This document shows positions 1-64,000 of a stretch of 64,000 nucleotides of DNA, one piece after another. Below the pieces are notes generated by a model. It saw nothing but the letters and a program-made list of their open reading frames with translations, did not search any database and had not been told where the DNA came from. This DNA comes from Candidatus Gygaella obscura (GTDB lineage: Bacteria > Omnitrophota > Gorgyraeia > Gygaellales > Gygaellaceae), in the NCBI GenBank assembly GCA_030765485.1, contig JAVCCR010000012.1:43679-107678 (forward strand), written 5' to 3'. A program made the translations under genes and the position numbers. The stretch's first letter is position 1; the number at the start of each line of letters is the position of its first letter.

Positions 1-284
1 AAAAGCCTTTCTGTTGCCCGATTGAAAAATTCATTTACTAAATTATTATGGTCGCCTCTATCTACTAAAAAGCTAAACCGCTGCAGGGCGTTATCATAAG
101 AAAGCATTCTCAAATGAAGCGGGTGAAACTTTTCATAATCATACTGACTATTTAAACTTTCTGTGTAGCCGCTTAAATTAAGCTGCCTTAAATTTTGAGC
201 AAAACCGACTTGCTCAAAAACAAACAAGATACACACAAAAACAGCAAGTGCCTTTTTGATAAATTTAATCATCTTTAACCTGGT
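1..284 (-). CDS. Partial CDS (5' part only; runs off window start) for a hypothetical secreted protein. Reverse-complement of 282-284 is ATG, then MIKFIKKALAVFVCILFVFEQVGFAQ..., a signal-peptide-like N-terminus.
   Basis: Own translation of minus strand from 284 downward. Open to position 1. N-terminal hydrophobic stretch followed by AQ cleavage-like site. Confidence 0.35.
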
Positions 285-391
285 TTTTACTTAATAAAGT
301 TTATCAGCCCTCTAAGGAAAGTATCGTATATAGGTATAGTATATACAATATAAAAAGGGCGTTTTAAGAAACCGTTTTCTTTTAAAAATGC

Positions 392-1060
392 TTACTTATG
401 AGTGGATCTAAACACAAGGGTAAACTCTCCCCTGGGTTTAGTGTTTTGGAAGTGTTCGATTAGAGAAGAAGCGTCCTTTCTTAAAACCTCTTCGAACTTT
501 TTGGTCATTTCTCTGCAACATACGAGATGAATATCCCCGAGAGACTCTTTTATATTTTTCAGAATCCTTAAGATACGATGACAGGATTCATATACCACTA
601 CTGTATGACCGGTTTGATAAAACTGGATTAATTTCTTTTTCTGCGGCCCTTCTTTTTTAGGCAGGAACCCCGCAAAAAGAATCTTATCTGTCGGCAGACC
701 CGATAAAACCGCAGCCGTTACAAAGGCGCAGGCGCCTGGTAAAACAGTAACCTCAATTCCTTCTTTAACTGCAAGACTAACCAAATGAATTCCAGGATCG
801 CTTATTCCAGGAGTCCCTGCTTCGCTAAGAAGCGCTATGTCTTTATTTTCTTTTAGTGCCTTAATTAAAACCGCTTCTTTCTTTAAACGATTGTGCTGAA
901 AATAGCTTGTTGTGGGTTTATCAATTCCATAAGCATCGAGCAGAATCCTAGACTTTCGCGTATCTTCACAGGCAATCAAATCACAATTTTTAAGACACTC
1001 CACGGCCCTAAAAGTAAAGTCTTTAAGATTTCCTATGGGGGTTGCTATTATATAAAGCAT
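392..1060 (-). CDS. rsmI: 16S rRNA (cytidine1402-2'-O)-methyltransferase RsmI (tetrapyrrole-methylase fold)
   Basis: N-terminus MLYIIATPIGNLKDFTFRAVECL...DLIACEDTR is the characteristic RsmI signature. Length 222 aa. Confidence 0.85.
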   Translation of the reverse strand: MLYIIATPIGNLKDFTFRAVECLKNCDLIACEDTRKSRILLDAYGIDKPTTSYFQHNRLKKEAVLIKALKENKDIALLSEAGTPGISDPGIHLVSLAVKEGIEVTVLPGACAFVTAAVLSGLPTDKILFAGFLPKKEGPQKKKLIQFYQTGHTVVVYESCHRILRILKNIKESLGDIHLVCCREMTKKFEEVLRKDASSLIEHFQNTKPRGEFTLVFRSTHK

Positions 1061-2892
1061 TACTCTACCGTAACGGATTTGGCAAGGTTTCTTGGCTGAT
1101 CAACATCACACCCGCGTTTAACAGCGATACCATAAGCTAAGATTTGCAAAGGCAGCGCAACAAGAAGAGGAGAAAAGATTTCTTCTGTCTGTGGAATAGA
1201 AATTATCTCCTTAGTAAAAGATTTTAACACTTCGTTGATTTCATTGGAGATAATAATAATTTTTGCTTTTCTGGCATTGATTTCCTGAATATTGGAAATC
1301 ATCTTTTCATATACAAAAGATTTTGTAGCCACACAAACAACTGCTCTGTATTCATCAATTAAAGCAATCGGTCCGTGTTTCATTTCTCCTGCAGCATAAC
1401 CTTCTGCAGGAATATAGGAAATTTCTTTCAACTTCAAAGCCCCTTCCAAAGCCGAAGGATAATTTATGTTACGACCTAAATATAAAAATGAACCGAAGTG
1501 TGAATGCCTTTTTGCCAGCCTGAGTATGCTGTTTTGGTTTTTAAGAATCTCGCTCAGCAACTGGGGAATAACCAATAGTTTTTTCAACAGGATGTCTCTA
1601 GAGGGCTTTAAGGTAATATTTTTAATCTGTGCCAAATAAAGCATAAACAAAGCAAGTGTTGCGATTTGAGCTGTGTAGGCCTTAGTAGAAGCTACGCTTA
1701 TCTCTGGTCCGGCATGGGTATATATAACTGCGTCTGACTCTCTGGCTAGGGAGCTGCCTAAAACATTACAGATCGATAACACCTTCACCCCTTCTTGCTT
1801 TATTCTTTTTACAGCAGCCAGGGTATCGGCAGTTTCCCCTGATTGACTAATGGCTACAAGAATTGCATTTTTTTTAGGAATAAAACGCGAATATCTTAAT
1901 TCACTTGAGTAGGCTACATTTACATTGATGCCGCATGATGATTCTATCATATACTTACCTACCAGCCCGGCATGAAAAGCAGTGCCGCAGGCGACAATGG
2001 TAATATTTTCAATTTCACGCAAAAAATCTTCCTTAAGAACCATTTCCTCGAAAAATACCTGGTTGTTTTTTAAACGCTGATGAAACATATTCTGAAGAAT
2101 TTCCGGCTGTTCGTTTATTTCTTTCAGCATAAAATGGCTAAAGCCTTTTTTCTGTGCCTGTTCAAAATCCCATTTTACCAAAGTCGATTTTCTTTCTATT
2201 TTTTTCCCGGAAAAATCATACAACAAAACTTCATCTTTGGTTAAAACAGCTATTTCCTCTTCGTTTAAATACATAACGTCTTTTGTGTACTTCAAGAATG
2301 CGGGTATATCTGAAGCAAGAAAATTCTCTTCCCTACCAATACCTACAACTAAAGGAGAGTTTTTCCTGGCTCCGATTATCTTACCCGGCTCCCTTGAAGA
2401 CATAACGCAAATAGCAAACGAACCCTCTAAAATATTAACTGTTTTTATAACTGCTTCCAAAAGATCTTTATCTTTATAATTCCTGGCAATCAAATAAGGA
2501 ATAATCTCCGTATCTGTGCTACTTTTAAAATGGTGCCCTTGTTTTATAAGCTCTTTTTTTAACTCCTGATAATTTTCAATTATGCCGTTATGCACAACAG
2601 CTATCTCAGACTTAGCATCGCAGTGCGGATGAGCATTAATCTGATTGGGTGCTCCATGGGTAGCCCATCTAACATGACCAATAGCCACCTGGCCCAACAA
2701 AGGTTTTTTCTTCAAAAGCTTTTCCAGTTCCGCTACCTTTAAAGGAAGTTTTCTTATAGAAAGCGCTTTTTTTACAGGAACAATAGAGGCCATACCACAA
2801 GAATCATAGCCTCTGTATTCTAAAAGCTTCAAACCATTGAGCACTACCTCTGAAGCCTGTCTTTTCCCTATATATCCTATTATTCCACACAT
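1060..2892 (-). CDS. glmS: Glutamine--fructose-6-phosphate aminotransferase GlmS. True start is probably the Met of MCGIIGY at 2892; the ORF extends to 2931.
   Basis: MCGIIGYIG N-terminal nucleophile Cys motif, two SIS domains, C-terminal ...VDQPRNLAKSVTVE typical of GlmS. Confidence 0.95.
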   Translation of the reverse strand: MCGIIGYIGKRQASEVVLNGLKLLEYRGYDSCGMASIVPVKKALSIRKLPLKVAELEKLLKKKPLLGQVAIGHVRWATHGAPNQINAHPHCDAKSEIAVVHNGIIENYQELKKELIKQGHHFKSSTDTEIIPYLIARNYKDKDLLEAVIKTVNILEGSFAICVMSSREPGKIIGARKNSPLVVGIGREENFLASDIPAFLKYTKDVMYLNEEEIAVLTKDEVLLYDFSGKKIERKSTLVKWDFEQAQKKGFSHFMLKEINEQPEILQNMFHQRLKNNQVFFEEMVLKEDFLREIENITIVACGTAFHAGLVGKYMIESSCGINVNVAYSSELRYSRFIPKKNAILVAISQSGETADTLAAVKRIKQEGVKVLSICNVLGSSLARESDAVIYTHAGPEISVASTKAYTAQIATLALFMLYLAQIKNITLKPSRDILLKKLLVIPQLLSEILKNQNSILRLAKRHSHFGSFLYLGRNINYPSALEGALKLKEISYIPAEGYAAGEMKHGPIALIDEYRAVVCVATKSFVYEKMISNIQEINARKAKIIIISNEINEVLKSFTKEIISIPQTEEIFSPLLVALPLQILAYGIAVKRGCDVDQPRNLAKSVTVE

Positions 2893-2940
2893 AGTTATTA
2901 ATATTTTTGCATACAAACAAACTAATGTCAAGAAGCCCGG

Positions 2941-4047
2941 TTAAACGCTCTCAAACAAAATGCAAGCAGCATCTTCGGCAAAAAAATCTCCTGTTTGAGC
3001 ATAAATCTTAGCTCGGCACCCCCCGCAAATACGGCTAAACTTACAATTTAAACATTTGCCCTTAAGGTTATTCCTGTTACGCAACGCCTTAAGATGCTTA
3101 TTATTTTTATAGATATCGACTATACTATCTTTTTTAATATTCAAATCGGGCAAAACAAAAGGGAAAAAAGGGCAAGGCCTAACGGATCCGTCAGAATTTA
3201 CATAAACGCTATTACCATCCAAGACGCCGCAGCCGCCTTTAGTATAAGAAATTAATCTTTTCAATAACCCTGGTTTTTCCTTCTTAAAAGAATAAACATT
3301 ATAATAAATTTTATCTATTGTAAAGAATTTAATCCTATCTCTATAAATATGGGCCAGATCATAGATATTTTCAATAATCTTTAGTTTTTCTTGTGGAGAA
3401 AATGATTGAGCAGAATTCATTTTCCTTTCCCTCCCGCAGGGAATAGCAAAATCCGCAGTCCAAAAACTCACCTTCTTCTCAATCAGTAGCCTTAAGGTAT
3501 TTTCTATATCCTGTGTATTGTTTTTATGAAGCGTGATCTTGACCAAAACTGGTAACCCTGTTGCTACTGCACAATCTATCCCTTTTAAGATTTTCTCAAA
3601 ACTACCATTTCCTCTAGTGAAAGAATTTATTGCCTCATTTGATCCATCTAAAGAAATAGAAAACAAACTCAAACCATTATCTTTAAGCTCCCCGGCCATA
3701 TTACTATCAAGTAAGGTTGCATTGGTTAAAATATTGGTCATCATACCGTTTTCTGCACCAAACTTAACGACTTCCCTTATCTCTTTACGCAACAATGGCT
3801 CTCCGCCAATAATATTAAATATCGTAACCCCTAATTTCTTAAAGTCCTTAATCAGAACTTTTATCTGCTCCATACTTAATTCATTTTCTAAAGAAACACC
3901 CGCATCGCTTGAACAATATACACAATCCATATTGCACTTTTGCGTAGCTTCTAAGAATGCAACCATGGGAGCTTTCTTAAATTTAAGCTTGTGTCTTACT
4001 ATCAAGAACGGTATTTTAAGCTGTATTTTCTTTCTGCTTTGGCTCAT
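2941..4047 (-). CDS. Radical SAM enzyme with C-terminal SPASM-like Cys-rich domain (NirJ/AhbC/AhbD-like or peptide-maturase-like), paralog 1
   Basis: CNMDCVYC (CX3CX2C) near N-terminus. C-terminal CPFFPF...CLNCKFSRICGGCRAKIYAQTGDF...ACILF auxiliary-cluster motif. A possible later start at MVAFLEA (3966) would remove the overlap with the upstream gene. Confidence 0.8.
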   Translation of the reverse strand: MSQSRKKIQLKIPFLIVRHKLKFKKAPMVAFLEATQKCNMDCVYCSSDAGVSLENELSMEQIKVLIKDFKKLGVTIFNIIGGEPLLRKEIREVVKFGAENGMMTNILTNATLLDSNMAGELKDNGLSLFSISLDGSNEAINSFTRGNGSFEKILKGIDCAVATGLPVLVKITLHKNNTQDIENTLRLLIEKKVSFWTADFAIPCGRERKMNSAQSFSPQEKLKIIENIYDLAHIYRDRIKFFTIDKIYYNVYSFKKEKPGLLKRLISYTKGGCGVLDGNSVYVNSDGSVRPCPFFPFVLPDLNIKKDSIVDIYKNNKHLKALRNRNNLKGKCLNCKFSRICGGCRAKIYAQTGDFFAEDAACILFESV

Positions 4048-4843
4048 TTATATCAAGAATAGTTTTTAAAACTCTTACCGGCAGGAGGCGTAATAAATAT
4101 TTATAGAAAGGGGCACTGGCGCTCATACAAAATTCACAACTCCCAGAACCATTACAAAGATTATTGTACAAAAAGAATTTGTGTCTAAAGGGAACTTTGG
4201 TTTTAAGCATAATTTTGCCGTGTGCTTCGCATAACCTACAAAACGCTTCGCCTTCACTTTTATAACCTAAATTACTAAAAACCCCGTAAACAGGACAATT
4301 TAAAAATATAAGCCTGATCTCTGCACCTTTTTTGTTTAACTTTATGAAGTGGTCACCAAGCATATAACGAATACTGACTTTGCTTTTTGTTCCCTTGCCC
4401 AGGCTCGACTCTGTAACCTCTTTCAGACGTTGAGCAAAATCTTCTTTTATCTCCTCAGCTGCCTGCTTTAAAGCCTTAACTCCTAAACATCCGGAAATTG
4501 CCCTAAATAAAAGTGCGGTCCTAACTGTTTCCCTATGTTCAGACAACCTGCAACAAAGACACTGTTTTGCTTCTTCGTCTAGATCAATACCAGTTAAAAT
4601 ATCATCTGCGTCCTTTTTAAAAATATCACTCAATCTATCAAGCTCTTTTTCATCAACTGCAAGCTCTCTTTCTAAAGTCTTAAATCTCTCTAAAAATAAA
4701 TCTTGGGCGATTTTCATCTTGACAGCCATCTTATCCCAATAAGACATGTAGAAAGACAACTGCTTTTTCTGTCTTAAGACATAGAACCACTTGTGACATT
4801 GAAAATAGTCAAAGTATGTATTGACCGCTTTATTTCTTTCCAT
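4016..4843 (-). CDS. Cys-rich hypothetical protein (275 aa) inside the nitrogenase-like/radical-SAM operon; possible Fe-S or Zn-binding accessory protein
   Basis: Motifs QCLCCRLSEH, CRLCEAHG, CNGSGSCEFC. Co-directional and overlapping its neighbours. No recognisable family from sequence alone. Confidence 0.45.
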   Translation of the reverse strand: MERNKAVNTYFDYFQCHKWFYVLRQKKQLSFYMSYWDKMAVKMKIAQDLFLERFKTLERELAVDEKELDRLSDIFKKDADDILTGIDLDEEAKQCLCCRLSEHRETVRTALLFRAISGCLGVKALKQAAEEIKEDFAQRLKEVTESSLGKGTKSKVSIRYMLGDHFIKLNKKGAEIRLIFLNCPVYGVFSNLGYKSEGEAFCRLCEAHGKIMLKTKVPFRHKFFLYNNLCNGSGSCEFCMSASAPFYKYLLRLLPVRVLKTILDINEPKQKENTA

Positions 4844-4846
4844 ATG

Positions 4847-5089
4847 TTAAAAAAGATATACGTAAATAAGATTGACAGCAGTATAAAAAAATACCCAAAA
4901 CCAAACACCGGCTTTATAAATTTCTTTCGCATATAAAGCTTTAATAAAAGCAAATACTGCGATTAAAATAACAATCGGCACCATAAAATAAAACTTCCTG
5001 CTAGTCCATAGATGGCAGAAATCATGCCATAATAAAACAGCCATAAAAAGCACAATCTTTAATAACCATATTTTCACTCTTGCTAACAT
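4847..5089 (-). CDS. Small hydrophobic membrane protein (80 aa, 2-3 predicted TM helices)
   Basis: Highly hydrophobic translation (LLKIVLFMAVLLW..., IVILIAVFAFIKAL...). Overlaps next gene by 7 nt, so the two could be a single frameshifted membrane protein. Confidence 0.4.
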   Translation of the reverse strand: MLARVKIWLLKIVLFMAVLLWHDFCHLWTSRKFYFMVPIVILIAVFAFIKALYAKEIYKAGVWFWVFFYTAVNLIYVYLF

Positions 5090-5352
5090 AATTTTATCTG
5101 CATACCAAACCAGAAGTGTGCGGTTTTAAAAAGTAAAATAGTCGCCGTTGCAGAACAAAATGCCCAAAAGGTAATTTCAAAAAACTTTTTTGCTAAGAAT
5201 AACTTGTAGAAAAAAAACACCAATAATAGAATATGCGCTATTGCTACCCAGTGCAAATTATTTAAAATCCAATAATAACTAAAAACATAAAAAATTAATA
5301 TCGAAACTAAAATAATAGTCTTTTTTAATAGTAACTTACTTTTTTCTTTCAT
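5083..5352 (-). CDS. Small hydrophobic membrane protein (89 aa)
   Basis: Hydrophobic segments (IILVSILIFYVFSYYWIL, VAIAHILLLVFFFYKLF). 4-nt overlap with the upstream radical SAM gene suggests translational coupling. Confidence 0.4.
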   Translation of the reverse strand: MKEKSKLLLKKTIILVSILIFYVFSYYWILNNLHWVAIAHILLLVFFFYKLFLAKKFFEITFWAFCSATATILLFKTAHFWFGMQIKLC

Positions 5353-6461
5353 CGTTTTTTAAAAAATGGGCAATTTTGTTCTTGTGCAAAGAAATCTCCT
5401 GTATTAATAAAAATCCTGGCGCGGCAACCACCGCAGCAAAAAAGAAACTTACAATCTCTACACTCACCTTTTAAGGCATGCTTATTGCGCAAACTGAGAA
5501 GCTGCTCGTTATTACAAAAAACTTCCCCTATATTATGTGTTTTAACATTAACACCTCTTAAGCTATCGGGAAAATATGCGCAAGGCTTAATTGTACCGTC
5601 ACTATTAATATAAAGCGTGAGCGCGTTAAGGATGCCACAGCCTTTTCTTATCCAAATAAATATTTTTCTAAAAATCCCAGCCTTCTTGCTCCATAACAGA
5701 TAAGCAAAATAAAGCTGGGGATCATGGATATATATTTTTATCCTACGTTTAAACTTATTTTCTATTATATAGATTTTTTCCATTAATGCCAGAATTTCAT
5801 TTTTTTCTTTTATTGCATGAGATGGATAAATAACTTTTGCCTGCCCACAGGGCACTAAAAAAATCGGGGACCACTGCTTTATATTTTCTCTTATTAACAA
5901 TTCAATTATTTCCTCGAGATTGTCCTTGTTCTGCCTTGTAACGGTTGTTGTAACGCAGACAGAAACCTTAGCACTTACAGCAGCTCTTAGACCCTGTATA
6001 GTTTTCTCAAAAGCACCTTCCCCCCGGAAATAATCATGTTGCTTGGCCGTAGCACCATCTAAAGAAATATGAATATAATCCAAGCCACAATTTTTTAATC
6101 TATAGGCTTTGTCTTTTGTCAAAAGCGTAGCGTTTGTCGCTAAGGCAGTAATAAAACCTAAACCGACAGCGTCTTTTACTACATTATATATATCGTTTCT
6201 TAAAAGTGGTTCGCCGCCAGTTAAAACCAAAAAGATGCTACCAATGCTCCTTAAACCCTTCAGCGTCTTTACAATCTCTTGTCTATTTAGTTCTAAAAAA
6301 GAATTAGAACTGTTTTTCGCAAAGCATTGAATACAATCCAAATTGCACTTTTTCGTAAGTTGCAAACCAACTTTAACAGGGCCTTTTTTAAAACCAAAGA
6401 CCTTCTTAAGCATAAAAATACCGATCTTAAAATGTATTTTATTAATACTTACTTCGGACAT
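5349..6461 (-). CDS. Radical SAM enzyme with SPASM-like C-terminal domain, paralog 2. ORF extends to 6524; start at 6461 (MSEV...) avoids overlap with the upstream gene.
   Basis: CNLDCIQC CX3CX2C motif. C-terminal CRDCKFLFCCGGCRARIFINTGDFFAQEQNCPFF. Confidence 0.8.
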   Translation of the reverse strand: MSEVSINKIHFKIGIFMLKKVFGFKKGPVKVGLQLTKKCNLDCIQCFAKNSSNSFLELNRQEIVKTLKGLRSIGSIFLVLTGGEPLLRNDIYNVVKDAVGLGFITALATNATLLTKDKAYRLKNCGLDYIHISLDGATAKQHDYFRGEGAFEKTIQGLRAAVSAKVSVCVTTTVTRQNKDNLEEIIELLIRENIKQWSPIFLVPCGQAKVIYPSHAIKEKNEILALMEKIYIIENKFKRRIKIYIHDPQLYFAYLLWSKKAGIFRKIFIWIRKGCGILNALTLYINSDGTIKPCAYFPDSLRGVNVKTHNIGEVFCNNEQLLSLRNKHALKGECRDCKFLFCCGGCRARIFINTGDFFAQEQNCPFFKKR

Positions 6462-6465
6462 AGGT

Positions 6466-7980
6466 TTATTTTGCCAACTCAATAAATATTTTTTTGATGT
6501 GCTGATTATTTTTGGAATGAGCATCTTTTTCTACAACCTGTTTGATAATATTAATGTCTACCTGGGTACTATTTTTCTTAGCCAGCTCTTCGCATTTAAA
6601 CTTAATTTTTTTTATTGCAACGGTCCTTACAAAATAAGGGATCGTTGCTGCAATCTTACCAAGCGCCTCCTGTGCCAGACTGTCCCAGTGAATAGTAAAA
6701 ACATTTAGTTCCTCAACAGAGGCATCTTTAGCGTCAATAAACAGATTGGAAATTATTTGATTTTCTATCTGTTGAACCAGATTGGCTGAGCCCCGAAAAC
6801 CCATATAAGGCGAGCTCTGGGTAGAAATATACTTCGGCATGGGAATATCCAAATAAACAAAATTTACAATTCCGAGCTCTTTTGCAATAGCAAAATCATA
6901 AAAACTGCCTAAAATAGCTATAGGAGATTTCTCCAAAAAAGTTTTTTTGATTTCTTCCGGACTGGGAGAAAACAAAACACAACCAATCTCTTTTTTTAGT
7001 AGCCGGTGCACATCTTTATCTGCGGTTAATAAAACACTCGTCTCAATCCCCAGCTCGTTTTTAAGAAACCTGCTGATCCCCACAGCATAAGTACTATGAT
7101 TCTGTGCGCTAATTGCTATTTTTGAATCAAAAGCGATAGAAAATACAAAATTGGAATTGACAAGCCTTATACCTTTTTCTAATTCTTCTTGTAGGTATTG
7201 TTTTATCTCTAAGGAAAAATATTCCGCTATTTTTTCAAGCCATAAAGCTGTGTTGCTGAAACCGATTGGCACAGGGTTATCGATATAAGGAATTTTAAAC
7301 AATTTTTTCATCCCTTTGGCAAGTTCTACGCCGCAATCAAAAGGATAAACGCACAAATTCAAACAAGCCCCTGTTGCATTTGCTATCTGATCAATAGTAC
7401 AATCCGCACTTAAAACTGTATTGATTTCAACGCCTATCTGCAAAAGAATACGCCTAAGCTCCTCTATGTCGCTACGCCAATTAAACATACAGCGGGTGGG
7501 ACCGATAATATTTACTGAATGCTTTTTTTTCAAAGCAGCTGGTTTCATCAAATCAATCAAACTAGAAAAAACATAGTCTCTGCCAGCATTTAAGTTCTTG
7601 TCCATATCAGCATTGAGACTTTTTATATTTTTAAAACCGGATTCTTTGATAATTCCCTTTATGTCTTCTTTGGTCATATTGCTAGGCAGCGAGTCCACAA
7701 CAAATAAAAACCGGTAAGACCTGTTCTTTAAAGACGTTAACGCGGCCTTAAGCTGCTCTTCTCCGGAGTAGATTAAGTCTCCTAAAGAAAGATTACTGGT
7801 ATAAAACGCTGCCTCTATCTCATCAAAACTCAACATTGTTTGCATTTGAGAAATATAACAACCTCCTGGAGAATGAAAAACAACAGCAGCATCTTTTATC
7901 CCAGCAAGAGCCCACAGGATGCCCTCTAAAAAAGTTGGTCTATGTATTTTATTCAATTGAAGCTCGTCAAGCTTTAACAT
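6466..7980 (-). CDS. Nitrogenase component-1-like oxidoreductase subunit (NifK/NifN/BchB-like), 504 aa
   Basis: N-terminal VVFHSPGGCY resembles the HGPxGC motif of NifDK/NifEN/BchNB-family proteins. Size matches BchB/ChlB-type subunits. Overlaps its partner gene by 14 nt. Confidence 0.7.
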   Translation of the reverse strand: MLKLDELQLNKIHRPTFLEGILWALAGIKDAAVVFHSPGGCYISQMQTMLSFDEIEAAFYTSNLSLGDLIYSGEEQLKAALTSLKNRSYRFLFVVDSLPSNMTKEDIKGIIKESGFKNIKSLNADMDKNLNAGRDYVFSSLIDLMKPAALKKKHSVNIIGPTRCMFNWRSDIEELRRILLQIGVEINTVLSADCTIDQIANATGACLNLCVYPFDCGVELAKGMKKLFKIPYIDNPVPIGFSNTALWLEKIAEYFSLEIKQYLQEELEKGIRLVNSNFVFSIAFDSKIAISAQNHSTYAVGISRFLKNELGIETSVLLTADKDVHRLLKKEIGCVLFSPSPEEIKKTFLEKSPIAILGSFYDFAIAKELGIVNFVYLDIPMPKYISTQSSPYMGFRGSANLVQQIENQIISNLFIDAKDASVEELNVFTIHWDSLAQEALGKIAATIPYFVRTVAIKKIKFKCEELAKKNSTQVDINIIKQVVEKDAHSKNNQHIKKIFIELAK

Positions 7981-9211
7981 ATCTCAGCTGTAGTTTTTGC
8001 CAATAACTATAGGTCTTATTCTCTAAAACGCTTAAAAAGTTTTCCACAAAATCCACTGCGTAATCATAGCCGTATTCCCCTGAATAAAACATACTGTAAA
8101 AAATCGGCACACCCAAATAGCCCTTCCTGTTAAATTGTATTTCCGTAAAAACCGCATTTATTTTATTTTCCTTTATGACTTGTTCAATCTCCTCGGGTTG
8201 CTCATCCAAAACATTAACCTTATAATTCTGTGTCAAATTAAACATTTCTTTTTCTGCGTATTCGTTTTTTAAATTTGATATAAAAAAAACATTTGCGCCA
8301 AACTCTGACAAAATCTTTGCAATGGAAAACTCATTACCTGGACCGTACAAACATAAAACGTTTGGTTTCCTCTTATGCATTTTTATTTTCAACAATTTTA
8401 CTTTTGCTAAAACTCTTTTTTCTTCCTGTCTAGCTATATTAATAAGCTCCGGGCAACGAATAACGTCTGCTGCGCGTAAAAAAAACCTGCTAGTTGCTCC
8501 TATCCCCGCAGGTATTTCGCTATAATGACACTTTATATCTAGTTGATCCTGAAATGTTCTCGCGGTAGAAAAAGCAACAGGGCTTAAAATAAATGCATTT
8601 TCAAGCGAAGAGATATTTTCCATCTGCTGAAATGTTTTTGCAGGAAAACTAATAAAATCAACCCCGGCCTTATCAAAAACCATCTCTATGGCAGCCAGCG
8701 AATCCGTATCCATTCCGGACCTCCCGATTATACCCACTGCTTTACTTTTTTCCTTTCCAGTCTTAAATTGCTTTACCAGAGCTTGCCATGCTAAATCATT
8801 ACCTTTACTCATGCCAAAAGCAATATTACACCCAGTATCACAATAAGACAACCCACAGGAAATCTTAACTTCTGCTCTTTTTAAAGCACCTTTAACATCG
8901 TCATTATTTAACTGTGTAGAACAAGTATTGAGAACAACTATTGCCTTAGGCTGAAACTTTTGGAAACTTTGTATAATTGTTCTTTCCAGTTTGCTTGCAG
9001 AACCAAAAATAAAATCCTTTGATTCAAGCTGTGTCGAAATCACCATAGGAAAACCTTTACTGTTACATGAAAATGAACCAATCTGCATACAATAAGAGCA
9101 GCTTTTTGTTGAATGCAATACCACCACAACATCCTCAATGCGATTTAAGGTGGCTAAAGCCTGTAACGTTGAACAGGTGTGTTCTAAATTGATTATCGGT
9201 CTTTTTTTCAA
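7967..9211 (-). CDS. Nitrogenase component-1-like oxidoreductase subunit (NifD/NifE/BchN-like), 414 aa
   Basis: HTCSTLQ, VVVLHSTKSCSYC and LNTCSTQ give three Cys at ~13/38/97, a spacing similar to the 3-Cys cluster-ligand pattern of BchN/ChlN and NifE. Too short for FeMoco ligands. Confidence 0.7.
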   Translation of the reverse strand: MKKRPIINLEHTCSTLQALATLNRIEDVVVVLHSTKSCSYCMQIGSFSCNSKGFPMVISTQLESKDFIFGSASKLERTIIQSFQKFQPKAIVVLNTCSTQLNNDDVKGALKRAEVKISCGLSYCDTGCNIAFGMSKGNDLAWQALVKQFKTGKEKSKAVGIIGRSGMDTDSLAAIEMVFDKAGVDFISFPAKTFQQMENISSLENAFILSPVAFSTARTFQDQLDIKCHYSEIPAGIGATSRFFLRAADVIRCPELINIARQEEKRVLAKVKLLKIKMHKRKPNVLCLYGPGNEFSIAKILSEFGANVFFISNLKNEYAEKEMFNLTQNYKVNVLDEQPEEIEQVIKENKINAVFTEIQFNRKGYLGVPIFYSMFYSGEYGYDYAVDFVENFLSVLENKTYSYWQKLQLRYVKA

Positions 9212-9217
9212 TGTCTG

Positions 9218-10009
9218 CTAAAATTGTTCCCAGTTTATCTCTTGAGGAATCACCATTTCTGGACTATCGAGAAGTTTTTCTGTTATTTCTTTAATACTAT
9301 TGTATGTATCGCATGCGGTGTCAATCGCAATGTCTTCATTAAGCTCGCTAAAAGGAACAATTCCCAAAAGCTGTGACCCTAAGGCTTTAACAAACCCTTC
9401 AACTTTTTCTGTTTTTATCTTACCGCTACGGGAATTACCAATTATCCCTGCAAGCTTAGCTCCAGATCTTTGAGAAAATTTAATTATTGCCCTAGAAATA
9501 TTAGCTGCGGCATAAAGAGACGCTGCCTCAGAACTTGTAACAATATATATCTCTTGGGCAAAACCCTCCCTAATCGGCAAAGAAAAACCTCCACATACAA
9601 CATCGCCTAAAACATCATAAATAGTAAAATCTATTTTTTTCTTCTGCTGGATTTTAACCTGCTTTATAAACTCTATTGCCTCTGCTACACCTTTACCTGC
9701 ACAACCAACCCCTGGCTCTGGACCACCGGACTCTATACAATAAATACTCCCCTTAATACTTGTTTTTTTATCCACCGTAAAAACAAACTCCTCTATATCT
9801 ACATCCTCTTTATTAAAATTGCGCTGTTTTAACCAATCCAATACCGAGAGAATTCTCTTGCGCTTCAAAAGCAAAGCGCAGCTATCTTGTTTCGGGTCAC
9901 AACCAACCTGCAAAACATTAAAACCTCTTTCAGCAAGACAGTAAGAAATATGGCTGGCGATAAAACTTTTGCCAATCCCGCCCTTCCCATAAATCGCTAA
10001 TTCTCTCAT
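9218..10009 (-). CDS. NifH/BchL/CfbC-family ATP-dependent reductase (Fe-protein-like), probable start at MRELAIYGKGGIGKS
   Basis: Walker A GKGGIGKS, switch motif CDPKQDS, and the Fe-protein [4Fe-4S] ligand motifs GCAGKG and VVCGGFSLP. Confidence 0.88.
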   Translation of the reverse strand: MRELAIYGKGGIGKSFIASHISYCLAERGFNVLQVGCDPKQDSCALLLKRKRILSVLDWLKQRNFNKEDVDIEEFVFTVDKKTSIKGSIYCIESGGPEPGVGCAGKGVAEAIEFIKQVKIQQKKKIDFTIYDVLGDVVCGGFSLPIREGFAQEIYIVTSSEAASLYAAANISRAIIKFSQRSGAKLAGIIGNSRSGKIKTEKVEGFVKALGSQLLGIVPFSELNEDIAIDTACDTYNSIKEITEKLLDSPEMVIPQEINWEQF

Positions 10010-11046
10010 TTTGCCCTCGTAGTATAAACAGCTGGCAGATAACTGCAAACCGGATCCTGCGCAAGAAAATCTCCATATTTAGCAAAGGCCTTTGCCCTGC
10101 ACCCTCCGCAACAAACCTTATACTCGCAAACACCACATTTTCCTTTTAATTTTGAAGGATCTCTTAGTAGCTTTAAATCCTTATTCTCCTGCCAAATACT
10201 TTTTAAATCCTGATCTTCAATATTTGCCAAAGAATAATCAAAATACCCGCAGGGATAAACTTCTCCTTTTGCAGAAACAAAAATTATGCTTTTACCAGCA
10301 AGACATCCGCTCGCTTTGTCTAAATGCTGTCCATTAAAATCTTTGATTCTTGTAAAAAACGGGGCGCATGTTGGTCGGATATCAAAAACATTTTTATTCT
10401 GCAAATGGGCAATCTGTAACAATAGCTCTTCGCACTCCTCCGGACCAAGTATCTGGTCTGGCGAAATTTCTTTTGCACAACCGACAGGAACCAAAACAAA
10501 AACATGTAGCGCTCTGGCGCCTAGCTTTTTACTAAACTCCACAATTTCATCCAGCTTGCCGGCATTTTGTTTTGTTGCTGCAGTATTAATCTGAAAAGGT
10601 ATATTCAATTTTTTTAAAAAATTTATTCCTTTTAGAGCTGCCTGAAAAGCACCTTTGCTGCCCCGAAAGCTATCGTGAGTATTTTCATCTATACTGTCAA
10701 TGCTTACGCTTACAATATCAATCCCACTTTTCTTGATTTGACTTGATTTAAACTCATTTATCAAAACAGCATTAGTAGCAAGCCCTACTTTTAACTTTCT
10801 ATCCTTTATATATTCTGCTATCTGAAAAATATCTTCTCTTAAAAGAGGCTCTCCGCCACTTAAAACAATAAAAGGTCTGGCAAATGAAAGGACCTGATCT
10901 ATTAAAATTTTAATCTGCGCAAAAGATAGATCTTTATGATCTTTACCAATAGAAGATTTATTTTGTCTGCAGTGCTTACAGTGAAGGTTGCAAGCCAAGG
11001 TAGTTTCTAAAAAAAGAATTTTTAATTCTGGGGTTATTAGAGGCAT
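10006..11046 (-). CDS. Radical SAM enzyme with SPASM-like C-terminal domain, paralog 3 (first gene of operon)
   Basis: CNLHCKHC (identical pattern to the NirJ/Ahb CNLxCxHC box). C-terminal CGVCEYKVCCGGCRAKAFAKYGDFLAQDPVCSY. Confidence 0.8.
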   Translation of the reverse strand: MPLITPELKILFLETTLACNLHCKHCRQNKSSIGKDHKDLSFAQIKILIDQVLSFARPFIVLSGGEPLLREDIFQIAEYIKDRKLKVGLATNAVLINEFKSSQIKKSGIDIVSVSIDSIDENTHDSFRGSKGAFQAALKGINFLKKLNIPFQINTAATKQNAGKLDEIVEFSKKLGARALHVFVLVPVGCAKEISPDQILGPEECEELLLQIAHLQNKNVFDIRPTCAPFFTRIKDFNGQHLDKASGCLAGKSIIFVSAKGEVYPCGYFDYSLANIEDQDLKSIWQENKDLKLLRDPSKLKGKCGVCEYKVCCGGCRAKAFAKYGDFLAQDPVCSYLPAVYTTRAK

Positions 11047-11145
11047 TGAGAATAAGCTTTCTTATTTAGTAAATTATCATATTTATCGTATGAAATCAAT
11101 AAATAAAGCCTGGCGGTAGGTGACATCAAAAACAAGATATAAAAA

Positions 11146-11220
11146 ATGACCCCAGCGGGATTTGAACCCGCGCCGAGAGCTTGAAAAGCTCTTGTCCTGA
11201 CCAGGCTAGACGATGGGGTC
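11146..11220 (-). tRNA. tRNA-Glu (anticodon UUC)
   Basis: Reverse complement folds as a cloverleaf: 7-bp acceptor GACCCCA/TGGGGTC, anticodon loop CTTTTCAAG, T-loop GGTTCAAAT. Confidence 0.8.
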
Positions 11221-11281
11221 GAAAGTTTAAAATGTTTTAGTTTTGTAAATATAACATAAAATAAAAAAATATCAATTTTTT

Positions 11282-13726
11282 TTACTCATCTTTTGCTGCT
11301 ATCTTAGCTATCCCTGTAACCTTATCGCCCTTTTCCAAATTTATCAACTTTACTCCTTGGGTAGAACGACCTGTTTTACGAATATCCTTTACAGGGCATC
11401 TTACAGTCATGCCATTATGGGTAACGGCCATAATCTCATCTTCTTCTGACACAGATTTTATACTAACGACTTCGCCATTTTTGGCAGTCACTTTTATATT
11501 TATTATTCCCTTGCCACTCCGAGACTGGCTTCTATATTCTGTAAAATTTGTTCTCTTGGCAAATCCTAATGCAGTTACGGTCAAAAGTGAAAGGTCTGTT
11601 TTCTCCATCCCCGGCCAAACCTTTTCCATGCCCACAACATAATCTTTGATTGCCAGGTTAATCGCCTTCACGCCTTTTGCCTGACGACCCATATCGCGCA
11701 CCAGTTTTTCTGGAAAGCGCAAGGACTTACCATTGTTGGTGGCTACCAAAATCTCGTTTTTACCATCGGTTAAATCCGCAGCGACTAAATAATCGTCCTT
11801 TTCTAACCCAATTGCGGTTATTCCGGCCTTTCTTGGATTACTAAAACTAGAGAGTATTGTTTTTTTAATAAGACCGTTTTTGGTACACATAACCAAAAAC
11901 TTATCGTCACTAAATTCTTTTACAGGCACAACAGAGCTAATGCCCTCTCCTGAGGCAAGCTGCAACAAATTAACTATAGCCTTACCTTTTGCTGCGCGCG
12001 ACGCTTCGGGGATTTCATACACTTTTAACCAAAAAATCTTGCCCGTAGTTGTAAAAACAAGCAGGTAGTCTTTGGTAGAGGCAACAAAAAGTCTCTCAAC
12101 AAAATCATCTTCTTTTGTACCCATTGCCGTTACCCCGCGACCACCCCGTCTTTGTTTTCTATAAGAGCTTATCGTAAGTCTTTTTATATAGCCCGTGTGC
12201 GTTATGGTAATAACCATATCCTCTTCGGCAATTAAATCTTCTATATCAATATCCTGCACCGCGGCTACAATCTCAGTTCTACGCTCGTCAGCAAACTTTT
12301 TCTTTATTTCGTCAAGCTCGTCTTTAATAATCTGCTCTATTTTTTTCTCTGATGCCAGGATAGATTTCAGTATCTCGATCTTTTTCAATAACTCTGCGTA
12401 CTCGGCGTCAATCTTACTACGTTCAAGAGCGGTCAAACGCTGTAATTGCATTTCTAGAATTGCCTGTGCCTGAATTTCGCTTAACTCAAACTTTTTAACA
12501 AGATTATTTTTTGCATCGGAAGTACTTTTGCTTGTTTTTATAGTTTTTATTATTGCGTCAATATTTTTTAAAGCGATTTTTAATCCTTCTAAAATATGGG
12601 CCCTGCGTTCAGCCTTGTCTAGTTCAAACTTAGTCTTTCTTCTTGTAACTATTTTTCTATGCAAAACATACTGCTCGATTAAATCTTTCAGACTAAGTAT
12701 TTTTGGTCTACCCCCGACCAGAGCCAAGTTAATAATGCCGTAAGTAACCTCCAGCTGGGTATTTTTAAACAACCTATTAAGCACAATCTGCGACTCAGCA
12801 TCTCTTTTTAGCTCGATTACTACCCTGATACCGTCTTTATCAGATTCGTCTCTTAAATCGCTTATCCCGTCAATCTTTTTACTTGTAATTAAACGAGCGA
12901 TGTTCTCAACGATATTAGTTTTGTTGACCTGATAAGGAATCTCGGTAATAATGATTGACTCTTTACCTTGCTTTTGCTGTTCAACGCTAACCTTGGCTCT
13001 AATAGTCAGCTTGCCTCTGCCGGTATTATAAGCCTGTTTTATCCCGTCCCTGCCGCAGATAAGCCCGCCCGTAGGGAAATCCGGACCCTTAATAAACTTC
13101 ATCAACTCTTTTATTTCGCATTGCGGATTATCTATAAAATATTTTATCCCGTCCACTACTTCGGCAAGATTGTGTGAAGGCATATTCGTAGCCATACCAA
13201 CGGCAATACCAGAAGAACCGTTCACCAAAAGATTCGGCAGCTTAGCAGGTAAAACAACCGGCTCCTTTAAAGAGTCGTCAAAATTGGGCATAAAATTAAC
13301 TGTATCTTTTTCTATATCTAAAAGCATCTGCGATGAAATTGCCTCCAGCCGAGCTTCTGTATAACGCATCGCTGCTGGTGGGTCACCGTCAATCGAACCA
13401 AAATTGCCTTGGCCGTCGACTAAAGTATAGCGCAAGCTAAAATCTTGCACCATTCTTACCAAGCTATCGTAAACCGCCATATCCCCGTGAGGATGGTATT
13501 TACCCAAACACTCCCCAACAATACGGGCACACTTTTTAAAAGGCTTGTTGTGTTCAAGATTAAGATCGTGCATAGAATAAAGAATTCTTCTGTGCACGGG
13601 TTTAAGGCCATCTTTTGCATCTGGCAGGGCACGGCCTACAATAACACTCATTGAGTAATTCAAATATGAAGTTTTTACTTCGTCTTCAATATATATTGGT
13701 ATAATTTTTTCGTTTTCTGTATACAT
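11282..13726 (-). CDS. gyrA: DNA gyrase subunit A
   Basis: Canonical N-terminus ...[33 protein letters not shown]-terminal beta-pinwheel repeats. 814 aa. Confidence 0.97.
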
Positions 13727-13749
13727 TTTCTTCCGTTTTTGTTAAATTA

Positions 13750-16481
<2,732 letters not shown>

Positions 16482-17573
16482 TTAGGTAAGTCTCATGGGT
16501 AAAACCACATAAACATAACCGTTACTTCTTATCACAGCTGGTTTTTCCGGTTCTGTAAGTTCAATTTCAACTTCAACGTCGGTAAGATTTTTCAAAACAT
16601 CCACTAGGTAAACCGGATTAAACCCGATAATTAAATCTTTGCTTGCGGTTATGGTTTTAAGTTCTTCCCAAGATTCTCCTACGTCTGGTGTGGTTTTAGA
16701 AACAACTAATTTGTTTTTTGATAAAGTTAATTTTACCGCTTGAAAATCTGGGGTGTTTAAAAGCGCTGCTCTTTTTAAGGCTGATAAAAATTCTTCTCGG
16801 TCTATTTTTATTTTCCCATCGTTCTCCCTGGGAATAACTTGATTATAGTCGGGAAATTCTCCCTCGATTAATCTTGTCACGATGGTTTTATTTTTAAATT
16901 CAAATAGGGCCTGGTTGCTACCAAAAACAATAGACACATCTCCTTCATCTGTAAGATTTTTGTTAATTTCCATAATTGCTTTTAGGGGGACAACACTGTT
17001 GATTTCTTTAGCTATGTTTGTTTCTGTAGATTTAGTATAAACCGCTAACCTTCTTCCGTCGGTGGCTACGGTCGTGATTTTATTATTTTTTATGTTGAAT
17101 AAAATTCCACTTAAAACAAACCTAGATTCATCGTGTGACACAGCAAAACTTGTTAGGTTTATCATTTGTTTTAATTCTGCTTGTTCAATTTTGAAAACTT
17201 GTTTATCTTTTAATTCTGGTAATTTAGGAAATTCCTCTTTTGGGAGTCCTGAAAGTTTAAATTGGCAATTGTCTGTTTCTATAAGCGTTGTGTTGTTTTT
17301 TCTGGTGGTTATTCTTATTTCATTATCTGGAAGTTCTCTAATTATCTCAATAAACCTTCTCGCTGGTAAAGTAATTGCCCCCTGCTCGTTTATATCCACA
17401 GGTAATAAACAGGTAATCCCTATATCTAAGTCTGTACTTGTAAATCTTAAATCGTTATTTTTTGTTTCAATTAATATGTTAGAAAGTATTGGTAGTGTTG
17501 CTTTTGGAGAAATAATATTTTGGACAACCTGTAATTGATTAAGAAGTTCTTTTTTATTTGTTTTTATTTTCAT
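16482..17573 (-). CDS. dnaN: DNA polymerase III beta sliding clamp
   Basis: 363 aa. N-terminus MKIKTNKKELLNQLQVVQNIISPKATLPILSNILIE typical of DnaN. Confidence 0.95.
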   Translation of the reverse strand: MKIKTNKKELLNQLQVVQNIISPKATLPILSNILIETKNNDLRFTSTDLDIGITCLLPVDINEQGAITLPARRFIEIIRELPDNEIRITTRKNNTTLIETDNCQFKLSGLPKEEFPKLPELKDKQVFKIEQAELKQMINLTSFAVSHDESRFVLSGILFNIKNNKITTVATDGRRLAVYTKSTETNIAKEINSVVPLKAIMEINKNLTDEGDVSIVFGSNQALFEFKNKTIVTRLIEGEFPDYNQVIPRENDGKIKIDREEFLSALKRAALLNTPDFQAVKLTLSKNKLVVSKTTPDVGESWEELKTITASKDLIIGFNPVYLVDVLKNLTDVEVEIELTEPEKPAVIRSNGYVYVVLPMRLT

Positions 17574-17697
17574 TTTTTATGGACCTCTCTATACTAATAT
17601 AATTAAAACTTAAATAATTAGAAGTAGTTAGTAGTCTGTGTTAATTTTTGTGGATATCTTCAAAAACAATATTAAAATTCATCAAAACAGCTGTTGA

Positions 17698-19062
17698 TTA
17701 GTTTTTAATATCCTGCACAATGCTGTTAATTTGCTTTTTCAATACACTATTTTTTGCCATTTCCCCCTTGATTTTTTTATAAGCGTATAAAACCGTTGTG
17801 TGATCTTTTCCTCCAAAGAGCTGTCCTATTTCAGGTAAAGAATAACTAGTTAACTCGCGCGACAAAAACATTGCTACCTGTCTAGGTAAGACAATTGTTT
17901 TCTGGCGCTTATTTTTTTTAAGGTCTGACAAAAGGATATTAAAATAACGCGCCACTTTTTCCTGTATTAAGGGAACCCCCACCTGTTTATTATCTTCTTT
18001 TATTAAATCTTTTAGAGCTTCTTTTGCTAAACTTAATGAAATTTCTTTTTCTTCAAGCATAGAATAAGCTATAATTCGGATTAGCGCCCCTTCCAACTCC
18101 CTAACATTATTTGTGATAGTTTGAGCGATAAATTCCAAAACATCATCAGGGACCTTGGTTGTTTCCCGCTCTAATTTTTTCTTTAAAATTGCTACCCTAA
18201 GCTCAAAATCTGGTGGTTGGATATCGGTAATTAAACCCCACCCAAAGCGAGAAATCAGTCTTTCTTCTAAATTGGATATTTCTTTTGGAGAGCGGTCAGA
18301 CGTTATGATGATTTGTTTATGATTATCATATAGAGTATTAAAAGTGTGAAAAAATTCTTCTTGGGTGGATTCTTTACCTGCGATAAACTGGATGTCGTCT
18401 ATTAAAAGGATATCCGAATTTCTATATTTTTGTCTAAAGCTGGCCGTAGATCTATTGACAATGGCGTCAATAAGATCGTTTGTAAAAGATTCACTTGATA
18501 CATAACAGATATTGCACTTATTTTCACTTTTTTTTATCGCAAAGTGGCATATAGCTTGTAAAAGATGAGTTTTCCCTAGCCCCACCCCGCCATAAATAAA
18601 TAAAGGATTATATGTTTTTGCTGGAGATTCAGCCACGGCCTGGCTGGCGGCGAAGGCAAAACGGTTTGATCCCCCAACGACAAAACTTTCAAATCTATAC
18701 CGGGCGTTTAATTTTATTTGCTTTATGTTTTCTTTTGGTTGCTTCACCTGGTATTTTTCCAAATGAATAATCTCAGGCATTACTAAGAGTTTTGAATTGA
18801 TGCAGAATTCAACAGTGTGCGCCAATGGGTAAAATTCTAAAATAGTTTCTTCAATTAATTTCCTATAGTGATCGTCCACCCATTCTTTAAAGAATGCGTC
18901 TGGTACTTCAATTATCACCCTCTCTGGGCTTTCGTCCGCCTTAAGGCGCATTTGGCTAAACCAGGCGTTAAACATGGATTCACCGATTAAGGTTCTAATT
19001 TTTTCTTTAGCTTTTTCCCAGGCATTCTGTTTTTCAACAGGGGCCTTATTCGTGTTTTCCAC
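17698..19062 (-). CDS. dnaA: Chromosomal replication initiator DnaA
   Basis: AAA+ Walker A GGVGLGKTHLL, DnaA domain IV C-terminus. 454 aa. Confidence 0.97.
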   Translation of the reverse strand: MENTNKAPVEKQNAWEKAKEKIRTLIGESMFNAWFSQMRLKADESPERVIIEVPDAFFKEWVDDHYRKLIEETILEFYPLAHTVEFCINSKLLVMPEIIHLEKYQVKQPKENIKQIKLNARYRFESFVVGGSNRFAFAASQAVAESPAKTYNPLFIYGGVGLGKTHLLQAICHFAIKKSENKCNICYVSSESFTNDLIDAIVNRSTASFRQKYRNSDILLIDDIQFIAGKESTQEEFFHTFNTLYDNHKQIIITSDRSPKEISNLEERLISRFGWGLITDIQPPDFELRVAILKKKLERETTKVPDDVLEFIAQTITNNVRELEGALIRIIAYSMLEEKEISLSLAKEALKDLIKEDNKQVGVPLIQEKVARYFNILLSDLKKNKRQKTIVLPRQVAMFLSRELTSYSLPEIGQLFGGKDHTTVLYAYKKIKGEMAKNSVLKKQINSIVQDIKN

Positions 19063-19258
19063 AGTATTAACAAGTTGTTAACAGGTGATTGAATTTTTTC
19101 TCCTTGAAGCAGAGTCATTATACCAAAACTGTTTTTTTTGGCAAGAAGTTTATTTTTTTGTTAATTAGAAACGCAACTTTTTTTATTGCAATAAGTTTTG
19201 TTTCTGTTTGAATTTTTTGTGTTGACTAGGAATCACTTTATGTTATAATTTGATACCT
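19063..19258. promoter_or_regulatory. dnaA-rpmH intergenic region. It is a candidate oriC/DUE and contains a sigma70-like promoter for rpmH.
   Basis: AT-rich T-tracts. Promoter TTGACT (-35), 16 nt spacer, TATAAT (-10) ends ~10 nt before the rpmH ATG. No perfect TTATCCACA boxes were seen here. One near-consensus TGTGGATAT lies in the dnaN-dnaA gap at ~17651. Confidence 0.35.
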
Positions 19259-19396
19259 ATGAAAAAACATCTTAAAACACCGACTAATATAAAAGGCAAA
19301 CGAAAACACGGTTTTTTGAAAAGGAAGAGCACCTCCAAAGGAATGAAAGTTCTGAAGCGTCGTCGGAAGAAGAACAGAAGAAAGCTTTCCGTTTAA
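19259..19396 (+). CDS. rpmH: 50S ribosomal protein L34 (not in the supplied ORF track because <60 aa)
   Basis: Own translation MKKHLKTPTNIKGKRKHGFLKRKSTSKGMKVLKRRRKKNRRKLSV matches the L34 consensus (..KRKRTHGFRARM..GRKVLARRR..GRKRL). Coordinates +/-1 nt. Confidence 0.8.
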   Translation: MKKHLKTPTNIKGKRKHGFLKRKSTSKGMKVLKRRRKKNRRKLSV

Positions 19397-19611
19397 TGTT
19401 CAAAAGATTTATAATTTGCCTTATCGGGTTATATCAGCAATGCTGTAAAAATATTTTTTTGCCAAAGTGTAGATTTATACCTAGTTGCTCAAATTACACA
19501 AAAGAGGCAATCGCAAAATACGGAGTTTTTAAAGGAAGCTCTATGGCTGCCTTTAGAATATTACGCTGCAACCCTTTTAACAAAACAACCGGATGGGACC
19601 CAGTTAAATGA
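19396..19611 (+). CDS. yidD: Membrane protein insertion efficiency factor YidD
   Basis: CRFIPSCSNYTKEAIAKYGVFKGSSMAAFRILRCNPFNKTTGWDPV is the YidD signature. Start overlaps the rpmH stop (TAATG). Confidence 0.85.
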   Translation: MFKRFIICLIGLYQQCCKNIFLPKCRFIPSCSNYTKEAIAKYGVFKGSSMAAFRILRCNPFNKTTGWDPVK

Positions 19612-21140
19612 GTAAAAGAACAATTATAGCGCTTGCTTTGTCTTTTTTGGTTTTAATGGTTTGGTCTAAGCTTTTTCCAGCTAAACCCTATGTGCCAGGC
19701 AATACTCAGGAAATTGAATCTGCCCAGTCTTTTCAGCAAGAGTCGGTTGAGACACCAACACAGCCAAGCCCCATAGCCGTAGAAAAATCACCCACCGAAA
19801 CAGAAAAAACCTCATTAGTTAGCTTTAATGGTATTGATTTAATTATGGCAGACGATCAAGACAAGGGTTTTATTTTAACAGCAAGCCTGCATGGTTATGA
19901 TCAAGAGCTTGTATTCCATGAAATTTTAGCAATGAAGAATAGCCAGAACTTATTATTTGACAAATACTTAGAAAAAAACAAACAAAAAACAACGCTTTTA
20001 TTTAAATCAAAAGATGTTAATATTACTCATAGTATGATTAATAGTGATAACTCTTTTATTTTCAATAATTTAGTTAAGATTGAGAATAAGACAGATAGTA
20101 CATGGAATGATTCTCTATGGATTAATGCTGGAAGCATAAATTTAAAAAAACGAGATATCCACTCTAGATTTATAGAAGCCTTTATTTTTACTAATGACGG
20201 CATTACTAGATTCAATCCTTTTGGCAAGACTCCAGCAATAAATGGATCGGTTAAAGCAATAGGCTTAAGAGACAGGCACTTCTGTACAGTAATAAAGCCA
20301 AAATCGGAAGATAATATAAGCTTTCATTTAGAAAAGCACGATAAAAACAACATATCTTTATACTTAATCCTTAATAATGTTATTAACTCTAAGCAGGTAA
20401 AGGAGATAGAGTTTTCTTCATACATAGGTCCGCAATTAGCGGATAATTTAGCAGCTATGGGTGAGAATATAAAAGAAATTGTTAATTTTGGTTTTTTTGA
20501 CCCTATTTCTAAAGTAATTCTCTATGTATTAAGATTATTTCATGCTTTTACAAGAAATTGGGGAGTAGCAATCATATTGTTAAGCGCAGCTTTGTTTTTT
20601 GTGGTTTATCCTTTAACAGCAAAACAGATGAATTCTTTAAAAAGAATGCAGGAGGTACAGCCGGAAATAGAAAAGATAAGAAAGGCCTATAAAGATAATC
20701 CTCAAAAACTAAATAAAGAAATGCTGGGAATCTACAAAACATATAAAATTAATCCAGCAGGCGGATGTTTGCCAATGATTTTACAAATACCCATATTTTT
20801 TGCTTTATACCAAGCCTTATTGCGTTCGGTAGAGATTTACGGAGCAAATTTTTTATGGATAAAAGACTTAAGCGAGCCTGATAAATTGTCATTAATGGGT
20901 GGAGGTAGTGTTAATTTACTGCCTTTGATTATGGCTGTAGGTATGTTTTTTCAACAGAAAATTTCACAACAAAAATCTTCTGGGGCTATGGCAGAACAGC
21001 AGAAGATGATGGTTTGGATTATGCCTGTTATGTTTGGGTTTATATTTTATAATTTTCCTTCTGGTTTAGTTCTTTACTGGTTATTTAACAGCGTATTTAC
21101 AACAATAGCACAATGGAAAACTCTCAAGAAAGCAAGTTAG
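19608..21140 (+). CDS. yidC: Membrane protein insertase YidC
   Basis: 510 aa. C-terminal 60-kDa IM protein domain (PSGLVLYWLFNSVFTTIAQ). 4-nt overlap with yidD. Confidence 0.95.
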   Translation: MSKRTIIALALSFLVLMVWSKLFPAKPYVPGNTQEIESAQSFQQESVETPTQPSPIAVEKSPTETEKTSLVSFNGIDLIMADDQDKGFILTASLHGYDQELVFHEILAMKNSQNLLFDKYLEKNKQKTTLLFKSKDVNITHSMINSDNSFIFNNLVKIENKTDSTWNDSLWINAGSINLKKRDIHSRFIEAFIFTNDGITRFNPFGKTPAINGSVKAIGLRDRHFCTVIKPKSEDNISFHLEKHDKNNISLYLILNNVINSKQVKEIEFSSYIGPQLADNLAAMGENIKEIVNFGFFDPISKVILYVLRLFHAFTRNWGVAIILLSAALFFVVYPLTAKQMNSLKRMQEVQPEIEKIRKAYKDNPQKLNKEMLGIYKTYKINPAGGCLPMILQIPIFFALYQALLRSVEIYGANFLWIKDLSEPDKLSLMGGGSVNLLPLIMAVGMFFQQKISQQKSSGAMAEQQKMMVWIMPVMFGFIFYNFPSGLVLYWLFNSVFTTIAQWKTLKKAS

Positions 21141-21337
21141 ATTTAAAAGAAATCGAAGTTACCGGTAAGACTACACAAGAAGCCATCCATAAAGCTTTGG
21201 ATATTCTAAAGGTTCCTAAATCTAAAATAAAGATAAAAATTTTATCAGAAGAAGAGAAAGGCCTATTTGGAATGCCAGGTTCGAAGCTTGCAAAAATCAG
21301 AGCCTCAGTTGTCCCACAAACACAAGATAAAAAATAA
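21113..21337 (+). CDS. jag: Jag/KhpB N-terminal-domain-only protein (74 aa; KH and R3H domains absent)
   Basis: Position directly after yidC. LDLKEIEVTGKTTQEAIHKALDIL resembles the Jag_N domain. The ORF stops after 74 aa with no continuation in any frame. Confidence 0.55.
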   Translation: MENSQESKLDLKEIEVTGKTTQEAIHKALDILKVPKSKIKIKILSEEEKGLFGMPGSKLAKIRASVVPQTQDKK

Positions 21338-21356
21338 TTAATATAAAGCAATTAAA

Positions 21357-21372
21357 TGTTTCACGTGAAACA
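21357..21372. promoter_or_regulatory. parS centromere-like site 1 (perfect 16-bp palindrome TGTTTCACGTGAAACA)
   Basis: Exact match to the canonical parS consensus tGTTtCACGTGAAAca, upstream of parA. Confidence 0.8.
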
Positions 21373-21500
21373 TTTTCATAACCTCTTATTTAAGAACAGG
21401 TTGCAAGTGCACAAAGATTTTAAATAGAAATTACAGCTGTTTTTTTGACATTCTTCTTGACATTTATTCATTTTTATAGGTATATTAGTAATTATAATTA

Positions 21501-21516
21501 TGTTTCACGTGAAACA
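21501..21516. promoter_or_regulatory. parS centromere-like site 2 (identical palindrome TGTTTCACGTGAAACA), 15 nt upstream of the parA start
   Basis: Second exact copy of the same 16-mer. Confidence 0.8.
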
Positions 21517-21530
21517 TATGCATTTGAATA

Positions 21531-22364
21531 ATGGAAAAAATAATTGCAATCTGTAATCAAAAAGGCGGCACTGGTAAAACTACATCGGCAGTTAATATAA
21601 GCGCATTTTTAGCACTTGCTGGACGAAAGGTTTTATTGGTAGACTTGGATCCGCAGGCTAATGCAACAAGCGGCGCAGGTGTTGATAAAAAAAAGGTTGG
21701 GAAAAGCATTTATCACATTATTCTTGAGGATAGCGATCCAAAAGACGTGGTAAGAGAAACCGCAGTTAAAAACCTTTTTTTAATACCAGCCAATGTTGAT
21801 TTAACCGGAGCCGAAGTTGAACTGGTTTCGCAGATGAGTAGGGAAAACAGGTTGAAAAAAGCTTTTGTTTTACTTCAAGATGACTTTGATTTTATTATAA
21901 TTGATTGCCCGCCGTCACTAGGACTTTTGACAATAAACGCCTTGACCGCAGCAGATTCAGTTATTGTGCCCCTGCAGTGTGAGTATTATGCATTAGAGGG
22001 GCTGACCCAGTTGACAAACACCATAGAACTGGTAAGAGAAAATCTTAATCCTAACCTTAAGATAGAAGGGGTGTTGTTGACCATGGCGGACTTTAGGACT
22101 AATTTAACCAAAGAGGTCATACAGGAAGCACGCAATTTTTTCAAAGAAAAAGTTTACAAAACTGTTATTCCAAGAAATATACGTTTAAGCGAAGCGCCAA
22201 GTTTTGGTAAACCAATATTTTTATATGACAAAGATTCCATAGGCGCAAAAAAATACTGGGAGCTTTGCTGCGAAATGCTACATAACTCTTTGTCTGACAA
22301 TAGTTTACCTCAAATTGAAATAAATGAAAGAATTCAACCTTCAATCATAAAAGAAGGAGCGTAA
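21531..22364 (+). CDS. parA: Chromosome partitioning ATPase ParA/Soj
   Basis: Deviant Walker A KGGTGKTT, CPPSLG motif. 277 aa. Confidence 0.95.
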   Translation: MEKIIAICNQKGGTGKTTSAVNISAFLALAGRKVLLVDLDPQANATSGAGVDKKKVGKSIYHIILEDSDPKDVVRETAVKNLFLIPANVDLTGAEVELVSQMSRENRLKKAFVLLQDDFDFIIIDCPPSLGLLTINALTAADSVIVPLQCEYYALEGLTQLTNTIELVRENLNPNLKIEGVLLTMADFRTNLTKEVIQEARNFFKEKVYKTVIPRNIRLSEAPSFGKPIFLYDKDSIGAKKYWELCCEMLHNSLSDNSLPQIEINERIQPSIIKEGA

Positions 22365-22366
22365 AA

Positions 22367-23212
22367 ATGGAAAGAAAAGTTTTAGGAAAAGGCATTAATG
22401 CATTGATCCCTGGAAGCATCAAAAAAGAAGATGCAGGCGCAGTAAATATTGCCGTTAAATCAATCAGGCCTAACACAAACCAACCTAGGAGCGATTTTGA
22501 CGAACACAGGCTGGATGAGCTGGTTGCGTCAATAAAGGAAAAAGGATTTATTCAACCAGTAGTGGTGCGTAAATCTGCAGATGGTTTTGAGTTGATCGCC
22601 GGCGAACGTAGGTTGCGCGCAGCCAAGAAGTTAAGCTTGGAAACAATTCCAGCAGTGGTAAAGGATATAAGCGACAGGGCTTCTTTAGAGCTTGCTTTAA
22701 TTGAGAATATCCAAAGAGACGATCTTAGCCCTTTGGAAGAAGCAAATGCTTATCGGATATTAGTTGATAAATTTCAGCTTAAACAAGAAGAAATCAGCAA
22801 AACCGTTGGTAAATCTAGACCCTATATTAGCAATATGCTTAGATTATTAAAACTTCCCAAAGAGGTTAAACAGGCAATCGGCAAAGGGCAGATTACATAC
22901 GGTCATGGGAAAGCACTGTTGGAGATTGAGAATATTGACGAACAAATAAAGTTACTTAAGCAGATAATAGCAATGTCGTTATCGGTTAGGGAGTTGGAGG
23001 GGATAGTATATCAAAAGCGCAAACCCAAACAGACAGACATAAAAAGAAAAAACATCCAGAATCCTGAAATAATACTTGTACAGGAGAAATTACAGCGTTA
23101 CTTAGGAACAAAGGTGAGAATCTCTTCAGGTAGAAAAAGAGGCGAGATAAAAATTGAGTACTATTCTTTAAATGATTTGCAGAGAGTCGTAAATTTAATT
23201 AGCAATAGATAA
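22367..23212 (+). CDS. parB: Chromosome partitioning protein ParB/Spo0J
   Basis: ParB box GERRLRAAK, HTH, C-terminal dimerisation region. Confidence 0.95.
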   Translation: MERKVLGKGINALIPGSIKKEDAGAVNIAVKSIRPNTNQPRSDFDEHRLDELVASIKEKGFIQPVVVRKSADGFELIAGERRLRAAKKLSLETIPAVVKDISDRASLELALIENIQRDDLSPLEEANAYRILVDKFQLKQEEISKTVGKSRPYISNMLRLLKLPKEVKQAIGKGQITYGHGKALLEIENIDEQIKLLKQIIAMSLSVRELEGIVYQKRKPKQTDIKRKNIQNPEIILVQEKLQRYLGTKVRISSGRKRGEIKIEYYSLNDLQRVVNLISNR

Positions 23213-23223
23213 GGAGAATATTT

Positions 23224-23727
23224 ATGCAGGAAGCAACATTGGTTTTGATTAAACCCGACGGGCTTAAAAAGTCTTTAACTGGCAATATCTTGACCCGGCT
23301 TTCTGAAACGAAATTTGAAATAGCCGCGGCAAAAATGGTTAGGGTATCTGAGAAGCTAGCCCGAGAGCATTATAAACACCTGCAGGATCAGCCGTTTTTT
23401 CCAGAGTTGATGGGATATCTTAAAGGCGATTTGCATGATCGCAAAAAAGTAATGGCTCTTGTTTATTGGGGGGAGGGATCGATAAAAAAATGTCGCCAGC
23501 TTGCCGGAGCGACTAACCCCGAAGAAGCAGAATCAACCTCTATTAGGGGCGCATACGGTAGGATTACGACAAAAGGACTTTATGAAAATGTTATTCATGT
23601 TTCTTCCAGTACTGATGAGGCGGAGAGAGAAATTAAGCTTTGGTTTTCGCCGGAAGAAATCATCTTTGATCTGTATCCTGCCAAAGAAGCGACAATAAAA
23701 GAAATAAAACAATTGGTCTGGGCATGA
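23224..23727 (+). CDS. ndk: Nucleoside diphosphate kinase (slightly divergent active-site neighbourhood)
   Basis: LIKPDG, NVIHVSSSTDEAEREIKLWF (canonical N.IHGSDS...AEKEI.LWF with catalytic His retained). Confidence 0.8.
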   Translation: MQEATLVLIKPDGLKKSLTGNILTRLSETKFEIAAAKMVRVSEKLAREHYKHLQDQPFFPELMGYLKGDLHDRKKVMALVYWGEGSIKKCRQLAGATNPEEAESTSIRGAYGRITTKGLYENVIHVSSSTDEAEREIKLWFSPEEIIFDLYPAKEATIKEIKQLVWA

Positions 23728-23740
23728 TAAGGAGAAATAT

Positions 23741-24571
23741 ATGTTAAGAAGCATGACTGCTTATGCCCACAAGGAGTTTAAAACCGGGTGGGGTAAAATT
23801 ATTGTTGAGATAAAATCTTTAAACCACAGGTTTTTAGATACGGTTTATCATTTTCCGCAAGGATTTTTATTTTTAGAGGAAACCGTATCCGGCCGGATAC
23901 GTTCAGCGCTTTCTCGTGGAAGAATAAATTATTATTTATCTTTTTCTCCAGGGCCTAAGGAAAATGTGGTTATACGAAAGGATTTAATCAAGAGTTATTT
24001 AAAACAGATGAAAAGCCTCTCAAAAATGGGGATTGAAAGCTTTACGGATGCACAGAGTATTTTACATCTTCCGGGAGTTCTTTCTTTGGAAATCGACGAT
24101 GTTTTTAAAAAAAGAGTAAAAAAAGAAGTAGGGAGATTGACTGAAGCGGCCCTGCGCGAGCTTATAGGTAAAAAAACCAAAGAAGGGACGAATACCCGTA
24201 GAGATATAGAACATATGCTTTCGAAGATGGTTTTATTGGTAAATGCTATATTTAAAAAAACCAAGATAAGTGTTAAGAAGTACAGAAATATAATTACCGA
24301 TAACGATCGTTTTAGCGAAAAACTTAACGCAATTGATGTGCACGAGGAGATTCAGCGACTTAGTTTTCATATAAAAAATACTAAACAGACATTGAGACGC
24401 AAGGTTTTTTTAAGCGGCACAGGTAAGGAACTAAGTTTTGTAACTCAGGAGATGCAGAGAGAGATAAATACTCTTGGAGCTAAGTGTGTGGATAAACAAA
24501 TTTCTTTGAAGGTGATAAAAGTAAAAAGCTTAATTGAAAAAATCCGTGAACAGCTGCAAAATGTTGAATAA
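23741..24571 (+). CDS. yicC: YicC-family (DUF1732) stress-induced protein / endoribonuclease
   Basis: MLRSMTAYAHKEFKTGWGKIIVEIKSLNHRFLD parallels the YicC N-terminus MIRSMTAYAR..W.LRSVNQRYLE. Confidence 0.8.
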   Translation: MLRSMTAYAHKEFKTGWGKIIVEIKSLNHRFLDTVYHFPQGFLFLEETVSGRIRSALSRGRINYYLSFSPGPKENVVIRKDLIKSYLKQMKSLSKMGIESFTDAQSILHLPGVLSLEIDDVFKKRVKKEVGRLTEAALRELIGKKTKEGTNTRRDIEHMLSKMVLLVNAIFKKTKISVKKYRNIITDNDRFSEKLNAIDVHEEIQRLSFHIKNTKQTLRRKVFLSGTGKELSFVTQEMQREINTLGAKCVDKQISLKVIKVKSLIEKIREQLQNVE

Positions 24572-25154
24572 GAAAAGAACAGGTTTGATTTTTGTGGTTT
24601 CTGGGCCATCAGGTTCTGGCAAAACCACGCTTATTAAAAAACTAATTGTAAGCAAGGGTTTTAAGAAAATAAAAAAGACGGTTTCGTTTACCACTAGACC
24701 CAGGCGAACGAATGAAAGACAATTTAGAGATTACGACTTTATAAGCAAGACAGAGTTTAAGAAAAAACTAAAAAATAATGAAATTATTGAATATACAAAA
24801 TATCTTGATTTTTTTTACGGGACAAGTAAAGATAGGCTCAATAAAATTATAGAAAAAGGCAATTATGCAATTCTTTGTTTGGATACCCGCGGCGCCTTTA
24901 ATATTAAAAAAGGATATGGTAAAAAAAGCGCTTTAATTTTTATCTTGCCACCTTCAGAAAATGCGCTAAAATTAAGATTAAATTTTCGCAGACGTGATAC
25001 AAAAAAAGAACTTAAAAAGAGGCTTGGAATTGCACAACAAGAGATCGCAGTTTCTAATAAGTTTGATCATACGATAATTAATGATAAGCTACACATAGCG
25101 CTTAAGGAAATGAAAGACATAGTAAGCGATTATTTAAAAAGGAGAGAAAAATAA
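24561..25154 (+). CDS. gmk: Guanylate kinase. ORF begins at 24534; MLNKK at 24561 is the likelier start.
   Basis: P-loop GPSGSGKTTL, GMP-binding region. Conserved gmk-rpoZ-coaBC order. Confidence 0.9.
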   Translation: MLNKKRTGLIFVVSGPSGSGKTTLIKKLIVSKGFKKIKKTVSFTTRPRRTNERQFRDYDFISKTEFKKKLKNNEIIEYTKYLDFFYGTSKDRLNKIIEKGNYAILCLDTRGAFNIKKGYGKKSALIFILPPSENALKLRLNFRRRDTKKELKKRLGIAQQEIAVSNKFDHTIINDKLHIALKEMKDIVSDYLKRREK

Positions 25155-25155
25155 T

Positions 25156-25374
25156 ATGGTTACTGCACTGGAGAATTTATTAGATAAAGCAAACGGGTCT
25201 GTTTATAAGCTTGTAGTAATGGCGGCTAAAAGAGCTTTAGAGATTGCTGAGGGTTCTGCGAAATTGGTAGAGGTTGGTCCCGAGGAAAAACCTACAAGCG
25301 TAGCCTTAAAGGAAATTGCCCAAGGTAAGGTTTTTTGTCGCGTGCCAAAACCAGGGAAAGATAAAAAATCATAA
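25156..25374 (+). CDS. rpoZ: DNA-directed RNA polymerase subunit omega
   Basis: 72 aa. YKLVVMAAKRALEI matches the RpoZ helix. Location after gmk. Confidence 0.8.
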   Translation: MVTALENLLDKANGSVYKLVVMAAKRALEIAEGSAKLVEVGPEEKPTSVALKEIAQGKVFCRVPKPGKDKKS

Positions 25375-25920
25375 ATGGAAAAGGATAAGAAAACAATTAT
25401 TTTAGGTGTAACTGCGAGCATCGCAGCGTATAAAAGCCTGGATTTGGTTTCTAGGTTTAAACGCAGTGGCTATAATGTAGTTGTGGTTATGACTAAAGAT
25501 AGTCTTAATTTTGTAGGTGCGTTAAGTTTTCAGGCGCTTTCTGGTAACAATGTGCATACAGATTTGTTTTGTTCTCCCAGGGGTTATAATGCAGAGCATA
25601 TATCCTTATCCCAGCAGGCAGATTTAATATTGGTCTGCCCGGCTAGCTGCAATATTTTAGCAAAAGTTGCAGGAGGATTATGCGACGATCTGTTAAGTGC
25701 TATTATCTGTGCAACTGATTCGTCAGTAGTGTTTGCTCCGGCAATGAACGACAAGATGTTTAATAATAAGATAACGCAAGACAATATCGAAAAATTAAAA
25801 AGTTTGAAGTATGGTTTTATCGGTCCGGCAATCGGCAGGCTTGCCTGCAGTAGAGATGGTGTTGGGCGTTTGGAAAACATAAATTTGATTGAAGCAGAAG
25901 TAAAAAAAATATTAGGTTAA
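25375..25920 (+). CDS. coaC: Phosphopantothenoylcysteine decarboxylase (flavoprotein, CoaC domain only; no fused CoaB domain)
   Basis: IILGVTASIAAYKSLDLVSRFKRSGYNVVVVMTKDSLNFV flavoprotein fold. 181 aa. Confidence 0.8.
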   Translation: MEKDKKTIILGVTASIAAYKSLDLVSRFKRSGYNVVVVMTKDSLNFVGALSFQALSGNNVHTDLFCSPRGYNAEHISLSQQADLILVCPASCNILAKVAGGLCDDLLSAIICATDSSVVFAPAMNDKMFNNKITQDNIEKLKSLKYGFIGPAIGRLACSRDGVGRLENINLIEAEVKKILG

Positions 25921-25924
25921 GTTT

Positions 25925-25996
25925 GGCGTGGTAGCCAAGTGGTAAGGCAGCGGTCTGCAAAATCGCTATTCACCGGTTCAAGTCCGGTCCACGCCT
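25925..25996 (+). tRNA. tRNA-Cys (GCA)
   Basis: Acceptor GGCGTGG/CCACGCC, anticodon loop CTGCAAA, T-loop GGTTCAAGTCC. Confidence 0.85.
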
Positions 25997-26008
25997 TTTG
26001 ATAGAATA

Positions 26009-26091
26009 GGGCAAGTGGTGGAATGGTATACACGATGGACTTAAAATCCATTGGTCGCAAGATCGTGAGGGTTCGACTCCCTCCTTGCCCA
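26009..26091 (+). tRNA. tRNA-Leu (UAA), class II with long variable arm
   Basis: Acceptor GGGCAAG/CTTGCCC, anticodon loop CTTAAAA, extra arm GGTCGCAAGATCG. Confidence 0.85.
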
Positions 26092-26100
26092 AAAAGCAGT

Positions 26101-26177
26101 GGGCTCATAGCTCAGTTGGTTAGAGCGTTTGCTTGACATGCAAAAGGTCAGAGGTTCAAGTCCTCTTGGGCCCACCA
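26101..26177 (+). tRNA. tRNA-Val (GAC) with encoded CCA
   Basis: Acceptor GGGCTCA/TGGGCCC, anticodon loop TTGACAT, T-loop GGTTCAAGTCC, then CCA. Confidence 0.85.
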
Positions 26178-26189
26178 TTATAATTTGAT

Positions 26190-27914
26190 ATGGAAAAAAA
26201 TATAGAGATTCTTAGACATTCGTGTTCACATATTATGGCTTCCGCTGTAAAACAGCTGTGGCCGGACACCAAACTCGGAATAGGTCCTGCAATAGAGAGT
26301 GGTTTTTATTATGATTTTGATAAAAAAGAACCGTTTACCGAAGATGACCTTGTTTTGATAGAAAGCAAGATGAAGGAAATTATTAAAAAAGATTTTCCTT
26401 TTGTGCGGAAAGAGTTTTCCAAAGATGAAGCGATAAAATTGTTGATTGAAAAAAAGGAAGATTACAAGCTGGGATTGGTTAAAGAAATACTCGATGAAAA
26501 GGTTTCTTTTTACAGGACAGGGGATGATTTTATTGATCTTTGCCGCGGTCCTCATATTGATTCGACCGGAGAAGTTAAGTTTTTTAAGCTTCTTTCTGTT
26601 GCCGGGGCCTATTGGCATGGCATTGAAACTAATCCTATGCTGCAGAGGATTTACGGAGCATGTTTTGTTGCCAAAAAAGAACTTGATATTTATTTAAAAT
26701 CCATAGAGGAGGCTAAAAAAAGAGATCATCGAAAACTCGGCCCTAGTTTAGAGTTGTTTGATATATATCATCAAGAGGCTGGTTCAGGCCTGGTGTTTTA
26801 TTTTCCCAGAGGAGCAATGCTTAGAAATATAATTGAAGATTATGAAAAAAAAGAACATATTAAAAGAGGCTACGATATAGTTATAACGCCCCATATTATG
26901 CAATCTGGTCTTTGGAAAAAAAGCGGTCACTACGATTATTATAAGGAAAATATGTATACCTTTAACGTTGATGACAAGGAATTTGTTTTAAAGCCGATGA
27001 ATTGTCCAGGGCATATGCTGATTTACCAATCGAAACTAAGAAGCTATCGAGAATTTCCTTTAAGGCTTTTTGAGCTGGGTACAGTTTATCGCTATGAAAA
27101 AACAGGTGTTTTGCATGGACTTCTTCGCGTGAGGGGTTTTACCCAAGACGATGCGCATATATTCTGCAAAAGAGAACAGCTTAATGATGAAGTTATGGCA
27201 GTACTTGATTTTGTTGAAGACGTGCTGGCAGATTTTGGTTTTAAAGACTATAGTGCAGAATTGAGTACGCGTCCGGAAAAATATATTGGCGACGATAGCG
27301 ATTGGCAGATGGCCACAGATATATTGAAAAAAGCCTTGGAGGGCAAGAAATGGCTTTTTGATATAAACGAAGGAGAAGGAGCTTTTTACGGTCCTAAAAT
27401 CGATATAAAATTAAAAGATGCGCTTGGCCGTAGCTGGCAGTGCGCAACAATTCAGTGTGATTTTGCATTGCCGAAAAGATTTAATCTTCGTTATACTGAT
27501 ACTGACGGTAAGCAAAAACAGCCGATTATGATTCACCGGGTTATCTTAGGTAGCATTGAACGTTTTATCGGCACTTTAGTTGAGCATTATGCAGGAAGTT
27601 TTCCAATATGGCTTGCTCCGGTTCAGGCAGCCATTATTCCTATAACTGATAAGCAGCTTGACTATGCAAAAGATATCGAAAAAGAATTAAAAGCTGCAGG
27701 CATGCGCTGTCTGCTTGATGAAAGCAACGAAACCTTAAATAAAAAGGTGAGAAAATCAGAACTAGCAAAAATTCCTTATTTGTTGGTTTTAGGTGAAAGA
27801 GAGAGGGAAAATAAAAATATTTCCGTAAGGCAAAAAAAATCAAAGGCAGTAAGCTCTATGAATGTGAAAGATTTTATAACAAGAATAAAAGAAGAGATTG
27901 AAAACAAACAATAA
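26190..27914 (+). CDS. thrS: Threonyl-tRNA synthetase (lacks the N-terminal TGS/N1 domain; begins in the editing domain)
   Basis: RHSCSHIMASAVKQLWPDTKLGIGPAIESGFYYDF (editing domain), class II motifs, C-terminal anticodon-binding domain. Confidence 0.97.
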   Translation: MEKNIEILRHSCSHIMASAVKQLWPDTKLGIGPAIESGFYYDFDKKEPFTEDDLVLIESKMKEIIKKDFPFVRKEFSKDEAIKLLIEKKEDYKLGLVKEILDEKVSFYRTGDDFIDLCRGPHIDSTGEVKFFKLLSVAGAYWHGIETNPMLQRIYGACFVAKKELDIYLKSIEEAKKRDHRKLGPSLELFDIYHQEAGSGLVFYFPRGAMLRNIIEDYEKKEHIKRGYDIVITPHIMQSGLWKKSGHYDYYKENMYTFNVDDKEFVLKPMNCPGHMLIYQSKLRSYREFPLRLFELGTVYRYEKTGVLHGLLRVRGFTQDDAHIFCKREQLNDEVMAVLDFVEDVLADFGFKDYSAELSTRPEKYIGDDSDWQMATDILKKALEGKKWLFDINEGEGAFYGPKIDIKLKDALGRSWQCATIQCDFALPKRFNLRYTDTDGKQKQPIMIHRVILGSIERFIGTLVEHYAGSFPIWLAPVQAAIIPITDKQLDYAKDIEKELKAAGMRCLLDESNETLNKKVRKSELAKIPYLLVLGERERENKNISVRQKKSKAVSSMNVKDFITRIKEEIENKQ

Positions 27915-27924
27915 CTATTAGGGG

Positions 27925-28443
27925 GTGGTTTTTATAAAAAAGTTTATTAGAGTAAACGAAAGAATAAGAGCGAAGGAAGTAAGGCTTATTGATCACGAAG
28001 GTACACAGTTAGGCGTTCTTCCTGTGTTTAAAGCCAATGAACTGGCCAAGCAGAATGAGCTAGATTTGGTTGAGGTAGCGCCTGAGGCTAATCCGCCCGT
28101 GTGTAAAATCATGGATTTTAGTAAATATAAATATGAAGAAGAAAAAAAGGAACGTTTGGCTAAAAAAAATCAGCATCAGACACAGCTTAAAGAAATAAGA
28201 CTTCGCCCTCACATAGAAGAACACGATTATCAGGTAAAATTCAAGCAACTAGATAGTTTTCTAAAGCATAAGCACAAAATAAAAGTATCCATGCGTTTCA
28301 GGGGCCGGGAGATGGCACATGTTGAATTAGGTAAAGAGATAATAGATAGGCTTATAAAAGATGTTGGAGAGAGGGCGCAGATTGAAAAACTACCTGCCTT
28401 TGAAGGTCGGATTATCAGCATGGTAGTTGCTCCGAATAAATAA
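27925..28443 (+). CDS. infC: Translation initiation factor IF-3 (non-AUG start; GTG at 27925)
   Basis: IRAKEVRLIDHEGTQLGVL...PPVCKIMDFSKYKYEE typical IF3. thrS-infC-rpmI-rplT operon. Confidence 0.95.
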   Translation: MVFIKKFIRVNERIRAKEVRLIDHEGTQLGVLPVFKANELAKQNELDLVEVAPEANPPVCKIMDFSKYKYEEEKKERLAKKNQHQTQLKEIRLRPHIEEHDYQVKFKQLDSFLKHKHKIKVSMRFRGREMAHVELGKEIIDRLIKDVGERAQIEKLPAFEGRIISMVVAPNK

Positions 28444-28460
28444 AAAGAGGGAAGGAAGAA

Positions 28461-28655
28461 ATGAAAAAACTTAAGACGAAAAAAGCAGCTAAAAAAAGGT
28501 TTAAGCTAACAAAGAAAAAAGTAAAGCATCACAAGGCAGGCAAAGGGCATATTCTTACTAAAAAGAAGAATAAAAGAAAAAGGAATTTAAGAAGAACAGC
28601 TTCTTTAAGTGGAGATAATGTAAAAATGATAAGGAGGGTTTTACCGTATGGCTAG
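28461..28655 (+). CDS. rpmI: 50S ribosomal protein L35
   Basis: MKKLKTKKAAKKRFKLTKKKVKHHKAGKGHILTKK... matches L35. Confidence 0.9.
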   Translation: MKKLKTKKAAKKRFKLTKKKVKHHKAGKGHILTKKKNKRKRNLRRTASLSGDNVKMIRRVLPYG

Positions 28656-28998
28656 AGTTAAACATGCTAAATCATCGCATAAAAGAAAAAAGAAAGTATT
28701 AAAAAAAGCAAAAGGGTATTGGTTAGACAGGTCTAAGCGTTTTCGACACGCCAAAGAGGCAGTAATGAAGGCCTTGGTCTATGCCTACAGAGACAGAAAA
28801 GTAAAGAAGCGAGAAATACGCGCTTTATGGATTGCAAGAATTAATGCGGCCTGCAAAGAAAACGGTTTGACTTACAATAAGTTTATTAAAGGGCTTAAAA
28901 GTTCAAAGATTGCCTTGGATAGAAAGATTCTTGCTGATATTGCGGTAAATGATCCCAAGGTGTTCAGCGTTATTGTTAAGCAGGCAAAAAATAGCTAA
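28648..28998 (+). CDS. rplT: 50S ribosomal protein L20
   Basis: MARVKHAKSSHKRKKKVLKKAKGY...ALVYAYRDRKVKKREIRALWIARINAA canonical L20. Confidence 0.95.
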   Translation: MARVKHAKSSHKRKKKVLKKAKGYWLDRSKRFRHAKEAVMKALVYAYRDRKVKKREIRALWIARINAACKENGLTYNKFIKGLKSSKIALDRKILADIAVNDPKVFSVIVKQAKNS

Positions 28999-29012
28999 AA
29001 AAGAGGCGCAAT

Positions 29013-29672
29013 ATGTATATCATAATTGTTGGCTGTGGCAGAGTTGGAAGCGAGCTAGCAAGGCTTCTGTCTTGTGAGGGGCACAATGTAGTCGTAGTTG
29101 ATAAAAACTCTACTGCCTTTGAAAGATTGGGCGGTGCATTTAACGGCTTAAGTCTTACCGGTAATGCCTTGGATGTTGATTTATTGAAAAGCGCAGGCAT
29201 AGAAAAAGCAGATGTTTTATGTGCTCTCACCAACGGGGATAATACCAATTTAGTTATTGCTCAAATAGCAAAGAAGATATTTAAGGTAGCTAAGGTGTTA
29301 ACTAGGATTTATGATCCTTCCCGCGCACACATCTATAAAAGCCTGGGGCTTGATGTTATTAGTGGAACGCTTCTTTTTGCAAGTATGTTAAGGGATAAGA
29401 TTATAGAGAGCAGGCTTTCTAGTTTCTTTGTTGAAAATCCGGAAATGGCTGTTTTGGAAGTGTTGATAAAAGATAAGTTCGATGGGAAAAATGTAAAAGC
29501 AATAAATACTCCCGGTAAAAGTCTAGTAACTGCTGTTATAAAAAGTAATCCTGAAGCAAAGGAAAAAATCATTATACCCGACGATAGTACCAGCGTAGAA
29601 AAAGGCGATATCGTTTATCTGGCTGTTAAGATGAGGTTTCTTTCTGAAGTAAAGTCGGCGTTGGATATCTAA
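29013..29672 (+). CDS. ktrA: K+ transport regulatory subunit, TrkA/KtrA family (NAD-binding RCK N + C domains), paralog 1
   Basis: MYIIIVGCGRVGSELARLL Rossmann GxGxxG. 219 aa. Confidence 0.8.
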   Translation: MYIIIVGCGRVGSELARLLSCEGHNVVVVDKNSTAFERLGGAFNGLSLTGNALDVDLLKSAGIEKADVLCALTNGDNTNLVIAQIAKKIFKVAKVLTRIYDPSRAHIYKSLGLDVISGTLLFASMLRDKIIESRLSSFFVENPEMAVLEVLIKDKFDGKNVKAINTPGKSLVTAVIKSNPEAKEKIIIPDDSTSVEKGDIVYLAVKMRFLSEVKSALDI

Positions 29673-29687
29673 AATGCGAGGATTGAT

Positions 29688-30353
29688 ATGCATATTATAA
29701 TTGTTGGAGCGGGCAAAATCGGTTATTTTCTCGCCAAGAGGCTCTATGAAGATAAACATACGGTTGTTTTGGTTGAGAAAAATAAAACAATCTGCGAACA
29801 AATTGCCAAAGATATAAATATCCTTGTTATTCACGGAGATGGCTGCGATATGAATGTTTTAAATGATGCCGGTGCAGAGCGTTGTGATGTTGTAGCCGCA
29901 GTTACCGGAGAAGACGAGGATAATTTGATAATCTCACAATTAGCAAAGGAAAAATTTAATGTTTCCCGTACTGTCGCTAGAGTTAATGATTCCAAAAATG
30001 AAAAAATATTCTCCGAACTCGGAGTCGATGTTCCAGTCGATGCAACCAGTATTATTGCTCAAATCATAGAAGAAGAAGTTTCTTTTTCCGATCTAGTTAC
30101 TTTGATGAGTTTTAAACGGGGGAAACTTTCTATAGTAAGAGTAGATCTACCGAAAGACTCACCGATTATTAATAAAAAAATTCAGGAAATAAGTCTGCCT
30201 GCAGATTCTGTTTTGGTAACTATTATAAGAGGAGATGAGGTTATTGTTCCTAAGGGCAATACGATTTTAAAAGCCATGGATGATATTGTCGCCCTTACTT
30301 TGATAGAGAACGAAAAAAAGCTACTTAATATGTTTATTGGTAAAAATGTATGA
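29688..30353 (+). CDS. ktrA: K+ transport regulatory subunit, TrkA/KtrA family, paralog 2
   Basis: MHIIIVGAGKIGYFLAKRL. 221 aa. Tandem with paralog 1. Confidence 0.8.
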   Translation: MHIIIVGAGKIGYFLAKRLYEDKHTVVLVEKNKTICEQIAKDINILVIHGDGCDMNVLNDAGAERCDVVAAVTGEDEDNLIISQLAKEKFNVSRTVARVNDSKNEKIFSELGVDVPVDATSIIAQIIEEEVSFSDLVTLMSFKRGKLSIVRVDLPKDSPIINKKIQEISLPADSVLVTIIRGDEVIVPKGNTILKAMDDIVALTLIENEKKLLNMFIGKNV

Positions 30354-31852
30354 TCTTAAGGCCGCAGTTAAAAAATTTTAAGACAATAGGTTATTATATA
30401 GGAAAGATTTTGATTGGTCTTGGTTTTATCGAAATTATTCCTTTAATAGTAGCTGTTTTTTTAGGAGAATTAAACCCCGCGCTTGATTTTGCAATCGGTG
30501 CAAGCGTGACTTTAATAGTTGGTTTTGTTTTTCAGGTTGTTTTTTTTACAGACCGGCCAATAGAAAAAATCGAAGGTTTAACAATAACAGCTATTTCTTG
30601 GATTTTGGCCATGTTTTTAGCAGCAATACCACTTTATCTCAGCGGTCACTGGGTGAGTTTTTTGGATGCGTGTTTTGATTCTATGTCTGGCCTGGCGACT
30701 ACCGGGCTTAGCTTGGTAACTGACCTGGACCATCTTTCTAAGTCTCATAATATTTGGCGCCATTTATTAATGTTTATTGGCGGTCAGGGTATAGTAATAG
30801 TAGCGCTTTCTTTTTTCACCAAAGGTCTTAGCGGTGCTTTTAGTATGTATGTAGGAGAGGCTAGGGATGAAAAGATTTTACCTAATGTAATTCATACAGC
30901 GCGGTTTATCTGGATTATCAGCCTGATCTATTTTTTAATCGGGGTTCTTGCTTTGACCGTTGTGGGGTATCTTAATGGTCTTTCTTTTTTCTCGAGCATC
31001 TTTCACGGCGTCTGTATTTTTATGGCTGCTTTTGATACTGGAGGATTTACTCCGCAGTCTCAGAGCATAATTTTTTATCATAGCTGGGCTTTTGAACTTA
31101 CAACTATTGTTATAATGGTTTTAGGGGCTGTTAATTTTAATTTGCATTATTGTTTTTGGTTTGGCAGGCGTAAAGAGATTTTTAAAGACGCAGAGACAAG
31201 AACGTTTTTGATTTCTTTAGGTATATTGGGTCTAATTGTAGGCTTAGGGCTTTTTAATGCTCATACCTACTTGGATAAACTACCATTTTTGAGAAAGGGT
31301 CTTTATCAGATTATTTCAGCCCACACAGGGACAGGCTATGCCACCATTTATGCAAAACAGTTTATTAGTGAATGGGGAGATGTTGCTTTATTCGGGATGA
31401 TCGTTGCTATGTCTATTGGAGGGGCCACTTGTTCAACAACCGGAGCGATAAAATTATTGAGAGTAAGCGTGTTTTTTAAGACTTTGTTTAAGGAGATAAA
31501 AAAAGCCATCTTGCCGGAAAGAGCTGTCCTTGTGCAAAAGATCCATCATGTTAAGGATATTATACTAAGCGATAAGTTGATTAAGGCTTCTTTGTTGATA
31601 ATACTGTTTTATATATTTCTTTATGCAATCGGTACATTAGCTGCAATGTTGTTGGGTTATCCGTTTTTGAATTCGTTATTTGAGTCAACATCTGCAGCAG
31701 CTAATGTTGGTCTTTCTTGCGGGATTACGCAACCAAGCATGCCTTATGTTTTGAAGTTGGTTTATATAATTCAGATGTGGGTAGGTAGGTTAGAATTTAT
31801 TTCCGTGTTTGCGATTTTAGGGGTTATTGTTGCCTCTATAAAAGGTAAATAA
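30350..31852 (+). CDS. trkH: K+ transporter membrane subunit TrkH/KtrB
   Basis: 500 aa polytopic membrane protein with repeated pore-loop-like segments. 4-nt overlap with ktrA. Confidence 0.85.
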   Translation: MILRPQLKNFKTIGYYIGKILIGLGFIEIIPLIVAVFLGELNPALDFAIGASVTLIVGFVFQVVFFTDRPIEKIEGLTITAISWILAMFLAAIPLYLSGHWVSFLDACFDSMSGLATTGLSLVTDLDHLSKSHNIWRHLLMFIGGQGIVIVALSFFTKGLSGAFSMYVGEARDEKILPNVIHTARFIWIISLIYFLIGVLALTVVGYLNGLSFFSSIFHGVCIFMAAFDTGGFTPQSQSIIFYHSWAFELTTIVIMVLGAVNFNLHYCFWFGRRKEIFKDAETRTFLISLGILGLIVGLGLFNAHTYLDKLPFLRKGLYQIISAHTGTGYATIYAKQFISEWGDVALFGMIVAMSIGGATCSTTGAIKLLRVSVFFKTLFKEIKKAILPERAVLVQKIHHVKDIILSDKLIKASLLIILFYIFLYAIGTLAAMLLGYPFLNSLFESTSAAANVGLSCGITQPSMPYVLKLVYIIQMWVGRLEFISVFAILGVIVASIKGK

Positions 31853-32355
31853 TGATAAAAAAGTTATTGATTCTGTTTTTGATAGGATGTTTTTGTTTTG
31901 GTTTCTTAGCTTTTGCCCAGAGCGTAACTAGTGGCGATTTGATTGAACATGCTGCGCAGTATGATTTAAAGGAAGTTGTTTATCAGGCAGAGGCAATAGG
32001 CGAGGCTTTAGAAAGAGGAGATTTCTGTTGGGTAAATGCTCGCGATAAAGATGCTGCCATAGGATTGTGGCTGATTAAAGAAGATTGTGACAAAATAAAA
32101 TTTTTCGGTGACTATAATACCACCGGAGACATTATAGAGGCAAAAGGCGTTTTTCATAGGGCCTGCGTAGAACATTCTGGAGAGCTGGATATTCATGTAG
32201 CTGAACTTAATATCATTCAGCCCGGTGCTGAACGCAAACACCAGTTTAGCAGAAAAAAAATGAATGCATTTTTAATCTTATTTAGCGTATTATGTTTATT
32301 ATGGATATTGCAAATATTAAAAATAGTGCAGAGAAAGAAATCTTTCAGGTCGTAG
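31852..32355 (+). CDS. Hypothetical secreted/membrane-anchored protein (N-terminal signal peptide, C-terminal hydrophobic anchor)
   Basis: MIKKLLILFLIGCFCFGFLAFAQS signal. C-terminal LILFSVLCLLWILQIL. Overlaps annotated pheS start, so exact ends uncertain. Confidence 0.35.
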   Translation: MIKKLLILFLIGCFCFGFLAFAQSVTSGDLIEHAAQYDLKEVVYQAEAIGEALERGDFCWVNARDKDAAIGLWLIKEDCDKIKFFGDYNTTGDIIEAKGVFHRACVEHSGELDIHVAELNIIQPGAERKHQFSRKKMNAFLILFSVLCLLWILQILKIVQRKKSFRS

Positions 32356-33314
32356 CACTCGGGGAATTAGAACAACTGCGTATAAAATACCTGGGTAAAA
32401 AAAGCGAGCTTGCAGGTATGTTGTCCGGACTAGGGAGGCTTTCTAAACAAGAACGTCCTTTAGTAGGCAAGTCTGCCAACGAGTGCAAGGTTTTTATTCA
32501 AAGGTTGCTGGAAGAAAAAGAAAAAACTCTGAAGAATAAACCAGTGCTTAGTGATATAGACATTACGCTACCTGCTGCGAAGAATGAATTGGGCAGAGAG
32601 CATATCTTAAGTGTTGTTTTGCAGGATATCTGCGATGTGTTTATAAAGATGGGTTTTTCCGTTTTGCGAGGCCCAGAGATTGAAACAGAGTTTAATAATT
32701 TTACCGGGCTTAATATTCCATTAGATCATCCATCTAGAGAGTCGTTTGACACTTTTTATGTTAAAACCGCTAAAAATCAAGAACGCCTTCTTTTAAGAAG
32801 TCATACTTCTCCTATGCAGATTCGCGCGATGAAAGAGAACAAACCTCCTTTGGCAGTAGTTGTGCCGGGGAAAGTTTATCGGCCTGACGCAGTAGATGCA
32901 AGTCATTCGTTTATGTTCCATCAGGTGGAAGGTTTTTTGGTTGATAAAAATATTAAATTTTCTGATCTTAAAGGAGTTTTGCGTGAATTTGCATTGTCGT
33001 TTTTCGGAAAAGATATAAAGATGCGTTTTCGTCCTCATTTTTTCCCGTTCACAGAACCTTCGGCAGAAGCAGATATATCTTGTATTATCTGTAATGGAAA
33101 AGGTTGTTCTGTCTGCGGCAAAAAGGGATGGCTGGAGATACTAGGGGCGGGTATGATTCATCCGAATGTGTTTAAACACGTTGGTTACAAAAGAAAAGTT
33201 TATAGCGGATTTGCTTTTGGCATGGGTGTAGAGCGAATTGCAATGTTAAAGTACGGCATAACGGATATCAGATTATTTTTTGAAAACGATAAACGGTTTC
33301 TAGAACAATTTTAA
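32292..33314 (+). CDS. pheS: Phenylalanyl-tRNA synthetase alpha subunit (start probably MDIANIKN at 32301)
   Basis: Class II aaRS motifs (FRPHFFPFTEPSAE, GAGMIHPNV...GFAFGMGVERI). Confidence 0.95.
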   Translation: MFIMDIANIKNSAEKEIFQVVALGELEQLRIKYLGKKSELAGMLSGLGRLSKQERPLVGKSANECKVFIQRLLEEKEKTLKNKPVLSDIDITLPAAKNELGREHILSVVLQDICDVFIKMGFSVLRGPEIETEFNNFTGLNIPLDHPSRESFDTFYVKTAKNQERLLLRSHTSPMQIRAMKENKPPLAVVVPGKVYRPDAVDASHSFMFHQVEGFLVDKNIKFSDLKGVLREFALSFFGKDIKMRFRPHFFPFTEPSAEADISCIICNGKGCSVCGKKGWLEILGAGMIHPNVFKHVGYKRKVYSGFAFGMGVERIAMLKYGITDIRLFFENDKRFLEQF

Positions 33315-33317
33315 TTT

Positions 33318-35351
33318 ATGAAATTTACCTATAACTGGCTCAAAGATTATATAAATTTAAAGGTTCCCGCAGATAAGTTGGCGCAACTTCTTACTATGTC
33401 CGGGCTCGAAGTTAAATCGGTTTTTAAATCTGTTGATGATTCTATATTTGACTGCGAGGTAACTCCCAACAGACCTGATCTACTTTCTCTTATTGGTATT
33501 GCTAGAGAAATACAGGCTTTAACGGGAGAAAAATTAAGAATTGGGCAAACTAAAATTAAGCAGGCCAGTAAAAATAATAATAGTTTTTCGGTATGCATAA
33601 AAGATAAAACAGCCTGCGCGCGCTATATAGCAGTTATTGTTAAAAACGTTAATGTTTGCGACTCGCCCAAATGGCTGAGAAAACGAATTGAATCAATAGG
33701 TTTAAGAAGCGTGAATAATATTGTTGATGTTACTAACTATTGTCTTTGGGAAATGGGACAACCTATCCACGCCTTTGATTTGGATAAACTACAACAAAAG
33801 ATAACTGTTCGTTTTGCGAAACAGAATGAGAAAATTATTACTATCGACGGAAAAGAACTAAAACTTGATGAACAGATTTTGCTCATTTGTGATAGTGCGC
33901 AGCCAGTTGCTATTGCTGGCATAATGGGCGGGAAGAACACAGAGGTAACCAGTCAAACCAAGAACATACTTTTGGAATTTGCCTGTTTTGATCCTAAAGC
34001 TATCCGTATGTCCACTCGGAAGCTAGGTTTATCTAGTGATTCGAGCTACCGTTTTGAAAGGGGGGTGGATTTAGAAAATCTTTCTTTTGTCGCCAAAAGG
34101 ACAGCTGAGTTGATTAAGGCTATATCAAAAAATTGTTCTGTTAGCCAAGTTATAGATTTAGGTAAAAAGAAAAAAAATAAAAAAAGTATTGTTTTAAGCG
34201 TTGAGCGGTTGAATAAGGTTTTAGGATCGGATTTGACAAAAAGCAAAGTACTGACGATTTTAAAATCTTTAGGCCTAGGGATAAAACAGAGCAAGGCATC
34301 AATTTTAGTAAGCGTACCTTCTTTCCGGCCGGACTTAACAATAGAAGAAGACTTGGTTGAGGAAGTTGCAAGGATTTACGGGTACGATAATATAAAAACC
34401 ACAAAGCCTTATATTCAGTTTAACAGCTTGAAAGAAAACCCGTTGGAAGATATCAAACGGCTTGCAAAACAAAACCTTTTAAAGCAGGGACTTTTTGAGA
34501 TCATTACCTACTCGTTGTTAAATAATAAAATAGTTGAGCAGTTAGGTTTTGCCAAGGAGCGCAATTTAGAGCTTTTAAATCCTTTAAGCCAAGAGGCATC
34601 GATTTTAAGACCAAGTTTGCTGCCAGGGTTATTGCTTGCGGTCAAGAATAATATCAGTCATCAAAATAAGGATTTAAAGTTTTTTGAAATTGGTAATGTT
34701 TTTCAAAAAAAGGATGAAACTGCACGTTTAGCCGTTGCTTTAACCGGAGATGATTGTACTGTTGTTAATTCCCGCGTTAACGTTAATGTGAAAATGGGGA
34801 TTTTCCATTTAAAGGGCGTTCTGGAGAATATTTTTTCTTGTTTTGGCATTAGGGAAGTTGATTTTATTGCAGGCGATGAAAGGATATTCGAAAAAAACGA
34901 GTCGTTTATTCTAAAATCTAAAGGTCTCCAGTTCGCGTCAATGGGAAAGCTTGCTCAGGATATGCTTGATGCTCTAGAGATAAAACTGCAGGATGTTTTT
35001 GCCGCGGAAGTTGATTTAGAAGCCGTTATGTCCTTAGCAAAACTGCAGATAAAATTTAAACCTTATAGTCTGTATCCTTTGGTTGTCAGAGATATCAGTC
35101 TTTTAATCGACGAAAAGGTTTCATTCAAGCAGATAGTATCTGTGATCACTGATTTAAACATTGAATCTAATATTGAAGTAAGATTGATTGATTATTATAA
35201 GGGTAAACATATCCCCGATGGTGCAAAAGGGCTTACAATTTCTATAAACTATAGATCAAGCCAGCATACTCTTACTGATGATGAGATAAATTCTATGCAC
35301 AATAGCATAAAAGAGGCTTTGAAGACTGAACTAAAGGTTTCTTTTAGATAG
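33318..35351 (+). CDS. pheT: Phenylalanyl-tRNA synthetase beta subunit (compact, 677 aa)
   Basis: MKFTYNWLKDYINL N-terminus, B3/B4 and FDX-ACB domains. Confidence 0.95.
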   Translation: MKFTYNWLKDYINLKVPADKLAQLLTMSGLEVKSVFKSVDDSIFDCEVTPNRPDLLSLIGIAREIQALTGEKLRIGQTKIKQASKNNNSFSVCIKDKTACARYIAVIVKNVNVCDSPKWLRKRIESIGLRSVNNIVDVTNYCLWEMGQPIHAFDLDKLQQKITVRFAKQNEKIITIDGKELKLDEQILLICDSAQPVAIAGIMGGKNTEVTSQTKNILLEFACFDPKAIRMSTRKLGLSSDSSYRFERGVDLENLSFVAKRTAELIKAISKNCSVSQVIDLGKKKKNKKSIVLSVERLNKVLGSDLTKSKVLTILKSLGLGIKQSKASILVSVPSFRPDLTIEEDLVEEVARIYGYDNIKTTKPYIQFNSLKENPLEDIKRLAKQNLLKQGLFEIITYSLLNNKIVEQLGFAKERNLELLNPLSQEASILRPSLLPGLLLAVKNNISHQNKDLKFFEIGNVFQKKDETARLAVALTGDDCTVVNSRVNVNVKMGIFHLKGVLENIFSCFGIREVDFIAGDERIFEKNESFILKSKGLQFASMGKLAQDMLDALEIKLQDVFAAEVDLEAVMSLAKLQIKFKPYSLYPLVVRDISLLIDEKVSFKQIVSVITDLNIESNIEVRLIDYYKGKHIPDGAKGLTISINYRSSQHTLTDDEINSMHNSIKEALKTELKVSFR

Positions 35352-35374
35352 CAATGGTATTGATTTTTGAAAAA

Positions 35375-35568
35375 TCATATGTTATACTTGAAATTGGAAG
35401 TTATGTTGTTATCCCTGCTGTGAGCGCCGGGTAATTTATTGTGTGTTGAACCAACAGCACAAGCACGGGAGCCTGACTTCATGTTGCTTGAGGGCAATGT
35501 GAGAAGGCACCCACCTAAAGGATAGGGTTCAAAGCAATTTATCTGACGCCACGCGCGGGGTTTTTTTA
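35375..35568 (+). ncRNA. ssrS: Candidate 6S RNA (ssrS) immediately upstream of the 5-formyl-THF cyclo-ligase gene, ending in a T-rich terminator
   Basis: ~400-nt non-coding gap between pheT and ygfA. The conserved ssrS-ygfA linkage is established in many bacteria. GC-rich, structured-looking stretch (CCCTGCTGTGAGCGCCGGG...GGCACCCACC...) ending in GCCACGCGCGGGGTTTTTTT. Secondary structure not verified. Confidence 0.3.
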
Positions 35569-35755
35569 TGTACAGACATGGATTTATTCCCATTAAAACA
35601 TAGTAACTACTATAATCATAATGAGTTATGTTTTGAGGCCAAAATAAAAAGGGCTTAAAAATAGAAATAAGCCTATCTAATTACAAATAGGCAAGTTTTG
35701 GTTTTGGTAAAAACTATTTACGCGCAGTGTTTTTTGTGATAAAATTAATCGTTTA

Positions 35756-36307
35756 ATGGATAAGAAACAAATAATTAGAAAAAATATTCTTAAGAAGATA
35801 AAAGCATATAAGGAGGAGTTGCGCTTAAGAAAAAGTTTAACAATCAAGAACAAGTTATTTAGAACAAGAGAGTTTAAAGAAGCAGAAAATATTTTATTTT
35901 ATTTGGCTATTAAAGGAGAGGTAGAAACAACAAAGATGATTGAAGATTCCCTCAAGATGGGCAAAAGAGTCTTATTGCCTGTCTGTGATATGAAACAAAA
36001 GACCATAATACCTTCTAAGATAAGCAATTTATCAAAAGAAGAGATATGTATTGGATCCTATGGTATTGAGTGTCCGCGCAGAAAAAGAAATTTTTTAGCC
36101 AAAGATATTGACTTGGTTATTGTTCCTGCGCTTGCTTATGATAAATGTAATAATAGGCTTGGACGCGGAAAAGGATACTATGATAGATTCTTGAAAACGC
36201 TTGAATCCAGAGTTAAAAAAATAGGTCTTGCTTTTAAATTTCAGATCGTCAATCACCTTCCCGTTAACCTCCTTGATCAGCCAGTTGATAGAGTAATTTC
36301 TGCCTGA
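35756..36307 (+). CDS. ygfA: 5-formyltetrahydrofolate cyclo-ligase
   Basis: LLPVCDMKQ...VIVPALAYDKCNNRLGRGKGYYDRFL is the 5-FCL family signature (G.G.GYYDR). Confidence 0.8.
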   Translation: MDKKQIIRKNILKKIKAYKEELRLRKSLTIKNKLFRTREFKEAENILFYLAIKGEVETTKMIEDSLKMGKRVLLPVCDMKQKTIIPSKISNLSKEEICIGSYGIECPRRKRNFLAKDIDLVIVPALAYDKCNNRLGRGKGYYDRFLKTLESRVKKIGLAFKFQIVNHLPVNLLDQPVDRVISA

Positions 36308-36344
36308 TACTCTTAGAACAAAAGAAAATTCGTAAGGAGGTTCA

Positions 36345-37904
36345 ATGTCTATGCCGCATATTTTAATATACATTTTAGTTAGTGTAGTTTTTGCTGTTTT
36401 AGGTTATTTGTTTCATGAAATGATGGCAAATAAACATTCTGAATCTGCGAAAAATACAGCAAAGCAGATTATTGAGTTGGCCAGAAAAGAAGCCGATACA
36501 AGACGTAAGGAAGTTGAAATAGAGGCAAAGGACAAGCTTTATCAAATGCGTCATGAGTTTGATTCCCAGACGAAACAGCGTCGGGATGAATTAGGCAATT
36601 TGGAAAAGCGCCTGGCAACCAGAGAAGAGAATATTGATAAGCGTCTGGAGATGTTGGAGAAGAAAGAAAAAGATATTGAAACGCATTTAAATTCCGCCAA
36701 AGCTCAAGAAGAAAACATAAAAAAGAATGATGCGCATCTACAGCAGCTGATTATAGAAGAAAAAACTAGATTAGAGAAAATCTCTTCTCTTACTCAGGAA
36801 GAGGCAAAACAGGTTTTGCTTTTGCGTGTCCAGGAAGAGTTAGATGAAGAGAAAGCAAAGCTTATAAAAAGGCAGGAAGAAGAAATAAGGGCGAATGCGG
36901 ATAAAACAGCTAAAGAGATAATTAGTTTAGCGATCCAAAAATGCGCTGCAGAGCATACGGTAGAGACTACTGTAAGCGTGGTAAGTTTACCTAGTGATGA
37001 AATGAAAGGCCGGATAATCGGTAGAGAAGGGCGTAATATCCGTGCCTTAGAAATGGCTACAGGCGTTGATGTTATTATTGATGATACCCCTGAGGCCGTT
37101 ACTATTTCAAGTTTTAATCCTGTGCGACGTGAGGTAGCTAGACTTGCTTTAAGCCGGCTTATTTCAGATGGGAGAATACACCCCGGGCGAATTGAGGAAG
37201 TTGTTGAAAAGGTAAAGGCAGAACTTGAAAACACAATGCGCGAAGAAGGAGAAAAGGCTGCTTTTGATGCTGGAGTACACGGTTTACATCCGGAATTGGT
37301 AAAGGCTTTAGGCCGATTGAAGTATAGAACCAGCTATGGTCAAAATACCCTGCAGCATTCTAAGGAAGTTGCTTTTATATTAGGCAATATGGCTTCGGAG
37401 TTAAATATTGATGTTCGTTTAGCGCGCAGAGTAGGTTTGTTACATGACATTGGTAAAAGCCTTGATCAGCAAGTAGAAGGAACCCATGCGCGTCTAGGTG
37501 CAGATATGGCTAGAAAGTTTAATGAGTCTGCCACTGTTATTAATGCGATTGAGGCGCATCATGAAGAAACAGAAGCAAAAAATATTTATGCCGTGCTTGC
37601 TTTTGCTGCTGATGCAGTAAGTGCAGCCAGGCCAGGTGCAAGAAGAGAGACTCTGGAAAGCTATATAAAACGTTTGGAAAAGTTAGAGTCTATTGCTAAT
37701 ATATTTAAAGGGGTTGAGAAATCTTATGCAATACAGGCAGGAAGGGAAATTAGAGTTGCTGTTCAGCCGAATAAGATAAGTGATAGTGAAAGTATTAATT
37801 TGGCCCGAGATATACGAAAGAAGATTGAGGAAGACATGGACTTCCCCGGCCAGATAAAAGTAACTGTTATTAGAGAAACCCGTGTTATAGAATACGCAAA
37901 ATAA
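36345..37904 (+). CDS. rny: Ribonuclease Y
   Basis: N-terminal TM helix, coiled-coil, KH domain ([15 protein letters not shown]), HD domain (LLHDIGKS). Confidence 0.92.
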
Positions 37905-38690
37905 ATGCTAAAGATATTATTTATTTCTGATATAGTTGGTTCTCCGGGAAGAAATGCTGTTTGTGATAGCTTGCCGGGATTAAAGAATGATTATAATATC
38001 GATTTTGTTATAGTCAACGGAGAAAATGCCGCGGCCGGAGCAGGTATCACATCAAAGATTACTGAGGAATTATTTGGTTATGGCGTTGATGTTATTACTA
38101 CCGGAGATCATATATGGGACAAGAAGGATGTTCAAAACGTAATCGACAATTCTTATTTTTTGCGTCCGATAAATCTTTCTATCAATTCCCGTGGTAAAGG
38201 AGTTTGTTTAAAAGAAAGCGGCAAGTCAAAAATCGGAGTGGTAAATGTTTTAGGAAGAGTTTTTATGAAGATTTTAGCAGATAATCCGTTTAATGCTATA
38301 AAAAAAGCTGTGGATGAGCTGAAGAAAAAAACTAATATTATTATTGTTGATTTTCATGCTGAAACTACCAGTGAAAAAAAAGCCATGGGTTGGTTTCTTG
38401 ACGGACAGGTCACAGCGGTTTTGGGCACACATACACATGTGCAGACTGCAGATGAGATTGTTTTGCCGAAAGGCACCGCCTATATTACGGATGTTGGTAT
38501 GACTGGAGCGTGTGATTCTGTAATCGGCAGGAAAAAAGAAGCAGTTATCGAGGCATTTTTAACTGGGATGCCGGTTCGTTTTGAGCTGGCTAATTCTGAC
38601 GTTCAGCTTCAGGGTGTTGTTATTTCAATAAATAAAGATACAGGCAGCGCAGTTTCTATAGAAAGAGTCTGTAAAAAAATAGATGAATAA
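37905..38690 (+). CDS. ymdB: YmdB-family metallophosphoesterase (2',3'-cAMP phosphodiesterase-like)
   Basis: MLKILFISDIVGSPGRNAV...VNGENAAAGAGIT. Conserved rny-ymdB pair. Confidence 0.85.
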   Translation: MLKILFISDIVGSPGRNAVCDSLPGLKNDYNIDFVIVNGENAAAGAGITSKITEELFGYGVDVITTGDHIWDKKDVQNVIDNSYFLRPINLSINSRGKGVCLKESGKSKIGVVNVLGRVFMKILADNPFNAIKKAVDELKKKTNIIIVDFHAETTSEKKAMGWFLDGQVTAVLGTHTHVQTADEIVLPKGTAYITDVGMTGACDSVIGRKKEAVIEAFLTGMPVRFELANSDVQLQGVVISINKDTGSAVSIERVCKKIDE

Positions 38691-38703
38691 AGGAGATTGC
38701 TTT

Positions 38704-39054
38704 ATGCATGGGTTTGAAGAAAAAAGGCAGTTTACCCGCACCGATTATATCGCCCAGGTTAAGATAACCAAGAAAAGTGCCAACGAAGACTATCTTAGCA
38801 CTACAAAAAATATCGGTCTAGGAGGTGTCTGTGTAGCGCTTACTAAAGACATAGGGGTATTTAGCGAGGTGTTAACAGAGGTAAGTTTAAAAGATAAATC
38901 ACAAGATCCATTTATCTGCGAAGGAAAAGTGGTTTGGGTTATTAAAAGAGCCGAAAAAGATTCTTTAGGGCAAGATGTTTATGATACAGGGGTTGAGTTT
39001 GTGAAGCTTTCCGATGAACATAAAGAAAGAATTAATAGTATTATAAAACAATGA
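38704..39054 (+). CDS. PilZ-domain (c-di-GMP-binding) protein. ORF begins at 38683; MHGFEE at 38704 is the likelier start.
   Basis: RQFTRTD (RxxxR) and NIGLGG (D/NxSxGG-like) PilZ motifs. Confidence 0.55.
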   Translation: MHGFEEKRQFTRTDYIAQVKITKKSANEDYLSTTKNIGLGGVCVALTKDIGVFSEVLTEVSLKDKSQDPFICEGKVVWVIKRAEKDSLGQDVYDTGVEFVKLSDEHKERINSIIKQ

Positions 39055-40319
39055 TTGAAATTGAAAAGGTCTTTAAGGTAAGTGAGATAACTCAGGATAT
39101 TAAGCTCATACTGGAAAACACGTACTCTAAGATTAGCGTTGAAGGAGAGATCTCTAATTTAAGTATTCCTTTAAGCGGCCATACTTATTTTACCCTAAAG
39201 GATGAACACGCATCAATTAAGTGCGTATTGTTTAAGGGACATAACAAGAATTTAAAATTTCGTCTTGAGAATGGTCAAAATGTAATCTGTAAAGGGAAAA
39301 TAAGCGTTTATGAAAAAGGTGGGTCTTATCAGATCTATGCTTCAATAATAGAGCCAAAGGGATTGGGGGCGCTTCAGTTAGCTTTTGAACAGTTAAAAGA
39401 GCGTTTAGAAAAGCAAGGTTTATTTGATGTAAAATATAAGAAAGAACTTCCATTTTTGCCTCAGCGGATAGGTATAGTTACTTCAAAAACAGGTGCAGCG
39501 ATAAAAGATATGGTTAATATCTTGAAGCGGCGCGCACCCTTTGTAAAGATAATCCTTAGGCCTGTTCGTGTTCAAGGAGAAGGGGCAGCAGATGAAATCG
39601 CTCAGGCAATAGAGGAATTTAATGAGTATAAAAAAGTTGATGTTTTGATTGTTGGTCGCGGAGGGGGAAGCCTGGAGGATTTATGGGCTTTTAATGAGGA
39701 GATAGTGGCACGCAGTATTTTTAAATCTAAGCTGCCTGTTATTTCTTCTGTGGGTCACGAGAGAGATTTTACTATAAGTGATTTTGTTGCCGATGTGCGC
39801 GCAGCAACTCCGTCAGAAGCAGCAGAACTTGTGGCCAAGAAAAAAAACGATTTACTGATTCAGTTGGATAATCTTTTAAATAATGCACAGGGTGCCTTAG
39901 AGGATACTATTTATCAAAAAATACAGACGATAGATAGTTTTCTTCAGAATACTAATATTTTAATAAGAAATTTACTTGATCGCGCAACCGCCTCCTTAAG
40001 AAGGCACAGGGAAAAATTAAACATTCTTTCTCCTGGGCAGTTATTGCGTCGCAATAGAGAAAATTTTATCCAGTTAAGTAAAAGAATGCATGTAAGGTTG
40101 GGGTATTTGTTTTCTGTCAATGAACAGGATTTTAAAAGGTATGTGGAAAAACTGGAAGTACTCAGTCCTTTAAAGGTTCTTTCTAGAGGCTATAGTATTA
40201 GTTTTGTAATGCCTGAAGAAAAAGTGTTAAGGGATATTTCCCAGATAAAAGTAAACGGTCAGATTACAACAAAGCTTTCTAACGGAAGTTTTTTAAGCGT
40301 AGTGAAGGAGGTAGATTAA
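39051..40319 (+). CDS. xseA: Exodeoxyribonuclease VII large subunit
   Basis: OB-fold N-terminus (VEGEISNLS...SGHTYFTLKD), catalytic domain (GRGGGSLEDLWAFNEE). Confidence 0.95.
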   Translation: MIEIEKVFKVSEITQDIKLILENTYSKISVEGEISNLSIPLSGHTYFTLKDEHASIKCVLFKGHNKNLKFRLENGQNVICKGKISVYEKGGSYQIYASIIEPKGLGALQLAFEQLKERLEKQGLFDVKYKKELPFLPQRIGIVTSKTGAAIKDMVNILKRRAPFVKIILRPVRVQGEGAADEIAQAIEEFNEYKKVDVLIVGRGGGSLEDLWAFNEEIVARSIFKSKLPVISSVGHERDFTISDFVADVRAATPSEAAELVAKKKNDLLIQLDNLLNNAQGALEDTIYQKIQTIDSFLQNTNILIRNLLDRATASLRRHREKLNILSPGQLLRRNRENFIQLSKRMHVRLGYLFSVNEQDFKRYVEKLEVLSPLKVLSRGYSISFVMPEEKVLRDISQIKVNGQITTKLSNGSFLSVVKEVD

Positions 40320-40321
40320 TT

Positions 40322-40543
40322 ATGGCTCAGGAAAAATTCGAAGATTCTTTAAAAAGGTTGGAGAGAATCGTAGCGGAATTGGAAGCAGGAAAACTCTCTT
40401 TAGATGACGCGCTGAAAAAATATGAAGAAGGGGTAAAAATCTCAAGAGATTGTTCTAAATTGCTGGAAGCAGCTCAGAAGAAAATAAGTATTCTTTCCAA
40501 AAGAGAGCCTGCAGGGTTTGATTTAGAGGAAGAAAAAGACTAA
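40322..40543 (+). CDS. xseB: Exodeoxyribonuclease VII small subunit
   Basis: 73 aa. FEDSLKRLERIVAELEAGKLSLDDALKKYEEGVKI typical XseB. Confidence 0.85.
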   Translation: MAQEKFEDSLKRLERIVAELEAGKLSLDDALKKYEEGVKISRDCSKLLEAAQKKISILSKREPAGFDLEEEKD

Positions 40544-40544
40544 T

Positions 40545-42392
40545 ATGTTTTTAGAACAAATCAAGACAGCTGGGGATGTTAAAAAGCTGGATATAGAGCA
40601 GCTTAAAAAACTAGCCGAAGAGATTAGAAAAGAGATCATTCGGGTTGTTTCTATTAACGGAGGGCATCCCGCCTCTAGTTTAGGCGCAGTGGAGATTATA
40701 ATTGCTTTGCATTTTTGTCTTGATCTGGAGCTGGATAAACTGATTTTTGATGTCGGCCATCAGGCCTATGCCCATAAGTTGCTTACACCTAGAGAAAAGG
40801 AATTTTCAACGCTTCGAAAGTATGGGGGTTTAAGCGGATTCCCTACTAAAGGTGAGTCAAAATACGATATTTTTACTGTAGGACATAGTTCTAACGCGGT
40901 GTCTCTGGCCTCAGGTTTAGCCTGTAAGGACTATAAGACCGTTGCCCTTATCGGTGATGGTTCCTTAAGTGGAGGTTTGTGTTTTGAGGGTTTAAACAAC
41001 GCAGGACATTTGAAGAAGAATATGCTTGTAGTATTAAATACAAACGAAATGAGCATTTCTCCGGTTGTAGGGTCTTTAAGTACGTATCTTAATAAAATTA
41101 TTTCCACTCCTTTATACAATAGATTTAGACAAAGTCTGGATAATTTTATAAAAGAGAAAATCCCCCGTATTGGTCCTAGAATGCTGAGTCTTAAAGAGCG
41201 TTTTGAGGAAAGCTTCAAAAATCTGCTTGTACCTGGTGTATTTTTTGAAGAAATGGGTTTTCGTTATTTTGGCCCTTTGGATGGGCACAATCTGGATGTT
41301 TTGATCAGGACAATAAAAAATATTCTACCTATGGATAAACCGGTTCTGCTACACGTTGTTACTAAAAAAGGCAAAGGTTATGTGCCTGCGCAGACGCATC
41401 CGGAGAAGTTTCATAGTGCTTCTAATTTTGATATACAAACCGGAAGATCTTTAAAAGAAAAAAAAGATTCTTATACAAAAGTATTTAGTAGAAAGATTAT
41501 GCAGCTTGCTTCGAGTAATAAAAAAATAGTGGCGATTACTGCAGCTATGCCTGAAGGTACAGGTCTGGATAAATTTAAGGAACGATTCCCAGATAGGTTT
41601 TTTGATGTTGGTATTGCCGAACAGCACGCAGTGTCTTTTGCTGCTGGGCTTGCCCAAAGGGGGCTAAGACCTGTTGTGGCGATTTATTCCACATTTTTAC
41701 AAAGGGCATATGATCAGTTGATGACTGATGCAGCCTTGCAGGAACTACCGATTGTATTTGCTATTGATAGGGCCGGTATTGTCGGTCAAGACGGCGTTAC
41801 CCATCAAGGGATATTCGACATTTGTTATTTAAGAAGTATTCCTAATATGGTTTTAATGGCTCCAAAAGATGCCTATGAGTTTGAAAAAATGGTTGAGTTT
41901 GCTTTTTTGTATGATAAAGGTCCAGTTGCCATTCGTTACCCCAGAGACGAAGCCTTATATATGAATGTAGATAATGAGAAAATAGAATTAGGTGTTCCGG
42001 AAGTGATAAGTTCGGATAAGAAAGTTGTTATCTTTGCAATCGGAACTATGGTAAAATTAGCAGTACAGACGCAGGAACTATTAAAGGAGCAAGGAATCAA
42101 GATAGGTGTTGTAAATGCGCGCTTTGTAAAGCCGCTGGATAAAAATAAATTAAACAGTATATGTCAAGATGCCCAGTATATTTTTAGTATAGAAGAAGGG
42201 GCGTTAGATGCGGGGTTTGGAAGTTGTCTTCAAGAGGCGTTAGGCAAAAGTGTAATTCGCTTTGGTCTGCCTTGTGAGTTTATTACTCACGGTACAAGAA
42301 AAGAGCTGTTGAGAAAATATGGTTTGGATGCTAGTTTAATTGCTGAGAAAATCACAAAAATAATAAAAGATGGCAAAGATAAAGATAAATAA
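40545..42392 (+). CDS. dxs: 1-deoxy-D-xylulose-5-phosphate synthase
   Basis: TPP-binding GDGSLSGG, transketolase-like domains. 615 aa. Confidence 0.97.
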   Translation: MFLEQIKTAGDVKKLDIEQLKKLAEEIRKEIIRVVSINGGHPASSLGAVEIIIALHFCLDLELDKLIFDVGHQAYAHKLLTPREKEFSTLRKYGGLSGFPTKGESKYDIFTVGHSSNAVSLASGLACKDYKTVALIGDGSLSGGLCFEGLNNAGHLKKNMLVVLNTNEMSISPVVGSLSTYLNKIISTPLYNRFRQSLDNFIKEKIPRIGPRMLSLKERFEESFKNLLVPGVFFEEMGFRYFGPLDGHNLDVLIRTIKNILPMDKPVLLHVVTKKGKGYVPAQTHPEKFHSASNFDIQTGRSLKEKKDSYTKVFSRKIMQLASSNKKIVAITAAMPEGTGLDKFKERFPDRFFDVGIAEQHAVSFAAGLAQRGLRPVVAIYSTFLQRAYDQLMTDAALQELPIVFAIDRAGIVGQDGVTHQGIFDICYLRSIPNMVLMAPKDAYEFEKMVEFAFLYDKGPVAIRYPRDEALYMNVDNEKIELGVPEVISSDKKVVIFAIGTMVKLAVQTQELLKEQGIKIGVVNARFVKPLDKNKLNSICQDAQYIFSIEEGALDAGFGSCLQEALGKSVIRFGLPCEFITHGTRKELLRKYGLDASLIAEKITKIIKDGKDKDK

Positions 42393-42579
42393 CGAGCTGT
42401 GTAAAGGATGTGGTTTATGCGTGTTGTATTGTCCTAAAGGGCTTATCCGTCGCAGCAATAAACTCAACAAAAAAGGTTACAGGTATGCTGAGTTTAAAAA
42501 ACAAAAAGGCATAGATTGTGTGGGGTGCATGTTCTGTGCTATTATGTGCCCGGAATCAGCAATAGAGATTTTTAAATAA
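42370..42579 (+). CDS. 2-oxoacid:ferredoxin oxidoreductase delta subunit (2x[4Fe-4S] ferredoxin)
   Basis: CKGCGLCVLYCP and CVGCMFCAIMCP. Confidence 0.8.
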   Translation: MAKIKINNELCKGCGLCVLYCPKGLIRRSNKLNKKGYRYAEFKKQKGIDCVGCMFCAIMCPESAIEIFK

Positions 42580-43631
42580 TGAAAACACAAAAAAAGCTTT
42601 CATCAGGTAATGAAGCAGTTGTGCAGGCAGCTATTTATGCAGAGTGTAAATTTTATGCAGGTTACCCTATAACTCCGCAGAATGAGATTCCTGCTTTGAT
42701 GTCTAAGCGTATTGGTTTAATTGGCGGAGTTTTTATTCAGGCAGAGTCAGAGTTGGCGGCAATCAATATGGTCTTTGGCGCTTCTGCTGCAGGCGCAAGG
42801 GCAATGACCACTTCATCCAGCCCGGGGATAAGTCTTAAGCAGGAAGGCATATCTTATATTGCTGGGGCGCAGCTTCCGGCTGTAATAGTAAATATGGTAA
42901 GAGGCGGTCCAGGTTTGGGTAATATTGCACCGTCTCAATCGGATTATTTTCAGGCAACAAAAGGCGGTGGACATGGTGATTATCATTTGATTGTTCTATC
43001 CCCGGCAAGCATACAGGAAACATTTCATTTAACTGTTGAGGCATTTGATCTAGCAGATAAATATAGAAATCCGGTTATGATTTTAGGGGATGGTCTTTTG
43101 GCTCAGATGATCGAGCAGATTATTTTGCCTAAACAAAAAATAAAAATACCTGTACGGAAGAAAACTTGGGCTTTGACTGGTGCAAAAAACCGCGATCCTA
43201 ATATCATCAGGACGTTATTTTTAAAAGAGGGTGCTTTAGAAGAACATAATTTAGTCCTGCAGGAAAAGTATAAATTGATTGGAAAAAATGAAATCAGATT
43301 TGAAGAATATTTAACTAAGGATGCAGATATATTGCTTGTTGCCTATGGCACAATGGCGCGTATTGTAAAAGGGGCAGTAGATTCCTTAAGGGCCCAAGGC
43401 ATAAAAGCAGGTTTATTCAGGCCGATTTCGCTTTGGCCTTTTCCTTATGCGGTTTTAAAAACATTATCAAAGAATAAAGAAAAACTTTTGGTTGTGGAGA
43501 TGTCTTACGGCCAGATGGTAGAAGACGTAAGACTTTCAGTTGAGGGCAGCGTAAAGGTTGATTTTTTTGGTCGCGCCGGCGGAGGAGTTCCTAAGGAAGA
43601 GGCGATCATTAAAAAGGTAAAGGCGTTATGA
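42579..43631 (+). CDS. 2-oxoacid (pyruvate/2-oxoglutarate):ferredoxin oxidoreductase alpha subunit
   Basis: 350 aa. Transketolase-Pyr-like N-domain. Genes overlap by 1-4 nt in delta-alpha-beta-gamma order. Confidence 0.88.
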   Translation: MKTQKKLSSGNEAVVQAAIYAECKFYAGYPITPQNEIPALMSKRIGLIGGVFIQAESELAAINMVFGASAAGARAMTTSSSPGISLKQEGISYIAGAQLPAVIVNMVRGGPGLGNIAPSQSDYFQATKGGGHGDYHLIVLSPASIQETFHLTVEAFDLADKYRNPVMILGDGLLAQMIEQIILPKQKIKIPVRKKTWALTGAKNRDPNIIRTLFLKEGALEEHNLVLQEKYKLIGKNEIRFEEYLTKDADILLVAYGTMARIVKGAVDSLRAQGIKAGLFRPISLWPFPYAVLKTLSKNKEKLLVVEMSYGQMVEDVRLSVEGSVKVDFFGRAGGGVPKEEAIIKKVKAL

Positions 43632-44359
43632 AAAAAATATTTTCTTTTCCCAAAGCACTCAAAAAAGTTCCTAATCATTATTGTCCTGGTTGCGGACACG
43701 GTCTTGTGCACCGTTTGGTTGCTGAGGTGATTGATGAACTTAATATAAGAGAAAAGATTGTGGCAGTTGCTCCTGTAGGGTGTGCGGTTATAGCATATGA
43801 TTATTGGGATTTTGATTGCAGCGAGGCAGCACACGGAAGGGCTTTAGCAGTTGCAACAGGTATAAAACGCGTTCAGCCGGATAAAATAGTTTTTACTTAC
43901 CAAGGTGACGGTGATTTAGCAGCGATTGGTATAGCAGAGACTCTTTATGCAGCCAATCGGGGAGAGAATCTCACAACGATTTTTATCAATAATGCAGTTT
44001 ACGGTATGACCGGAGGCCAGATGGCGCCAACGACTGTGTTAAAGCAAAAAACTACAACTACTCCTTTAGGACGTGGTAATAATAGTGAAGGTTCTCCGTT
44101 AAAGGTCTCGGAAATTCTAGCAAGCCTTGATGGGGTTTGTTTTGTGGAGCGGAATGCGGTTTGTTCTCCAGCGCAGGTCTTAAGGACGAAAAAAGCCATA
44201 AAGAAGGCTTTCGAAAATCAGCTTTCAGGTAAAGGGTTTTCTTTTGTCGAGGTTTTGTCCATGTGCCCGATATGTTGGGGTAAAAGCGCAGAGGATTCGG
44301 TAAAGTGGGTAGAAGAAGAAATGGTGAAAAGTTTTCCTTTAGGCAGGATAAAAGGATGA
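43628..44359 (+). CDS. 2-oxoacid:ferredoxin oxidoreductase beta subunit (TPP-binding)
   Basis: CPGCGHG...YQGDGD...GMTGGQ TPP/[4Fe-4S]-proximal motifs. Confidence 0.88.
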   Translation: MKKIFSFPKALKKVPNHYCPGCGHGLVHRLVAEVIDELNIREKIVAVAPVGCAVIAYDYWDFDCSEAAHGRALAVATGIKRVQPDKIVFTYQGDGDLAAIGIAETLYAANRGENLTTIFINNAVYGMTGGQMAPTTVLKQKTTTTPLGRGNNSEGSPLKVSEILASLDGVCFVERNAVCSPAQVLRTKKAIKKAFENQLSGKGFSFVEVLSMCPICWGKSAEDSVKWVEEEMVKSFPLGRIKG

Positions 44360-44892
44360 GTGTAAAAAAAATAATCATAGCCGGTTTTGGCGGCCAAGGC
44401 ATAATTTTTACAGGCAGGGTAATTAGTACTGCCGCACTTATTGAAAACAAACACGTGAGCATGATCCCCTGTTATGGCGCGGAGATGCGCGGAGGTACGG
44501 CTTATTGTGTTGTTAGTATATCAGATAGCCAGATTAACTCTCTATATGCTGATTATGTTGATTACATGATGATTATGAATGAGCCGTCTTTGATTAGATT
44601 TATTAAAAGAGCTGCAAAAAAGGCAGTGGTTGTAGCTAACAGTTCTTTGATAAAAAATAAAATTAAAAGCAAAAATGCTAAAATTGTCTATAAACCGTTT
44701 AGCGAGCTTGCTGCCATTCAGGGTAGGGTAAAAGTAGCGAACATGTTTGCCTTGGGAGTATTAATAAAATGTACTGGTATTGTGAAAGTTAAAAGCGTTT
44801 TAAATGCTTTGCAGGAGCTTAGCAAGAACGAAGAAAGTTTTAATTTAAATAGGTTATCTTTGAATAAAGGAATAAAGTTAATAAAGGCTTAA
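44356..44892 (+). CDS. 2-oxoacid:ferredoxin oxidoreductase gamma subunit (start probably MSVKK at 44356)
   Basis: IIIAGFGGQGIIFTG gamma-subunit Rossmann-like motif. Confidence 0.8.
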   Translation: MSVKKIIIAGFGGQGIIFTGRVISTAALIENKHVSMIPCYGAEMRGGTAYCVVSISDSQINSLYADYVDYMMIMNEPSLIRFIKRAAKKAVVVANSSLIKNKIKSKNAKIVYKPFSELAAIQGRVKVANMFALGVLIKCTGIVKVKSVLNALQELSKNEESFNLNRLSLNKGIKLIKA

Positions 44893-44894
44893 TT

Positions 44895-46178
44895 ATGATA
44901 AGAGTGAGATTTGCACCCAGCCCAACGGGAAATTTACATATAGGAGGAGCAAGGACAGCCTTGTTCAACTGGCTATTTGCTCGTTCTAAAGGTGCAGAAT
45001 TTATTCTGCGCATAGAGGATACAGATATTAAGCGTTCGCAGAAAGAATATATCGATGAGATTTTAAATAGTCTTAAGTGGCTGGGTCTGGACTGGGATGA
45101 TATTTACTATCAGAGTAAAAACTTTGATAAATATACTGAGTTTGCACAAAAACTAGTTAAAGAAAACAAGGCCTATAAAGAAGAAGGGGCAATAATTTTT
45201 AATGTTTTATCAAAAAAGATAAGAATAAAAGACTTGGTTCATGGGGATATTGAATTTGATGCAGGCATTTTAAAACCGCAGGTTTTGATAAAAGCCGACG
45301 GCAGTCCTACTTATAATTTTGCCTGTGTGGTTGATGATGCGACTCAGGAGATTACCCATATCATTAGAGGAGACGATCATATTTCTAATACTCCAAAACA
45401 GATTTTGTTTTATGAAGCGCTTGGGTTTAGCATACCTGTATTTGCGCATCTGCCTTTGATTCTTGCTACCGAAGGCGGTAGGATGTCTAAAAGAAAAGGC
45501 GCGACTTCAATAAGCGAGTATAAGGCCTTAGGCTATTTGCCTCAGGCGTTGGTGAATTATTTGTTGCTATTGGGATGGTCTCCGGGAGAGAATCAGGAGA
45601 TAATAACGTTTGAGCAGGCCATAAAAAAGTTTAATATTGAAAAGGCCAATAAAACCGCAGCTGCTTTTGATATTAATAAGCTTGATTGGATAAACGCAGA
45701 GTATATAAAAAATACTTCCTTAGACAATTTGTTGAATATGTTAAACCCTTTTTTAAATCAAAGGAATTATGAAATTAAAAATTTTGATAGACAATACCTG
45801 TTGAATTTAATAAAATTATATCAAGGTCGCATATCGAAATTGATTGATTTTGTGGATTGGGCTGATTTTTTCTTTAAAAAGGATTTAGTTATTCCTGATG
45901 AGTTAAAGAAAAAACATTTCAGCAAAGACCTGAAAAAAGAGTTTGCTCTTTTAGTTGATAGGATAAGCGCCTTAGATAGTTTTACCATTGAAAGTATTGA
46001 AGAGTCTTTTAGGGCTCTTGTAAAAGAACTGGGGATAAAGACAAAAGAATTGGTTCATCCGGTAAGAGTGGCTCTTACAGGTAAAGAGATAGGCCCAGGT
46101 CTTTTTGAGACAATGTTTTACTTAGGTAAAGAAAAATTATTAAATAGATTAAACAGTATTGCTCAGGTACAAAAATAA
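44895..46178 (+). CDS. gltX: Glutamyl-tRNA synthetase (compact, 427 aa)
   Basis: RFAPSPTGNLHIGGARTALFNW (HIGH) and MSKRKG (KMSKS-like). Confidence 0.95.
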   Translation: MIRVRFAPSPTGNLHIGGARTALFNWLFARSKGAEFILRIEDTDIKRSQKEYIDEILNSLKWLGLDWDDIYYQSKNFDKYTEFAQKLVKENKAYKEEGAIIFNVLSKKIRIKDLVHGDIEFDAGILKPQVLIKADGSPTYNFACVVDDATQEITHIIRGDDHISNTPKQILFYEALGFSIPVFAHLPLILATEGGRMSKRKGATSISEYKALGYLPQALVNYLLLLGWSPGENQEIITFEQAIKKFNIEKANKTAAAFDINKLDWINAEYIKNTSLDNLLNMLNPFLNQRNYEIKNFDRQYLLNLIKLYQGRISKLIDFVDWADFFFKKDLVIPDELKKKHFSKDLKKEFALLVDRISALDSFTIESIEESFRALVKELGIKTKELVHPVRVALTGKEIGPGLFETMFYLGKEKLLNRLNSIAQVQK

Positions 46179-46187
46179 GGAGGCTGT

Positions 46188-46340
46188 GTGAGAAAAAAGA
46201 GTATTCGCTTTTTGATTTTTTCTTTGTTTTTGGTGAGTTTAGTTAGTCTTTACGGATGCGAGACATGGAAGGGTTTTTGCCGCGATATGGAAAAAGCCCG
46301 AGATTGGGACAAAAAAGTATTTCAGAAAAACTTCTGGTAA
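46188..46340 (+). CDS. Small putative lipoprotein (50 aa, GTG start; not in ORF track)
   Basis: Own translation VRKKSIRFLIFSLFLVSLVSLYGCETWKGFCRDMEKARDWDKKVFQKNFW. Lipobox LYGC. SD GGAGG upstream. Confidence 0.35.
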   Translation: MRKKSIRFLIFSLFLVSLVSLYGCETWKGFCRDMEKARDWDKKVFQKNFW

Positions 46341-46344
46341 ATTT

Positions 46345-46419
46345 TGCCCTGTCGTCTAATTGGTAGGACGCAAGATTCTGGATCTTGTGGTTCTGGTTCG
46401 AGTCCAGACGGGGCAGCCA
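46345..46419 (+). tRNA. tRNA-Gln (CUG) with U1-A72 pair and encoded CCA
   Basis: Acceptor TGCCCTG/CGGGGCA, anticodon stem CAAGA/TCTTG with loop TTCTGGA, T-loop GGTTCGAGTCC. Confidence 0.8.
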
Positions 46420-46428
46420 TATAAGGAA

Positions 46429-46737
46429 ATGTTTATAATCGCAAATTTATTAAAAGCTTTGGCACAGGTAGCGGATATTTTATTAAGTATCTTTTATTGG
46501 CTTATACTAATAAGGGCTTTGATAAGCTGGGTAAATCCCGATCCGCATAATCCAGTAGTGCAGTTTCTTTATAAAACTACAGAACCTGTATTAGAACCGA
46601 TAAGAAGAAAGCTTCCTCTTACCGTAAAGTTTGGTATAGATATTTCCCCGATTATTGCTTTTTTGGCAATTCTCTTTTTAAAATCATTTTTAGTGAGAAC
46701 ACTGGTGGATCTCAGTTTTAAAATCAAAGGTATATAG
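46429..46737 (+). CDS. yggT: YggT-family (Ycf19) integral membrane protein. The ORF-track start at 46360 overlaps the tRNA and is rejected.
   Basis: MFIIANLLKALAQVADILLSIFYWLILIRALISWVNPDPHNP matches the YggT pattern. Confidence 0.7.
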   Translation: MFIIANLLKALAQVADILLSIFYWLILIRALISWVNPDPHNPVVQFLYKTTEPVLEPIRRKLPLTVKFGIDISPIIAFLAILFLKSFLVRTLVDLSFKIKGI

Positions 46738-46751
46738 AAAGGGAGGATAAT

Positions 46752-47747
46752 ATGGAATGGAAGGATGTTCGTCCGGAGGATATTATTGATATAGGTAAAA
46801 AAAAGGTTGCAGACTTGGGGAAATTTATTCCCTTATTGATTTTTGGGCTTTTTGTTCTTGTTGGTTTAGTTAGTGTTGTTTATTCTATTGGTCCTGATGA
46901 AATCGGGGTTATCCAAAGGTTTGGTAAATACACTGGATTAAGTTCACCCGGACTTCATGTCAAATTTCCTTTTGGGGTTGACAAGGTTACACCGATTAAG
47001 GTAAAAAAGATTTTTAAAGAAGAGTTTGGTGTAAGAACACTTCGCCCGGGCATAAAATCAAAATATAGTCCGCTTAGTTTTAGAGATGAATCATTGATGC
47101 TTACTGGAGACCTAAATATCCTTGATGTTCGTTGGATAGTTCAATTTAGGATTAAAGACCCCGAAAAGTTATTGTTTAAAACAAGGAATCCATTAAATAA
47201 CATCAGAGATATGTCTGAAGTTATAATGCGTCGCCTTGTTGGAGATTACAGTGTGGATGAGGTGCTGACTACAAAAAGAGAAGAGATTGATCATATTGCT
47301 CAGGAAGAAATGCAGAAAATCCTTGATAGTTATGAAACAGGTGTCCATATTGTTACGGTAAAGCTTTTGGATGTTAATCCTCCAGAAAGGGTTAAGCCTG
47401 CGTTCAATGAGGTAAATGAAGCCAAGCAGGAAAGGGAGAAGATGATTAATCAGGCCTGGGAGGCATATAACAAGGTTATTCCCAAGGCCAAAGGTACAGC
47501 AGAAAAAACTATCAGAGAGGCTGAAGGTTTTGCTTTGGATAAAATTAATAGGGCTGAAGGCGACTCAGAAAAATTCATACAGATGTTGACCGAATACAAG
47601 AAATCTCCGGAGGTAACGAAAAAGAGGTTTTATCTTGAGGCGCTAAGTGAGGTTTTGCCAAAGGCGAAGGAAAAATATATTATTGATCCCAAGCAATCCT
47701 CTATATTGCCTTTACTTGAAATCGGCACCAAAGGAGGGAAAAAATAA
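46752..47747 (+). CDS. hflK: HflK (SPFH/band-7 protease modulator)
   Basis: N-terminal TM, SPFH domain. Paired with hflC. Confidence 0.85.
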   Translation: MEWKDVRPEDIIDIGKKKVADLGKFIPLLIFGLFVLVGLVSVVYSIGPDEIGVIQRFGKYTGLSSPGLHVKFPFGVDKVTPIKVKKIFKEEFGVRTLRPGIKSKYSPLSFRDESLMLTGDLNILDVRWIVQFRIKDPEKLLFKTRNPLNNIRDMSEVIMRRLVGDYSVDEVLTTKREEIDHIAQEEMQKILDSYETGVHIVTVKLLDVNPPERVKPAFNEVNEAKQEREKMINQAWEAYNKVIPKAKGTAEKTIREAEGFALDKINRAEGDSEKFIQMLTEYKKSPEVTKKRFYLEALSEVLPKAKEKYIIDPKQSSILPLLEIGTKGGKK

Positions 47748-48706
47748 TGAAAGAGACATTACATAAAGTAATTGCGACTACAGTTATTATTGTTATTCTT
47801 ATTGCAGCTTTTTTTATAAGCGGTGCTGTGTTTATTGTCGACGAGACTAAGCAGGTTGTGATAACTCAGTTTGGTAAGCCTGTAGGTGAGCCTATTATTG
47901 CAGCAGGATTACACGTAAAACTTCCTTTTATCCAGCAGGCGCATTATTTTGATAAAAGGCTTTTAGAGTGGGATGGAGACCCCAATCAAATACCTACTAA
48001 GGATAAGAAATATATCTGGGTAGACGTTACGGCGCGCTGGCGCATAACAGATCCTTTAAAATTCTTACAGTCTGTGGGAAATGAAATCGGCGCTCATAGT
48101 AGCATAGATGATATTATTAATTCTGCAACAAGAGATGCGGTTACCGGACATCTTTTAGTAGAAGCGGTTAGGAATTCAAACCGTATATTAGATATCGCTA
48201 CTAAAGAAGGAAGCGATGTTATTTTAGGAGATGAGGCTTTAGAGAGCATAGCAGTTGGTAGAAATGAGATTACCAGGAGTATTTTAGCTAAGTCAAAAGT
48301 GCTTGCACCTCAATACGGAATTGATATTATAGATGTGCGTATTAAGCGTGTTAATTATGTGGAAGCTGTTCGTAATAAAGTTTACGACAGGATGATTGCC
48401 GAACGTAAACGAGCAGCAGAAAATTACCGCTCAGAAGGCCAGGGTAGATCTGCTGAAATAGAAGGCCAGGTTGCTAAGGAGTTAAAACTGATTACTTCGC
48501 AGGCATACCGAGAGGCCCAGATAATAAAAGGTAAGGCAGAGGCTGAGGGTACAAAGATATATGCTCAAGCTTATGCTAAGGATCCTGATTTCTATTCTTT
48601 TTTAAGGACGCTTGAGTCATATAAGGATACGATTGATGAAAATTCAACGCTTATTCTTACTACCGACTGCGAGTATTATAAATATCTCGAAAGTTTAAAT
48701 AATTAG
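47747..48706 (+). CDS. hflC: HflC (SPFH/band-7 protease modulator)
   Basis: N-terminal TM, SPFH domain. ATGA start/stop overlap with hflK. Confidence 0.85.
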   Translation: MKETLHKVIATTVIIVILIAAFFISGAVFIVDETKQVVITQFGKPVGEPIIAAGLHVKLPFIQQAHYFDKRLLEWDGDPNQIPTKDKKYIWVDVTARWRITDPLKFLQSVGNEIGAHSSIDDIINSATRDAVTGHLLVEAVRNSNRILDIATKEGSDVILGDEALESIAVGRNEITRSILAKSKVLAPQYGIDIIDVRIKRVNYVEAVRNKVYDRMIAERKRAAENYRSEGQGRSAEIEGQVAKELKLITSQAYREAQIIKGKAEAEGTKIYAQAYAKDPDFYSFLRTLESYKDTIDENSTLILTTDCEYYKYLESLNN

Positions 48707-48710
48707 TTTT

Positions 48711-48795
48711 GCGCAGGTGGCGGAATTGGTATACGCGCACGTTTGAGGGGCGTGTGGGGTAACCCGTGTGGGTTCAAGTCCCACTCTGCGCACCA
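48711..48795 (+). tRNA. tRNA-Leu (GAG), class II, with encoded CCA
   Basis: Acceptor GCGCAGG/TCTGCGC, anticodon stem CACGT/GCGTG with loop TTGAGGG, long variable arm GGGGTAACCCG, T-loop GGTTCAAGTCC. Confidence 0.78.
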
Positions 48796-48810
48796 AATTA
48801 GGGTTTGAAG

Positions 48811-49740
48811 TTATTGAGCTCTTTTATCAAGTACGTAGTTGCTTTTCCCCACCTTTTTAGCCGCACTTTTTAGTTCTGCGCCGATTTCACCGACTTGAGC
48901 AACATGGGTTATTTTGCGGGATTCATTGGTTACAACGCCGATAGATATTGACATCAACGGCGTTTGTTGTGGATTGCCTTGTCTGTCTTTAGCAGTGATA
49001 AAGCCTTTAGAGCGGTCTTCTTCGTTGTAGAAACCTAAAATTGCGCTATCAAATTCTTTTATGATTTCAGAACATAAAGCTTCTATTCTTTCCGGGATGG
49101 TGGTTACTACAAAGTCATCTCCTCCGATATGACCGATAAAATCATCATTTGCGCCGCATTTGGCAACGCTTGCAATGATTACTTGAGCAGTTTCTTTTAT
49201 GACGTCATCTCCGTGTTCAAATCCGTATTTATCATTGTAGCTTTTGAATTTATCCAAGTCGATATAGCAGACGCCAAAAGGCTTATCTGAATTTATGCGG
49301 TTTTGCAGTTCTGACATAATAGAGATATTGCCCGGAAGTTTGCTTAGGGGATTTGCGTCCAAATCTCTTTGCATGCGAGAGATGATCATTTTTATCCTGG
49401 CAATAAGCTCTTTGGGGACAAAAGGTTTTGTGATGTAGTCATCTGCCCCGGCCTCCAATCCCCTTACTTTATCGTCAATATCGCTTTTGCCAGTCAAGAG
49501 CACAACAGGCATATGCTGCATTAAAAGATCTTTTTTAATTACCTGGCAAAGATCCTTGCCGTTCATCTTCGGCATGGAATAATCCAATATTACCATATCC
49601 GGGTTCTGTTTTTGGATTTCTCGTAAGGCCTCTTCTCCGTCGCAGGTTTCAATCACCTGGTAGCCTTCTTTAGTAAGCACGATTTTTATAATATCACGAA
49701 TGTCCGGTTCATCGTCTGCTATAAGTATTTTTATGCTCAT
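48811..49740 (-). CDS. Response regulator with REC domain fused to a GGDEF-type diguanylate cyclase domain (signature variant GGDDF)
   Basis: IADDEPDIRDII...MVILDYSMP (REC, phospho-Asp). FGVCYIDLDKFKSYNDKYGFEHGDDV...HIGGDDFVV (GGDEF domain). Confidence 0.8.
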   Translation of the reverse strand: MSIKILIADDEPDIRDIIKIVLTKEGYQVIETCDGEEALREIQKQNPDMVILDYSMPKMNGKDLCQVIKKDLLMQHMPVVLLTGKSDIDDKVRGLEAGADDYITKPFVPKELIARIKMIISRMQRDLDANPLSKLPGNISIMSELQNRINSDKPFGVCYIDLDKFKSYNDKYGFEHGDDVIKETAQVIIASVAKCGANDDFIGHIGGDDFVVTTIPERIEALCSEIIKEFDSAILGFYNEEDRSKGFITAKDRQGNPQQTPLMSISIGVVTNESRKITHVAQVGEIGAELKSAAKKVGKSNYVLDKRAQ

Positions 49741-51209
49741 TTTGCTTTTGGGATTGTGAAACTAAAAGTAGCCCCTTGGTTTTCAATAGAGTTAAACCAT
49801 ATTCTTCCTTTGTGTGCTTCAACGATTTGTTTTACAAGGCAAAGGCCAAGTCCTGTACCTTTGATGTTTTTATCGATAGCATTATTGGCACGCTGGAATT
49901 CTTGGAAAATAAGAGGCAGATGATCTTTAGGTATTCCAATACCTGTATCAGATACGTTTGCCTCTATGAATTCACCAGTGTCTTTTATGCTTATTGTTAC
50001 TTTTCCTTTTTCCGGGGTGAATTTAATCGCATTAGATATTAGATTAATAAAAACTCTTTCAATCTGCATGGAGTCAGCTGTAATTTTTATAGGTAGCTGC
50101 GGGATTTGAATATTTAATTTTAAATTATGCTCCTTAATCTGGATAGCAAACATTTCAGCGATTTTATCGAGCATCGGTTTAAGTTCTTGGGTTTGGATGT
50201 TCATTTTGATGCGTCCTGCTTCGATTCTAGAAATATCCATCAGGTTTTCAATCAGCTGAGTTAGTTTGTCTGAGTGTTCGTTTATTTTACCAAGGCGAGT
50301 TTTTATTTCATCAGGTACGTCTCCCAATGTTCCGGCTAAGATTAACGAAGCGTATCCTTTAACTGAAGTAAGAGGGGTTCGCAATTCGTGTGAAACCGCC
50401 AGAATAAAGTCAGTTTTTCTTTTATTGATTTTTTCTATATTCTCTAACGCTTTGGTAAGTTCAAGCGTGCGCTCTTTTACCTTTAGTTCTAGGTCCTGTT
50501 GTGAGCGCCAGGTCTGTTCGAAGAGTCTGGCATTTTCTATTGCCTGGGAGATCTGCGTAGAAAGAACAGCTACAAGTTCTTCTTCTCCTTCGGTTATATT
50601 TAGCGCTTTTGATTCGTTGCCTAAAAAAAGTATTCCTTCCAGACCTTGTTTTGTTAATAGGCCGCTGATTACGAAAACTTCAGAATTTAGTTTTTCCAAA
50701 ACGAATTTTTTAATTTCGGGTATATCATTATTAAGACTTGAAATAGTATTTTTGTCTGAAATCATGTTTATCAACTTCATATTTGAAAATATTGTGCCTT
50801 GAATGCTAGTTATCTCTTCAGATTTAAATCCGCCGACAATCCTACATACTGGTTCGCGGGCAGTGTTTAATACAAATAAAAGGCATTTGTCAAAACCTAA
50901 ATCATGTAGTAGCGGCATGCTTAAGCGGTTAAACATTTCATCTTCTTCTAGGGTGGTAGAAAGGGCGTGCGAAATTTTCTGCAAAGCAAAAAGTCCGGAG
51001 ACTTTTTTATCAAGTTCTTCTTGGGTTTTGTTAAGCTCAAGGTCGGTTTTAATGATAAGCTTGGCTTGCTCATCAGCTTCATGGAGGTTGCGATTTAATT
51101 GGTAATTTTGCGATTTTAATTTTCGCAAAGAGCGGTTTTTAGATACTATAACCATAATCAGCAAAAGAATTGTAATATAAAATGCAAATTGTAGGCCTAT
51201 AATGTCCAT
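49737..51209 (-). CDS. Sensor histidine kinase (TM + GAF-like + HisKA + HATPase_c)
   Basis: H-box VSHELRTPLTSVKGY. N, G1 (DTGIGIP) and G2 (GTGLGL) boxes. N-terminal TM helix. Confidence 0.85.
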   Translation of the reverse strand: MDIIGLQFAFYITILLLIMVIVSKNRSLRKLKSQNYQLNRNLHEADEQAKLIIKTDLELNKTQEELDKKVSGLFALQKISHALSTTLEEDEMFNRLSMPLLHDLGFDKCLLFVLNTAREPVCRIVGGFKSEEITSIQGTIFSNMKLINMISDKNTISSLNNDIPEIKKFVLEKLNSEVFVISGLLTKQGLEGILFLGNESKALNITEGEEELVAVLSTQISQAIENARLFEQTWRSQQDLELKVKERTLELTKALENIEKINKRKTDFILAVSHELRTPLTSVKGYASLILAGTLGDVPDEIKTRLGKINEHSDKLTQLIENLMDISRIEAGRIKMNIQTQELKPMLDKIAEMFAIQIKEHNLKLNIQIPQLPIKITADSMQIERVFINLISNAIKFTPEKGKVTISIKDTGEFIEANVSDTGIGIPKDHLPLIFQEFQRANNAIDKNIKGTGLGLCLVKQIVEAHKGRIWFNSIENQGATFSFTIPKAK

Positions 51210-51217
51210 AATTTATT

Positions 51218-52414
51218 TTAAGTTGCAAAAGTTAAAGCTAAAAAAGATTCATTGTGTATATATGATTCTCCCATATAATCCAAGGCTTTTAAAGGAGAAA
51301 TTTCAGCGAAGCTAAAGATACCCATAAAGGGGGTGTTGCCAAACTGCTGTTTTATCGACTGGAATTCGTCCTCTATGGTTCTGCCTAAAAGTTTGAGTCT
51401 GCTTAAGGAATTAAAAATCAAGGCAAAAATTATTTTTTTTGTTCTTACCTGGTCAGCTGCTGACCAGATTGCCTGGGTAGAGGCGGCAATGCACTTATCT
51501 TTTGTACCCATCATCAGTTTTATTTGGCTGCCTTGGGGAACATCTGCTTGGCAAAAAAGCGAACCGTCGGCTTTTAGGCTTAAGACATTACGCAATAAAT
51601 ATTCTTTCTCGGCTTCCAGATATATACCTAATGGATACAAAATAGCAATATGCGAAAGTACATTGTCCTGCAATTCTTTTTTTGCCTGGTCAAAATATTC
51701 TTCGTATACTTTAAAGGCAGGCTGATTGTCGATTTCATTGATGATGTTACCAGAAGAAGAAGTTGCTTCATGCATTCTGCCTAAAGGCACCCAACCATGT
51801 TTAGAGTCTTTGCCAAAATGAAGTATGCGGCTGCAGATAAGTAGTCCTACCGCTGCATCAGCATAGATGCTGTTATTATAAAAAACTAAACTATTTTTAA
51901 AACAAAAATTATCCGTTGCGAATGAACCGAAGATAGGAAAACTTCTACCGAATATTGCTTTAAGTCCGGAGAGGATATCTGTGGGGTTTGCGGTTTTTGC
52001 GTCGGAAAACATAATAAACATGCTTCTTTGTGAAGCCTTTGCTTTTTCCAGGCATTCATTAGCAAGATTTTGTCCGGCGTTGAATAAATTAGATTGGCTG
52101 AGGGGTTTTTGTATTGCGCTTATAAATTGAATTTCATCGGAAGAAATTAACATTATTGCAATACCTCTTCGTTCAATGCCAAATGGTGAAATTATTCCTG
52201 CTCCGCTTGAACCGATTAGGTTGCGGGCATTGATTACAGAGTTTATTCCTCTTATTGCCTTGGGATTAGAAAATTCAATAGAGGCAAAGACAATTGCTAA
52301 GTCAACATTGTTGCTTTTTTGGTTAAGCCTGGTCATTGCCGAAATAGTAGCTTCTCTTGCGGCTTTAAAGACATCATCGTTATTGTTGAATCCCACACCG
52401 ATATTGGTAGACAT
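51218..52414 (-). CDS. Putative FIST-domain sensory protein (first gene of the FIST-HK-RR operon)
   Basis: 398 aa soluble protein with bipartite organisation resembling FIST_N/FIST_C. No catalytic motifs recognised. Assignment is tentative. Confidence 0.4.
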   Translation of the reverse strand: MSTNIGVGFNNNDDVFKAAREATISAMTRLNQKSNNVDLAIVFASIEFSNPKAIRGINSVINARNLIGSSGAGIISPFGIERRGIAIMLISSDEIQFISAIQKPLSQSNLFNAGQNLANECLEKAKASQRSMFIMFSDAKTANPTDILSGLKAIFGRSFPIFGSFATDNFCFKNSLVFYNNSIYADAAVGLLICSRILHFGKDSKHGWVPLGRMHEATSSSGNIINEIDNQPAFKVYEEYFDQAKKELQDNVLSHIAILYPLGIYLEAEKEYLLRNVLSLKADGSLFCQADVPQGSQIKLMMGTKDKCIAASTQAIWSAADQVRTKKIIFALIFNSLSRLKLLGRTIEDEFQSIKQQFGNTPFMGIFSFAEISPLKALDYMGESYIHNESFLALTFAT

Positions 52415-52506
52415 GTTACTATTATTGTAAATGCTAAAAAAATACTGTCAACAATTAATATAAGTGTTGACTATATAGATTTTTCTCTTAAAATATATAC
52501 AATTAC

Positions 52507-52581
52507 GGCCCCATCGTCTAGCTAGGTCTAGGACGGGTGGTTCTCAGCCATCAAACACCGGTTCAAATCCGGTTGGGGCTA
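52507..52581 (+). tRNA. tRNA-Glu (CUC)
   Basis: Acceptor GGCCCCA/TGGGGCT, Glu-type D-arm CGTCTAGCTAGGTCTAGGACG, anticodon stem GGTGG/CCATC with loop TTCTCAG, T-loop GGTTCAAATCC. Confidence 0.75.
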
Positions 52582-52599
52582 CCAGATTTTACTTACTAC

Positions 52600-53943
52600 A
52601 TGTCTATAAAAAAAGAAATACTATTTGTAAATCCGGCCGTTGTAAGTAATATTCTGAAAATTCTTTATCTATATTTTAAAAGATTTGTTCCCTCTGTTTT
52701 TTTTATACTTTCTGCTTTGTCTCCAGAAGATTATAAAATTAAAATCGTCAATCAGAAGATTTTTTGGTTTAAAAAAGACTTTCTTAAATATAAGGGTTGT
52801 CTTGTTGGTATAACCTGTACCACAATAAGCGTAATAAATGCATATAGGCTTGCTGATCGTTTTAAACAAGCCGGGGCGTATGTTGTTATGGGTGGTCCGC
52901 ATGTAAGTGTTTTGCCGGATGAAGCATTAAAACATTGTCATAGTGTTGTTATCGGTGAAGCTGAAGGGATATGGAAAGAGCTTCTACAAGACTACGAGAA
53001 AAAACAGCTAAAAAATAAATACGAAGCGTCTCTTTTAGATGATTTCTTTTCTCCGGTATATGAATATTTTCTAAAGCTTAAACCGAAGATACTGCGGATT
53101 ATAGGTATTTTTACGCACAGAGGCTGTAAGTATAACTGTGAATTCTGCGTTACCCCAAAAAAGAAATTAAGGTTTATTAAGATTGAGCAGATAGTTGGTT
53201 TAATTGAACGTATGAAGCAAGAAAGATTTTTTTCGTTTATTCAAAGGCCCAGCATTGCCCTTATGGGGGATAATATATATTCTAATCCTGATTTTGCCAA
53301 GAGGCTTTTTAAGTCGATAATCCCCTTGGGTATTAGTTGGGTCGCTAACGCTTCAATAGACATTGCCTTTGATGAAGAGGCTTTATCTCTTGCCAGGCAA
53401 AGCGGGTGCAGGTTGCTTTTTATTGGCTTTGAAACGATATTTCCTAGTCAATTAAGTAAGCTTTCTCTTCCGACCATAAAAAGCCATAGCGACTACATAA
53501 AGGCAGTAAAAAATATCAAGGCACATAAAATAAGAGTTACAGGAGCTTTTATAGTCGGTTTTGATAGCTATAAGCATAAGGATTATTTTAGGTTGATTTT
53601 TTTGATGGCTCGCATGCGGTTGTTTTTTGTTTCGCTTACCACATTAACTCCTTTTCCCGGATCTGCATTGTTTAAAAGATTAAAGAAAGAAAACAGGATT
53701 TTAACGTATGATTGGAAAAAATACAGTGTTTTTAGCAAGCCGGTATTTAAACCAAACAATATGTCGGTAATATCGGTTAAGATATGGTTTATATTTATTA
53801 GGATTGTCTCCCTACTTTTAAGTACGTTGACTTCGATATTGATACTTATGCTTATTTGGAATATTGTTATTTCTGTTTTAGACAGTAAGCTCAATCATCA
53901 GATTGCTACAGAAAGACTTGGTTCGGTATTTATTGTTAAATAA
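52600..53943 (+). CDS. Cobalamin (B12)-binding radical SAM protein (class B) with C-terminal hydrophobic membrane anchor. The ORF-track start at 52537 overlaps the tRNA; MSIKKEILFVNP at 52600 is preferred.
   Basis: B12-binding Rossmann region (FVNPAV...GGPHVSVLPDEAL), radical SAM CKYNCEFC. C-terminal WFIFIRIVSLLLSTLTSILILMLIWNIVISVL. Confidence 0.72.
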   Translation: MSIKKEILFVNPAVVSNILKILYLYFKRFVPSVFFILSALSPEDYKIKIVNQKIFWFKKDFLKYKGCLVGITCTTISVINAYRLADRFKQAGAYVVMGGPHVSVLPDEALKHCHSVVIGEAEGIWKELLQDYEKKQLKNKYEASLLDDFFSPVYEYFLKLKPKILRIIGIFTHRGCKYNCEFCVTPKKKLRFIKIEQIVGLIERMKQERFFSFIQRPSIALMGDNIYSNPDFAKRLFKSIIPLGISWVANASIDIAFDEEALSLARQSGCRLLFIGFETIFPSQLSKLSLPTIKSHSDYIKAVKNIKAHKIRVTGAFIVGFDSYKHKDYFRLIFLMARMRLFFVSLTTLTPFPGSALFKRLKKENRILTYDWKKYSVFSKPVFKPNNMSVISVKIWFIFIRIVSLLLSTLTSILILMLIWNIVISVLDSKLNHQIATERLGSVFIVK

Positions 53944-53945
53944 TA

Positions 53946-53976
53946 AAGCAAGAAAATCTTTTTTTCCTTGCTTTTT
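53946..53976 (+). terminator. Rho-independent terminator-like hairpin after the B12-radical SAM gene
   Basis: AAGCAAG-(14-nt loop)-CTTGCTT followed by TTTT. Confidence 0.4.
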
Positions 53977-54034
53977 ATATATATATATGTAAAAATAACA
54001 AAAGAATTAAAATAATGTAAATCAAGGAGGTTTT

Positions 54035-54919
54035 ATGAAGTTGAAACTTTTTTGTTTCCTCAGTATTGTTATAATCTTTTCAGGTTGTGACGTAATTGAT
54101 CAACAGATATCAAAAGTATACAATAAGCCCACTGGAACAATCATTGCAGAAATCGACAAAGAGTACGTTACCTTAGAAGAATTAAACGCAGAAATCGACA
54201 TTTATAATTCAAGTCCAGTTGTAGCTGAAAATGCTGATTTAAGAATTGAATCCAAAGAGAAAAAAATAAGCTATCTCGAAGAAGTTGTTAACCGAAAGCT
54301 TCTTTATCGGGAGGCAATCGACAGAGGTCTTGATCTAGATGCTGATTATAGGAATGCGGTAGATAATTTTAAGACCACACTTTTAGTTACCCGTCTTATT
54401 TCCGATGAAACAAAAGATATAGAAGTTGATTCAGCTGAAATAGAAGCAACCTATAACCAGGTAAAGGATATGCTTAAGGAGCCTGATCAGCGCTGGGTAA
54501 GAGAGATATCAGTTTCTACAAGAAGCAAGGCCAATGAGATACTTTCACAGCTTCTTACCGGATCAAGCTTTGCCAGTATGGCCATACAGTATTCTACTTT
54601 AGACAGCGCTTCCAAAGGCGGAGATTTAGGTTATGTAACGGTTGGATCAAAAGGAAGCGATTTTCCTGAATTCGACAATGTTGTTTTTGCCTCCACTTTA
54701 GAAGTCGGTGCGTTATCAAGCGTATTTAAGGGTCCTGGAGGGTATTATATTGTAAAGCTCGAGGATGAAAAAGATGGCAAGACCCCTGTTTTGACCGAGG
54801 TTTGGGATAGAATAAAATTAGCCTTGCAGCAGGAAAAGCAGCAGCAGGCATTGGATAAATTGCTCTCAGATGTTAAAGCGTCCACAGAAGTTAAGACCTA
54901 TAAACATTTGATAAAATAA
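54035..54919 (+). CDS. Parvulin-type peptidyl-prolyl isomerase lipoprotein (SurA/PrsA-like), translationally coupled to cpaB
   Basis: Lipobox IFSGC. PpiC domain (DLGYVTVGSKGSDFPEFDNVVFA...GPGGYYIVKLED). Stop overlaps cpaB start (TAATGG). Confidence 0.7.
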   Translation: MKLKLFCFLSIVIIFSGCDVIDQQISKVYNKPTGTIIAEIDKEYVTLEELNAEIDIYNSSPVVAENADLRIESKEKKISYLEEVVNRKLLYREAIDRGLDLDADYRNAVDNFKTTLLVTRLISDETKDIEVDSAEIEATYNQVKDMLKEPDQRWVREISVSTRSKANEILSQLLTGSSFASMAIQYSTLDSASKGGDLGYVTVGSKGSDFPEFDNVVFASTLEVGALSSVFKGPGGYYIVKLEDEKDGKTPVLTEVWDRIKLALQQEKQQQALDKLLSDVKASTEVKTYKHLIK

Positions 54920-55800
54920 TGGATATTAAGAAGAAATTGCCACTGATTATCGGGATAGTAAGTGGTTTTTTAGCGGTTATGCTTGCAGCAAATTATATTC
55001 AGAATAAAGAAAAAGAATACCGCAGTAAATATACTCCGCGTGAATTTGCAACAGCTGTTTATGCCGTAAGGGATATAAGACAGGGTCAGACAATCAGCGA
55101 AAAATCCCTGGCGTTAAAAAAAATAAATGCCGATTATCTGCAGCCAAGGGCAGCGCGTAGTATTGATCGGGTTGTAGGGAAAAAGGCAGCGGTGGATATT
55201 TATAAGGATGAGCAAATCAGTCTTTCAAAATTAGCTTCTACATTGAAAAAAGGCCCGGTCGGCCTTGCTGTTATTACTCCTAAAGGAAAAAGGGCAGTTA
55301 CCATACCTATCGATAGTGCTTCTTCGGTCGGCGGCATGATTAAGCCCGGAGACAGGGTTGATATTATGGCGAATATTCCTATTTCTACATCTACAGAAGC
55401 AGGCGTGGTGACTCAACAAGTTTTTAGTTCGGTTTTCCAGAATGTTTTGGTTTTAGCAGTTGGTAATCAGATTAGCGGTTATTCTTCCAATACCCAGCAA
55501 CAAAAGAGTTTTTCTGATATAACTTTGGCTTTGACTGCGCAGGAGGCAGCTTTCTTGAGTTTTGTTCAGGAACAGACGAAGATAAAATTATTGCTTCGTT
55601 CTCCCGAGGATAAACAGATTGAGGCAGTTGCCCCGGCAAGTTGGGCAACTTTACAGAGGTATCTTTATGGTTATCAGACTCCGCCTGCACCTCCTCCGAC
55701 AGTGGAGATCTACCGGGGTGTAAATAAAAAAGAATTGATGCGTATAGAAGTTCCATCTATGGAAGCTAATTCGGCGCAAGCAAAGGAGACAGGTAAGTGA
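54919..55800 (+). CDS. cpaB: Flp pilus assembly protein CpaB/RcpC
   Basis: N-terminal TM, SAF-like domain then RcpC domain. Position immediately before the secretin. Confidence 0.78.
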   Translation: MDIKKKLPLIIGIVSGFLAVMLAANYIQNKEKEYRSKYTPREFATAVYAVRDIRQGQTISEKSLALKKINADYLQPRAARSIDRVVGKKAAVDIYKDEQISLSKLASTLKKGPVGLAVITPKGKRAVTIPIDSASSVGGMIKPGDRVDIMANIPISTSTEAGVVTQQVFSSVFQNVLVLAVGNQISGYSSNTQQQKSFSDITLALTAQEAAFLSFVQEQTKIKLLLRSPEDKQIEAVAPASWATLQRYLYGYQTPPAPPPTVEIYRGVNKKELMRIEVPSMEANSAQAKETGK

Positions 55801-57377
55801 AAAAGGCAATAGCTTTTTGTGCAATGTGTTTTATCGTAGTTAATACAGCGTTTTCTTTTATGCCTGATTCAGTTGATAAGATTGAGCTTCTTTTAGGAGA
55901 ACTGCACACCATAAAGGTAGATAATCCTATCAGGGTTGCAATAGACAATCCAGATATAGCTGATATAGATAGAGTTGTCGGTAATGAGGTTTTTGTTTTA
56001 GGTAAATCTGCAGGACAAACCACTTTAAGGGTTTGGGATAGCTTAGGCGATGGAAGAGAAATCAATATCAAAGTTTTTACTGAAAACCTTCAGCCCTTGC
56101 GTAATAGAATAGAGAAGACCTTGGTAGATGTAGGGATAAATAATCTTTCACTGGATATAAATAAAAACGAACAGAAGATATTTATTTATGGTGTGATTAA
56201 TCCTTCTGATAAAGATATATTAGATAAAGCAATAGAACCTTTTATAGATTCAGTTGTTAATCTAACCACTGAATATCAGGAAAAAGGCCTGGTACAGATT
56301 GATGTGCAGATTCTAGAGCTTACCAAAGATGCACAAAAACAACTCGGTTTTAACTGGGTGGATGCCCTGCAGTTTATAGAACAGCCTTATCAGTCTGACG
56401 GTGGTTCAACCGGCACAACCTTAAACTATATAAACAAAGCCACAAGCACAACGCTTTTTAATGTTAATCAGTGGTCCAGGGATGCTTTGACCACATCGCT
56501 TAGCCTATTAGAGAGTGAAGGAAAACTTAAAGTGTTATCCCGTCCGAAACTGGTATGTTTAAGCGGTAAAGAGGCAAAGTTTTTAGTTGGTGGGGAGATT
56601 CCTGTGGTTACCCAGTCAACAAGCGATACAGGCACAGATACAAGTGTTGAATATAAAGAAATAGGCGTATCTTTAAGAATACAGCCTACAATAACAGAAG
56701 ATAATAGAATTGATACTCTTATCAAGGTGGAGGTAACGGATGTTGTTTTAAATACCGCTTTGGGTGCAGCGCAGTATAACTCTACATTGATAATTCCGGC
56801 ATTTGATAAAAGAAATGCAGAAACCCACCTTTATTTAGAAGATGAGCAGACGGTTTTTATTGCTGGTTTAATCAAGGATAAAACCGATGAAGATATAGAG
56901 CGTGTGCCTTGGTTGGGTAATATTCCTATTCTGGGTGCATTCTTTCGTTCTAAGACAACGGTAAATAATGATACAGAATTGGTTATTTCGCTTAGTCCAA
57001 AGATAGTTTCTAAGAAATCAAAGGCAAGACAGTCTTTATTGTCCCGAGTCCAAACGGTTGACTTAACAGCATATGATGATGTTCCTGTGGATTTAAAAGG
57101 CTACAGCTACTCGTTAAAAAGAAGGATTTATAGAGCAGCTACCTATCCTGATTTAGCCAATCAGGCCGGATATCAAGGGATGGTTAAGTTGAGTTTACAT
57201 ATATTGGCATCAGGAGAGATCAAAGATATTATTGTCGCTGAATCGAGCGGCTATAGGATATTAGATAATGCTGCTGTTGATGCGGTAAAGTCTTTAGATT
57301 GGGTCTCACCTTTTCCTACCAATGTGAGTATAGGTGATATCTGGTTAGATGTGCCAATCGTTTATAAAATAGACTAA
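55797..57377 (+). CDS. cpaC: Tad/Flp secretin CpaC/RcpA with a fused C-terminal TonB_C domain
   Basis: Secretin core (GGEIPVVTQSTSDTGTDTSVEYKEIGVSL, VPWLGNIPILGAFFRSKT). C-terminal ~90 aa YRAATYPDLANQAGYQGMVKLSLHILASGEIKDIIVAESSGYRILDNAAVDAVKSLDW fits the TonB C-terminal domain consensus. Confidence 0.85.
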   Translation: MKKAIAFCAMCFIVVNTAFSFMPDSVDKIELLLGELHTIKVDNPIRVAIDNPDIADIDRVVGNEVFVLGKSAGQTTLRVWDSLGDGREINIKVFTENLQPLRNRIEKTLVDVGINNLSLDINKNEQKIFIYGVINPSDKDILDKAIEPFIDSVVNLTTEYQEKGLVQIDVQILELTKDAQKQLGFNWVDALQFIEQPYQSDGGSTGTTLNYINKATSTTLFNVNQWSRDALTTSLSLLESEGKLKVLSRPKLVCLSGKEAKFLVGGEIPVVTQSTSDTGTDTSVEYKEIGVSLRIQPTITEDNRIDTLIKVEVTDVVLNTALGAAQYNSTLIIPAFDKRNAETHLYLEDEQTVFIAGLIKDKTDEDIERVPWLGNIPILGAFFRSKTTVNNDTELVISLSPKIVSKKSKARQSLLSRVQTVDLTAYDDVPVDLKGYSYSLKRRIYRAATYPDLANQAGYQGMVKLSLHILASGEIKDIIVAESSGYRILDNAAVDAVKSLDWVSPFPTNVSIGDIWLDVPIVYKID

Positions 57378-57397
57378 TTATTTAAAAATTAATCTCT

Positions 57398-59557
57398 ATG
57401 GATCGATGTAAGGTTATCAGTTTATTCAGTACAAAAGGCGGCGTCGGAAAAACCTTTTTGGCTGTCAATATCGCAGTGAGCCTGGTAAAGGATTTTGATG
57501 CCAGGGTTGCCCTTTTGGATTTAGATTTGCATGTTCCCGGAGACATGGCTAGGATGCTGGATATTGTGCCAGAGCGCCCTTTGGCCGAATACATGAGCCT
57601 TTATAAAAAAAGGCCTGATGACCAAAAACCAGACATAAAAGATTTTGTAATCACTCATGGAAGCGGTGTAGATTTTGTATCCGGGTTATTAAAACCGCGT
57701 CAGGCTTCGCATTTTTTCCCCGAACTTATCAAGGTGGCAGTAGATGAGCTTTCCAAAAAATATGACTATATAATTATCGATGCCGGCAAGATTTTCTCCG
57801 ATACGCTTCTGGCCACTTTAAATACCTCAAATCTTATCATGATGGTGATTACACCGGATATTATCTCGGTCTATCAGACTAAGTGGGCCTTGGATATGCT
57901 GCAGTCATTACACCTTCCTCTAAAGATGATTAAATGTGTTTTAAACAGGTCTCAGAGTCTAGGTAGTGTTGCTTGGGAGGAGATAAAATCCATCCTGCCA
58001 GTAGATATTATCTCCTATATGCCTTCAGAAGGCAAAGCTGTAGGTTTATCGGTAAATAAGAGAATACCGGTTATTTTAGATTCGCCGCGTTCAAAGATAG
58101 CTCAGTCAATAAAAGAGCTGTGCGAGAAATTCGCCTATGGAGAAGATATTTTTATATCCAGGCAGGAGATAGAGGATATTAATTTAACTGCATACGAGCA
58201 GATTACTAAACACGAAGATTTCTGGCGTCAGCAGAATTTAGCAGAGCCAATTAAGGAAACAAAAGAATTAGACGAGATTACAGAGTTAAAAAAGCGCGTA
58301 CACCACAGGCTTATTTCAGAGCTGGATCTTAAACATCTTAATCTTACGCTTATGGATGCTAATCAGGCCAGACTTTTGCGTGAGAAAACCGAACGTTCCG
58401 TTGCCAATGCCTTGACTGATGAGACAGGTGGTTTGGTGAGTTCTGATAGTGTAAGAAAGCGCCTGATAAAGGAGATTACCGATGAAGCTTTAGGTCTTGG
58501 TCCTTTGGAGGATTTAATATCCGATCTTACGATTTCAGATATCTTAGTTAATGGTAAGGATCAGATATATGTTGAACGCCATGGTAAATTAGAGCTTACT
58601 AGTAAGCGTTTTATTTCAAATGATCAGGTTAGGCAGGTTATAGAGCGAATCATTGCTCCTTTAGGTCGCAGGATTGATGAATCTGTACCAATGGTTGATG
58701 CAAGGCTTGTTGATGGCTCGCGTGTAAATGCTATCATTCCTCCACTTTCTCTTTCAGGGCCTGTGCTATCAATTAGAAAGTTCGGCGCAGAAAAGTTTGG
58801 CATAGATGATTTAATAAAGATTAAAAGTTTAAATGAGAACATGCGTGATTTTATTAATGCTTGTGTTTTAACAAGACGTAATATTATTGTTTCTGGTGGC
58901 ACAGGTTCAGGTAAAACCACGGTTTTAAATATTCTTTCCGCGTTTATCCCTATAACTGAGCGTATTCTTACTATTGAAGACGCAGCAGAGCTTAAATTAA
59001 AGCAGGAACACTGGGTGCGTCTTGAGTCTAGGCCTTCCAATATTGAAGGCAAAGGTTCAGTTTCTATAAGAGAATTGTTTAGGAATAGTCTGCGTATGAG
59101 GCCGGATAGGATTATTATTGGTGAATGCCGCGGTGCAGAGACACTGGATATGCTTCAGGCTATGAATACCGGACACGATGGTTCTTTAACCACAATTCAC
59201 GCTAATTCTCCAAGAGATGTTTTAACCAGGCTTGATTCCATGATTCTTATGAGTGGCGTTGAGCTTCCCATAAGGGCTATCAGGGAAATGATTGCCTCTG
59301 CTATCAATGTTATAATTCATACGGCAAGATTGTCTGATGGTTCCAGAAAGGTTATCCGTATATCTGAAATCACAGGAATGGAAGACGAGATACATATAGA
59401 CATAAAGGACATCTTTATTTTTAGACAAACCGGAATTGGTGAAGATGGTCAAATTCAAGGATACTTTGAACCCACCGGCAATGTCCCATCGTTTATGGAC
59501 ATTATAGATGTTAGCGGTTTCCCCATAAATAGAGAAATCTTCAAAAAGAATAAATGA
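57398..59557 (+). CDS. cpaF: Fused CpaE/TadZ (ParA/MinD-like) and CpaF/TadA (VirB11-family secretion ATPase) protein, 719 aa
   Basis: N-terminal deviant Walker A FSTKGGVGKT (CpaE-like). C-terminal Walker A GGTGSGKTT, Asp box, Walker B (RPDRIIIGECRG), His box (TIHANS) of TadA ATPases. Confidence 0.9.
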   Translation: MDRCKVISLFSTKGGVGKTFLAVNIAVSLVKDFDARVALLDLDLHVPGDMARMLDIVPERPLAEYMSLYKKRPDDQKPDIKDFVITHGSGVDFVSGLLKPRQASHFFPELIKVAVDELSKKYDYIIIDAGKIFSDTLLATLNTSNLIMMVITPDIISVYQTKWALDMLQSLHLPLKMIKCVLNRSQSLGSVAWEEIKSILPVDIISYMPSEGKAVGLSVNKRIPVILDSPRSKIAQSIKELCEKFAYGEDIFISRQEIEDINLTAYEQITKHEDFWRQQNLAEPIKETKELDEITELKKRVHHRLISELDLKHLNLTLMDANQARLLREKTERSVANALTDETGGLVSSDSVRKRLIKEITDEALGLGPLEDLISDLTISDILVNGKDQIYVERHGKLELTSKRFISNDQVRQVIERIIAPLGRRIDESVPMVDARLVDGSRVNAIIPPLSLSGPVLSIRKFGAEKFGIDDLIKIKSLNENMRDFINACVLTRRNIIVSGGTGSGKTTVLNILSAFIPITERILTIEDAAELKLKQEHWVRLESRPSNIEGKGSVSIRELFRNSLRMRPDRIIIGECRGAETLDMLQAMNTGHDGSLTTIHANSPRDVLTRLDSMILMSGVELPIRAIREMIASAINVIIHTARLSDGSRKVIRISEITGMEDEIHIDIKDIFIFRQTGIGEDGQIQGYFEPTGNVPSFMDIIDVSGFPINREIFKKNK

Positions 59558-59898
59558 AGTTAGACAATAGCAGCAAAAACACTTGTCTGGCCAGTAATGT
59601 ATTAATGGCCGATAGTTTTTTCTTACGGTTAAAGGGTCTACTGACAAAAGAATCTTTAGATACCGATACTTGCCTAATTATAAGGCCTGGAAATAGCATT
59701 CACACTTTTTTTATGAAGTTTGATATCGATGCGATATTTTTAGATAAGCAGCTTAATGTTGTTGGTCTATTAGAAGGCTTTAAGCCTTTTAGAATTAGTC
59801 CTATCTTTTTCAAATCCTGCATAATAGTAGAACTTCCATCTGGTAAGATAAAAGCTACAAATACCTCATTTGGAGATAGGCTGGAGTTAATCAGCTGA
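59554..59898 (+). CDS. DUF192-like small protein co-transcribed with the pilus ATPase
   Basis: IHTFFMKFDIDAIFLD resembles the DUF192 core. 114 aa. 4-nt overlap with cpaEF. Confidence 0.45.
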   Translation: MKLDNSSKNTCLASNVLMADSFFLRLKGLLTKESLDTDTCLIIRPGNSIHTFFMKFDIDAIFLDKQLNVVGLLEGFKPFRISPIFFKSCIIVELPSGKIKATNTSFGDRLELIS

Positions 59899-60193
59899 GC
59901 ACCTCACTTTTAACAAACAACCCAAAATAAGTCAACAAAGTATAAGTTAAGTAAAAGGCTATAATGTTGCATTAAATAAGCTTTAAATCTAGCCGATCCT
60001 GTTTCTATAATTTGAATAGATTTATCTAAAAGATTTGATAGAGCTGACTGTTTGATAACAGTGTATAAAGTATGCTTGAAAATTCATAATTTATGTGTTA
60101 TAATTTGATAAATCAATGTCCAATTTGACATTAGTATATTCATAACTAGTTATATTACAACAAGAAGATGTTAATAAATGTCCAGAATAAGCT

Positions 60194-61702
60194 ATGAGTA
60201 AAACTTATAAATTAAAGCCTTATTTAGTTAAATTTATAAAGAAACATAAGGTTGCTAATCCATTGCTTAGTTGTAGAAGCCTATCTACAATAGTATTTAA
60301 GAAATTTGAAATAAAAGTTTCTAAATCAAGTATTAATACTATTATTAATGAGCTTGATTTAAGTCAGCCTCCTGGCAGAAGGCCAAGAAATTTAGATATG
60401 GAGCTTAATACTGCCCAAGAGAATATGGGGGCATTTTTTCTTAAGGCAGCTGATCTTTATTTAGGCTTGGGAAATTATTTAGTTGATTTAATTACTGCAC
60501 ACCAAAAAGCAAAGAATAAAAAAGAACTGAGTATAAAAAACAATACAATTCTTTATTACAGGTTGGTTGCGAATAGGTTTTTGGAAAAAAATACCCCGAT
60601 TCCTCAGGTTGTATATCAGGCCTCAGAAGGAATTTACTCATCTAAGGTATTAACTTCCTATCTTTTTAGATTGCAGGATGTTACATCAATATACAGTGAT
60701 TTTATAGATTCTATAGCAGCATTTTTAAATACTGTAACCGGAATAAGAATTGAATACAATAAAGGCAGTATTTTCTTAGAATCAGGGTTAAAATCAGTTG
60801 TTTTTGATAATAGTTTTACAGGTTCAGATGTTGTAACAATCTATAAAATAAGAAGTTACATGAAGGATATATTATTTAAAAAAACTGAGCCTTTAGTTAT
60901 TTTGAGCAGCAATAATATGAATATTTATCAGGATGCAATTTGTAATTTTCTTGCTGCAAGTAAAATAAAAGCAGTTGATTTTATTGGTTTGCAGAATAAG
61001 ATAATTGAAAAAATAGTGTTTGAAGATATTCGTTTACAGGCCATTATTGGTATGTTTGCCCAGGATTTTGCAGCAACGCAGGATATAAAAATTAAGGGAT
61101 CTTTTAAATCAGTTAACTGCGGAGACAGCAAAGAGAAATTTATTGCGGAAGCAGAAGCCATATTTACACAACACATTGTAAACAAGAGAGTTACAATAAG
61201 AGCTATTGTTGTACGTAGTTCAGTCCTAGGCATGGAAGAGTATGTAATTTTAACTAATATAGAAAAAACAAATATGTCGATGGAAGAGGTTTTTTTAAGA
61301 TTCATCTCAAAATGGCCAAATCCGCAAGATGCCTATAATCAGTTAAGCGCAGAGAAATTGCAAGGGTATAATAAACGAGAAATCAATGATAACATTTTGG
61401 TATATAATAAGTTAGGTGATGATGATATCTTTGATATCTGCCTTGAAATTTTGAACTATTATTTCCAGAAGTTGTTTTTTCCTTCAAATTGGAAAACAAA
61501 AGGCATTGCTTTTATGAAGGAGAATTTCTATAATCTGCCCGGCACTCTGAAAACAACCAGCAACAAGCAGCAGATCAGCCTAAAGATTAAAAGAAACCAG
61601 CCTTTTCTTACAGAAATTGGCTTAGCCTGTGAGAAAATCAATCAAAATAGCCTTAAAAATCTGCATAAAAAAATACTTCAAATCCAGCTGTCTTTTAGAT
61701 AG
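60194..61702 (+). CDS. Hypothetical 502-aa protein (N-terminal HTH-like segment) between the pilus machinery and the pilin array, preceded by a 295-nt AT-rich spacer
   Basis: Long uninterrupted ORF with low-GC codon usage like its neighbours. No catalytic motifs recognised. N-terminal KSSINTIINELDLSQPPGRRPR is HTH-like. Confidence 0.5.
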   Translation: MSKTYKLKPYLVKFIKKHKVANPLLSCRSLSTIVFKKFEIKVSKSSINTIINELDLSQPPGRRPRNLDMELNTAQENMGAFFLKAADLYLGLGNYLVDLITAHQKAKNKKELSIKNNTILYYRLVANRFLEKNTPIPQVVYQASEGIYSSKVLTSYLFRLQDVTSIYSDFIDSIAAFLNTVTGIRIEYNKGSIFLESGLKSVVFDNSFTGSDVVTIYKIRSYMKDILFKKTEPLVILSSNNMNIYQDAICNFLAASKIKAVDFIGLQNKIIEKIVFEDIRLQAIIGMFAQDFAATQDIKIKGSFKSVNCGDSKEKFIAEAEAIFTQHIVNKRVTIRAIVVRSSVLGMEEYVILTNIEKTNMSMEEVFLRFISKWPNPQDAYNQLSAEKLQGYNKREINDNILVYNKLGDDDIFDICLEILNYYFQKLFFPSNWKTKGIAFMKENFYNLPGTLKTTSNKQQISLKIKRNQPFLTEIGLACEKINQNSLKNLHKKILQIQLSFR

Positions 61703-61901
61703 TTATTTTTTGCTGTTAAAAATGACATAACTACTTGAAAAGGCTAAGAAAACGGTTTCTGCAGACAGGGCATTCTTCCTTGACAGGGCCTATTGTATAT
61801 GTTATATTTTACATGCAGACAGTAATGGTAACGAAAAGGCAATTCTCAAATATTTTTGAGATGCGCAAAGCCACGGGTTAAGAGAGTTTATCTTTAAATT
61901 G

Positions 61902-61947
61902 CCGGGCTACCGAAAACCAGTGGAGAGTTTCGCAGCCCGGTTTTTTT
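61902..61947 (+). terminator. Nested hairpin plus T7 run (terminator or attenuator) just upstream of the first Flp pilin gene
   Basis: CCGGGCT...AGCCCGG outer stem with inner CGAAA...TTTCG stem, then TTTTTTT. Confidence 0.35.
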
Positions 61948-61962
61948 ATTAAGGACTTAATT

Positions 61963-62178
61963 ATGAATTTTAAAAAGTTTTTAAAAAGAAAAAAGGCACA
62001 AGCGGTTTTAGAGTATCTGATTATATCAGCAACAGTCGCTGCTATTGTTTTAATTGCTTTTGCGAATTACTCAGAAGATTCATTTGTTCCAAAAGCAAAA
62101 AATTCTTTAACAGACTTTTATCATCAAGCAAGGATTCGCATAAACGAAGGTTTCAGAAATCCTGACGTTGCTGATTAA
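61963..62178 (+). CDS. flp: Flp-family pilin paralog 1 (71 aa; variant A-QAVL-EY processing motif)
   Basis: Basic N-terminus KKFLKRKKAQAVLEYLIISATVAAIVLIAF, a class III (Flp-type) signal followed by a hydrophobic helix. Confidence 0.5.
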   Translation: MNFKKFLKRKKAQAVLEYLIISATVAAIVLIAFANYSEDSFVPKAKNSLTDFYHQARIRINEGFRNPDVAD

Positions 62179-62190
62179 GGGAGACAACTG

Positions 62191-62358
62191 ATGAAGAAAA
62201 GAGCACAAAGTTTTATTGAATACGCATTGCTTTTAGCTGTTATATCCATGGCTTTTATGGCAATGTACAAATATGTTGAGCGTTCAGCTAAGGCTAATCT
62301 TAAGCTGATGGAAGAAAAAGTAAACGCAGAGCCAGAGTTACGTTTTCAGGTTTGGTAA
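62191..62358 (+). CDS. flp: Flp-family pilin paralog 2 (55 aa; not in ORF track)
   Basis: Own translation MKKRAQSFIEYALLLAVISMAFMAMYKYVERSAKANLKLMEEKVNAEPELRFQVW. SD GGGAGA upstream. Confidence 0.5.
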   Translation: MKKRAQSFIEYALLLAVISMAFMAMYKYVERSAKANLKLMEEKVNAEPELRFQVW

Positions 62359-62394
62359 TCTGCGTTTTTTGTTTTTATAAGACTAGGAGGATGG

Positions 62395-62610
62395 ATGATG
62401 AGAAAAAGAAATAAAAAGGGTCAAAGCATTTTAGAGTATGTGATTGTTTTAACAGCTGTTGTAGGCGCAATTGCAGCGGGTGTGGCAGCTTTTATTTATA
62501 ATCCAGTTGCCGAAGGTGATCCCAAGTCTGGTTTAGCCAATGTTTATACCAATGCAGCAACAAGGATGTCTTCTTCTACGGCAAGGCTTGGTTCGGAATT
62601 ATTCGAATAA
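62395..62610 (+). CDS. flp: Flp-family pilin paralog 3 (71 aa)
   Basis: KKGQSILEYVIVLTAVVGAIAAGVAAF carries the G-xxxx-EY Flp motif. AGGAGG SD. Confidence 0.65.
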   Translation: MMRKRNKKGQSILEYVIVLTAVVGAIAAGVAAFIYNPVAEGDPKSGLANVYTNAATRMSSSTARLGSELFE

Positions 62611-62622
62611 AGGAGGCTAGGA

Positions 62623-62793
62623 ATGATAAGGAATAAAAGAGGTCAAAGCACATTAGAGTATTTACTTGTTTTAGCTGCTGTTGTGGGATTGTTGGTTTGG
62701 GCAGCGCAGGGACCAATTAGAGTTGCAGTTACTAATATGTTTTCAGATGCAAATGATACCATTAGTACAGCAGCTGATTATCTTGAGGAATAA
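62623..62793 (+). CDS. flp: Flp-family pilin paralog 4 (56 aa; not in ORF track)
   Basis: Own translation MIRNKRGQSTLEYLLVLAAVVGLLVWAAQGPIRVAVTNMFSDANDTISTAADYLEE. AGGAGG SD. Confidence 0.6.
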   Translation: MIRNKRGQSTLEYLLVLAAVVGLLVWAAQGPIRVAVTNMFSDANDTISTAADYLEE

Positions 62794-62818
62794 TGATCGT
62801 GTTAACAGGAGGTGCTAA

Positions 62819-63202
62819 ATGTTAAAGAATTTATGGAATAAAAAGGGTCAGAGTACAGCAGAATACGCGATTTTAATCGGCCTTGTTATTGCAGCTGCTA
62901 TTGGTATGCAGACATATGTTAAACGCGGCATGCAGGCTAAGTTAAGAGCCCAGGTAATTAATACCGTAGGTACAATTATTGATGTAGAGAATCCGGCTAC
63001 TTTAAGCGATGCTGATGTTCAGTTTGAGCCACAAGGAAAAATTGCAAAAAGCACTTCGGGGACTTTAGCAGGTTCAGGCAATACCGAAACAATGGATTAC
63101 GGCGGTTCTGTAATAAGAGCAGGTACACAGAGAACAATTCAGGCAACAGGTGATTACCAAGTATATGACTACGAGTCTGAAGATGCTCCTGGTGAAGAAT
63201 AA
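62819..63202 (+). CDS. flp: Flp-family pilin paralog 5, long form (127 aa) with Gly/Thr-rich middle and acidic C-terminal tail
   Basis: KKGQSTAEYAILIGLVIAAAIG. Tail ...YDYESEDAPGEE. Confidence 0.65.
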   Translation: MLKNLWNKKGQSTAEYAILIGLVIAAAIGMQTYVKRGMQAKLRAQVINTVGTIIDVENPATLSDADVQFEPQGKIAKSTSGTLAGSGNTETMDYGGSVIRAGTQRTIQATGDYQVYDYESEDAPGEE

Positions 63203-63219
63203 ATTAACGGAGGTGTTAC

Positions 63220-63588
63220 ATGTTTAATAAAAGAGGCCAGAGCACATTAGAATACGCAGTTATTATAGCAGCTGTTATAGCAGGCTTGGTTGCTATGCAA
63301 AAATTTATGACTAGAAGCGTTCAGGGTAAACTGCGGGATTCAGTCAATGATATCGGCGAGCAGTATTCCGCAGATCATACAGTGAGTGAAACTACAATTG
63401 ATTATTCGGAAACAAAGGAAAACCGGGAAACATTCGGTTATAATTTGGATACATCCAGCGGAGAGGTTGGAATAGATAATATTGGTAAGCAGGGTTATTA
63501 TTTGGTTACCCCAAGTACTACTGAAACCTATACATCAGAAACCATTGATGATTTTGGAGACGAAAAGTTATTTGAAGAAGAGGAATAA
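63220..63588 (+). CDS. flp: Flp-family pilin paralog 6, long form (122 aa) with acidic tail
   Basis: KRGQSTLEYAVIIAAVIAGLVA. Tail ...IDDFGDEKLFEEEE. Confidence 0.65.
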   Translation: MFNKRGQSTLEYAVIIAAVIAGLVAMQKFMTRSVQGKLRDSVNDIGEQYSADHTVSETTIDYSETKENRETFGYNLDTSSGEVGIDNIGKQGYYLVTPSTTETYTSETIDDFGDEKLFEEEE

Positions 63589-63603
63589 TTAAGGAGGCTG
63601 GAT

Positions 63604-63957
63604 ATGTGGAAAATTTTAAGAGGTAAAAAGGGTCAGAATACAGCAGAGTATGCGATTCTATTTGCGATTATCGTAGGTGCTGTTATGGCAATGCAGACAT
63701 ATGTAAAAAGAGGCTTGCAGAAAGGTGTCCAGCATAGGGTTGACGAAGGCCTTAATGAAGAGCTAAGCGTAAAATCATATGAGCCTTATTACTTAAGAAG
63801 TAATTATACAAGTACAACTGACTATACTGAAGCATCCAGTGATTATGAAAGAATCGGTAAATCCGGAGACGTGGCTAGAACATATGGTCTAAAGAGCACA
63901 ACACGAGAAGGAACACAGATCATAAAAGATACAGATGTAATACCGGTAACGGAATAA
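63604..63957 (+). CDS. flp: Flp-family pilin paralog 7, long form (117 aa)
   Basis: KKGQNTAEYAILFAIIVGAVMA. Shares YVKRG(L/M)Q block with paralog 5. Confidence 0.65.
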   Translation: MWKILRGKKGQNTAEYAILFAIIVGAVMAMQTYVKRGLQKGVQHRVDEGLNEELSVKSYEPYYLRSNYTSTTDYTEASSDYERIGKSGDVARTYGLKSTTREGTQIIKDTDVIPVTE

Positions 63958-63974
63958 AATAATGGAGGTGTTGC

Positions 63975-64000
63975 ATGTTTAATAAAAGAGCCCAAAGCAC
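63975..64000 (+). CDS. flp: Flp-family pilin paralog 8 (5' fragment; runs off window end)
   Basis: MFNKRAQS... Same N-terminus as paralog 6. GGAGGTG SD upstream. Confidence 0.4.

Follow-up and report, generated by a model that had tools for sequence, protein, structure and literature searches.

A conserved Omnitrophota operon combining a nitrogenase-like reductase with three radical SAM/SPASM enzymes: a candidate tetrapyrrole-tailoring pathway

Three heme-synthase-like radical SAM proteins and an ATP-driven enzyme resembling chlorophyll reductases are the predicted products of a nine-gene operon from 'Candidatus Gygaella obscura', an uncultured member of the Omnitrophota represented by a MAG. 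Because of this combination the operon most likely serves to make or remodel an unknown tetrapyrrole cofactor. Specifically, we favour, at a probability of roughly 0.55, a tetrapyrrole-tailoring pathway in which reduction and side-chain tailoring would be organised around a nitrogenase-like, ATP-dependent two-component reductase. A porphyrinoid substrate had been no more than a guess in an earlier note on this DNA. It is now the best-supported reading because of the BchB/BchZ-like domain and DPOR-B fold of NflK, the AhbD/NirJ-like radical SAM enzymes and the BchH, CbiX/CfbA and BchE-like genes that neighbour relatives of the reductase.

The operon occupies positions 2941-11046, on the minus strand, of the window, i.e. 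the whole 64-kb stretch of DNA analysed. Its nine tightly packed genes follow the order rSAM-A, NflH, NflD, NflK, rSAM-B, small membrane proteins 1 and 2, CysX and rSAM-C. Once the start codons had been adjusted by comparison with the orthologous cluster, the successive junctions from rSAM-A to rSAM-C measure -4, +6, -14, +4, -4, -7, +3 and -32 nt, and the ORFs are co-directional, overlapping or near-abutting, just as the earlier note had described them. The motifs it had quoted for the ATPase, the 414-aa subunit (cysteines), the 504-aa subunit (HSPGGC) and the radical SAM proteins were all found in the translations, and HMM searches with PF00142, PF00148, PF04055 and PF13186 found each family in the expected proteins. 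In a second Omnitrophota MAG (locus L001) all nine genes recur in the same order, with 47-73% amino-acid identity, flanked by gyrA/tRNA-Glu and glmS/rsmI. Since this order has been kept, the arrangement is not due to chance. The core module rSAM-H-D-K-rSAM-CysX is present again on one sediment contig (L004/L005).

NflH (9218..10009, minus strand) is a NifH-like Fe-protein ATPase matching PF00142 with 260.7 bits. Its longest ORF begins at TTG 10048 (276 aa), but the start is most likely ATG 10009, which yields 263 aa and an ATGA overlap with rSAM-A, and matches both the public record and L001. Accordingly, of the subunit sizes given previously, 276 aa is probably too large, while 414 and 504 aa stand. 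The protein carries the P-loop GKGGIGKS, CDPKQDS and both cluster cysteine motifs, GCAGKG and VVCGGF. None of the NCBIfam models reaches its cutoff (bits/cutoff: nifH 257.6/394, CfbC 243/402, BchX 175/331, BchL 173/345). NflH is much nearer to true NifH (~41% identity) than to BchL, as seen in the NJ tree and in comparisons with PDB chains (204 bits for NifH, 126 for BchL). Together with its family relatives it forms a separate clade (bootstrap 91), beyond which its next-best homologs belong to genuine minimal nitrogenase clusters.

The component-1 alpha-like NflD (7967..9211, minus strand; 414 aa) and beta-like NflK (6466..7980, minus strand; 504 aa) match PF00148 with 157 and 199 bits, respectively. 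Cys13, Cys38 and Cys97 of NflD, invariant in 12 family members, align with NifD Cys62/88/154 (Azotobacter numbering) and with the equivalent cysteines of NifE and BchN, whereas the FeMoco ligands Cys275 and His442 have no counterpart in the aligned NflD, which agrees with the three-cysteine subunit lacking FeMoco ligands proposed previously. NflK Cys41 (of HSPGGC) aligns with a Cys of BchZ and of NifK, and with the Asp of HAPQGD in BchB. Thus, NflK shares its fourth cluster ligand with BchZ of COR, unlike DPOR, where BchB supplies Asp. At the remaining two P-cluster positions of NifK the aligned NflK has no cysteine, so that the pair keeps four of the six P-cluster positions, three in NflD and one in NflK. 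Because only these four positions are kept and the FeMoco ligands are missing, the sequences support the view that NflH/NflD/NflK is a nitrogenase-like reductase and not a nitrogenase.

The best NCBIfam model for NflD is NifE (77 bits, cutoff 505), and those for NflK are BchB (137/490 bits/cutoff) and BchZ (105/529). The C-terminus of NflK, with a weak PF08369 match (E 2e-4), aligns with the 'WDxxA...PxFVR' domain (PCP_red-type) that it shares only with BchB/BchZ and that NifK and NifN lack. The AlphaFold model of NflK (pLDDT 89.8) is closest in the PDB to DPOR subunit B, which accounts for all of the top 14 Foldseek hits (best 2ynm_D, E 7e-24, TM 0.74). H, D and K each group with relatives (32-48% identity; mostly Desulfobacterota-like MAGs) in clades of their own, and in an NJ tree NflK clusters with BchZ/BchB. 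Of the L/N/B-like triad claimed in the earlier note, the 504-aa subunit is indeed BchB/BchZ-like, whereas the ATPase is nearer to NifH and the 414-aa subunit, which scores best against NifE, is nearer to NifE than to BchN.

By these comparisons the affinities of NflH and NflD to NifH and NifE, rather than to BchL and BchN, count against the tetrapyrrole reading and bear on two alternatives. One is a nitrogenase that has diverged yet still works, or a scaffold of NifEN type, for which the preserved nucleotide and cluster motifs of NflH also speak; it is effectively refuted by the loss of the FeMoco Cys/His ligands and of two of the three beta-subunit P-cluster cysteines. Furthermore, scores are 5-10 times under the Nif equivalog cutoffs, and no NifB-, NifE/N- or NifV-like gene turned up in the 64-kb window among those ORFs that were read or scanned, as the earlier note had also observed. 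The other is a reductase of non-tetrapyrrole small molecules, e.g. cleaving C-S/C-X bonds as MarBHDK or IsrBHDK do, with the radical SAM proteins as cluster-maturation or accessory catalysts. The homologs of NflH from minimal nitrogenase clusters are in line with it, as are characterised Group IV systems, in which H/D/K are likewise paired with a radical SAM protein (PMC13474568). Yet most Group IV enzymes retain all P-cluster cysteines (PMC13474568), the operon encodes three radical SAM enzymes of SPASM/AhbD type unlike NifB, NflK shares its C-terminal domain with BchB/BchZ and its fold with DPOR-B, and relatives adjoin chelatase genes, with sulfur-metabolism neighbours absent. We therefore regard such a reductase as doubtful.

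All three radical SAM proteins, encoded on the minus strand, combine PF04055 with PF13186 and carry a C-terminal CGGCRA(K/R). rSAM-A (10006..11046; 346 aa) is by its scores and motifs the most AhbD/NirJ2-like of them. Among NCBIfam models it scores highest with AhbD (324.7 bits, cutoff 500), NirJ2 (295.9) and TIGR04053 (288.5), its radical SAM motif is CNLHCKHC, and the spacing of its eight SPASM cysteines (C227-x20-C248-x17-C266-x37-C304-x2-C307-x5-C313-x2-C316-x17-C334) matches exactly the full AhbD motif reported in PMC10452713. Its orthologs are 63% (L001) and 44% (L004) identical. rSAM-B (5349..6461) most likely starts at ATG 6461 (370 aa), although the ORF reaches 6524. Its radical SAM motif is CNLDCIQC, and its SPASM region contains seven cysteines. 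The protein is 63% identical to its L001 ortholog (370 aa) and scores below all cutoffs (AhbD 197.8, TIGR04053 190.8, NirJ2 177.8 bits). rSAM-C (2941..4047; 368 aa), with CNMDCVYC and a 7-Cys SPASM region, is a paralog of rSAM-B. This protein, too, stays below cutoff throughout (AhbD 204.9, TIGR04053 202.2, NirJ2 165.4, NirJ1 163.6, AhbC 154.6 bits), is 66-68% identical to its L001 ortholog and is the closest match (46-47%) of the single downstream radical SAM protein of L004. The NCBIfam scores and the cysteine spacing of rSAM-A bear out the earlier assignment to AhbD/NirJ-type SPASM enzymes, unlike NifB.

The substrates of AhbD-like SPASM enzymes include compounds other than tetrapyrroles, which is a further point against the tetrapyrrole reading, and SPASM enzymes are typically peptide maturases. 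Moreover, the solved structures closest to rSAM-A by sequence are PqqE, SkfB and anSME, and the operon contains two small ORFs. That the radical SAM enzymes mature a ribosomal peptide, within a system for a RiPP or a peptide-derived cofactor, is nevertheless very unlikely. AhbD/NirJ models outscore peptide-maturase HMMs 2-3 times, the small ORFs, which L004 lacks, encode very hydrophobic membrane proteins that do not resemble precursors, the junctions are too tight for an additional small ORF, and the Pfam scan revealed no genes for RiPP recognition, proteases or export. We also know of no RiPP system with a nitrogenase-like reductase.

CysX (4016..4843, minus strand), a Cys-rich protein of 275 aa, has no match in Pfam, NCBIfam or PDB, and AlphaFold, run on the single sequence, gave too poor a model to be used (pLDDT 34.5). 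Orthologs occupy the same position in L001 (51-52%), where a PF14196 (ATC_hydrolase) match is weak and below cutoff (E 0.0018), and in L004 (30%, E 9e-42). The invariant motif NCPxxGVF...FCxLCEAHG and one further Cys provide four invariant cysteines and one histidine. By this distribution, CysX is a conserved protein confined to the form of the cluster that is linked to radical SAM genes.

Coupling of a nitrogenase-like reductase with radical SAM genes was already published in 2020, and the claim of the earlier note that no such cluster had been described does not hold. In Méheust et al. 2020 (bioRxiv 10.1101/765248), nitrogenase paralogs termed 'Group VI' have as many as 13 flanking radical SAM genes and are predicted to reduce tetrapyrroles, and MAR and ISR systems also have radical SAM partners (PMC13474568). 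Group VI, still listed as uncharacterised in a 2026 review (PMC13474568), is analogous to the operon in its radical SAM neighbours and predicted chemistry, and may or may not include the present clade. Our functional prediction agrees with this independent one. Chelatase neighbours are known from relatives in the same H/D/K clade, with 32-47% identity, and not from the Omnitrophota loci themselves, which tells against the tetrapyrrole reading. In L002 a BchH equivalog (1064.8 bits, cutoff 829) lies directly upstream of MarR-H-H-D-K, in L004 a BchH/CobN-type chelatase gene lies ~0.7 kb downstream of CysX, L009, L010 and L021 carry CbiX/CfbA/HemH-like chelatases, and in L018 and L019 a BchE-like B12 radical SAM gene is immediately upstream of D-K. 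Some relatives adjoin a gene for a geranylgeranyl-reductase-family flavoprotein.

A point against the favoured pathway is that no tetrapyrrole precursor genes (hem, cysG, ahbAB) and no chelatase genes were found within the 64-kb window; the genomes of Omnitrophota encode a reduced metabolism. The same enzymology might serve salvage, remodelling a tetrapyrrole scavenged from host or prey (e.g. heme, siroheme-derived compounds or F430-type cofactors). Scavenging was also considered possible for Group VI, many genomes of which are without precursor pathways (Méheust et al., bioRxiv 10.1101/765248), and a 2026 preprint on Omnitrophota describes constrained metabolism and a cultured relative that lyses methanogens, presumably drawing cofactors from them. 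Nonetheless, the absence of precursor genes covers 64 kb only, the chelatase H-type gene of L004 suits biosynthesis better, and the operon encodes no recognisable transporter; salvage is possible but rather unlikely.

In the favoured tetrapyrrole-tailoring pathway, an NflH dimer with one [4Fe-4S] cluster, driven by MgATP, would hand low-potential electrons to an NflD/NflK heterotetramer. Reduced ferredoxin would probably be their source; a 2-oxoacid:ferredoxin oxidoreductase is encoded within the window. Each D/K interface would hold one [4Fe-4S] cluster bound by three NflD and one NflK cysteines, a ligand pattern equal to that of COR (BchYZ) and distinct from both a P-cluster and a FeMoco site. 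In the manner of DPOR, COR and CfbCD, the complex would then bind a porphyrinoid and reduce one of its C=C bonds, and the three radical SAM/SPASM enzymes would perform oxidative side-chain chemistry on that macrocycle, e.g. decarboxylation or removal of propionate/acetate. CysX would be a dedicated accessory, perhaps binding a metal or Fe-S cluster or handling the substrate. The HMM scores lie far below the equivalog cutoffs, and therefore substrate specificity is not transferable. Gene content, the pattern of cluster ligands, fold, clade structure and the genomic associations of relatives are observed, and from them we infer to what class the substrate belongs, whether it is made de novo or scavenged, in which order the steps follow and what is produced.

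The two small membrane proteins (5083..5352, 89 aa, and 4847..5089, 80 aa; both on the minus strand), conserved in the Omnitrophota operons, belong to no Pfam/NCBIfam family and contain no recognised transporter domain. They could serve as the anchor of a pathway modifying membrane lipids or isoprenoids, with SPASM radical SAM enzymes making or altering C-C bonds of lipid chains, like archaeal tetraether-lipid synthases, and the reductase acting on double bonds. Lipid-modifying radical SAM/SPASM enzymes are known, and papers on archaeal tetraether-lipid radical SAM synthases mention AhbD and SPASM. The flavoprotein gene adjoining some relatives would also fit. We nonetheless consider lipid modification quite improbable: the best HMMs are those of tetrapyrrole radical SAM enzymes, with no lipid-synthase model in the top 25, the chelatase, BchH and BchE-like neighbours of relatives indicate tetrapyrroles, and both membrane proteins are missing from L004. 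To our knowledge, no nitrogenase-like enzyme acts on lipids. In a tetrapyrrole-tailoring pathway the two proteins would be lineage-specific additions. Small membrane protein 1 is hydrophobic over residues 5-75 and 47% identical to an L001 counterpart of the same size and position; small membrane protein 2 has three hydrophobic segments and is 55% identical to its L001 ortholog (81 aa).

All nine open reading frames of an operon described in an earlier note, as co-directional genes overlapping or less than 10 nt apart, were found in the window translations on the minus strand between positions 2941 and 11046, with gaps of at most 6 nt. In transcription order, the operon starts with a radical SAM protein, rSAM-A (11046-10006), followed by a NifH-like ATPase, NflH (10009/10048-9218), two paralogous subunits, NflD (414 aa; 9211-7967) and NflK (504 aa; 7980-6466), a second radical SAM protein, rSAM-B (6461/6524-5349), two small hydrophobic proteins (5352-5083 and 5089-4847), a Cys-rich protein of 275 aa, CysX (4843-4016), and a third radical SAM protein, rSAM-C (4047-2941), which closes the operon. 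After adjustment of the start codons to those of the ortholog cluster, the junctions measure −4, +6, −14, +4, −4, −7, +3 and −32 nt. The domain families expected from the sequence were confirmed by HMM searches: PF00142 in NflH (260.7 bits), PF00148 in both NflD and NflK, and PF04055 together with PF13186 (SPASM) in each of the three radical SAM proteins; the two small hydrophobic proteins and CysX matched no Pfam family. Database records of the identical Ca. Gygaella obscura proteins, deposited under MDP8259798-805, are annotated simply as "radical SAM protein", "nitrogenase component 1" or "hypothetical protein".

The operon is flanked by gyrB-gyrA-tRNA-Glu on one side and by glmS-rsmI on the other, and lies ~7 kb from dnaA, adjoining the GC-skew switch. 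Both dnaA and dnaN are located within 16482-19062, and the sign of the GC skew changes near 19-20 kb, a mark of the replication origin. The operon is co-oriented with replication and its GC content (34-37%) is similar to that of the surrounding DNA, the position being that of the core genome and not of an island. Despite its "tetrapyrrole methylase" fold (PF00590), the gene that follows glmS (392-1060, minus strand) is not a precorrin methylase and is not to be taken for a tetrapyrrole gene, as it encodes the 16S rRNA methyltransferase RsmI (247 bits, cutoff 168). The tRNA-Glu(UUC) gene (11147-11220, minus strand) is located 100 nt upstream of the operon, and its counterpart occupies positions 6754-6829 of L001, a locus with the whole operon in another Omnitrophota genome. 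Glutamyl-tRNA is the precursor from which the C5 pathway derives all tetrapyrroles; the linkage between this gene and the operon, although conserved in both Omnitrophota genomes, is probably a coincidence. Scans for promoters and terminators returned counts equal to the shuffled expectation and are therefore uninformative.

A NifH-family ATPase encoded beside two PF00148 paralogs corresponds to a two-component reductase of the nitrogenase superfamily. All motifs quoted in the earlier note were recovered in the translations, including those of NflH (GKGGIGKS, CDPKQDS, GCAGKG and VVCGGF), which cover the P-loop, the switch and the two [4Fe-4S] cysteines. The same note regarded the three subunits as an L/N/B-like triad, which proved accurate only for the BchB/BchZ-like NflK: in comparison with PDB chains NflH is closer to NifH (204 bits) than to BchL (126 bits), and the best NCBIfam model for NflD is NifE. 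Cys13, Cys38 and Cys97 of NflD, already suspected to be cluster ligands, are invariant in the family and coincide in the alignment with the three cluster ligands of the alpha subunits NifD, NifE and BchN. The FeMoco ligands alpha-Cys275 and alpha-His442, likewise anticipated to be missing, are found neither in NflD nor in the 10 family members aligned with Rhizobium NifD. NflK has one conserved cluster cysteine, Cys41 in the motif HSPGGC, which aligns with cysteines of BchZ (DGPVGC) and NifK and with an aspartate of BchB (HAPQGD); in the alignment, the other two P-cluster positions of NifK are not cysteines. Four of the six P-cluster cysteines are thus kept, three in NflD and one in NflK. Based on this pattern, a single [4Fe-4S] cluster is predicted at each D/K interface, as in COR (BchXYZ), and the ligand pattern excludes both a P-cluster and FeMoco.

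The C-terminal region of NflK carries a WDxxA...PxFVR motif that aligns with BchB and BchZ and is present in neither NifK nor NifN; the match of NflK to PF08369 is weak (E = 2e-4, 21.6 bits, under the 32.5 cutoff). When the AlphaFold model of NflK (pLDDT 89.8) was compared with the PDB using Foldseek, the top 14 matches were all DPOR subunit B, ahead of nitrogenase beta subunits, the best one being 2ynm_D over 519 columns. Judged by sequence, the reductase is a mosaic, composed of a NifH-near Fe protein, an alpha-like subunit matching NifE best and a BchB/BchZ-like partner. Every NCBIfam score is far under its cutoff (BchL 173/345, BchN 53/420, BchB 137/490, BchX 175/331, BchY 18.5/425, BchZ 105/529, CfbC 243/402, and CfbD 44 and 18 against 268), which places the proteins outside all characterised equivalog families.

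The nearest homologs of NflH outside its own family do come from genuine minimal nitrogenase clusters, as established by inspecting the genomic contexts of P0069 and P0073. Nevertheless, the possibility that the operon encodes a nitrogenase is negligible and was rejected because the six P-cluster cysteines are not kept and the FeMoco ligands are absent. In agreement with the earlier note, those ORFs of the 64-kb window that were read or scanned include no NifB, NifE/N or NifV. Neighbour-joining trees, with BchL/N/B/X/Y/Z of Roseobacter and NifH/D/K/E/N of Rhizobium as references, resolved the H, D and K proteins of the family as one clade each (bootstrap 91, 67 and 89, respectively), with D and K falling inside neither NifDK nor NifEN, a placement which, according to the earlier note, would have redirected the functional assignment if coupled with a complete nif regulon elsewhere. 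The window also contains a three-gene 2-oxoacid:ferredoxin oxidoreductase (42579-44892, plus strand) with POR_N/PFOR_II, TPP_enzyme_C and POR gamma components, a plausible source of reduced ferredoxin for the nitrogenase-like Fe protein.

The siroheme-dependent routes to heme and heme d1 employ the radical SAM/SPASM enzymes AhbD, AhbC and NirJ. The best NCBIfam match of all three radical SAM proteins of the operon was AhbD, followed by NirJ2, TIGR04053, NirJ1 and AhbC, whereas the NifB model was absent from the top matches, in line with the original view of these proteins as NirJ/Ahb-type SPASM enzymes. Like AhbD, AhbC and NirJ, they combine a CX3CX2C motif with a SPASM domain. However, none is an equivalog, their scores being 155-325 bits against cutoffs of 500-650; for the AhbD model (TIGR04545, cutoff 500 bits) the values are 324.7 for rSAM-A, 197.8 for rSAM-B and 204.9 for rSAM-C. 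The cysteine spacing of rSAM-A fits exactly the full eight-Cys SPASM motif published for Methanosarcina barkeri AhbD (PMC10452713), while in the paralogs rSAM-B and rSAM-C, whose SPASM region has seven cysteines, seven of the eight positions agree (spacings x18/x39). A further difference is that no ahbA/B or nir genes are located nearby and that three paralogs share one operon with a nitrogenase-like reductase. Radical SAM/SPASM proteins also mature peptides, and a RiPP system with the small ORFs as precursors was one alternative. Yet peptide-maturase models scored two- to three-fold lower than AhbD/NirJ-type models, the small ORFs encode hydrophobic membrane proteins, gaps of at most 6 nt separate the genes, and no precursor peptide gene is adjacent. 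This very improbable reading was rejected on the HMM ranking and the missing precursor gene, the combination that the earlier note had named as pointing to peptide maturation not having been observed.

CysX has an invariant signature, NCPxxGVF...FCxLCEAHG...C, and no homolog of known structure or family could be detected using Pfam and a PDB profile search. At E-values up to 10, Pfam yielded a weak ATC_hydrolase match for one CysX ortholog only, and the single-sequence AlphaFold model of CysX was unusable (pLDDT 34.5).

Conservation of the neighbourhood, suggested previously as a check, was evident at two levels. The entire cluster, including both small membrane proteins, is present with identical flanks and the tRNA-Glu gene in L001 of the Omnitrophota MAG M55B134, assembly GCA_018400015.1, with 47%-73% identity over the nine proteins. 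A core module is found on a sediment metagenome contig (L004/L005), where the order rSAM-A-like, H, D, K, one rSAM-C/B-like and CysX is kept at 30-47% identity; the contig then breaks off within a gene for a chelatase of the CobN/BchH type. Scanning metagenomes with a CysX alignment recovered only this already known contig, so the radical-SAM/CysX form has no more than three known sources. The family has sharp limits, as an exhaustive search with NflK over 1.84 billion representatives gave only four clusters below E = 1e-40, with the next matches at ~27% identity.

The wider H/D/K family, collected by scanning genomes with an alignment of K and by searching with a profile of aligned D proteins, includes relatives with 32-48% identity and comprises at least 120 clusters (at 90% identity) above 600 bits. 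The source genomes are MAGs that bear the names delta proteobacterium, Thermodesulfobacteriota/Desulfobacterota or "Proteobacteria" (Lac Pavin), plus one single-cell genome of Spirochaetota. Their genes are arranged as MarR-H-H-D-K, or as MarR-D-K with a second D-K pair, and neither radical SAM/SPASM nor CysX genes were found near these cassettes. The loci with MarR-H-H-D-K cassettes (L002, 4728-13863; L009, L010, L011, L018, L019 and L021) encode two NifH paralogs and a K protein of ~585 aa in which the C-terminal domain is duplicated; additional D-K pairs occur there as well. Within the family, the Omnitrophota pair branches first in the neighbour-joining trees and L004 next, suggesting that the radical-SAM-linked arrangement is the ancestral one. 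Among more distant homologs, the contexts of P0134, P0135 and P0139 are those of other NFL groups without the SPASM/CysX signature. The next-nearest K homologs (~27% identity, 509 aa) belong to a separate H-D-K cluster (L026, 7913-12068; L027, 248-3559), a further orphan nitrogenase-like group that has a heme-related gene beside it: the adjoining genes encode a cytochrome c assembly protein of the CcsA type and a small protein with a Shikimate_DH domain.

Several genes next to the relatives' cassettes are linked to tetrapyrroles. In L002, a BchH equivalog (1064.8 bits, cutoff 829) lies directly upstream of MarR-H-H-D-K, and in L004 a BchH-like fragment is located downstream of the CysX module. 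CbiX/CfbA/HemH-like chelatases are neighbours in L009, L010 and L021, a BchE-like B12 radical SAM protein is encoded immediately upstream of D-K in L018 and L019, and a geranylgeranyl-reductase-family flavoprotein occurs in L009 and L010. FeoB is also found beside the relatives' cassettes, and these neighbourhoods as a whole resemble a (bacterio)chlorophyll-style toolkit, with no photosynthesis genes in the stretches seen. Such neighbours, combined with a catalytic subunit resembling those of DPOR/COR and with enzymes resembling AhbD, point to porphyrinoid chemistry as the best explanation of the operon: the nitrogenase-like enzyme would carry out an ATP-driven reduction of a porphyrinoid, whose side chains would be tailored by radical chemistry of the AhbD-like enzymes. 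Judging from the encoded proteins and gene contexts, we estimate the probability of this reading at about 0.55. A counterpoint is that the chelatase, BchH and BchE associations come from the relatives, not from the Omnitrophota loci. No tetrapyrrole genes, those for precursors included, were found elsewhere in the 64-kb window; that scavenged tetrapyrroles are salvaged or remodelled is possible, if rather unlikely, and a scavenged substrate would bear on cofactor acquisition by reduced-genome Omnitrophota. Modification of a lipid is a distinctly improbable substitute for porphyrinoid chemistry.

More tentatively, the porphyrinoid reading can be extended to a common function. The operon and the wider H/D/K clade, in which non-phototrophic Desulfobacterota-like MAGs from sediment carry MarR-H-H-D-K next to the BchH equivalog and to BchE-like and CfbA/CbiX-like genes, might make a tetrapyrrole cofactor or pigment other than heme, siroheme, heme d1, F430, cobalamin or (bacterio)chlorophyll. 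The product could be a ring-reduced, side-chain-decarboxylated metalloporphyrinoid, made anaerobically by the nitrogenase-like reductase and AhbD-type radical SAM enzymes, and the clade could represent a new functional group of the nitrogenase superfamily, apart from Groups IV, V and VI.

The known systems offer partial parallels. COR and DPOR (BchLNB) are likewise two-component ATP-dependent reductases with an inter-subunit [4Fe-4S] cluster held by three alpha-like cysteines and one beta-like ligand, the latter being a cysteine in NflK and BchZ, but an aspartate in BchB. NflK further shares with BchB and BchZ a PCP_red-type C-terminal domain, and DPOR subunit B is its closest solved fold. In contrast, identities to COR and DPOR subunits are only 13-25%, all Bch equivalog cutoffs are missed, NflH and NflD resemble NifH and NifE more closely than BchL/X and BchN/Y, and the reductase is paired with AhbD-like radical SAM enzymes, without photosynthesis genes. 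CfbCD, the Ni-sirohydrochlorin a,c-diamide reductive cyclase of F430 biosynthesis, is a nitrogenase-like reductase of anaerobes whose substrate is a tetrapyrrole of the siroheme branch. The CfbC model gives NflH 243 bits, and CfbA-like small chelatases are located near some family relatives; however, CfbD is a single catalytic subunit, whereas D and K are distinct here, and neither the CfbC nor the CfbD cutoff is reached. With MarBHDK and IsrBHDK (Group IV) the operon has in common H/D/K paralogs encoded with a radical SAM protein, from which one might suppose a reductase of the MAR/ISR kind acting on a small molecule that is not a tetrapyrrole. The radical SAM partner of MAR/ISR is NifB-like, and MAR has complex clusters of the nitrogenase type with P-cluster cysteines kept (PMC13474568). 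The SPASM/AhbD-type partners and only four cluster cysteines make a MAR/ISR-like function unlikely.

The closest precedent, which contradicts the earlier statement that no described cluster couples such a reductase with radical SAM enzymes, is Group VI of NifH/D/K paralogs, reported from groundwater Elusimicrobia, 14 Myxococcales and 2 Gracilibacteria genomes (Méheust et al. 2020, bioRxiv 10.1101/765248 / ISME J 14:2907). The number of radical SAM genes flanking those of Group VI varies and reaches 13, some of them with B12-binding or HemN_C domains; the authors predicted that the Group VI proteins reduce a tetrapyrrole to a new cofactor, and placed NifH as sister to BchL/BchX (10.1101/765248); this comparable group still has no characterised member (2026 review, PMC13474568). 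Compared by description, not by sequence, the operon conforms to Group VI in lacking FeMoco ligands and NifB, in having no more than four of the six P-cluster cysteines and adjacent radical SAM genes, and in the tetrapyrrole cofactor chemistry predicted from context for both. It differs in its host (Omnitrophota, with relatives in Desulfobacterota-like, Spirochaetota and unplaced MAGs), in its partners (three AhbD/NirJ-type SPASM enzymes and CysX instead of B12-binding/HemN_C-type radical SAM proteins) and in an NflH clearly nearer to true NifH. These differences, again descriptive, hint that the clade is separate from Group VI. No Elusimicrobia or Myxococcales name was present among the named matches listed, and the assembly accessions of Table S2 of Méheust et al., such as GCA_002994635.1 of Enhygromyxa salina, do not overlap with the assemblies met in this analysis. 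Beyond Group VI, literature searches found nothing on this gene combination (nitrogenase-like proteins with AhbD/NirJ/SPASM, Omnitrophota, BchH in non-phototrophs) and nothing on the MarR-H-H-D-K/BchH family. The operon is a genuine orphan system, conceptually anticipated by Group VI.

To our knowledge, only a handful of functions are established for nitrogenase-like enzymes, namely N2 fixation, DPOR, COR, CfbCD, MAR and ISR. The uncharacterised groups are considered the main open problem of the field (2026 review, PMC13474568). The clade offers a compact, fully syntenic nine-gene operon with predicted parts clear enough for direct testing: a cluster site of the COR type, a substrate subunit similar to DPOR-B, the three radical SAM enzymes of AhbD type and a dedicated Cys-rich partner. 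It is tied to a larger family whose genes, in dark and anoxic sediments, adjoin those for Mg-chelatase-H, BchE-like proteins and small chelatases. Were the product a new tetrapyrrole, the "pigments of life" pathway map would gain a branch, and part of the orphan nitrogenase-like proteins a function.

Elsewhere in the window, a B12-binding radical SAM protein of 468 aa (52537-53943, plus strand) has no equivalog model, its best, weak matches being TIGR04013, HpnJ, the MCR glutamine C-methyltransferase model and BchE. A 6S RNA (35409-35565, plus strand) and a c-di-GMP-I riboswitch (61828-61914, plus strand) both reach the Rfam gathering score; the riboswitch follows an ORF of 502 aa (60194-61702) that matches no Pfam family. 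By reading of translations, the genes at 54919-59557 (plus strand) resemble a Tad/type IV pilus-type secretion module, comprising a CpaB-like and a secretin-like protein together with an ATPase of 719 aa whose N-terminal domain is ParA/MinD-like.

Follow-up and report, generated by a model that had tools for sequence, protein, structure and literature searches.

We analysed a 64-kb window of Candidatus Gygaella obscura, a PVC-group bacterium of the phylum Omnitrophota; the window means the whole stretch of 64,000 nucleotides. From 61963 to 64000 it holds a pilin array of seven complete ORFs and one ORF cut by the window end, all co-directional on the + strand and separated by gaps of 12–36 nt (Table 1). 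A public contig (L002) extends the array to 11 small pilin-like genes and three larger TadE/F/G-like genes with products of 380, 142 and 695 aa, after which TadB and TadC follow. The full array includes six long genes (95–127 aa), and a further Flp-sized member, p14, adjoins tadB.

The original prediction had described a tandem array of at least eight ORFs with a prepilin motif, running past the window end and including four short genes of 55–71 aa. These points were borne out, and the N-terminal strings that it quoted are all present. The three long forms with G/S/T-rich, acidic tails were correctly recognised in p5–p7 (117–127 aa), although they are half of the six long genes in the full array. 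A GGAGG-type Shine-Dalgarno site had been assigned to every gene; we found GGAG or GGAGG 6–10 nt 5′ of seven of the eight starts, whereas the first gene has AAGGA only. The statement that two small genes had been missed by the ORF track needs correction, since the public gene callers call every gene of the array; the public records label these pilins as "hypothetical".

Table 1. Positions of the pilin genes, the leader elements and the neighbouring Tad genes in the 64-kb window.
Feature	Position	Strand	Description
RcpC/CpaB homolog	54919..55800	+	Pfam RcpC 5e-24, SAF
RcpA/CpaC-type secretin with C-terminal TonB_C	55797..57377	+	Pfam T2SS-T3SS_pil_N, Secretin 1.8e-45, TonB_C 8.6e-16
TadZ-TadA fusion ATPase	57398..59557	+	719 aa; ParA/CbiA at 5-186, T2SSE at 365-644
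DUF192 protein	59554..59898	+	Conserved in every related locus
502-aa protein, conserved	60194..61702	+	Always just 5′ of riboswitch and pilin unit
Sigma-70-like promoter	61780..61808	+	TTGACA, 17 nt, TATATT, TG before -10; 11/12 matches, consensus match only
c-di-GMP-I (GEMM-I) aptamer, predicted	61828..61914	+	Rfam RF01051 47.7 bits (gathering 35), E = 2.4e-8, full model 1-87
Intrinsic terminator (predicted expression platform)	61901..61947	+	5′ arm GCCGGGCU 61901-61908; 3′ arm 61934-61940; U7 run 61941-61947
p1, short pilin-like	61963..62178	+	71 aa; leader MNFKKFLKRKKA, then QAVLEY; Class_IIIsignal 16.6 bits, sub-threshold
p2, Flp-sized pilin	62191..62358	+	55 aa, ~50 aa mature; best Pfam match Flp_Fap 13.8 bits, sub-threshold
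Hairpin and U-tract over p2 end	62324..62376	+	-20.9 kcal/mol, z = -2.7; inverted repeat I5
p3, short pilin-like	62395..62610	+	71 aa; motif and ortholog present
p4, short pilin-like	62623..62793	+	56 aa; Class_IIIsignal 17.7 bits, sub-threshold
p5, long-form pilin	62819..63202	+	127 aa; C-terminal region acidic, G/S/T-rich
p6, long-form pilin	63220..63588	+	122 aa; reference for long-form family
p7, long-form pilin	63604..63957	+	117 aa
p8, long-form pilin, cut by window end	63977..64000	+	ATG at 63977; 95 aa in L002:1055-1342

Tad machinery and neighbouring genes

The array is preceded by genes for RcpC, an RcpA-type secretin and a TadZ–TadA fusion, and is followed in L002 by two T2SSF (TadB/TadC) genes, one TadE-like gene and one TadG-like gene, and the linkage to tadA, tadB, tadC, rcpA and rcpC that is typical of Flp is present. 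Of the Tad core and the Tad-specific set, all members but TadV, TadD and RcpB were detected, with TadZ and TadA fused. The fusion protein scored 345 bits against the NCBIfam TadA family (cutoff 373), and it has no N-terminal receiver-like domain, because its ParA/MinD-like domain starts at residue 5. The joining of TonB_C to the secretin was found also in loci L025–L030.

The original prediction had expected the sequence beyond the window to be inspected for tadV; our search showed no such gene in the window or in the 11 kb that follow it. A search for a prepilin peptidase among multi-pass membrane ORFs gave no candidate in these two stretches, in L002 or in loci L007, L008, L010, L012, L020 and L021, and no peptidase is annotated in loci L022 and L024–L030.

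The 502-aa protein had no match in Pfam, NCBIfam or PDB, and we read its N-terminus as helix-turn-helix-like. L022 has a homolog at this position (E = 5e-16; 44% identity in the N-terminal 63 aa), and an unannotated gene of 476–591 aa occupies the equivalent position in L007, L008 and L025–L030.

Predicted riboswitch leader of the pilin array

A predicted c-di-GMP-I riboswitch lies directly 5′ of the pilin array; this is a new result, missed in the original prediction. Aptamers were found at the equivalent position, 5′ of the first pilin gene, in seven further loci (L007, L010, L022, L025, L027, L028 and L030), all of which passed the curated score of a model from the c-di-GMP-I clan, six with RF01051 and L010 with the GGC variant RF03167. 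Between the window and L007, a genus-level relative, a C-G pair in P1 has changed to U-A in a compensatory manner. The unpaired base 5′ of P1, at model position 11, is G, which we take to be the equivalent of G20 in the Vc2 aptamer, and this state suggests an aptamer of the c-di-GMP type and not of the cGAMP type. The leaders of three other related loci (L026, L029 and L008) speak against this reading and were set aside; they are GEMM-like, but their core nucleotides are altered or their Rfam scores are sub-threshold. Both promoter hexamers are conserved in L007, and L010 has a similar arrangement, TTGACA-17-TATACT.

The 5′ arm of the leader terminator (8 nt) doubles as the 3′ arm of the aptamer P2 helix, and the terminator hairpin (-18.7 kcal/mol) and the aptamer fold (-23.2 kcal/mol) are mutually exclusive. 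Such an overlap of aptamer and terminator occurs in three distant loci, i.e., the window, L010 and L022. Our terminator scan missed both this hairpin and the one at the end of p2, because their loops exceed 8 nt, and both were found by folding. The hairpin with U-tract at the p2 end is a candidate partial terminator or attenuator. Of the relatives, only the close L007 keeps it (z = -3.7); the corresponding hairpin of L010 lacks a U-tract and is therefore not conserved as a terminator.

In relatives, a variant riboswitch precedes giant ORFs adjoining the same Tad machine, which points to co-regulation of the pilus and the giant protein. A local REC-GGDEF protein was considered as the source of c-di-GMP, and its activity cannot be assumed because its motif is GGDDF. 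Our literature search returned no paper tying Omnitrophota, Flp/Tad pilins or giant genes to c-di-GMP riboswitches.

Prepilin motif and profile models

All eight ORFs in the window encode a basic leader, the motif [G/A]-Q-x-x-x-E-Y and a hydrophobic helix of ~20 residues. The leaders have 5–12 residues; position -1 is G in p3–p7 and A in p1, p2 and p8, followed by Q at +1, E at +5 and Y at +6. A six-frame search of the whole 64 kb with a regular expression (basic residue, [GAS], any four residues, [ED][YFLW], then 16 uncharged hydrophobic residues) matched the ORFs of the array alone, and their clustering is therefore far beyond chance. Motif and gene context together support the assignment of these proteins to Tad/Flp-type prepilins. 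Flp pilins are small when mature (~45–65 aa) and essentially all alpha-helical; p1–p4 (49–62 aa) fall within this size, and p5–p8 (89–117 aa) exceed it.

The Pfam models to which the original prediction had looked for confirmation did not provide it at their gathering cutoffs. No protein in the window reached the 32.2 bits of Flp_Fap (PF04964), the best score being 15.3 bits for p6, and the downstream p14 had 15.2 bits. The N-termini likewise stayed below the 23.7 bits of Class_IIIsignal (PF04021), with five of the seven complete proteins at 16.6–18.3 bits; p3 had no Pfam match at E <= 1. Flp_Fap is the best match, with most of the model covered, for the p2 orthologs in L008, L010, L022, L025 and L030, and p14 orthologs match most of the model likewise. 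As a control, the single Flp of a homologous Bacteriovoracaceae TadZA locus, which has the same N-terminus KGQ..LEYA, passed the Flp_Fap cutoff with 37.5 bits. Current Pfam models thus miss the pilins of this array. Within the window p2 appears to be the most Flp-like member and is a candidate major pilin.

Two other assignments were examined. The long forms are essentially without matches to TadE (PF07811, cutoff 22.9 bits), with none among the proteins of the window at E <= 1 and one among 150 members of the long-form family, and this rules them out as TadE/F pseudopilins; the downstream 142-aa protein has a weak TadE match of 19.7 bits. As to the archaeal class III signal peptide/UPF0333 group, the scores are below cutoff, the host is a bacterium and the machinery is of the Tad type with an outer-membrane secretin.

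Paralogs, orthologs and selection

The genes of the array are real genes. Orthologs in L007 are one-to-one and in the same order, with 60–90% identity, and dN/dS against them is 0.07–0.25 for all 13 pilin-like genes (p1, 0.09 at 90% identity; p2, 0.08), which indicates purifying selection; the value for TadZA, given for comparison, is 0.027. These values, together with the Shine-Dalgarno sites and the syntenic orthologs, rule out spurious ORFs. L008 and L010 show the same succession, with short forms first, then long forms, then a large pilin-like gene together with a Flp resembling p14, and each of 11 related loci has 8–13 pilin-like ORFs.

The diversity of the array had been taken as a possible sign of antigenic variation, in which the paralogs would be interchangeable alleles of a major pilin, and expression of a single one or recombinational shuffling would vary the pilus surface. 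The C-terminal parts do diverge faster than the N-terminal parts between the window and L007 (58–85% against 77–97% identity), and the number of long forms varies by lineage from 3 to 7, as this explanation would have it. The paralogs are, however, only 4–31% identical to one another, and the DNA repeats in the array are confined to N-terminal coding segments of 60–90% identity; our repeat search detected no long identical tracts, silent cassettes, flanking inverted repeats or repeats of an invertible element, and cassette- or inversion-type variation is ruled out by the absence of suitable repeats. One promoter and riboswitch stand before all the genes, which have their own Shine-Dalgarno sites, and the exact sequence of p7 is present on 16 public contigs from several samples. 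We regard antigenic or phase variation as highly improbable. Low identity between paralogs, kept ortholog order and low dN/dS indicate an old, differentiated set, and the other option offered in the original prediction, dedicated minor pilins or functional specialisation, fits best.

The long-form pilin family

The tails of p5–p7 contain 32–33% G/S/T and 18–26% D/E, with a net charge of -4 to -16. Clustered at 50% identity, the uncharacterised family to which these long forms belong has no fewer than 1,855 clusters, all named matches being from Omnitrophota, and every related Omnitrophota locus examined carries 3–7 copies. The view that extended Flp pilins are uncommon therefore holds in part: the long forms are unusual only in comparison with characterised Flp pilins. 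In the AlphaFold2 model of p6, residues 9–47 form a helix (block-mean pLDDT 75–98, above 90 for residues 11–40), followed by four C-terminal strands of low confidence (pLDDT 55–65), and the C-terminal region of the long forms is read as probably beta-structured, though a disordered tail may fit as well. A structural search gave no relative of this beta region and no similarity to any solved pilin.

This last result is in keeping with another explanation, in which the long forms would be surface or secreted proteins that use a class III signal and are either anchored in the membrane by alpha-1, as in the archaeal bindosome, or exported by the Tad machine. Among 150 family members, Class_IIIsignal matches at E <= 0.01 outnumber those of Flp_Fap (45 against 24), three homologs carry a precomputed PF04021 match, and some are named "UPF0333 family" by JGI. 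On the other hand, the first ~45 residues are highly conserved, including a YxKRGxQGKLR segment that extends alpha-1, as expected for packing in a helical core; the genes are interleaved with Flp-, TadE- and TadG-like genes in a complete Tad locus, and the mature size, ~90–120 aa, falls within that of type IV pilins. A non-filament role thus seems quite unlikely.

A role of the long forms as alternative major pilins is rather unlikely; each might then form a whole fibre, and one machine would build several kinds of Tad fibre differing in surface chemistry. In favour of it, no other class in the Omnitrophota loci is as numerous or as conserved, and the major Tad pilin of Myxococcus, KilP, has at least 96 aa (A96C variant), its C-terminal part being exposed on the fibre surface (PMC12075869). 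The present data fit a minor-pilin role equally, and the hairpin with U-tract after p2 suggests lower expression of the genes downstream of it.

Proposed mechanism

We consider it probable, as a joint judgement on the whole explanation including its mechanism, that the region 61963–64000 holds the block of pilin genes in a locus for a Tad-type (type IVc) pilus of Candidatus Gygaella obscura. Sequence and folding predict an ON switch, in which binding of c-di-GMP would stabilise the aptamer and block the terminator, letting transcription enter the array. A prepilin peptidase encoded elsewhere would cleave the leaders, and the pilins would be assembled into a fibre through the secretin by the TadZA ATPase together with the TadBC platform. 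Judged by size, weak HMM scores and a single hairpin, the Flp-sized p2 and p14 are the leading candidates for fibre subunit, and the hairpin after p2 may raise expression of p1 and p2 above that of the rest. The six long forms, each with an alpha-1 helix and an acidic, T/S-rich C-terminal region, would be specialised minor or alternative subunits, and together with the 380-, 142- and 695-aa proteins they may coat the fibre or form its cap and determine what it binds. The cell would probably use the pilus to attach, in response to c-di-GMP, to a host, a prey cell or a particle.

Members of Omnitrophota are uncultured, ultra-small and suspected to be predators or parasites, and this locus bears on how and when they attach to their partners. 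It offers a pilin repertoire conserved across the phylum, including a large family of extended Flp-like pilins, and, as predictions, an activating signal (c-di-GMP) and a mechanism (riboswitch antitermination). We put forward, tentatively, the broader idea of a contact module of Omnitrophota under c-di-GMP control, in which GEMM-I-type riboswitches might separately gate the pilin array and the gene for a giant surface protein (8,000–15,000 aa) beside the TadZA machine. The long forms might then be a new structural class between all-helical Flp and globular type IV or archaeal pilins, diversifying the fibre or its tip for recognition of host or prey by ultra-small cells.

Comparison with known systems

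TadB and TadC of Omnitrophota are reported to group with those of Bdellovibrionales (Seymour et al., 2023, PMC10066038). Giant ORFs of the phylum reportedly have pilus and secretion genes at their sides, and Velamenicoccus archaeovorus LiM reportedly expresses its Tad machine when co-cultured with its archaeal prey. The accessible text of these earlier Tad studies deals with TadB/C, RcpA, TadZ and the KEGG entry "Flp", and does not cover pilin arrays, the long-form family or the riboswitch. Pili go unmentioned in the paper in which Ca. Gygaella obscura was described.

Bdellovibrio bacteriovorus has in its tad locus 1 a TadZA fusion and flp1-4, and it has tad loci without TadV (bioRxiv 10.64898/2026.07.08.737194). 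The Gygaella locus resembles it in the TadZ–TadA fusion without a receiver-like domain and in the several flp-type genes, and the missing TadV has a precedent there. The TadZA loci of Bacteriovoracaceae, a BALO family, share the KGQ..LEYA N-terminus of Flp and have 37–42% identity to the ATPase of the window. Those examined contain only one or two pilin-motif matches (a small Flp in L012, large TadG-like proteins in L013 and L021), with neither the long-form family nor a c-di-GMP riboswitch, whereas Gygaella has 11 small and three large pilin-like genes in one cluster.

The Kil pilus of Myxococcus xanthus, also of the Tad type, consists of one major and 14 minor pilins with exchangeable tips; the minor pilins form four tips and two adapters, and different sets of them alter the target range (PMC12075869). 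Compared by description, the two systems are alike in having ~14–15 pilin proteins, and Kil uses Flp-like adapters and a long major pilin with an exposed, charged C-terminus. They differ in that the Kil genes lie scattered among several loci, with tips made of the large KilL/M/N, whereas Gygaella has tandem small pilins of 95–127 aa. Beside Kil and Bdellovibrio, this locus adds a further case to the emerging view that large pilin sets customise Tad pili.

The canonical flp-tad-rcp locus of Aggregatibacter and the cpa locus of Caulobacter share with Gygaella the G/XXXXEY-type leader, the small helical pilin, RcpC/CpaB, the RcpA/CpaC secretin with a pilus-formation domain, TadZ, TadA, TadB, TadC and the TadE-/TadG-like proteins. 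In canonical loci there are between one and three flp genes, tadV/cpaA lies within the locus, and tadZ and tadA are separate. Gygaella differs further in its sub-cutoff Flp_Fap scores, the near-invariant Q at +1, the frequent A at -1, TonB_C on the secretin and the large family of extended pilins.

For the regulation, the nearest comparison is pilA1 of Clostridioides difficile, a type IV pilin gene whose c-di-GMP-II leader, with a terminator directly 5′ of the gene, is an ON switch, high c-di-GMP favouring adhesion by the pilus. That riboswitch is of class II and its pilus is type IVa-like, in contrast to the GEMM-I aptamer and the Tad/type IVc pilus in Gygaella, which belongs to another phylum. 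The C. difficile switch precedes a pilin gene, whereas the Gygaella switch is predicted to gate a pilin array of ~11 genes.

Organization of the pilin array and its Tad locus

The tandem array of Flp-type pilin genes that the original prediction had placed at 61963-64000 was confirmed, and it consists of seven complete ORFs and an eighth (p8) cut by the window end, with intergenic gaps of 12-36 nt (see the table). As had been claimed, a basic N-terminus, a prepilin-peptidase motif and a hydrophobic helix are present in all eight ORFs: a basic leader of 5-12 residues is followed by G/A, then by Q-x-x-x-E-Y and a hydrophobic segment some 20 residues long, and a six-frame scan of the whole 64 kb found matches to this pattern only in the array ORFs. 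The GGAGG-type SD ascribed to each gene was found, as GGAG or GGAGG, before seven of the eight starts, p1 having only AAGGA. The long forms do carry the proposed Gly/Ser/Thr-rich, acidic tails, their C-terminal parts containing 32-33% G/S/T and 18-26% D/E. The exact sequence of p7 is found on 16 public contigs from Antarctic lake and other metagenomes; the p6 protein is listed at NCBI as a hypothetical protein of Ca. Gygaella obscura, a member of the Omnitrophota within the PVC group, and the paper describing this organism does not mention pili (PMC8542988).

The anticipated continuation of the array was borne out on L002, the public contig extending past the window end, where further pilin-like genes precede two T2SSF genes: three small pilin-like genes encoding 95, 111 and 111 aa, a protein of 380 aa that has the N-terminal motif of the array ORFs, a 142-aa protein with a weak TadE match, a 695-aa protein with a weak TadG-type match ('Tad', PF13400), the Flp-like gene p14 (67 aa), and TadB and TadC, which are the two T2SSF genes. 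Upstream in the window are a PPIase, RcpC/CpaB, a secretin combining a pilus-formation N-domain with a C-terminal TonB_C domain, a TadZ-TadA fusion (TadZA), a DUF192 protein and a 502-aa protein. Because Tad genes thus lie upstream, and pilin-like genes with TadB and TadC downstream, the array is the pilin block of a Tad-type locus, whose pilin-like genes comprise 11 small and 3 large ones. No tadV came to light beyond 64000, where the original prediction had advised looking for it; a prepilin peptidase candidate was absent from the window, from the 11 kb downstream and from the related loci scanned.

Several components recur elsewhere. The secretin-TonB_C fusion was seen again in each of the six additional Omnitrophota loci retrieved (L025-L030). 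A TadZ-TadA fusion of this type is common to Bacteriovoracaceae MAGs at 37-42% identity, and contigs assigned to WOR-3 and to 'Bacilli' or 'Firmicutes' carry it too (loci L012, L013, L015, L021 and L016-L020). Between DUF192 and the riboswitch/pilin unit there is always a gene similar in size to that of the 502-aa protein (L007, L008, L022, L025-L030), homology having been established for L022 only; the 502-aa N-terminus was read as helix-turn-helix-like, and the protein may be a locus-specific regulator. Passenger genes interrupt otherwise conserved Tad loci in L024, directly before TadB, and in L026 and L029, between DUF192 and the conserved unknown gene. TadC is followed on L002 by two secreted-looking paralogs of 760 and 297 aa, which have a common N-terminus (signal peptide, then ...EK.NIWFDK..(A/F)WD.GG...), Gly-rich segments and no Pfam match; behind them is a gene of 1,028 aa or more.

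Features of the window and of related loci (positions without a locus name are those of the window)
Feature	Position	Strand	Details
Probable replication origin region	11282-21140		
gyrA	11282-13726		
gyrB	13750-16197		
dnaA	17698-19062		
tRNA gene trio	25925-26174		
6S RNA	35409-35565		RF00013, 57.7 bits
Signalling cluster	48811-52414	-	FIST-domain protein, histidine kinase, response regulator with GGDEF-like domain
tRNA gene	52507-52581		
B12-binding radical SAM ORF	52537-53943		listed start GTG
RcpA/CpaC-type secretin	55797-57377		TonB_C at residues 448-525, E = 8.6e-16
TadZ-TadA fusion	57398-59557		719 aa; ParA-like domain from residue 5, without receiver-like N-domain
502-aa protein	60194-61702		no Pfam, NCBIfam or PDB match
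Sigma-70-like promoter	61780-61808		
c-di-GMP-I aptamer	61828-61914		47.7 bits versus 35; E = 2.4e-8
Shared arm GCCGGGCU	61901-61908		3' arm of aptamer helix P2; also terminator arm
Terminator 3' arm AGCCCGG	61934-61940		pairs with shared arm
U7 run	61941-61947		follows terminator 3' arm
p1	61963-62178	+	71 aa ORF
p2	62191-62358	+	55 aa ORF
Second hairpin and U-tract	62324-62376		overlaps p2 end; z = -2.7
p3	62395-62610	+	71 aa ORF
p4	62623-62793	+	56 aa ORF
p5	62819-63202	+	127 aa ORF
p6	63220-63588	+	122 aa ORF
p7	63604-63957	+	117 aa ORF
p8	from 63977	+	truncated at window end
760- and 297-aa proteins	L002:7657-10835		
bAvd/23S_rRNA_IVP-family gene	L024:9324-9701		
IS200-type Y1 transposase	L026:6290-6772, L029:6225-6707		
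Third c-di-GMP-I riboswitch of L022	L022:1605-1703	-	64.9 bits
c-di-GMP-I-GGC (RF03167)	L022:13244-13346, L025:20008-20135, L026:17082-17165, L029:18183-18280, L030:18025-18132		59.5-71.3 bits (gathering score 59)

Family membership of the pilins

When the proposed family assignment was checked, none of the in-window proteins passed Flp_Fap (13.8-15.3 bits, cutoff 32.2), their class III signals scored below the cutoff (Class_IIIsignal 16.6-18.3 bits, cutoff 23.7), and no in-window pilin-like protein reached a Pfam or NCBIfam curated cutoff. Resemblance to Flp is greatest in the p2 and p14 classes, and in five other loci Flp_Fap is the best match of their orthologs, covering most of the model and staying below threshold. 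In a homologous Bacteriovoracaceae TadZA locus the single Flp does pass the Flp_Fap cutoff (37.5 bits), and it too has the N-terminus KGQ..LEYA. By motif and context the array proteins are Tad-type prepilins; as judged by the curated sequence models, they lie outside PF04964.

The long forms constitute a large family, for which p6 served as reference. Its homologs are proteins of 100-140 aa with an invariant GQSTLEYA, a conserved block Y.KRG.QGKLR..D.IGEQY, a T/S-rich middle and an acidic C-terminal motif E..L[F/W]. Against 1.84 billion cluster representatives the p6 profile gave 4,688 matches at E <= 1e-3, of which 1,855 reached E <= 1e-10; of the 150 best matches listed, nearly all were full-length (about 95-175 aa). 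Named top matches are all 'hypothetical protein' of Omnitrophota, and JGI automatic names for homologs are 'Flp pilus assembly pilin Flp' or 'UPF0333 family'. At E <= 0.01, 150 members matched Class_IIIsignal in 45 cases, Flp_Fap in 24, DUF4244 in 15 and TadE in 1. AlphaFold2, with the same outcome at two alignment depths, gave p6 a confident helix at residues 9-47 and four beta-strands of low confidence (pLDDT 55-65).

Conservation of the pilin set

In L007, an Omnitrophota MAG locus whose TadZA is 92% identical to that of the window, the 13 pilin-like genes are all matched one-to-one by orthologs, which follow the same order and are 60-90% identical, with dN/dS of 0.07-0.25 (0.027 for TadZA); identity is 77-97% over the first 35 codons and 58-94% beyond them. 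The more distant L008 and L010 (TadZA 61% and 49% identical) keep this pattern, which runs from p1-like, p2-like and p3/p4-like genes through several long forms to a pilin-like gene of 340-380 aa, a TadG-like gene (about 700 aa) and finally a p14-like Flp. Most of the eight further Omnitrophota loci found via long-form homologs (L022, L024-L030) also have the same order: PPIase, RcpC, secretin with TonB_C, TadZA of about 720 aa and DUF192, then an uncharacterised protein (about 500-590 aa) ahead of the pilin array and, last, TadB/C. Across these 11 loci, 8-13 pilin-like ORFs were counted per locus, including 3-7 long forms.

Within the genome the paralogs are only 4-31% identical. Repeats in the array DNA are limited to the conserved N-terminal coding segments (60-90% identity), and neither long identical tracts nor repeats of an invertible element are present. 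The pilin set is therefore ancient and differentiated. This points to distinct roles, in line with the functional variation or dedicated minor pilins first proposed for the pilin diversity, and away from antigenic variation of the cassette type, which had also been among the proposals.

A predicted c-di-GMP riboswitch upstream of the array

The riboswitch elements lie upstream of the region originally pointed out. Since the aptamer and terminator folds are mutually exclusive, ligand binding should prevent termination, from which the leader is predicted to be an ON switch. L007 has a leader of 93% identity in which P1 shows a compensatory change (C-G to U-A), and an aptamer above the curated Rfam threshold occupies the same place in L007, L010, L022, L025, L027, L028 and L030, that of L010 being the c-di-GMP-I-GGC variant; the terminator overlaps the aptamer also in L010 and L022. 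The L008 leader scores below threshold, and those of L026 and L029 are GEMM-like with altered core blocks; L024 was left out of the survey (contig end). No such leader element was found in the Bacteriovoracaceae, WOR-3 and 'Bacilli' loci. The second hairpin, kept in L007 (z = -3.7), may attenuate transcription after p1 and p2 and is the only hint on relative pilin expression.

Further riboswitches were noticed in the related loci. The third one of L022 has the opposite orientation, upstream of a 491-aa gene diverging from the Tad/pilin unit. RF03167 riboswitches stand directly upstream of a giant or large ORF behind the Tad cluster (15,475, 9,639, 8,323, 9,754 and at least 1,052 aa) in all five related loci having such an ORF; the window's own locus showed no equivalent within the 11 kb downstream (L002), and we found no published report of RF03167 before Tad-adjacent giant ORFs.

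Other features of the window

The signalling cluster precedes the Tad genes by a few kb; its GGDEF motif reads GGDDF, and it is a possible local c-di-GMP input of uncertain activity. Gene orientation and GC skew both switch at about 19-20 kb, where the cumulative skew has its minimum, and the region containing dnaA, gyrB and gyrA, all three on the - strand, probably harbours the origin of chromosome replication. The window has eight tRNA genes at scattered positions. The GTG listed as start of the B12-binding radical SAM ORF is overlapped by a tRNA gene, and the true start is probably further downstream.

Proposed mechanism and comparison with known systems

Combining the leader analysis with what is established for Tad pili and GEMM-I riboswitches, we propose that high c-di-GMP would allow transcription of the pilin operon, that a peptidase encoded elsewhere would remove the leaders, and that TadB/C and TadZA would build an Flp-like fibre through the secretin. 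The likeliest main subunit would be p2 or p14, and the long forms and TadE/F/G-like proteins would serve as minor or alternative subunits setting surface or tip properties.

Literature searches linking Omnitrophota, Flp, Tad or giant genes to a riboswitch or c-di-GMP yielded nothing relevant, and in their accessible portions the papers on Omnitrophota Tad systems treat neither the pilin arrays nor the long-form family nor any riboswitch. Tad systems of Omnitrophota and their adjacency to giant genes are already known, and Omnitrophota TadB/TadC are reported to cluster with Bdellovibrionales counterparts (PMC10066038). Precedents exist for such a locus: in Bdellovibrio the Tad machine includes an atypical TadZA fusion, the subject of a 2026 preprint, together with several flp genes and tad loci without TadV (bioRxiv 10.64898/2026.07.08.737194), and the Kil Tad pilus of Myxococcus has one major and 14 minor pilins (PMC12075869). 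In the present locus, a machine of an ordinary class is combined with a pilin repertoire that is both unusual and conserved, and with a predicted gate in the form of a c-di-GMP riboswitch.
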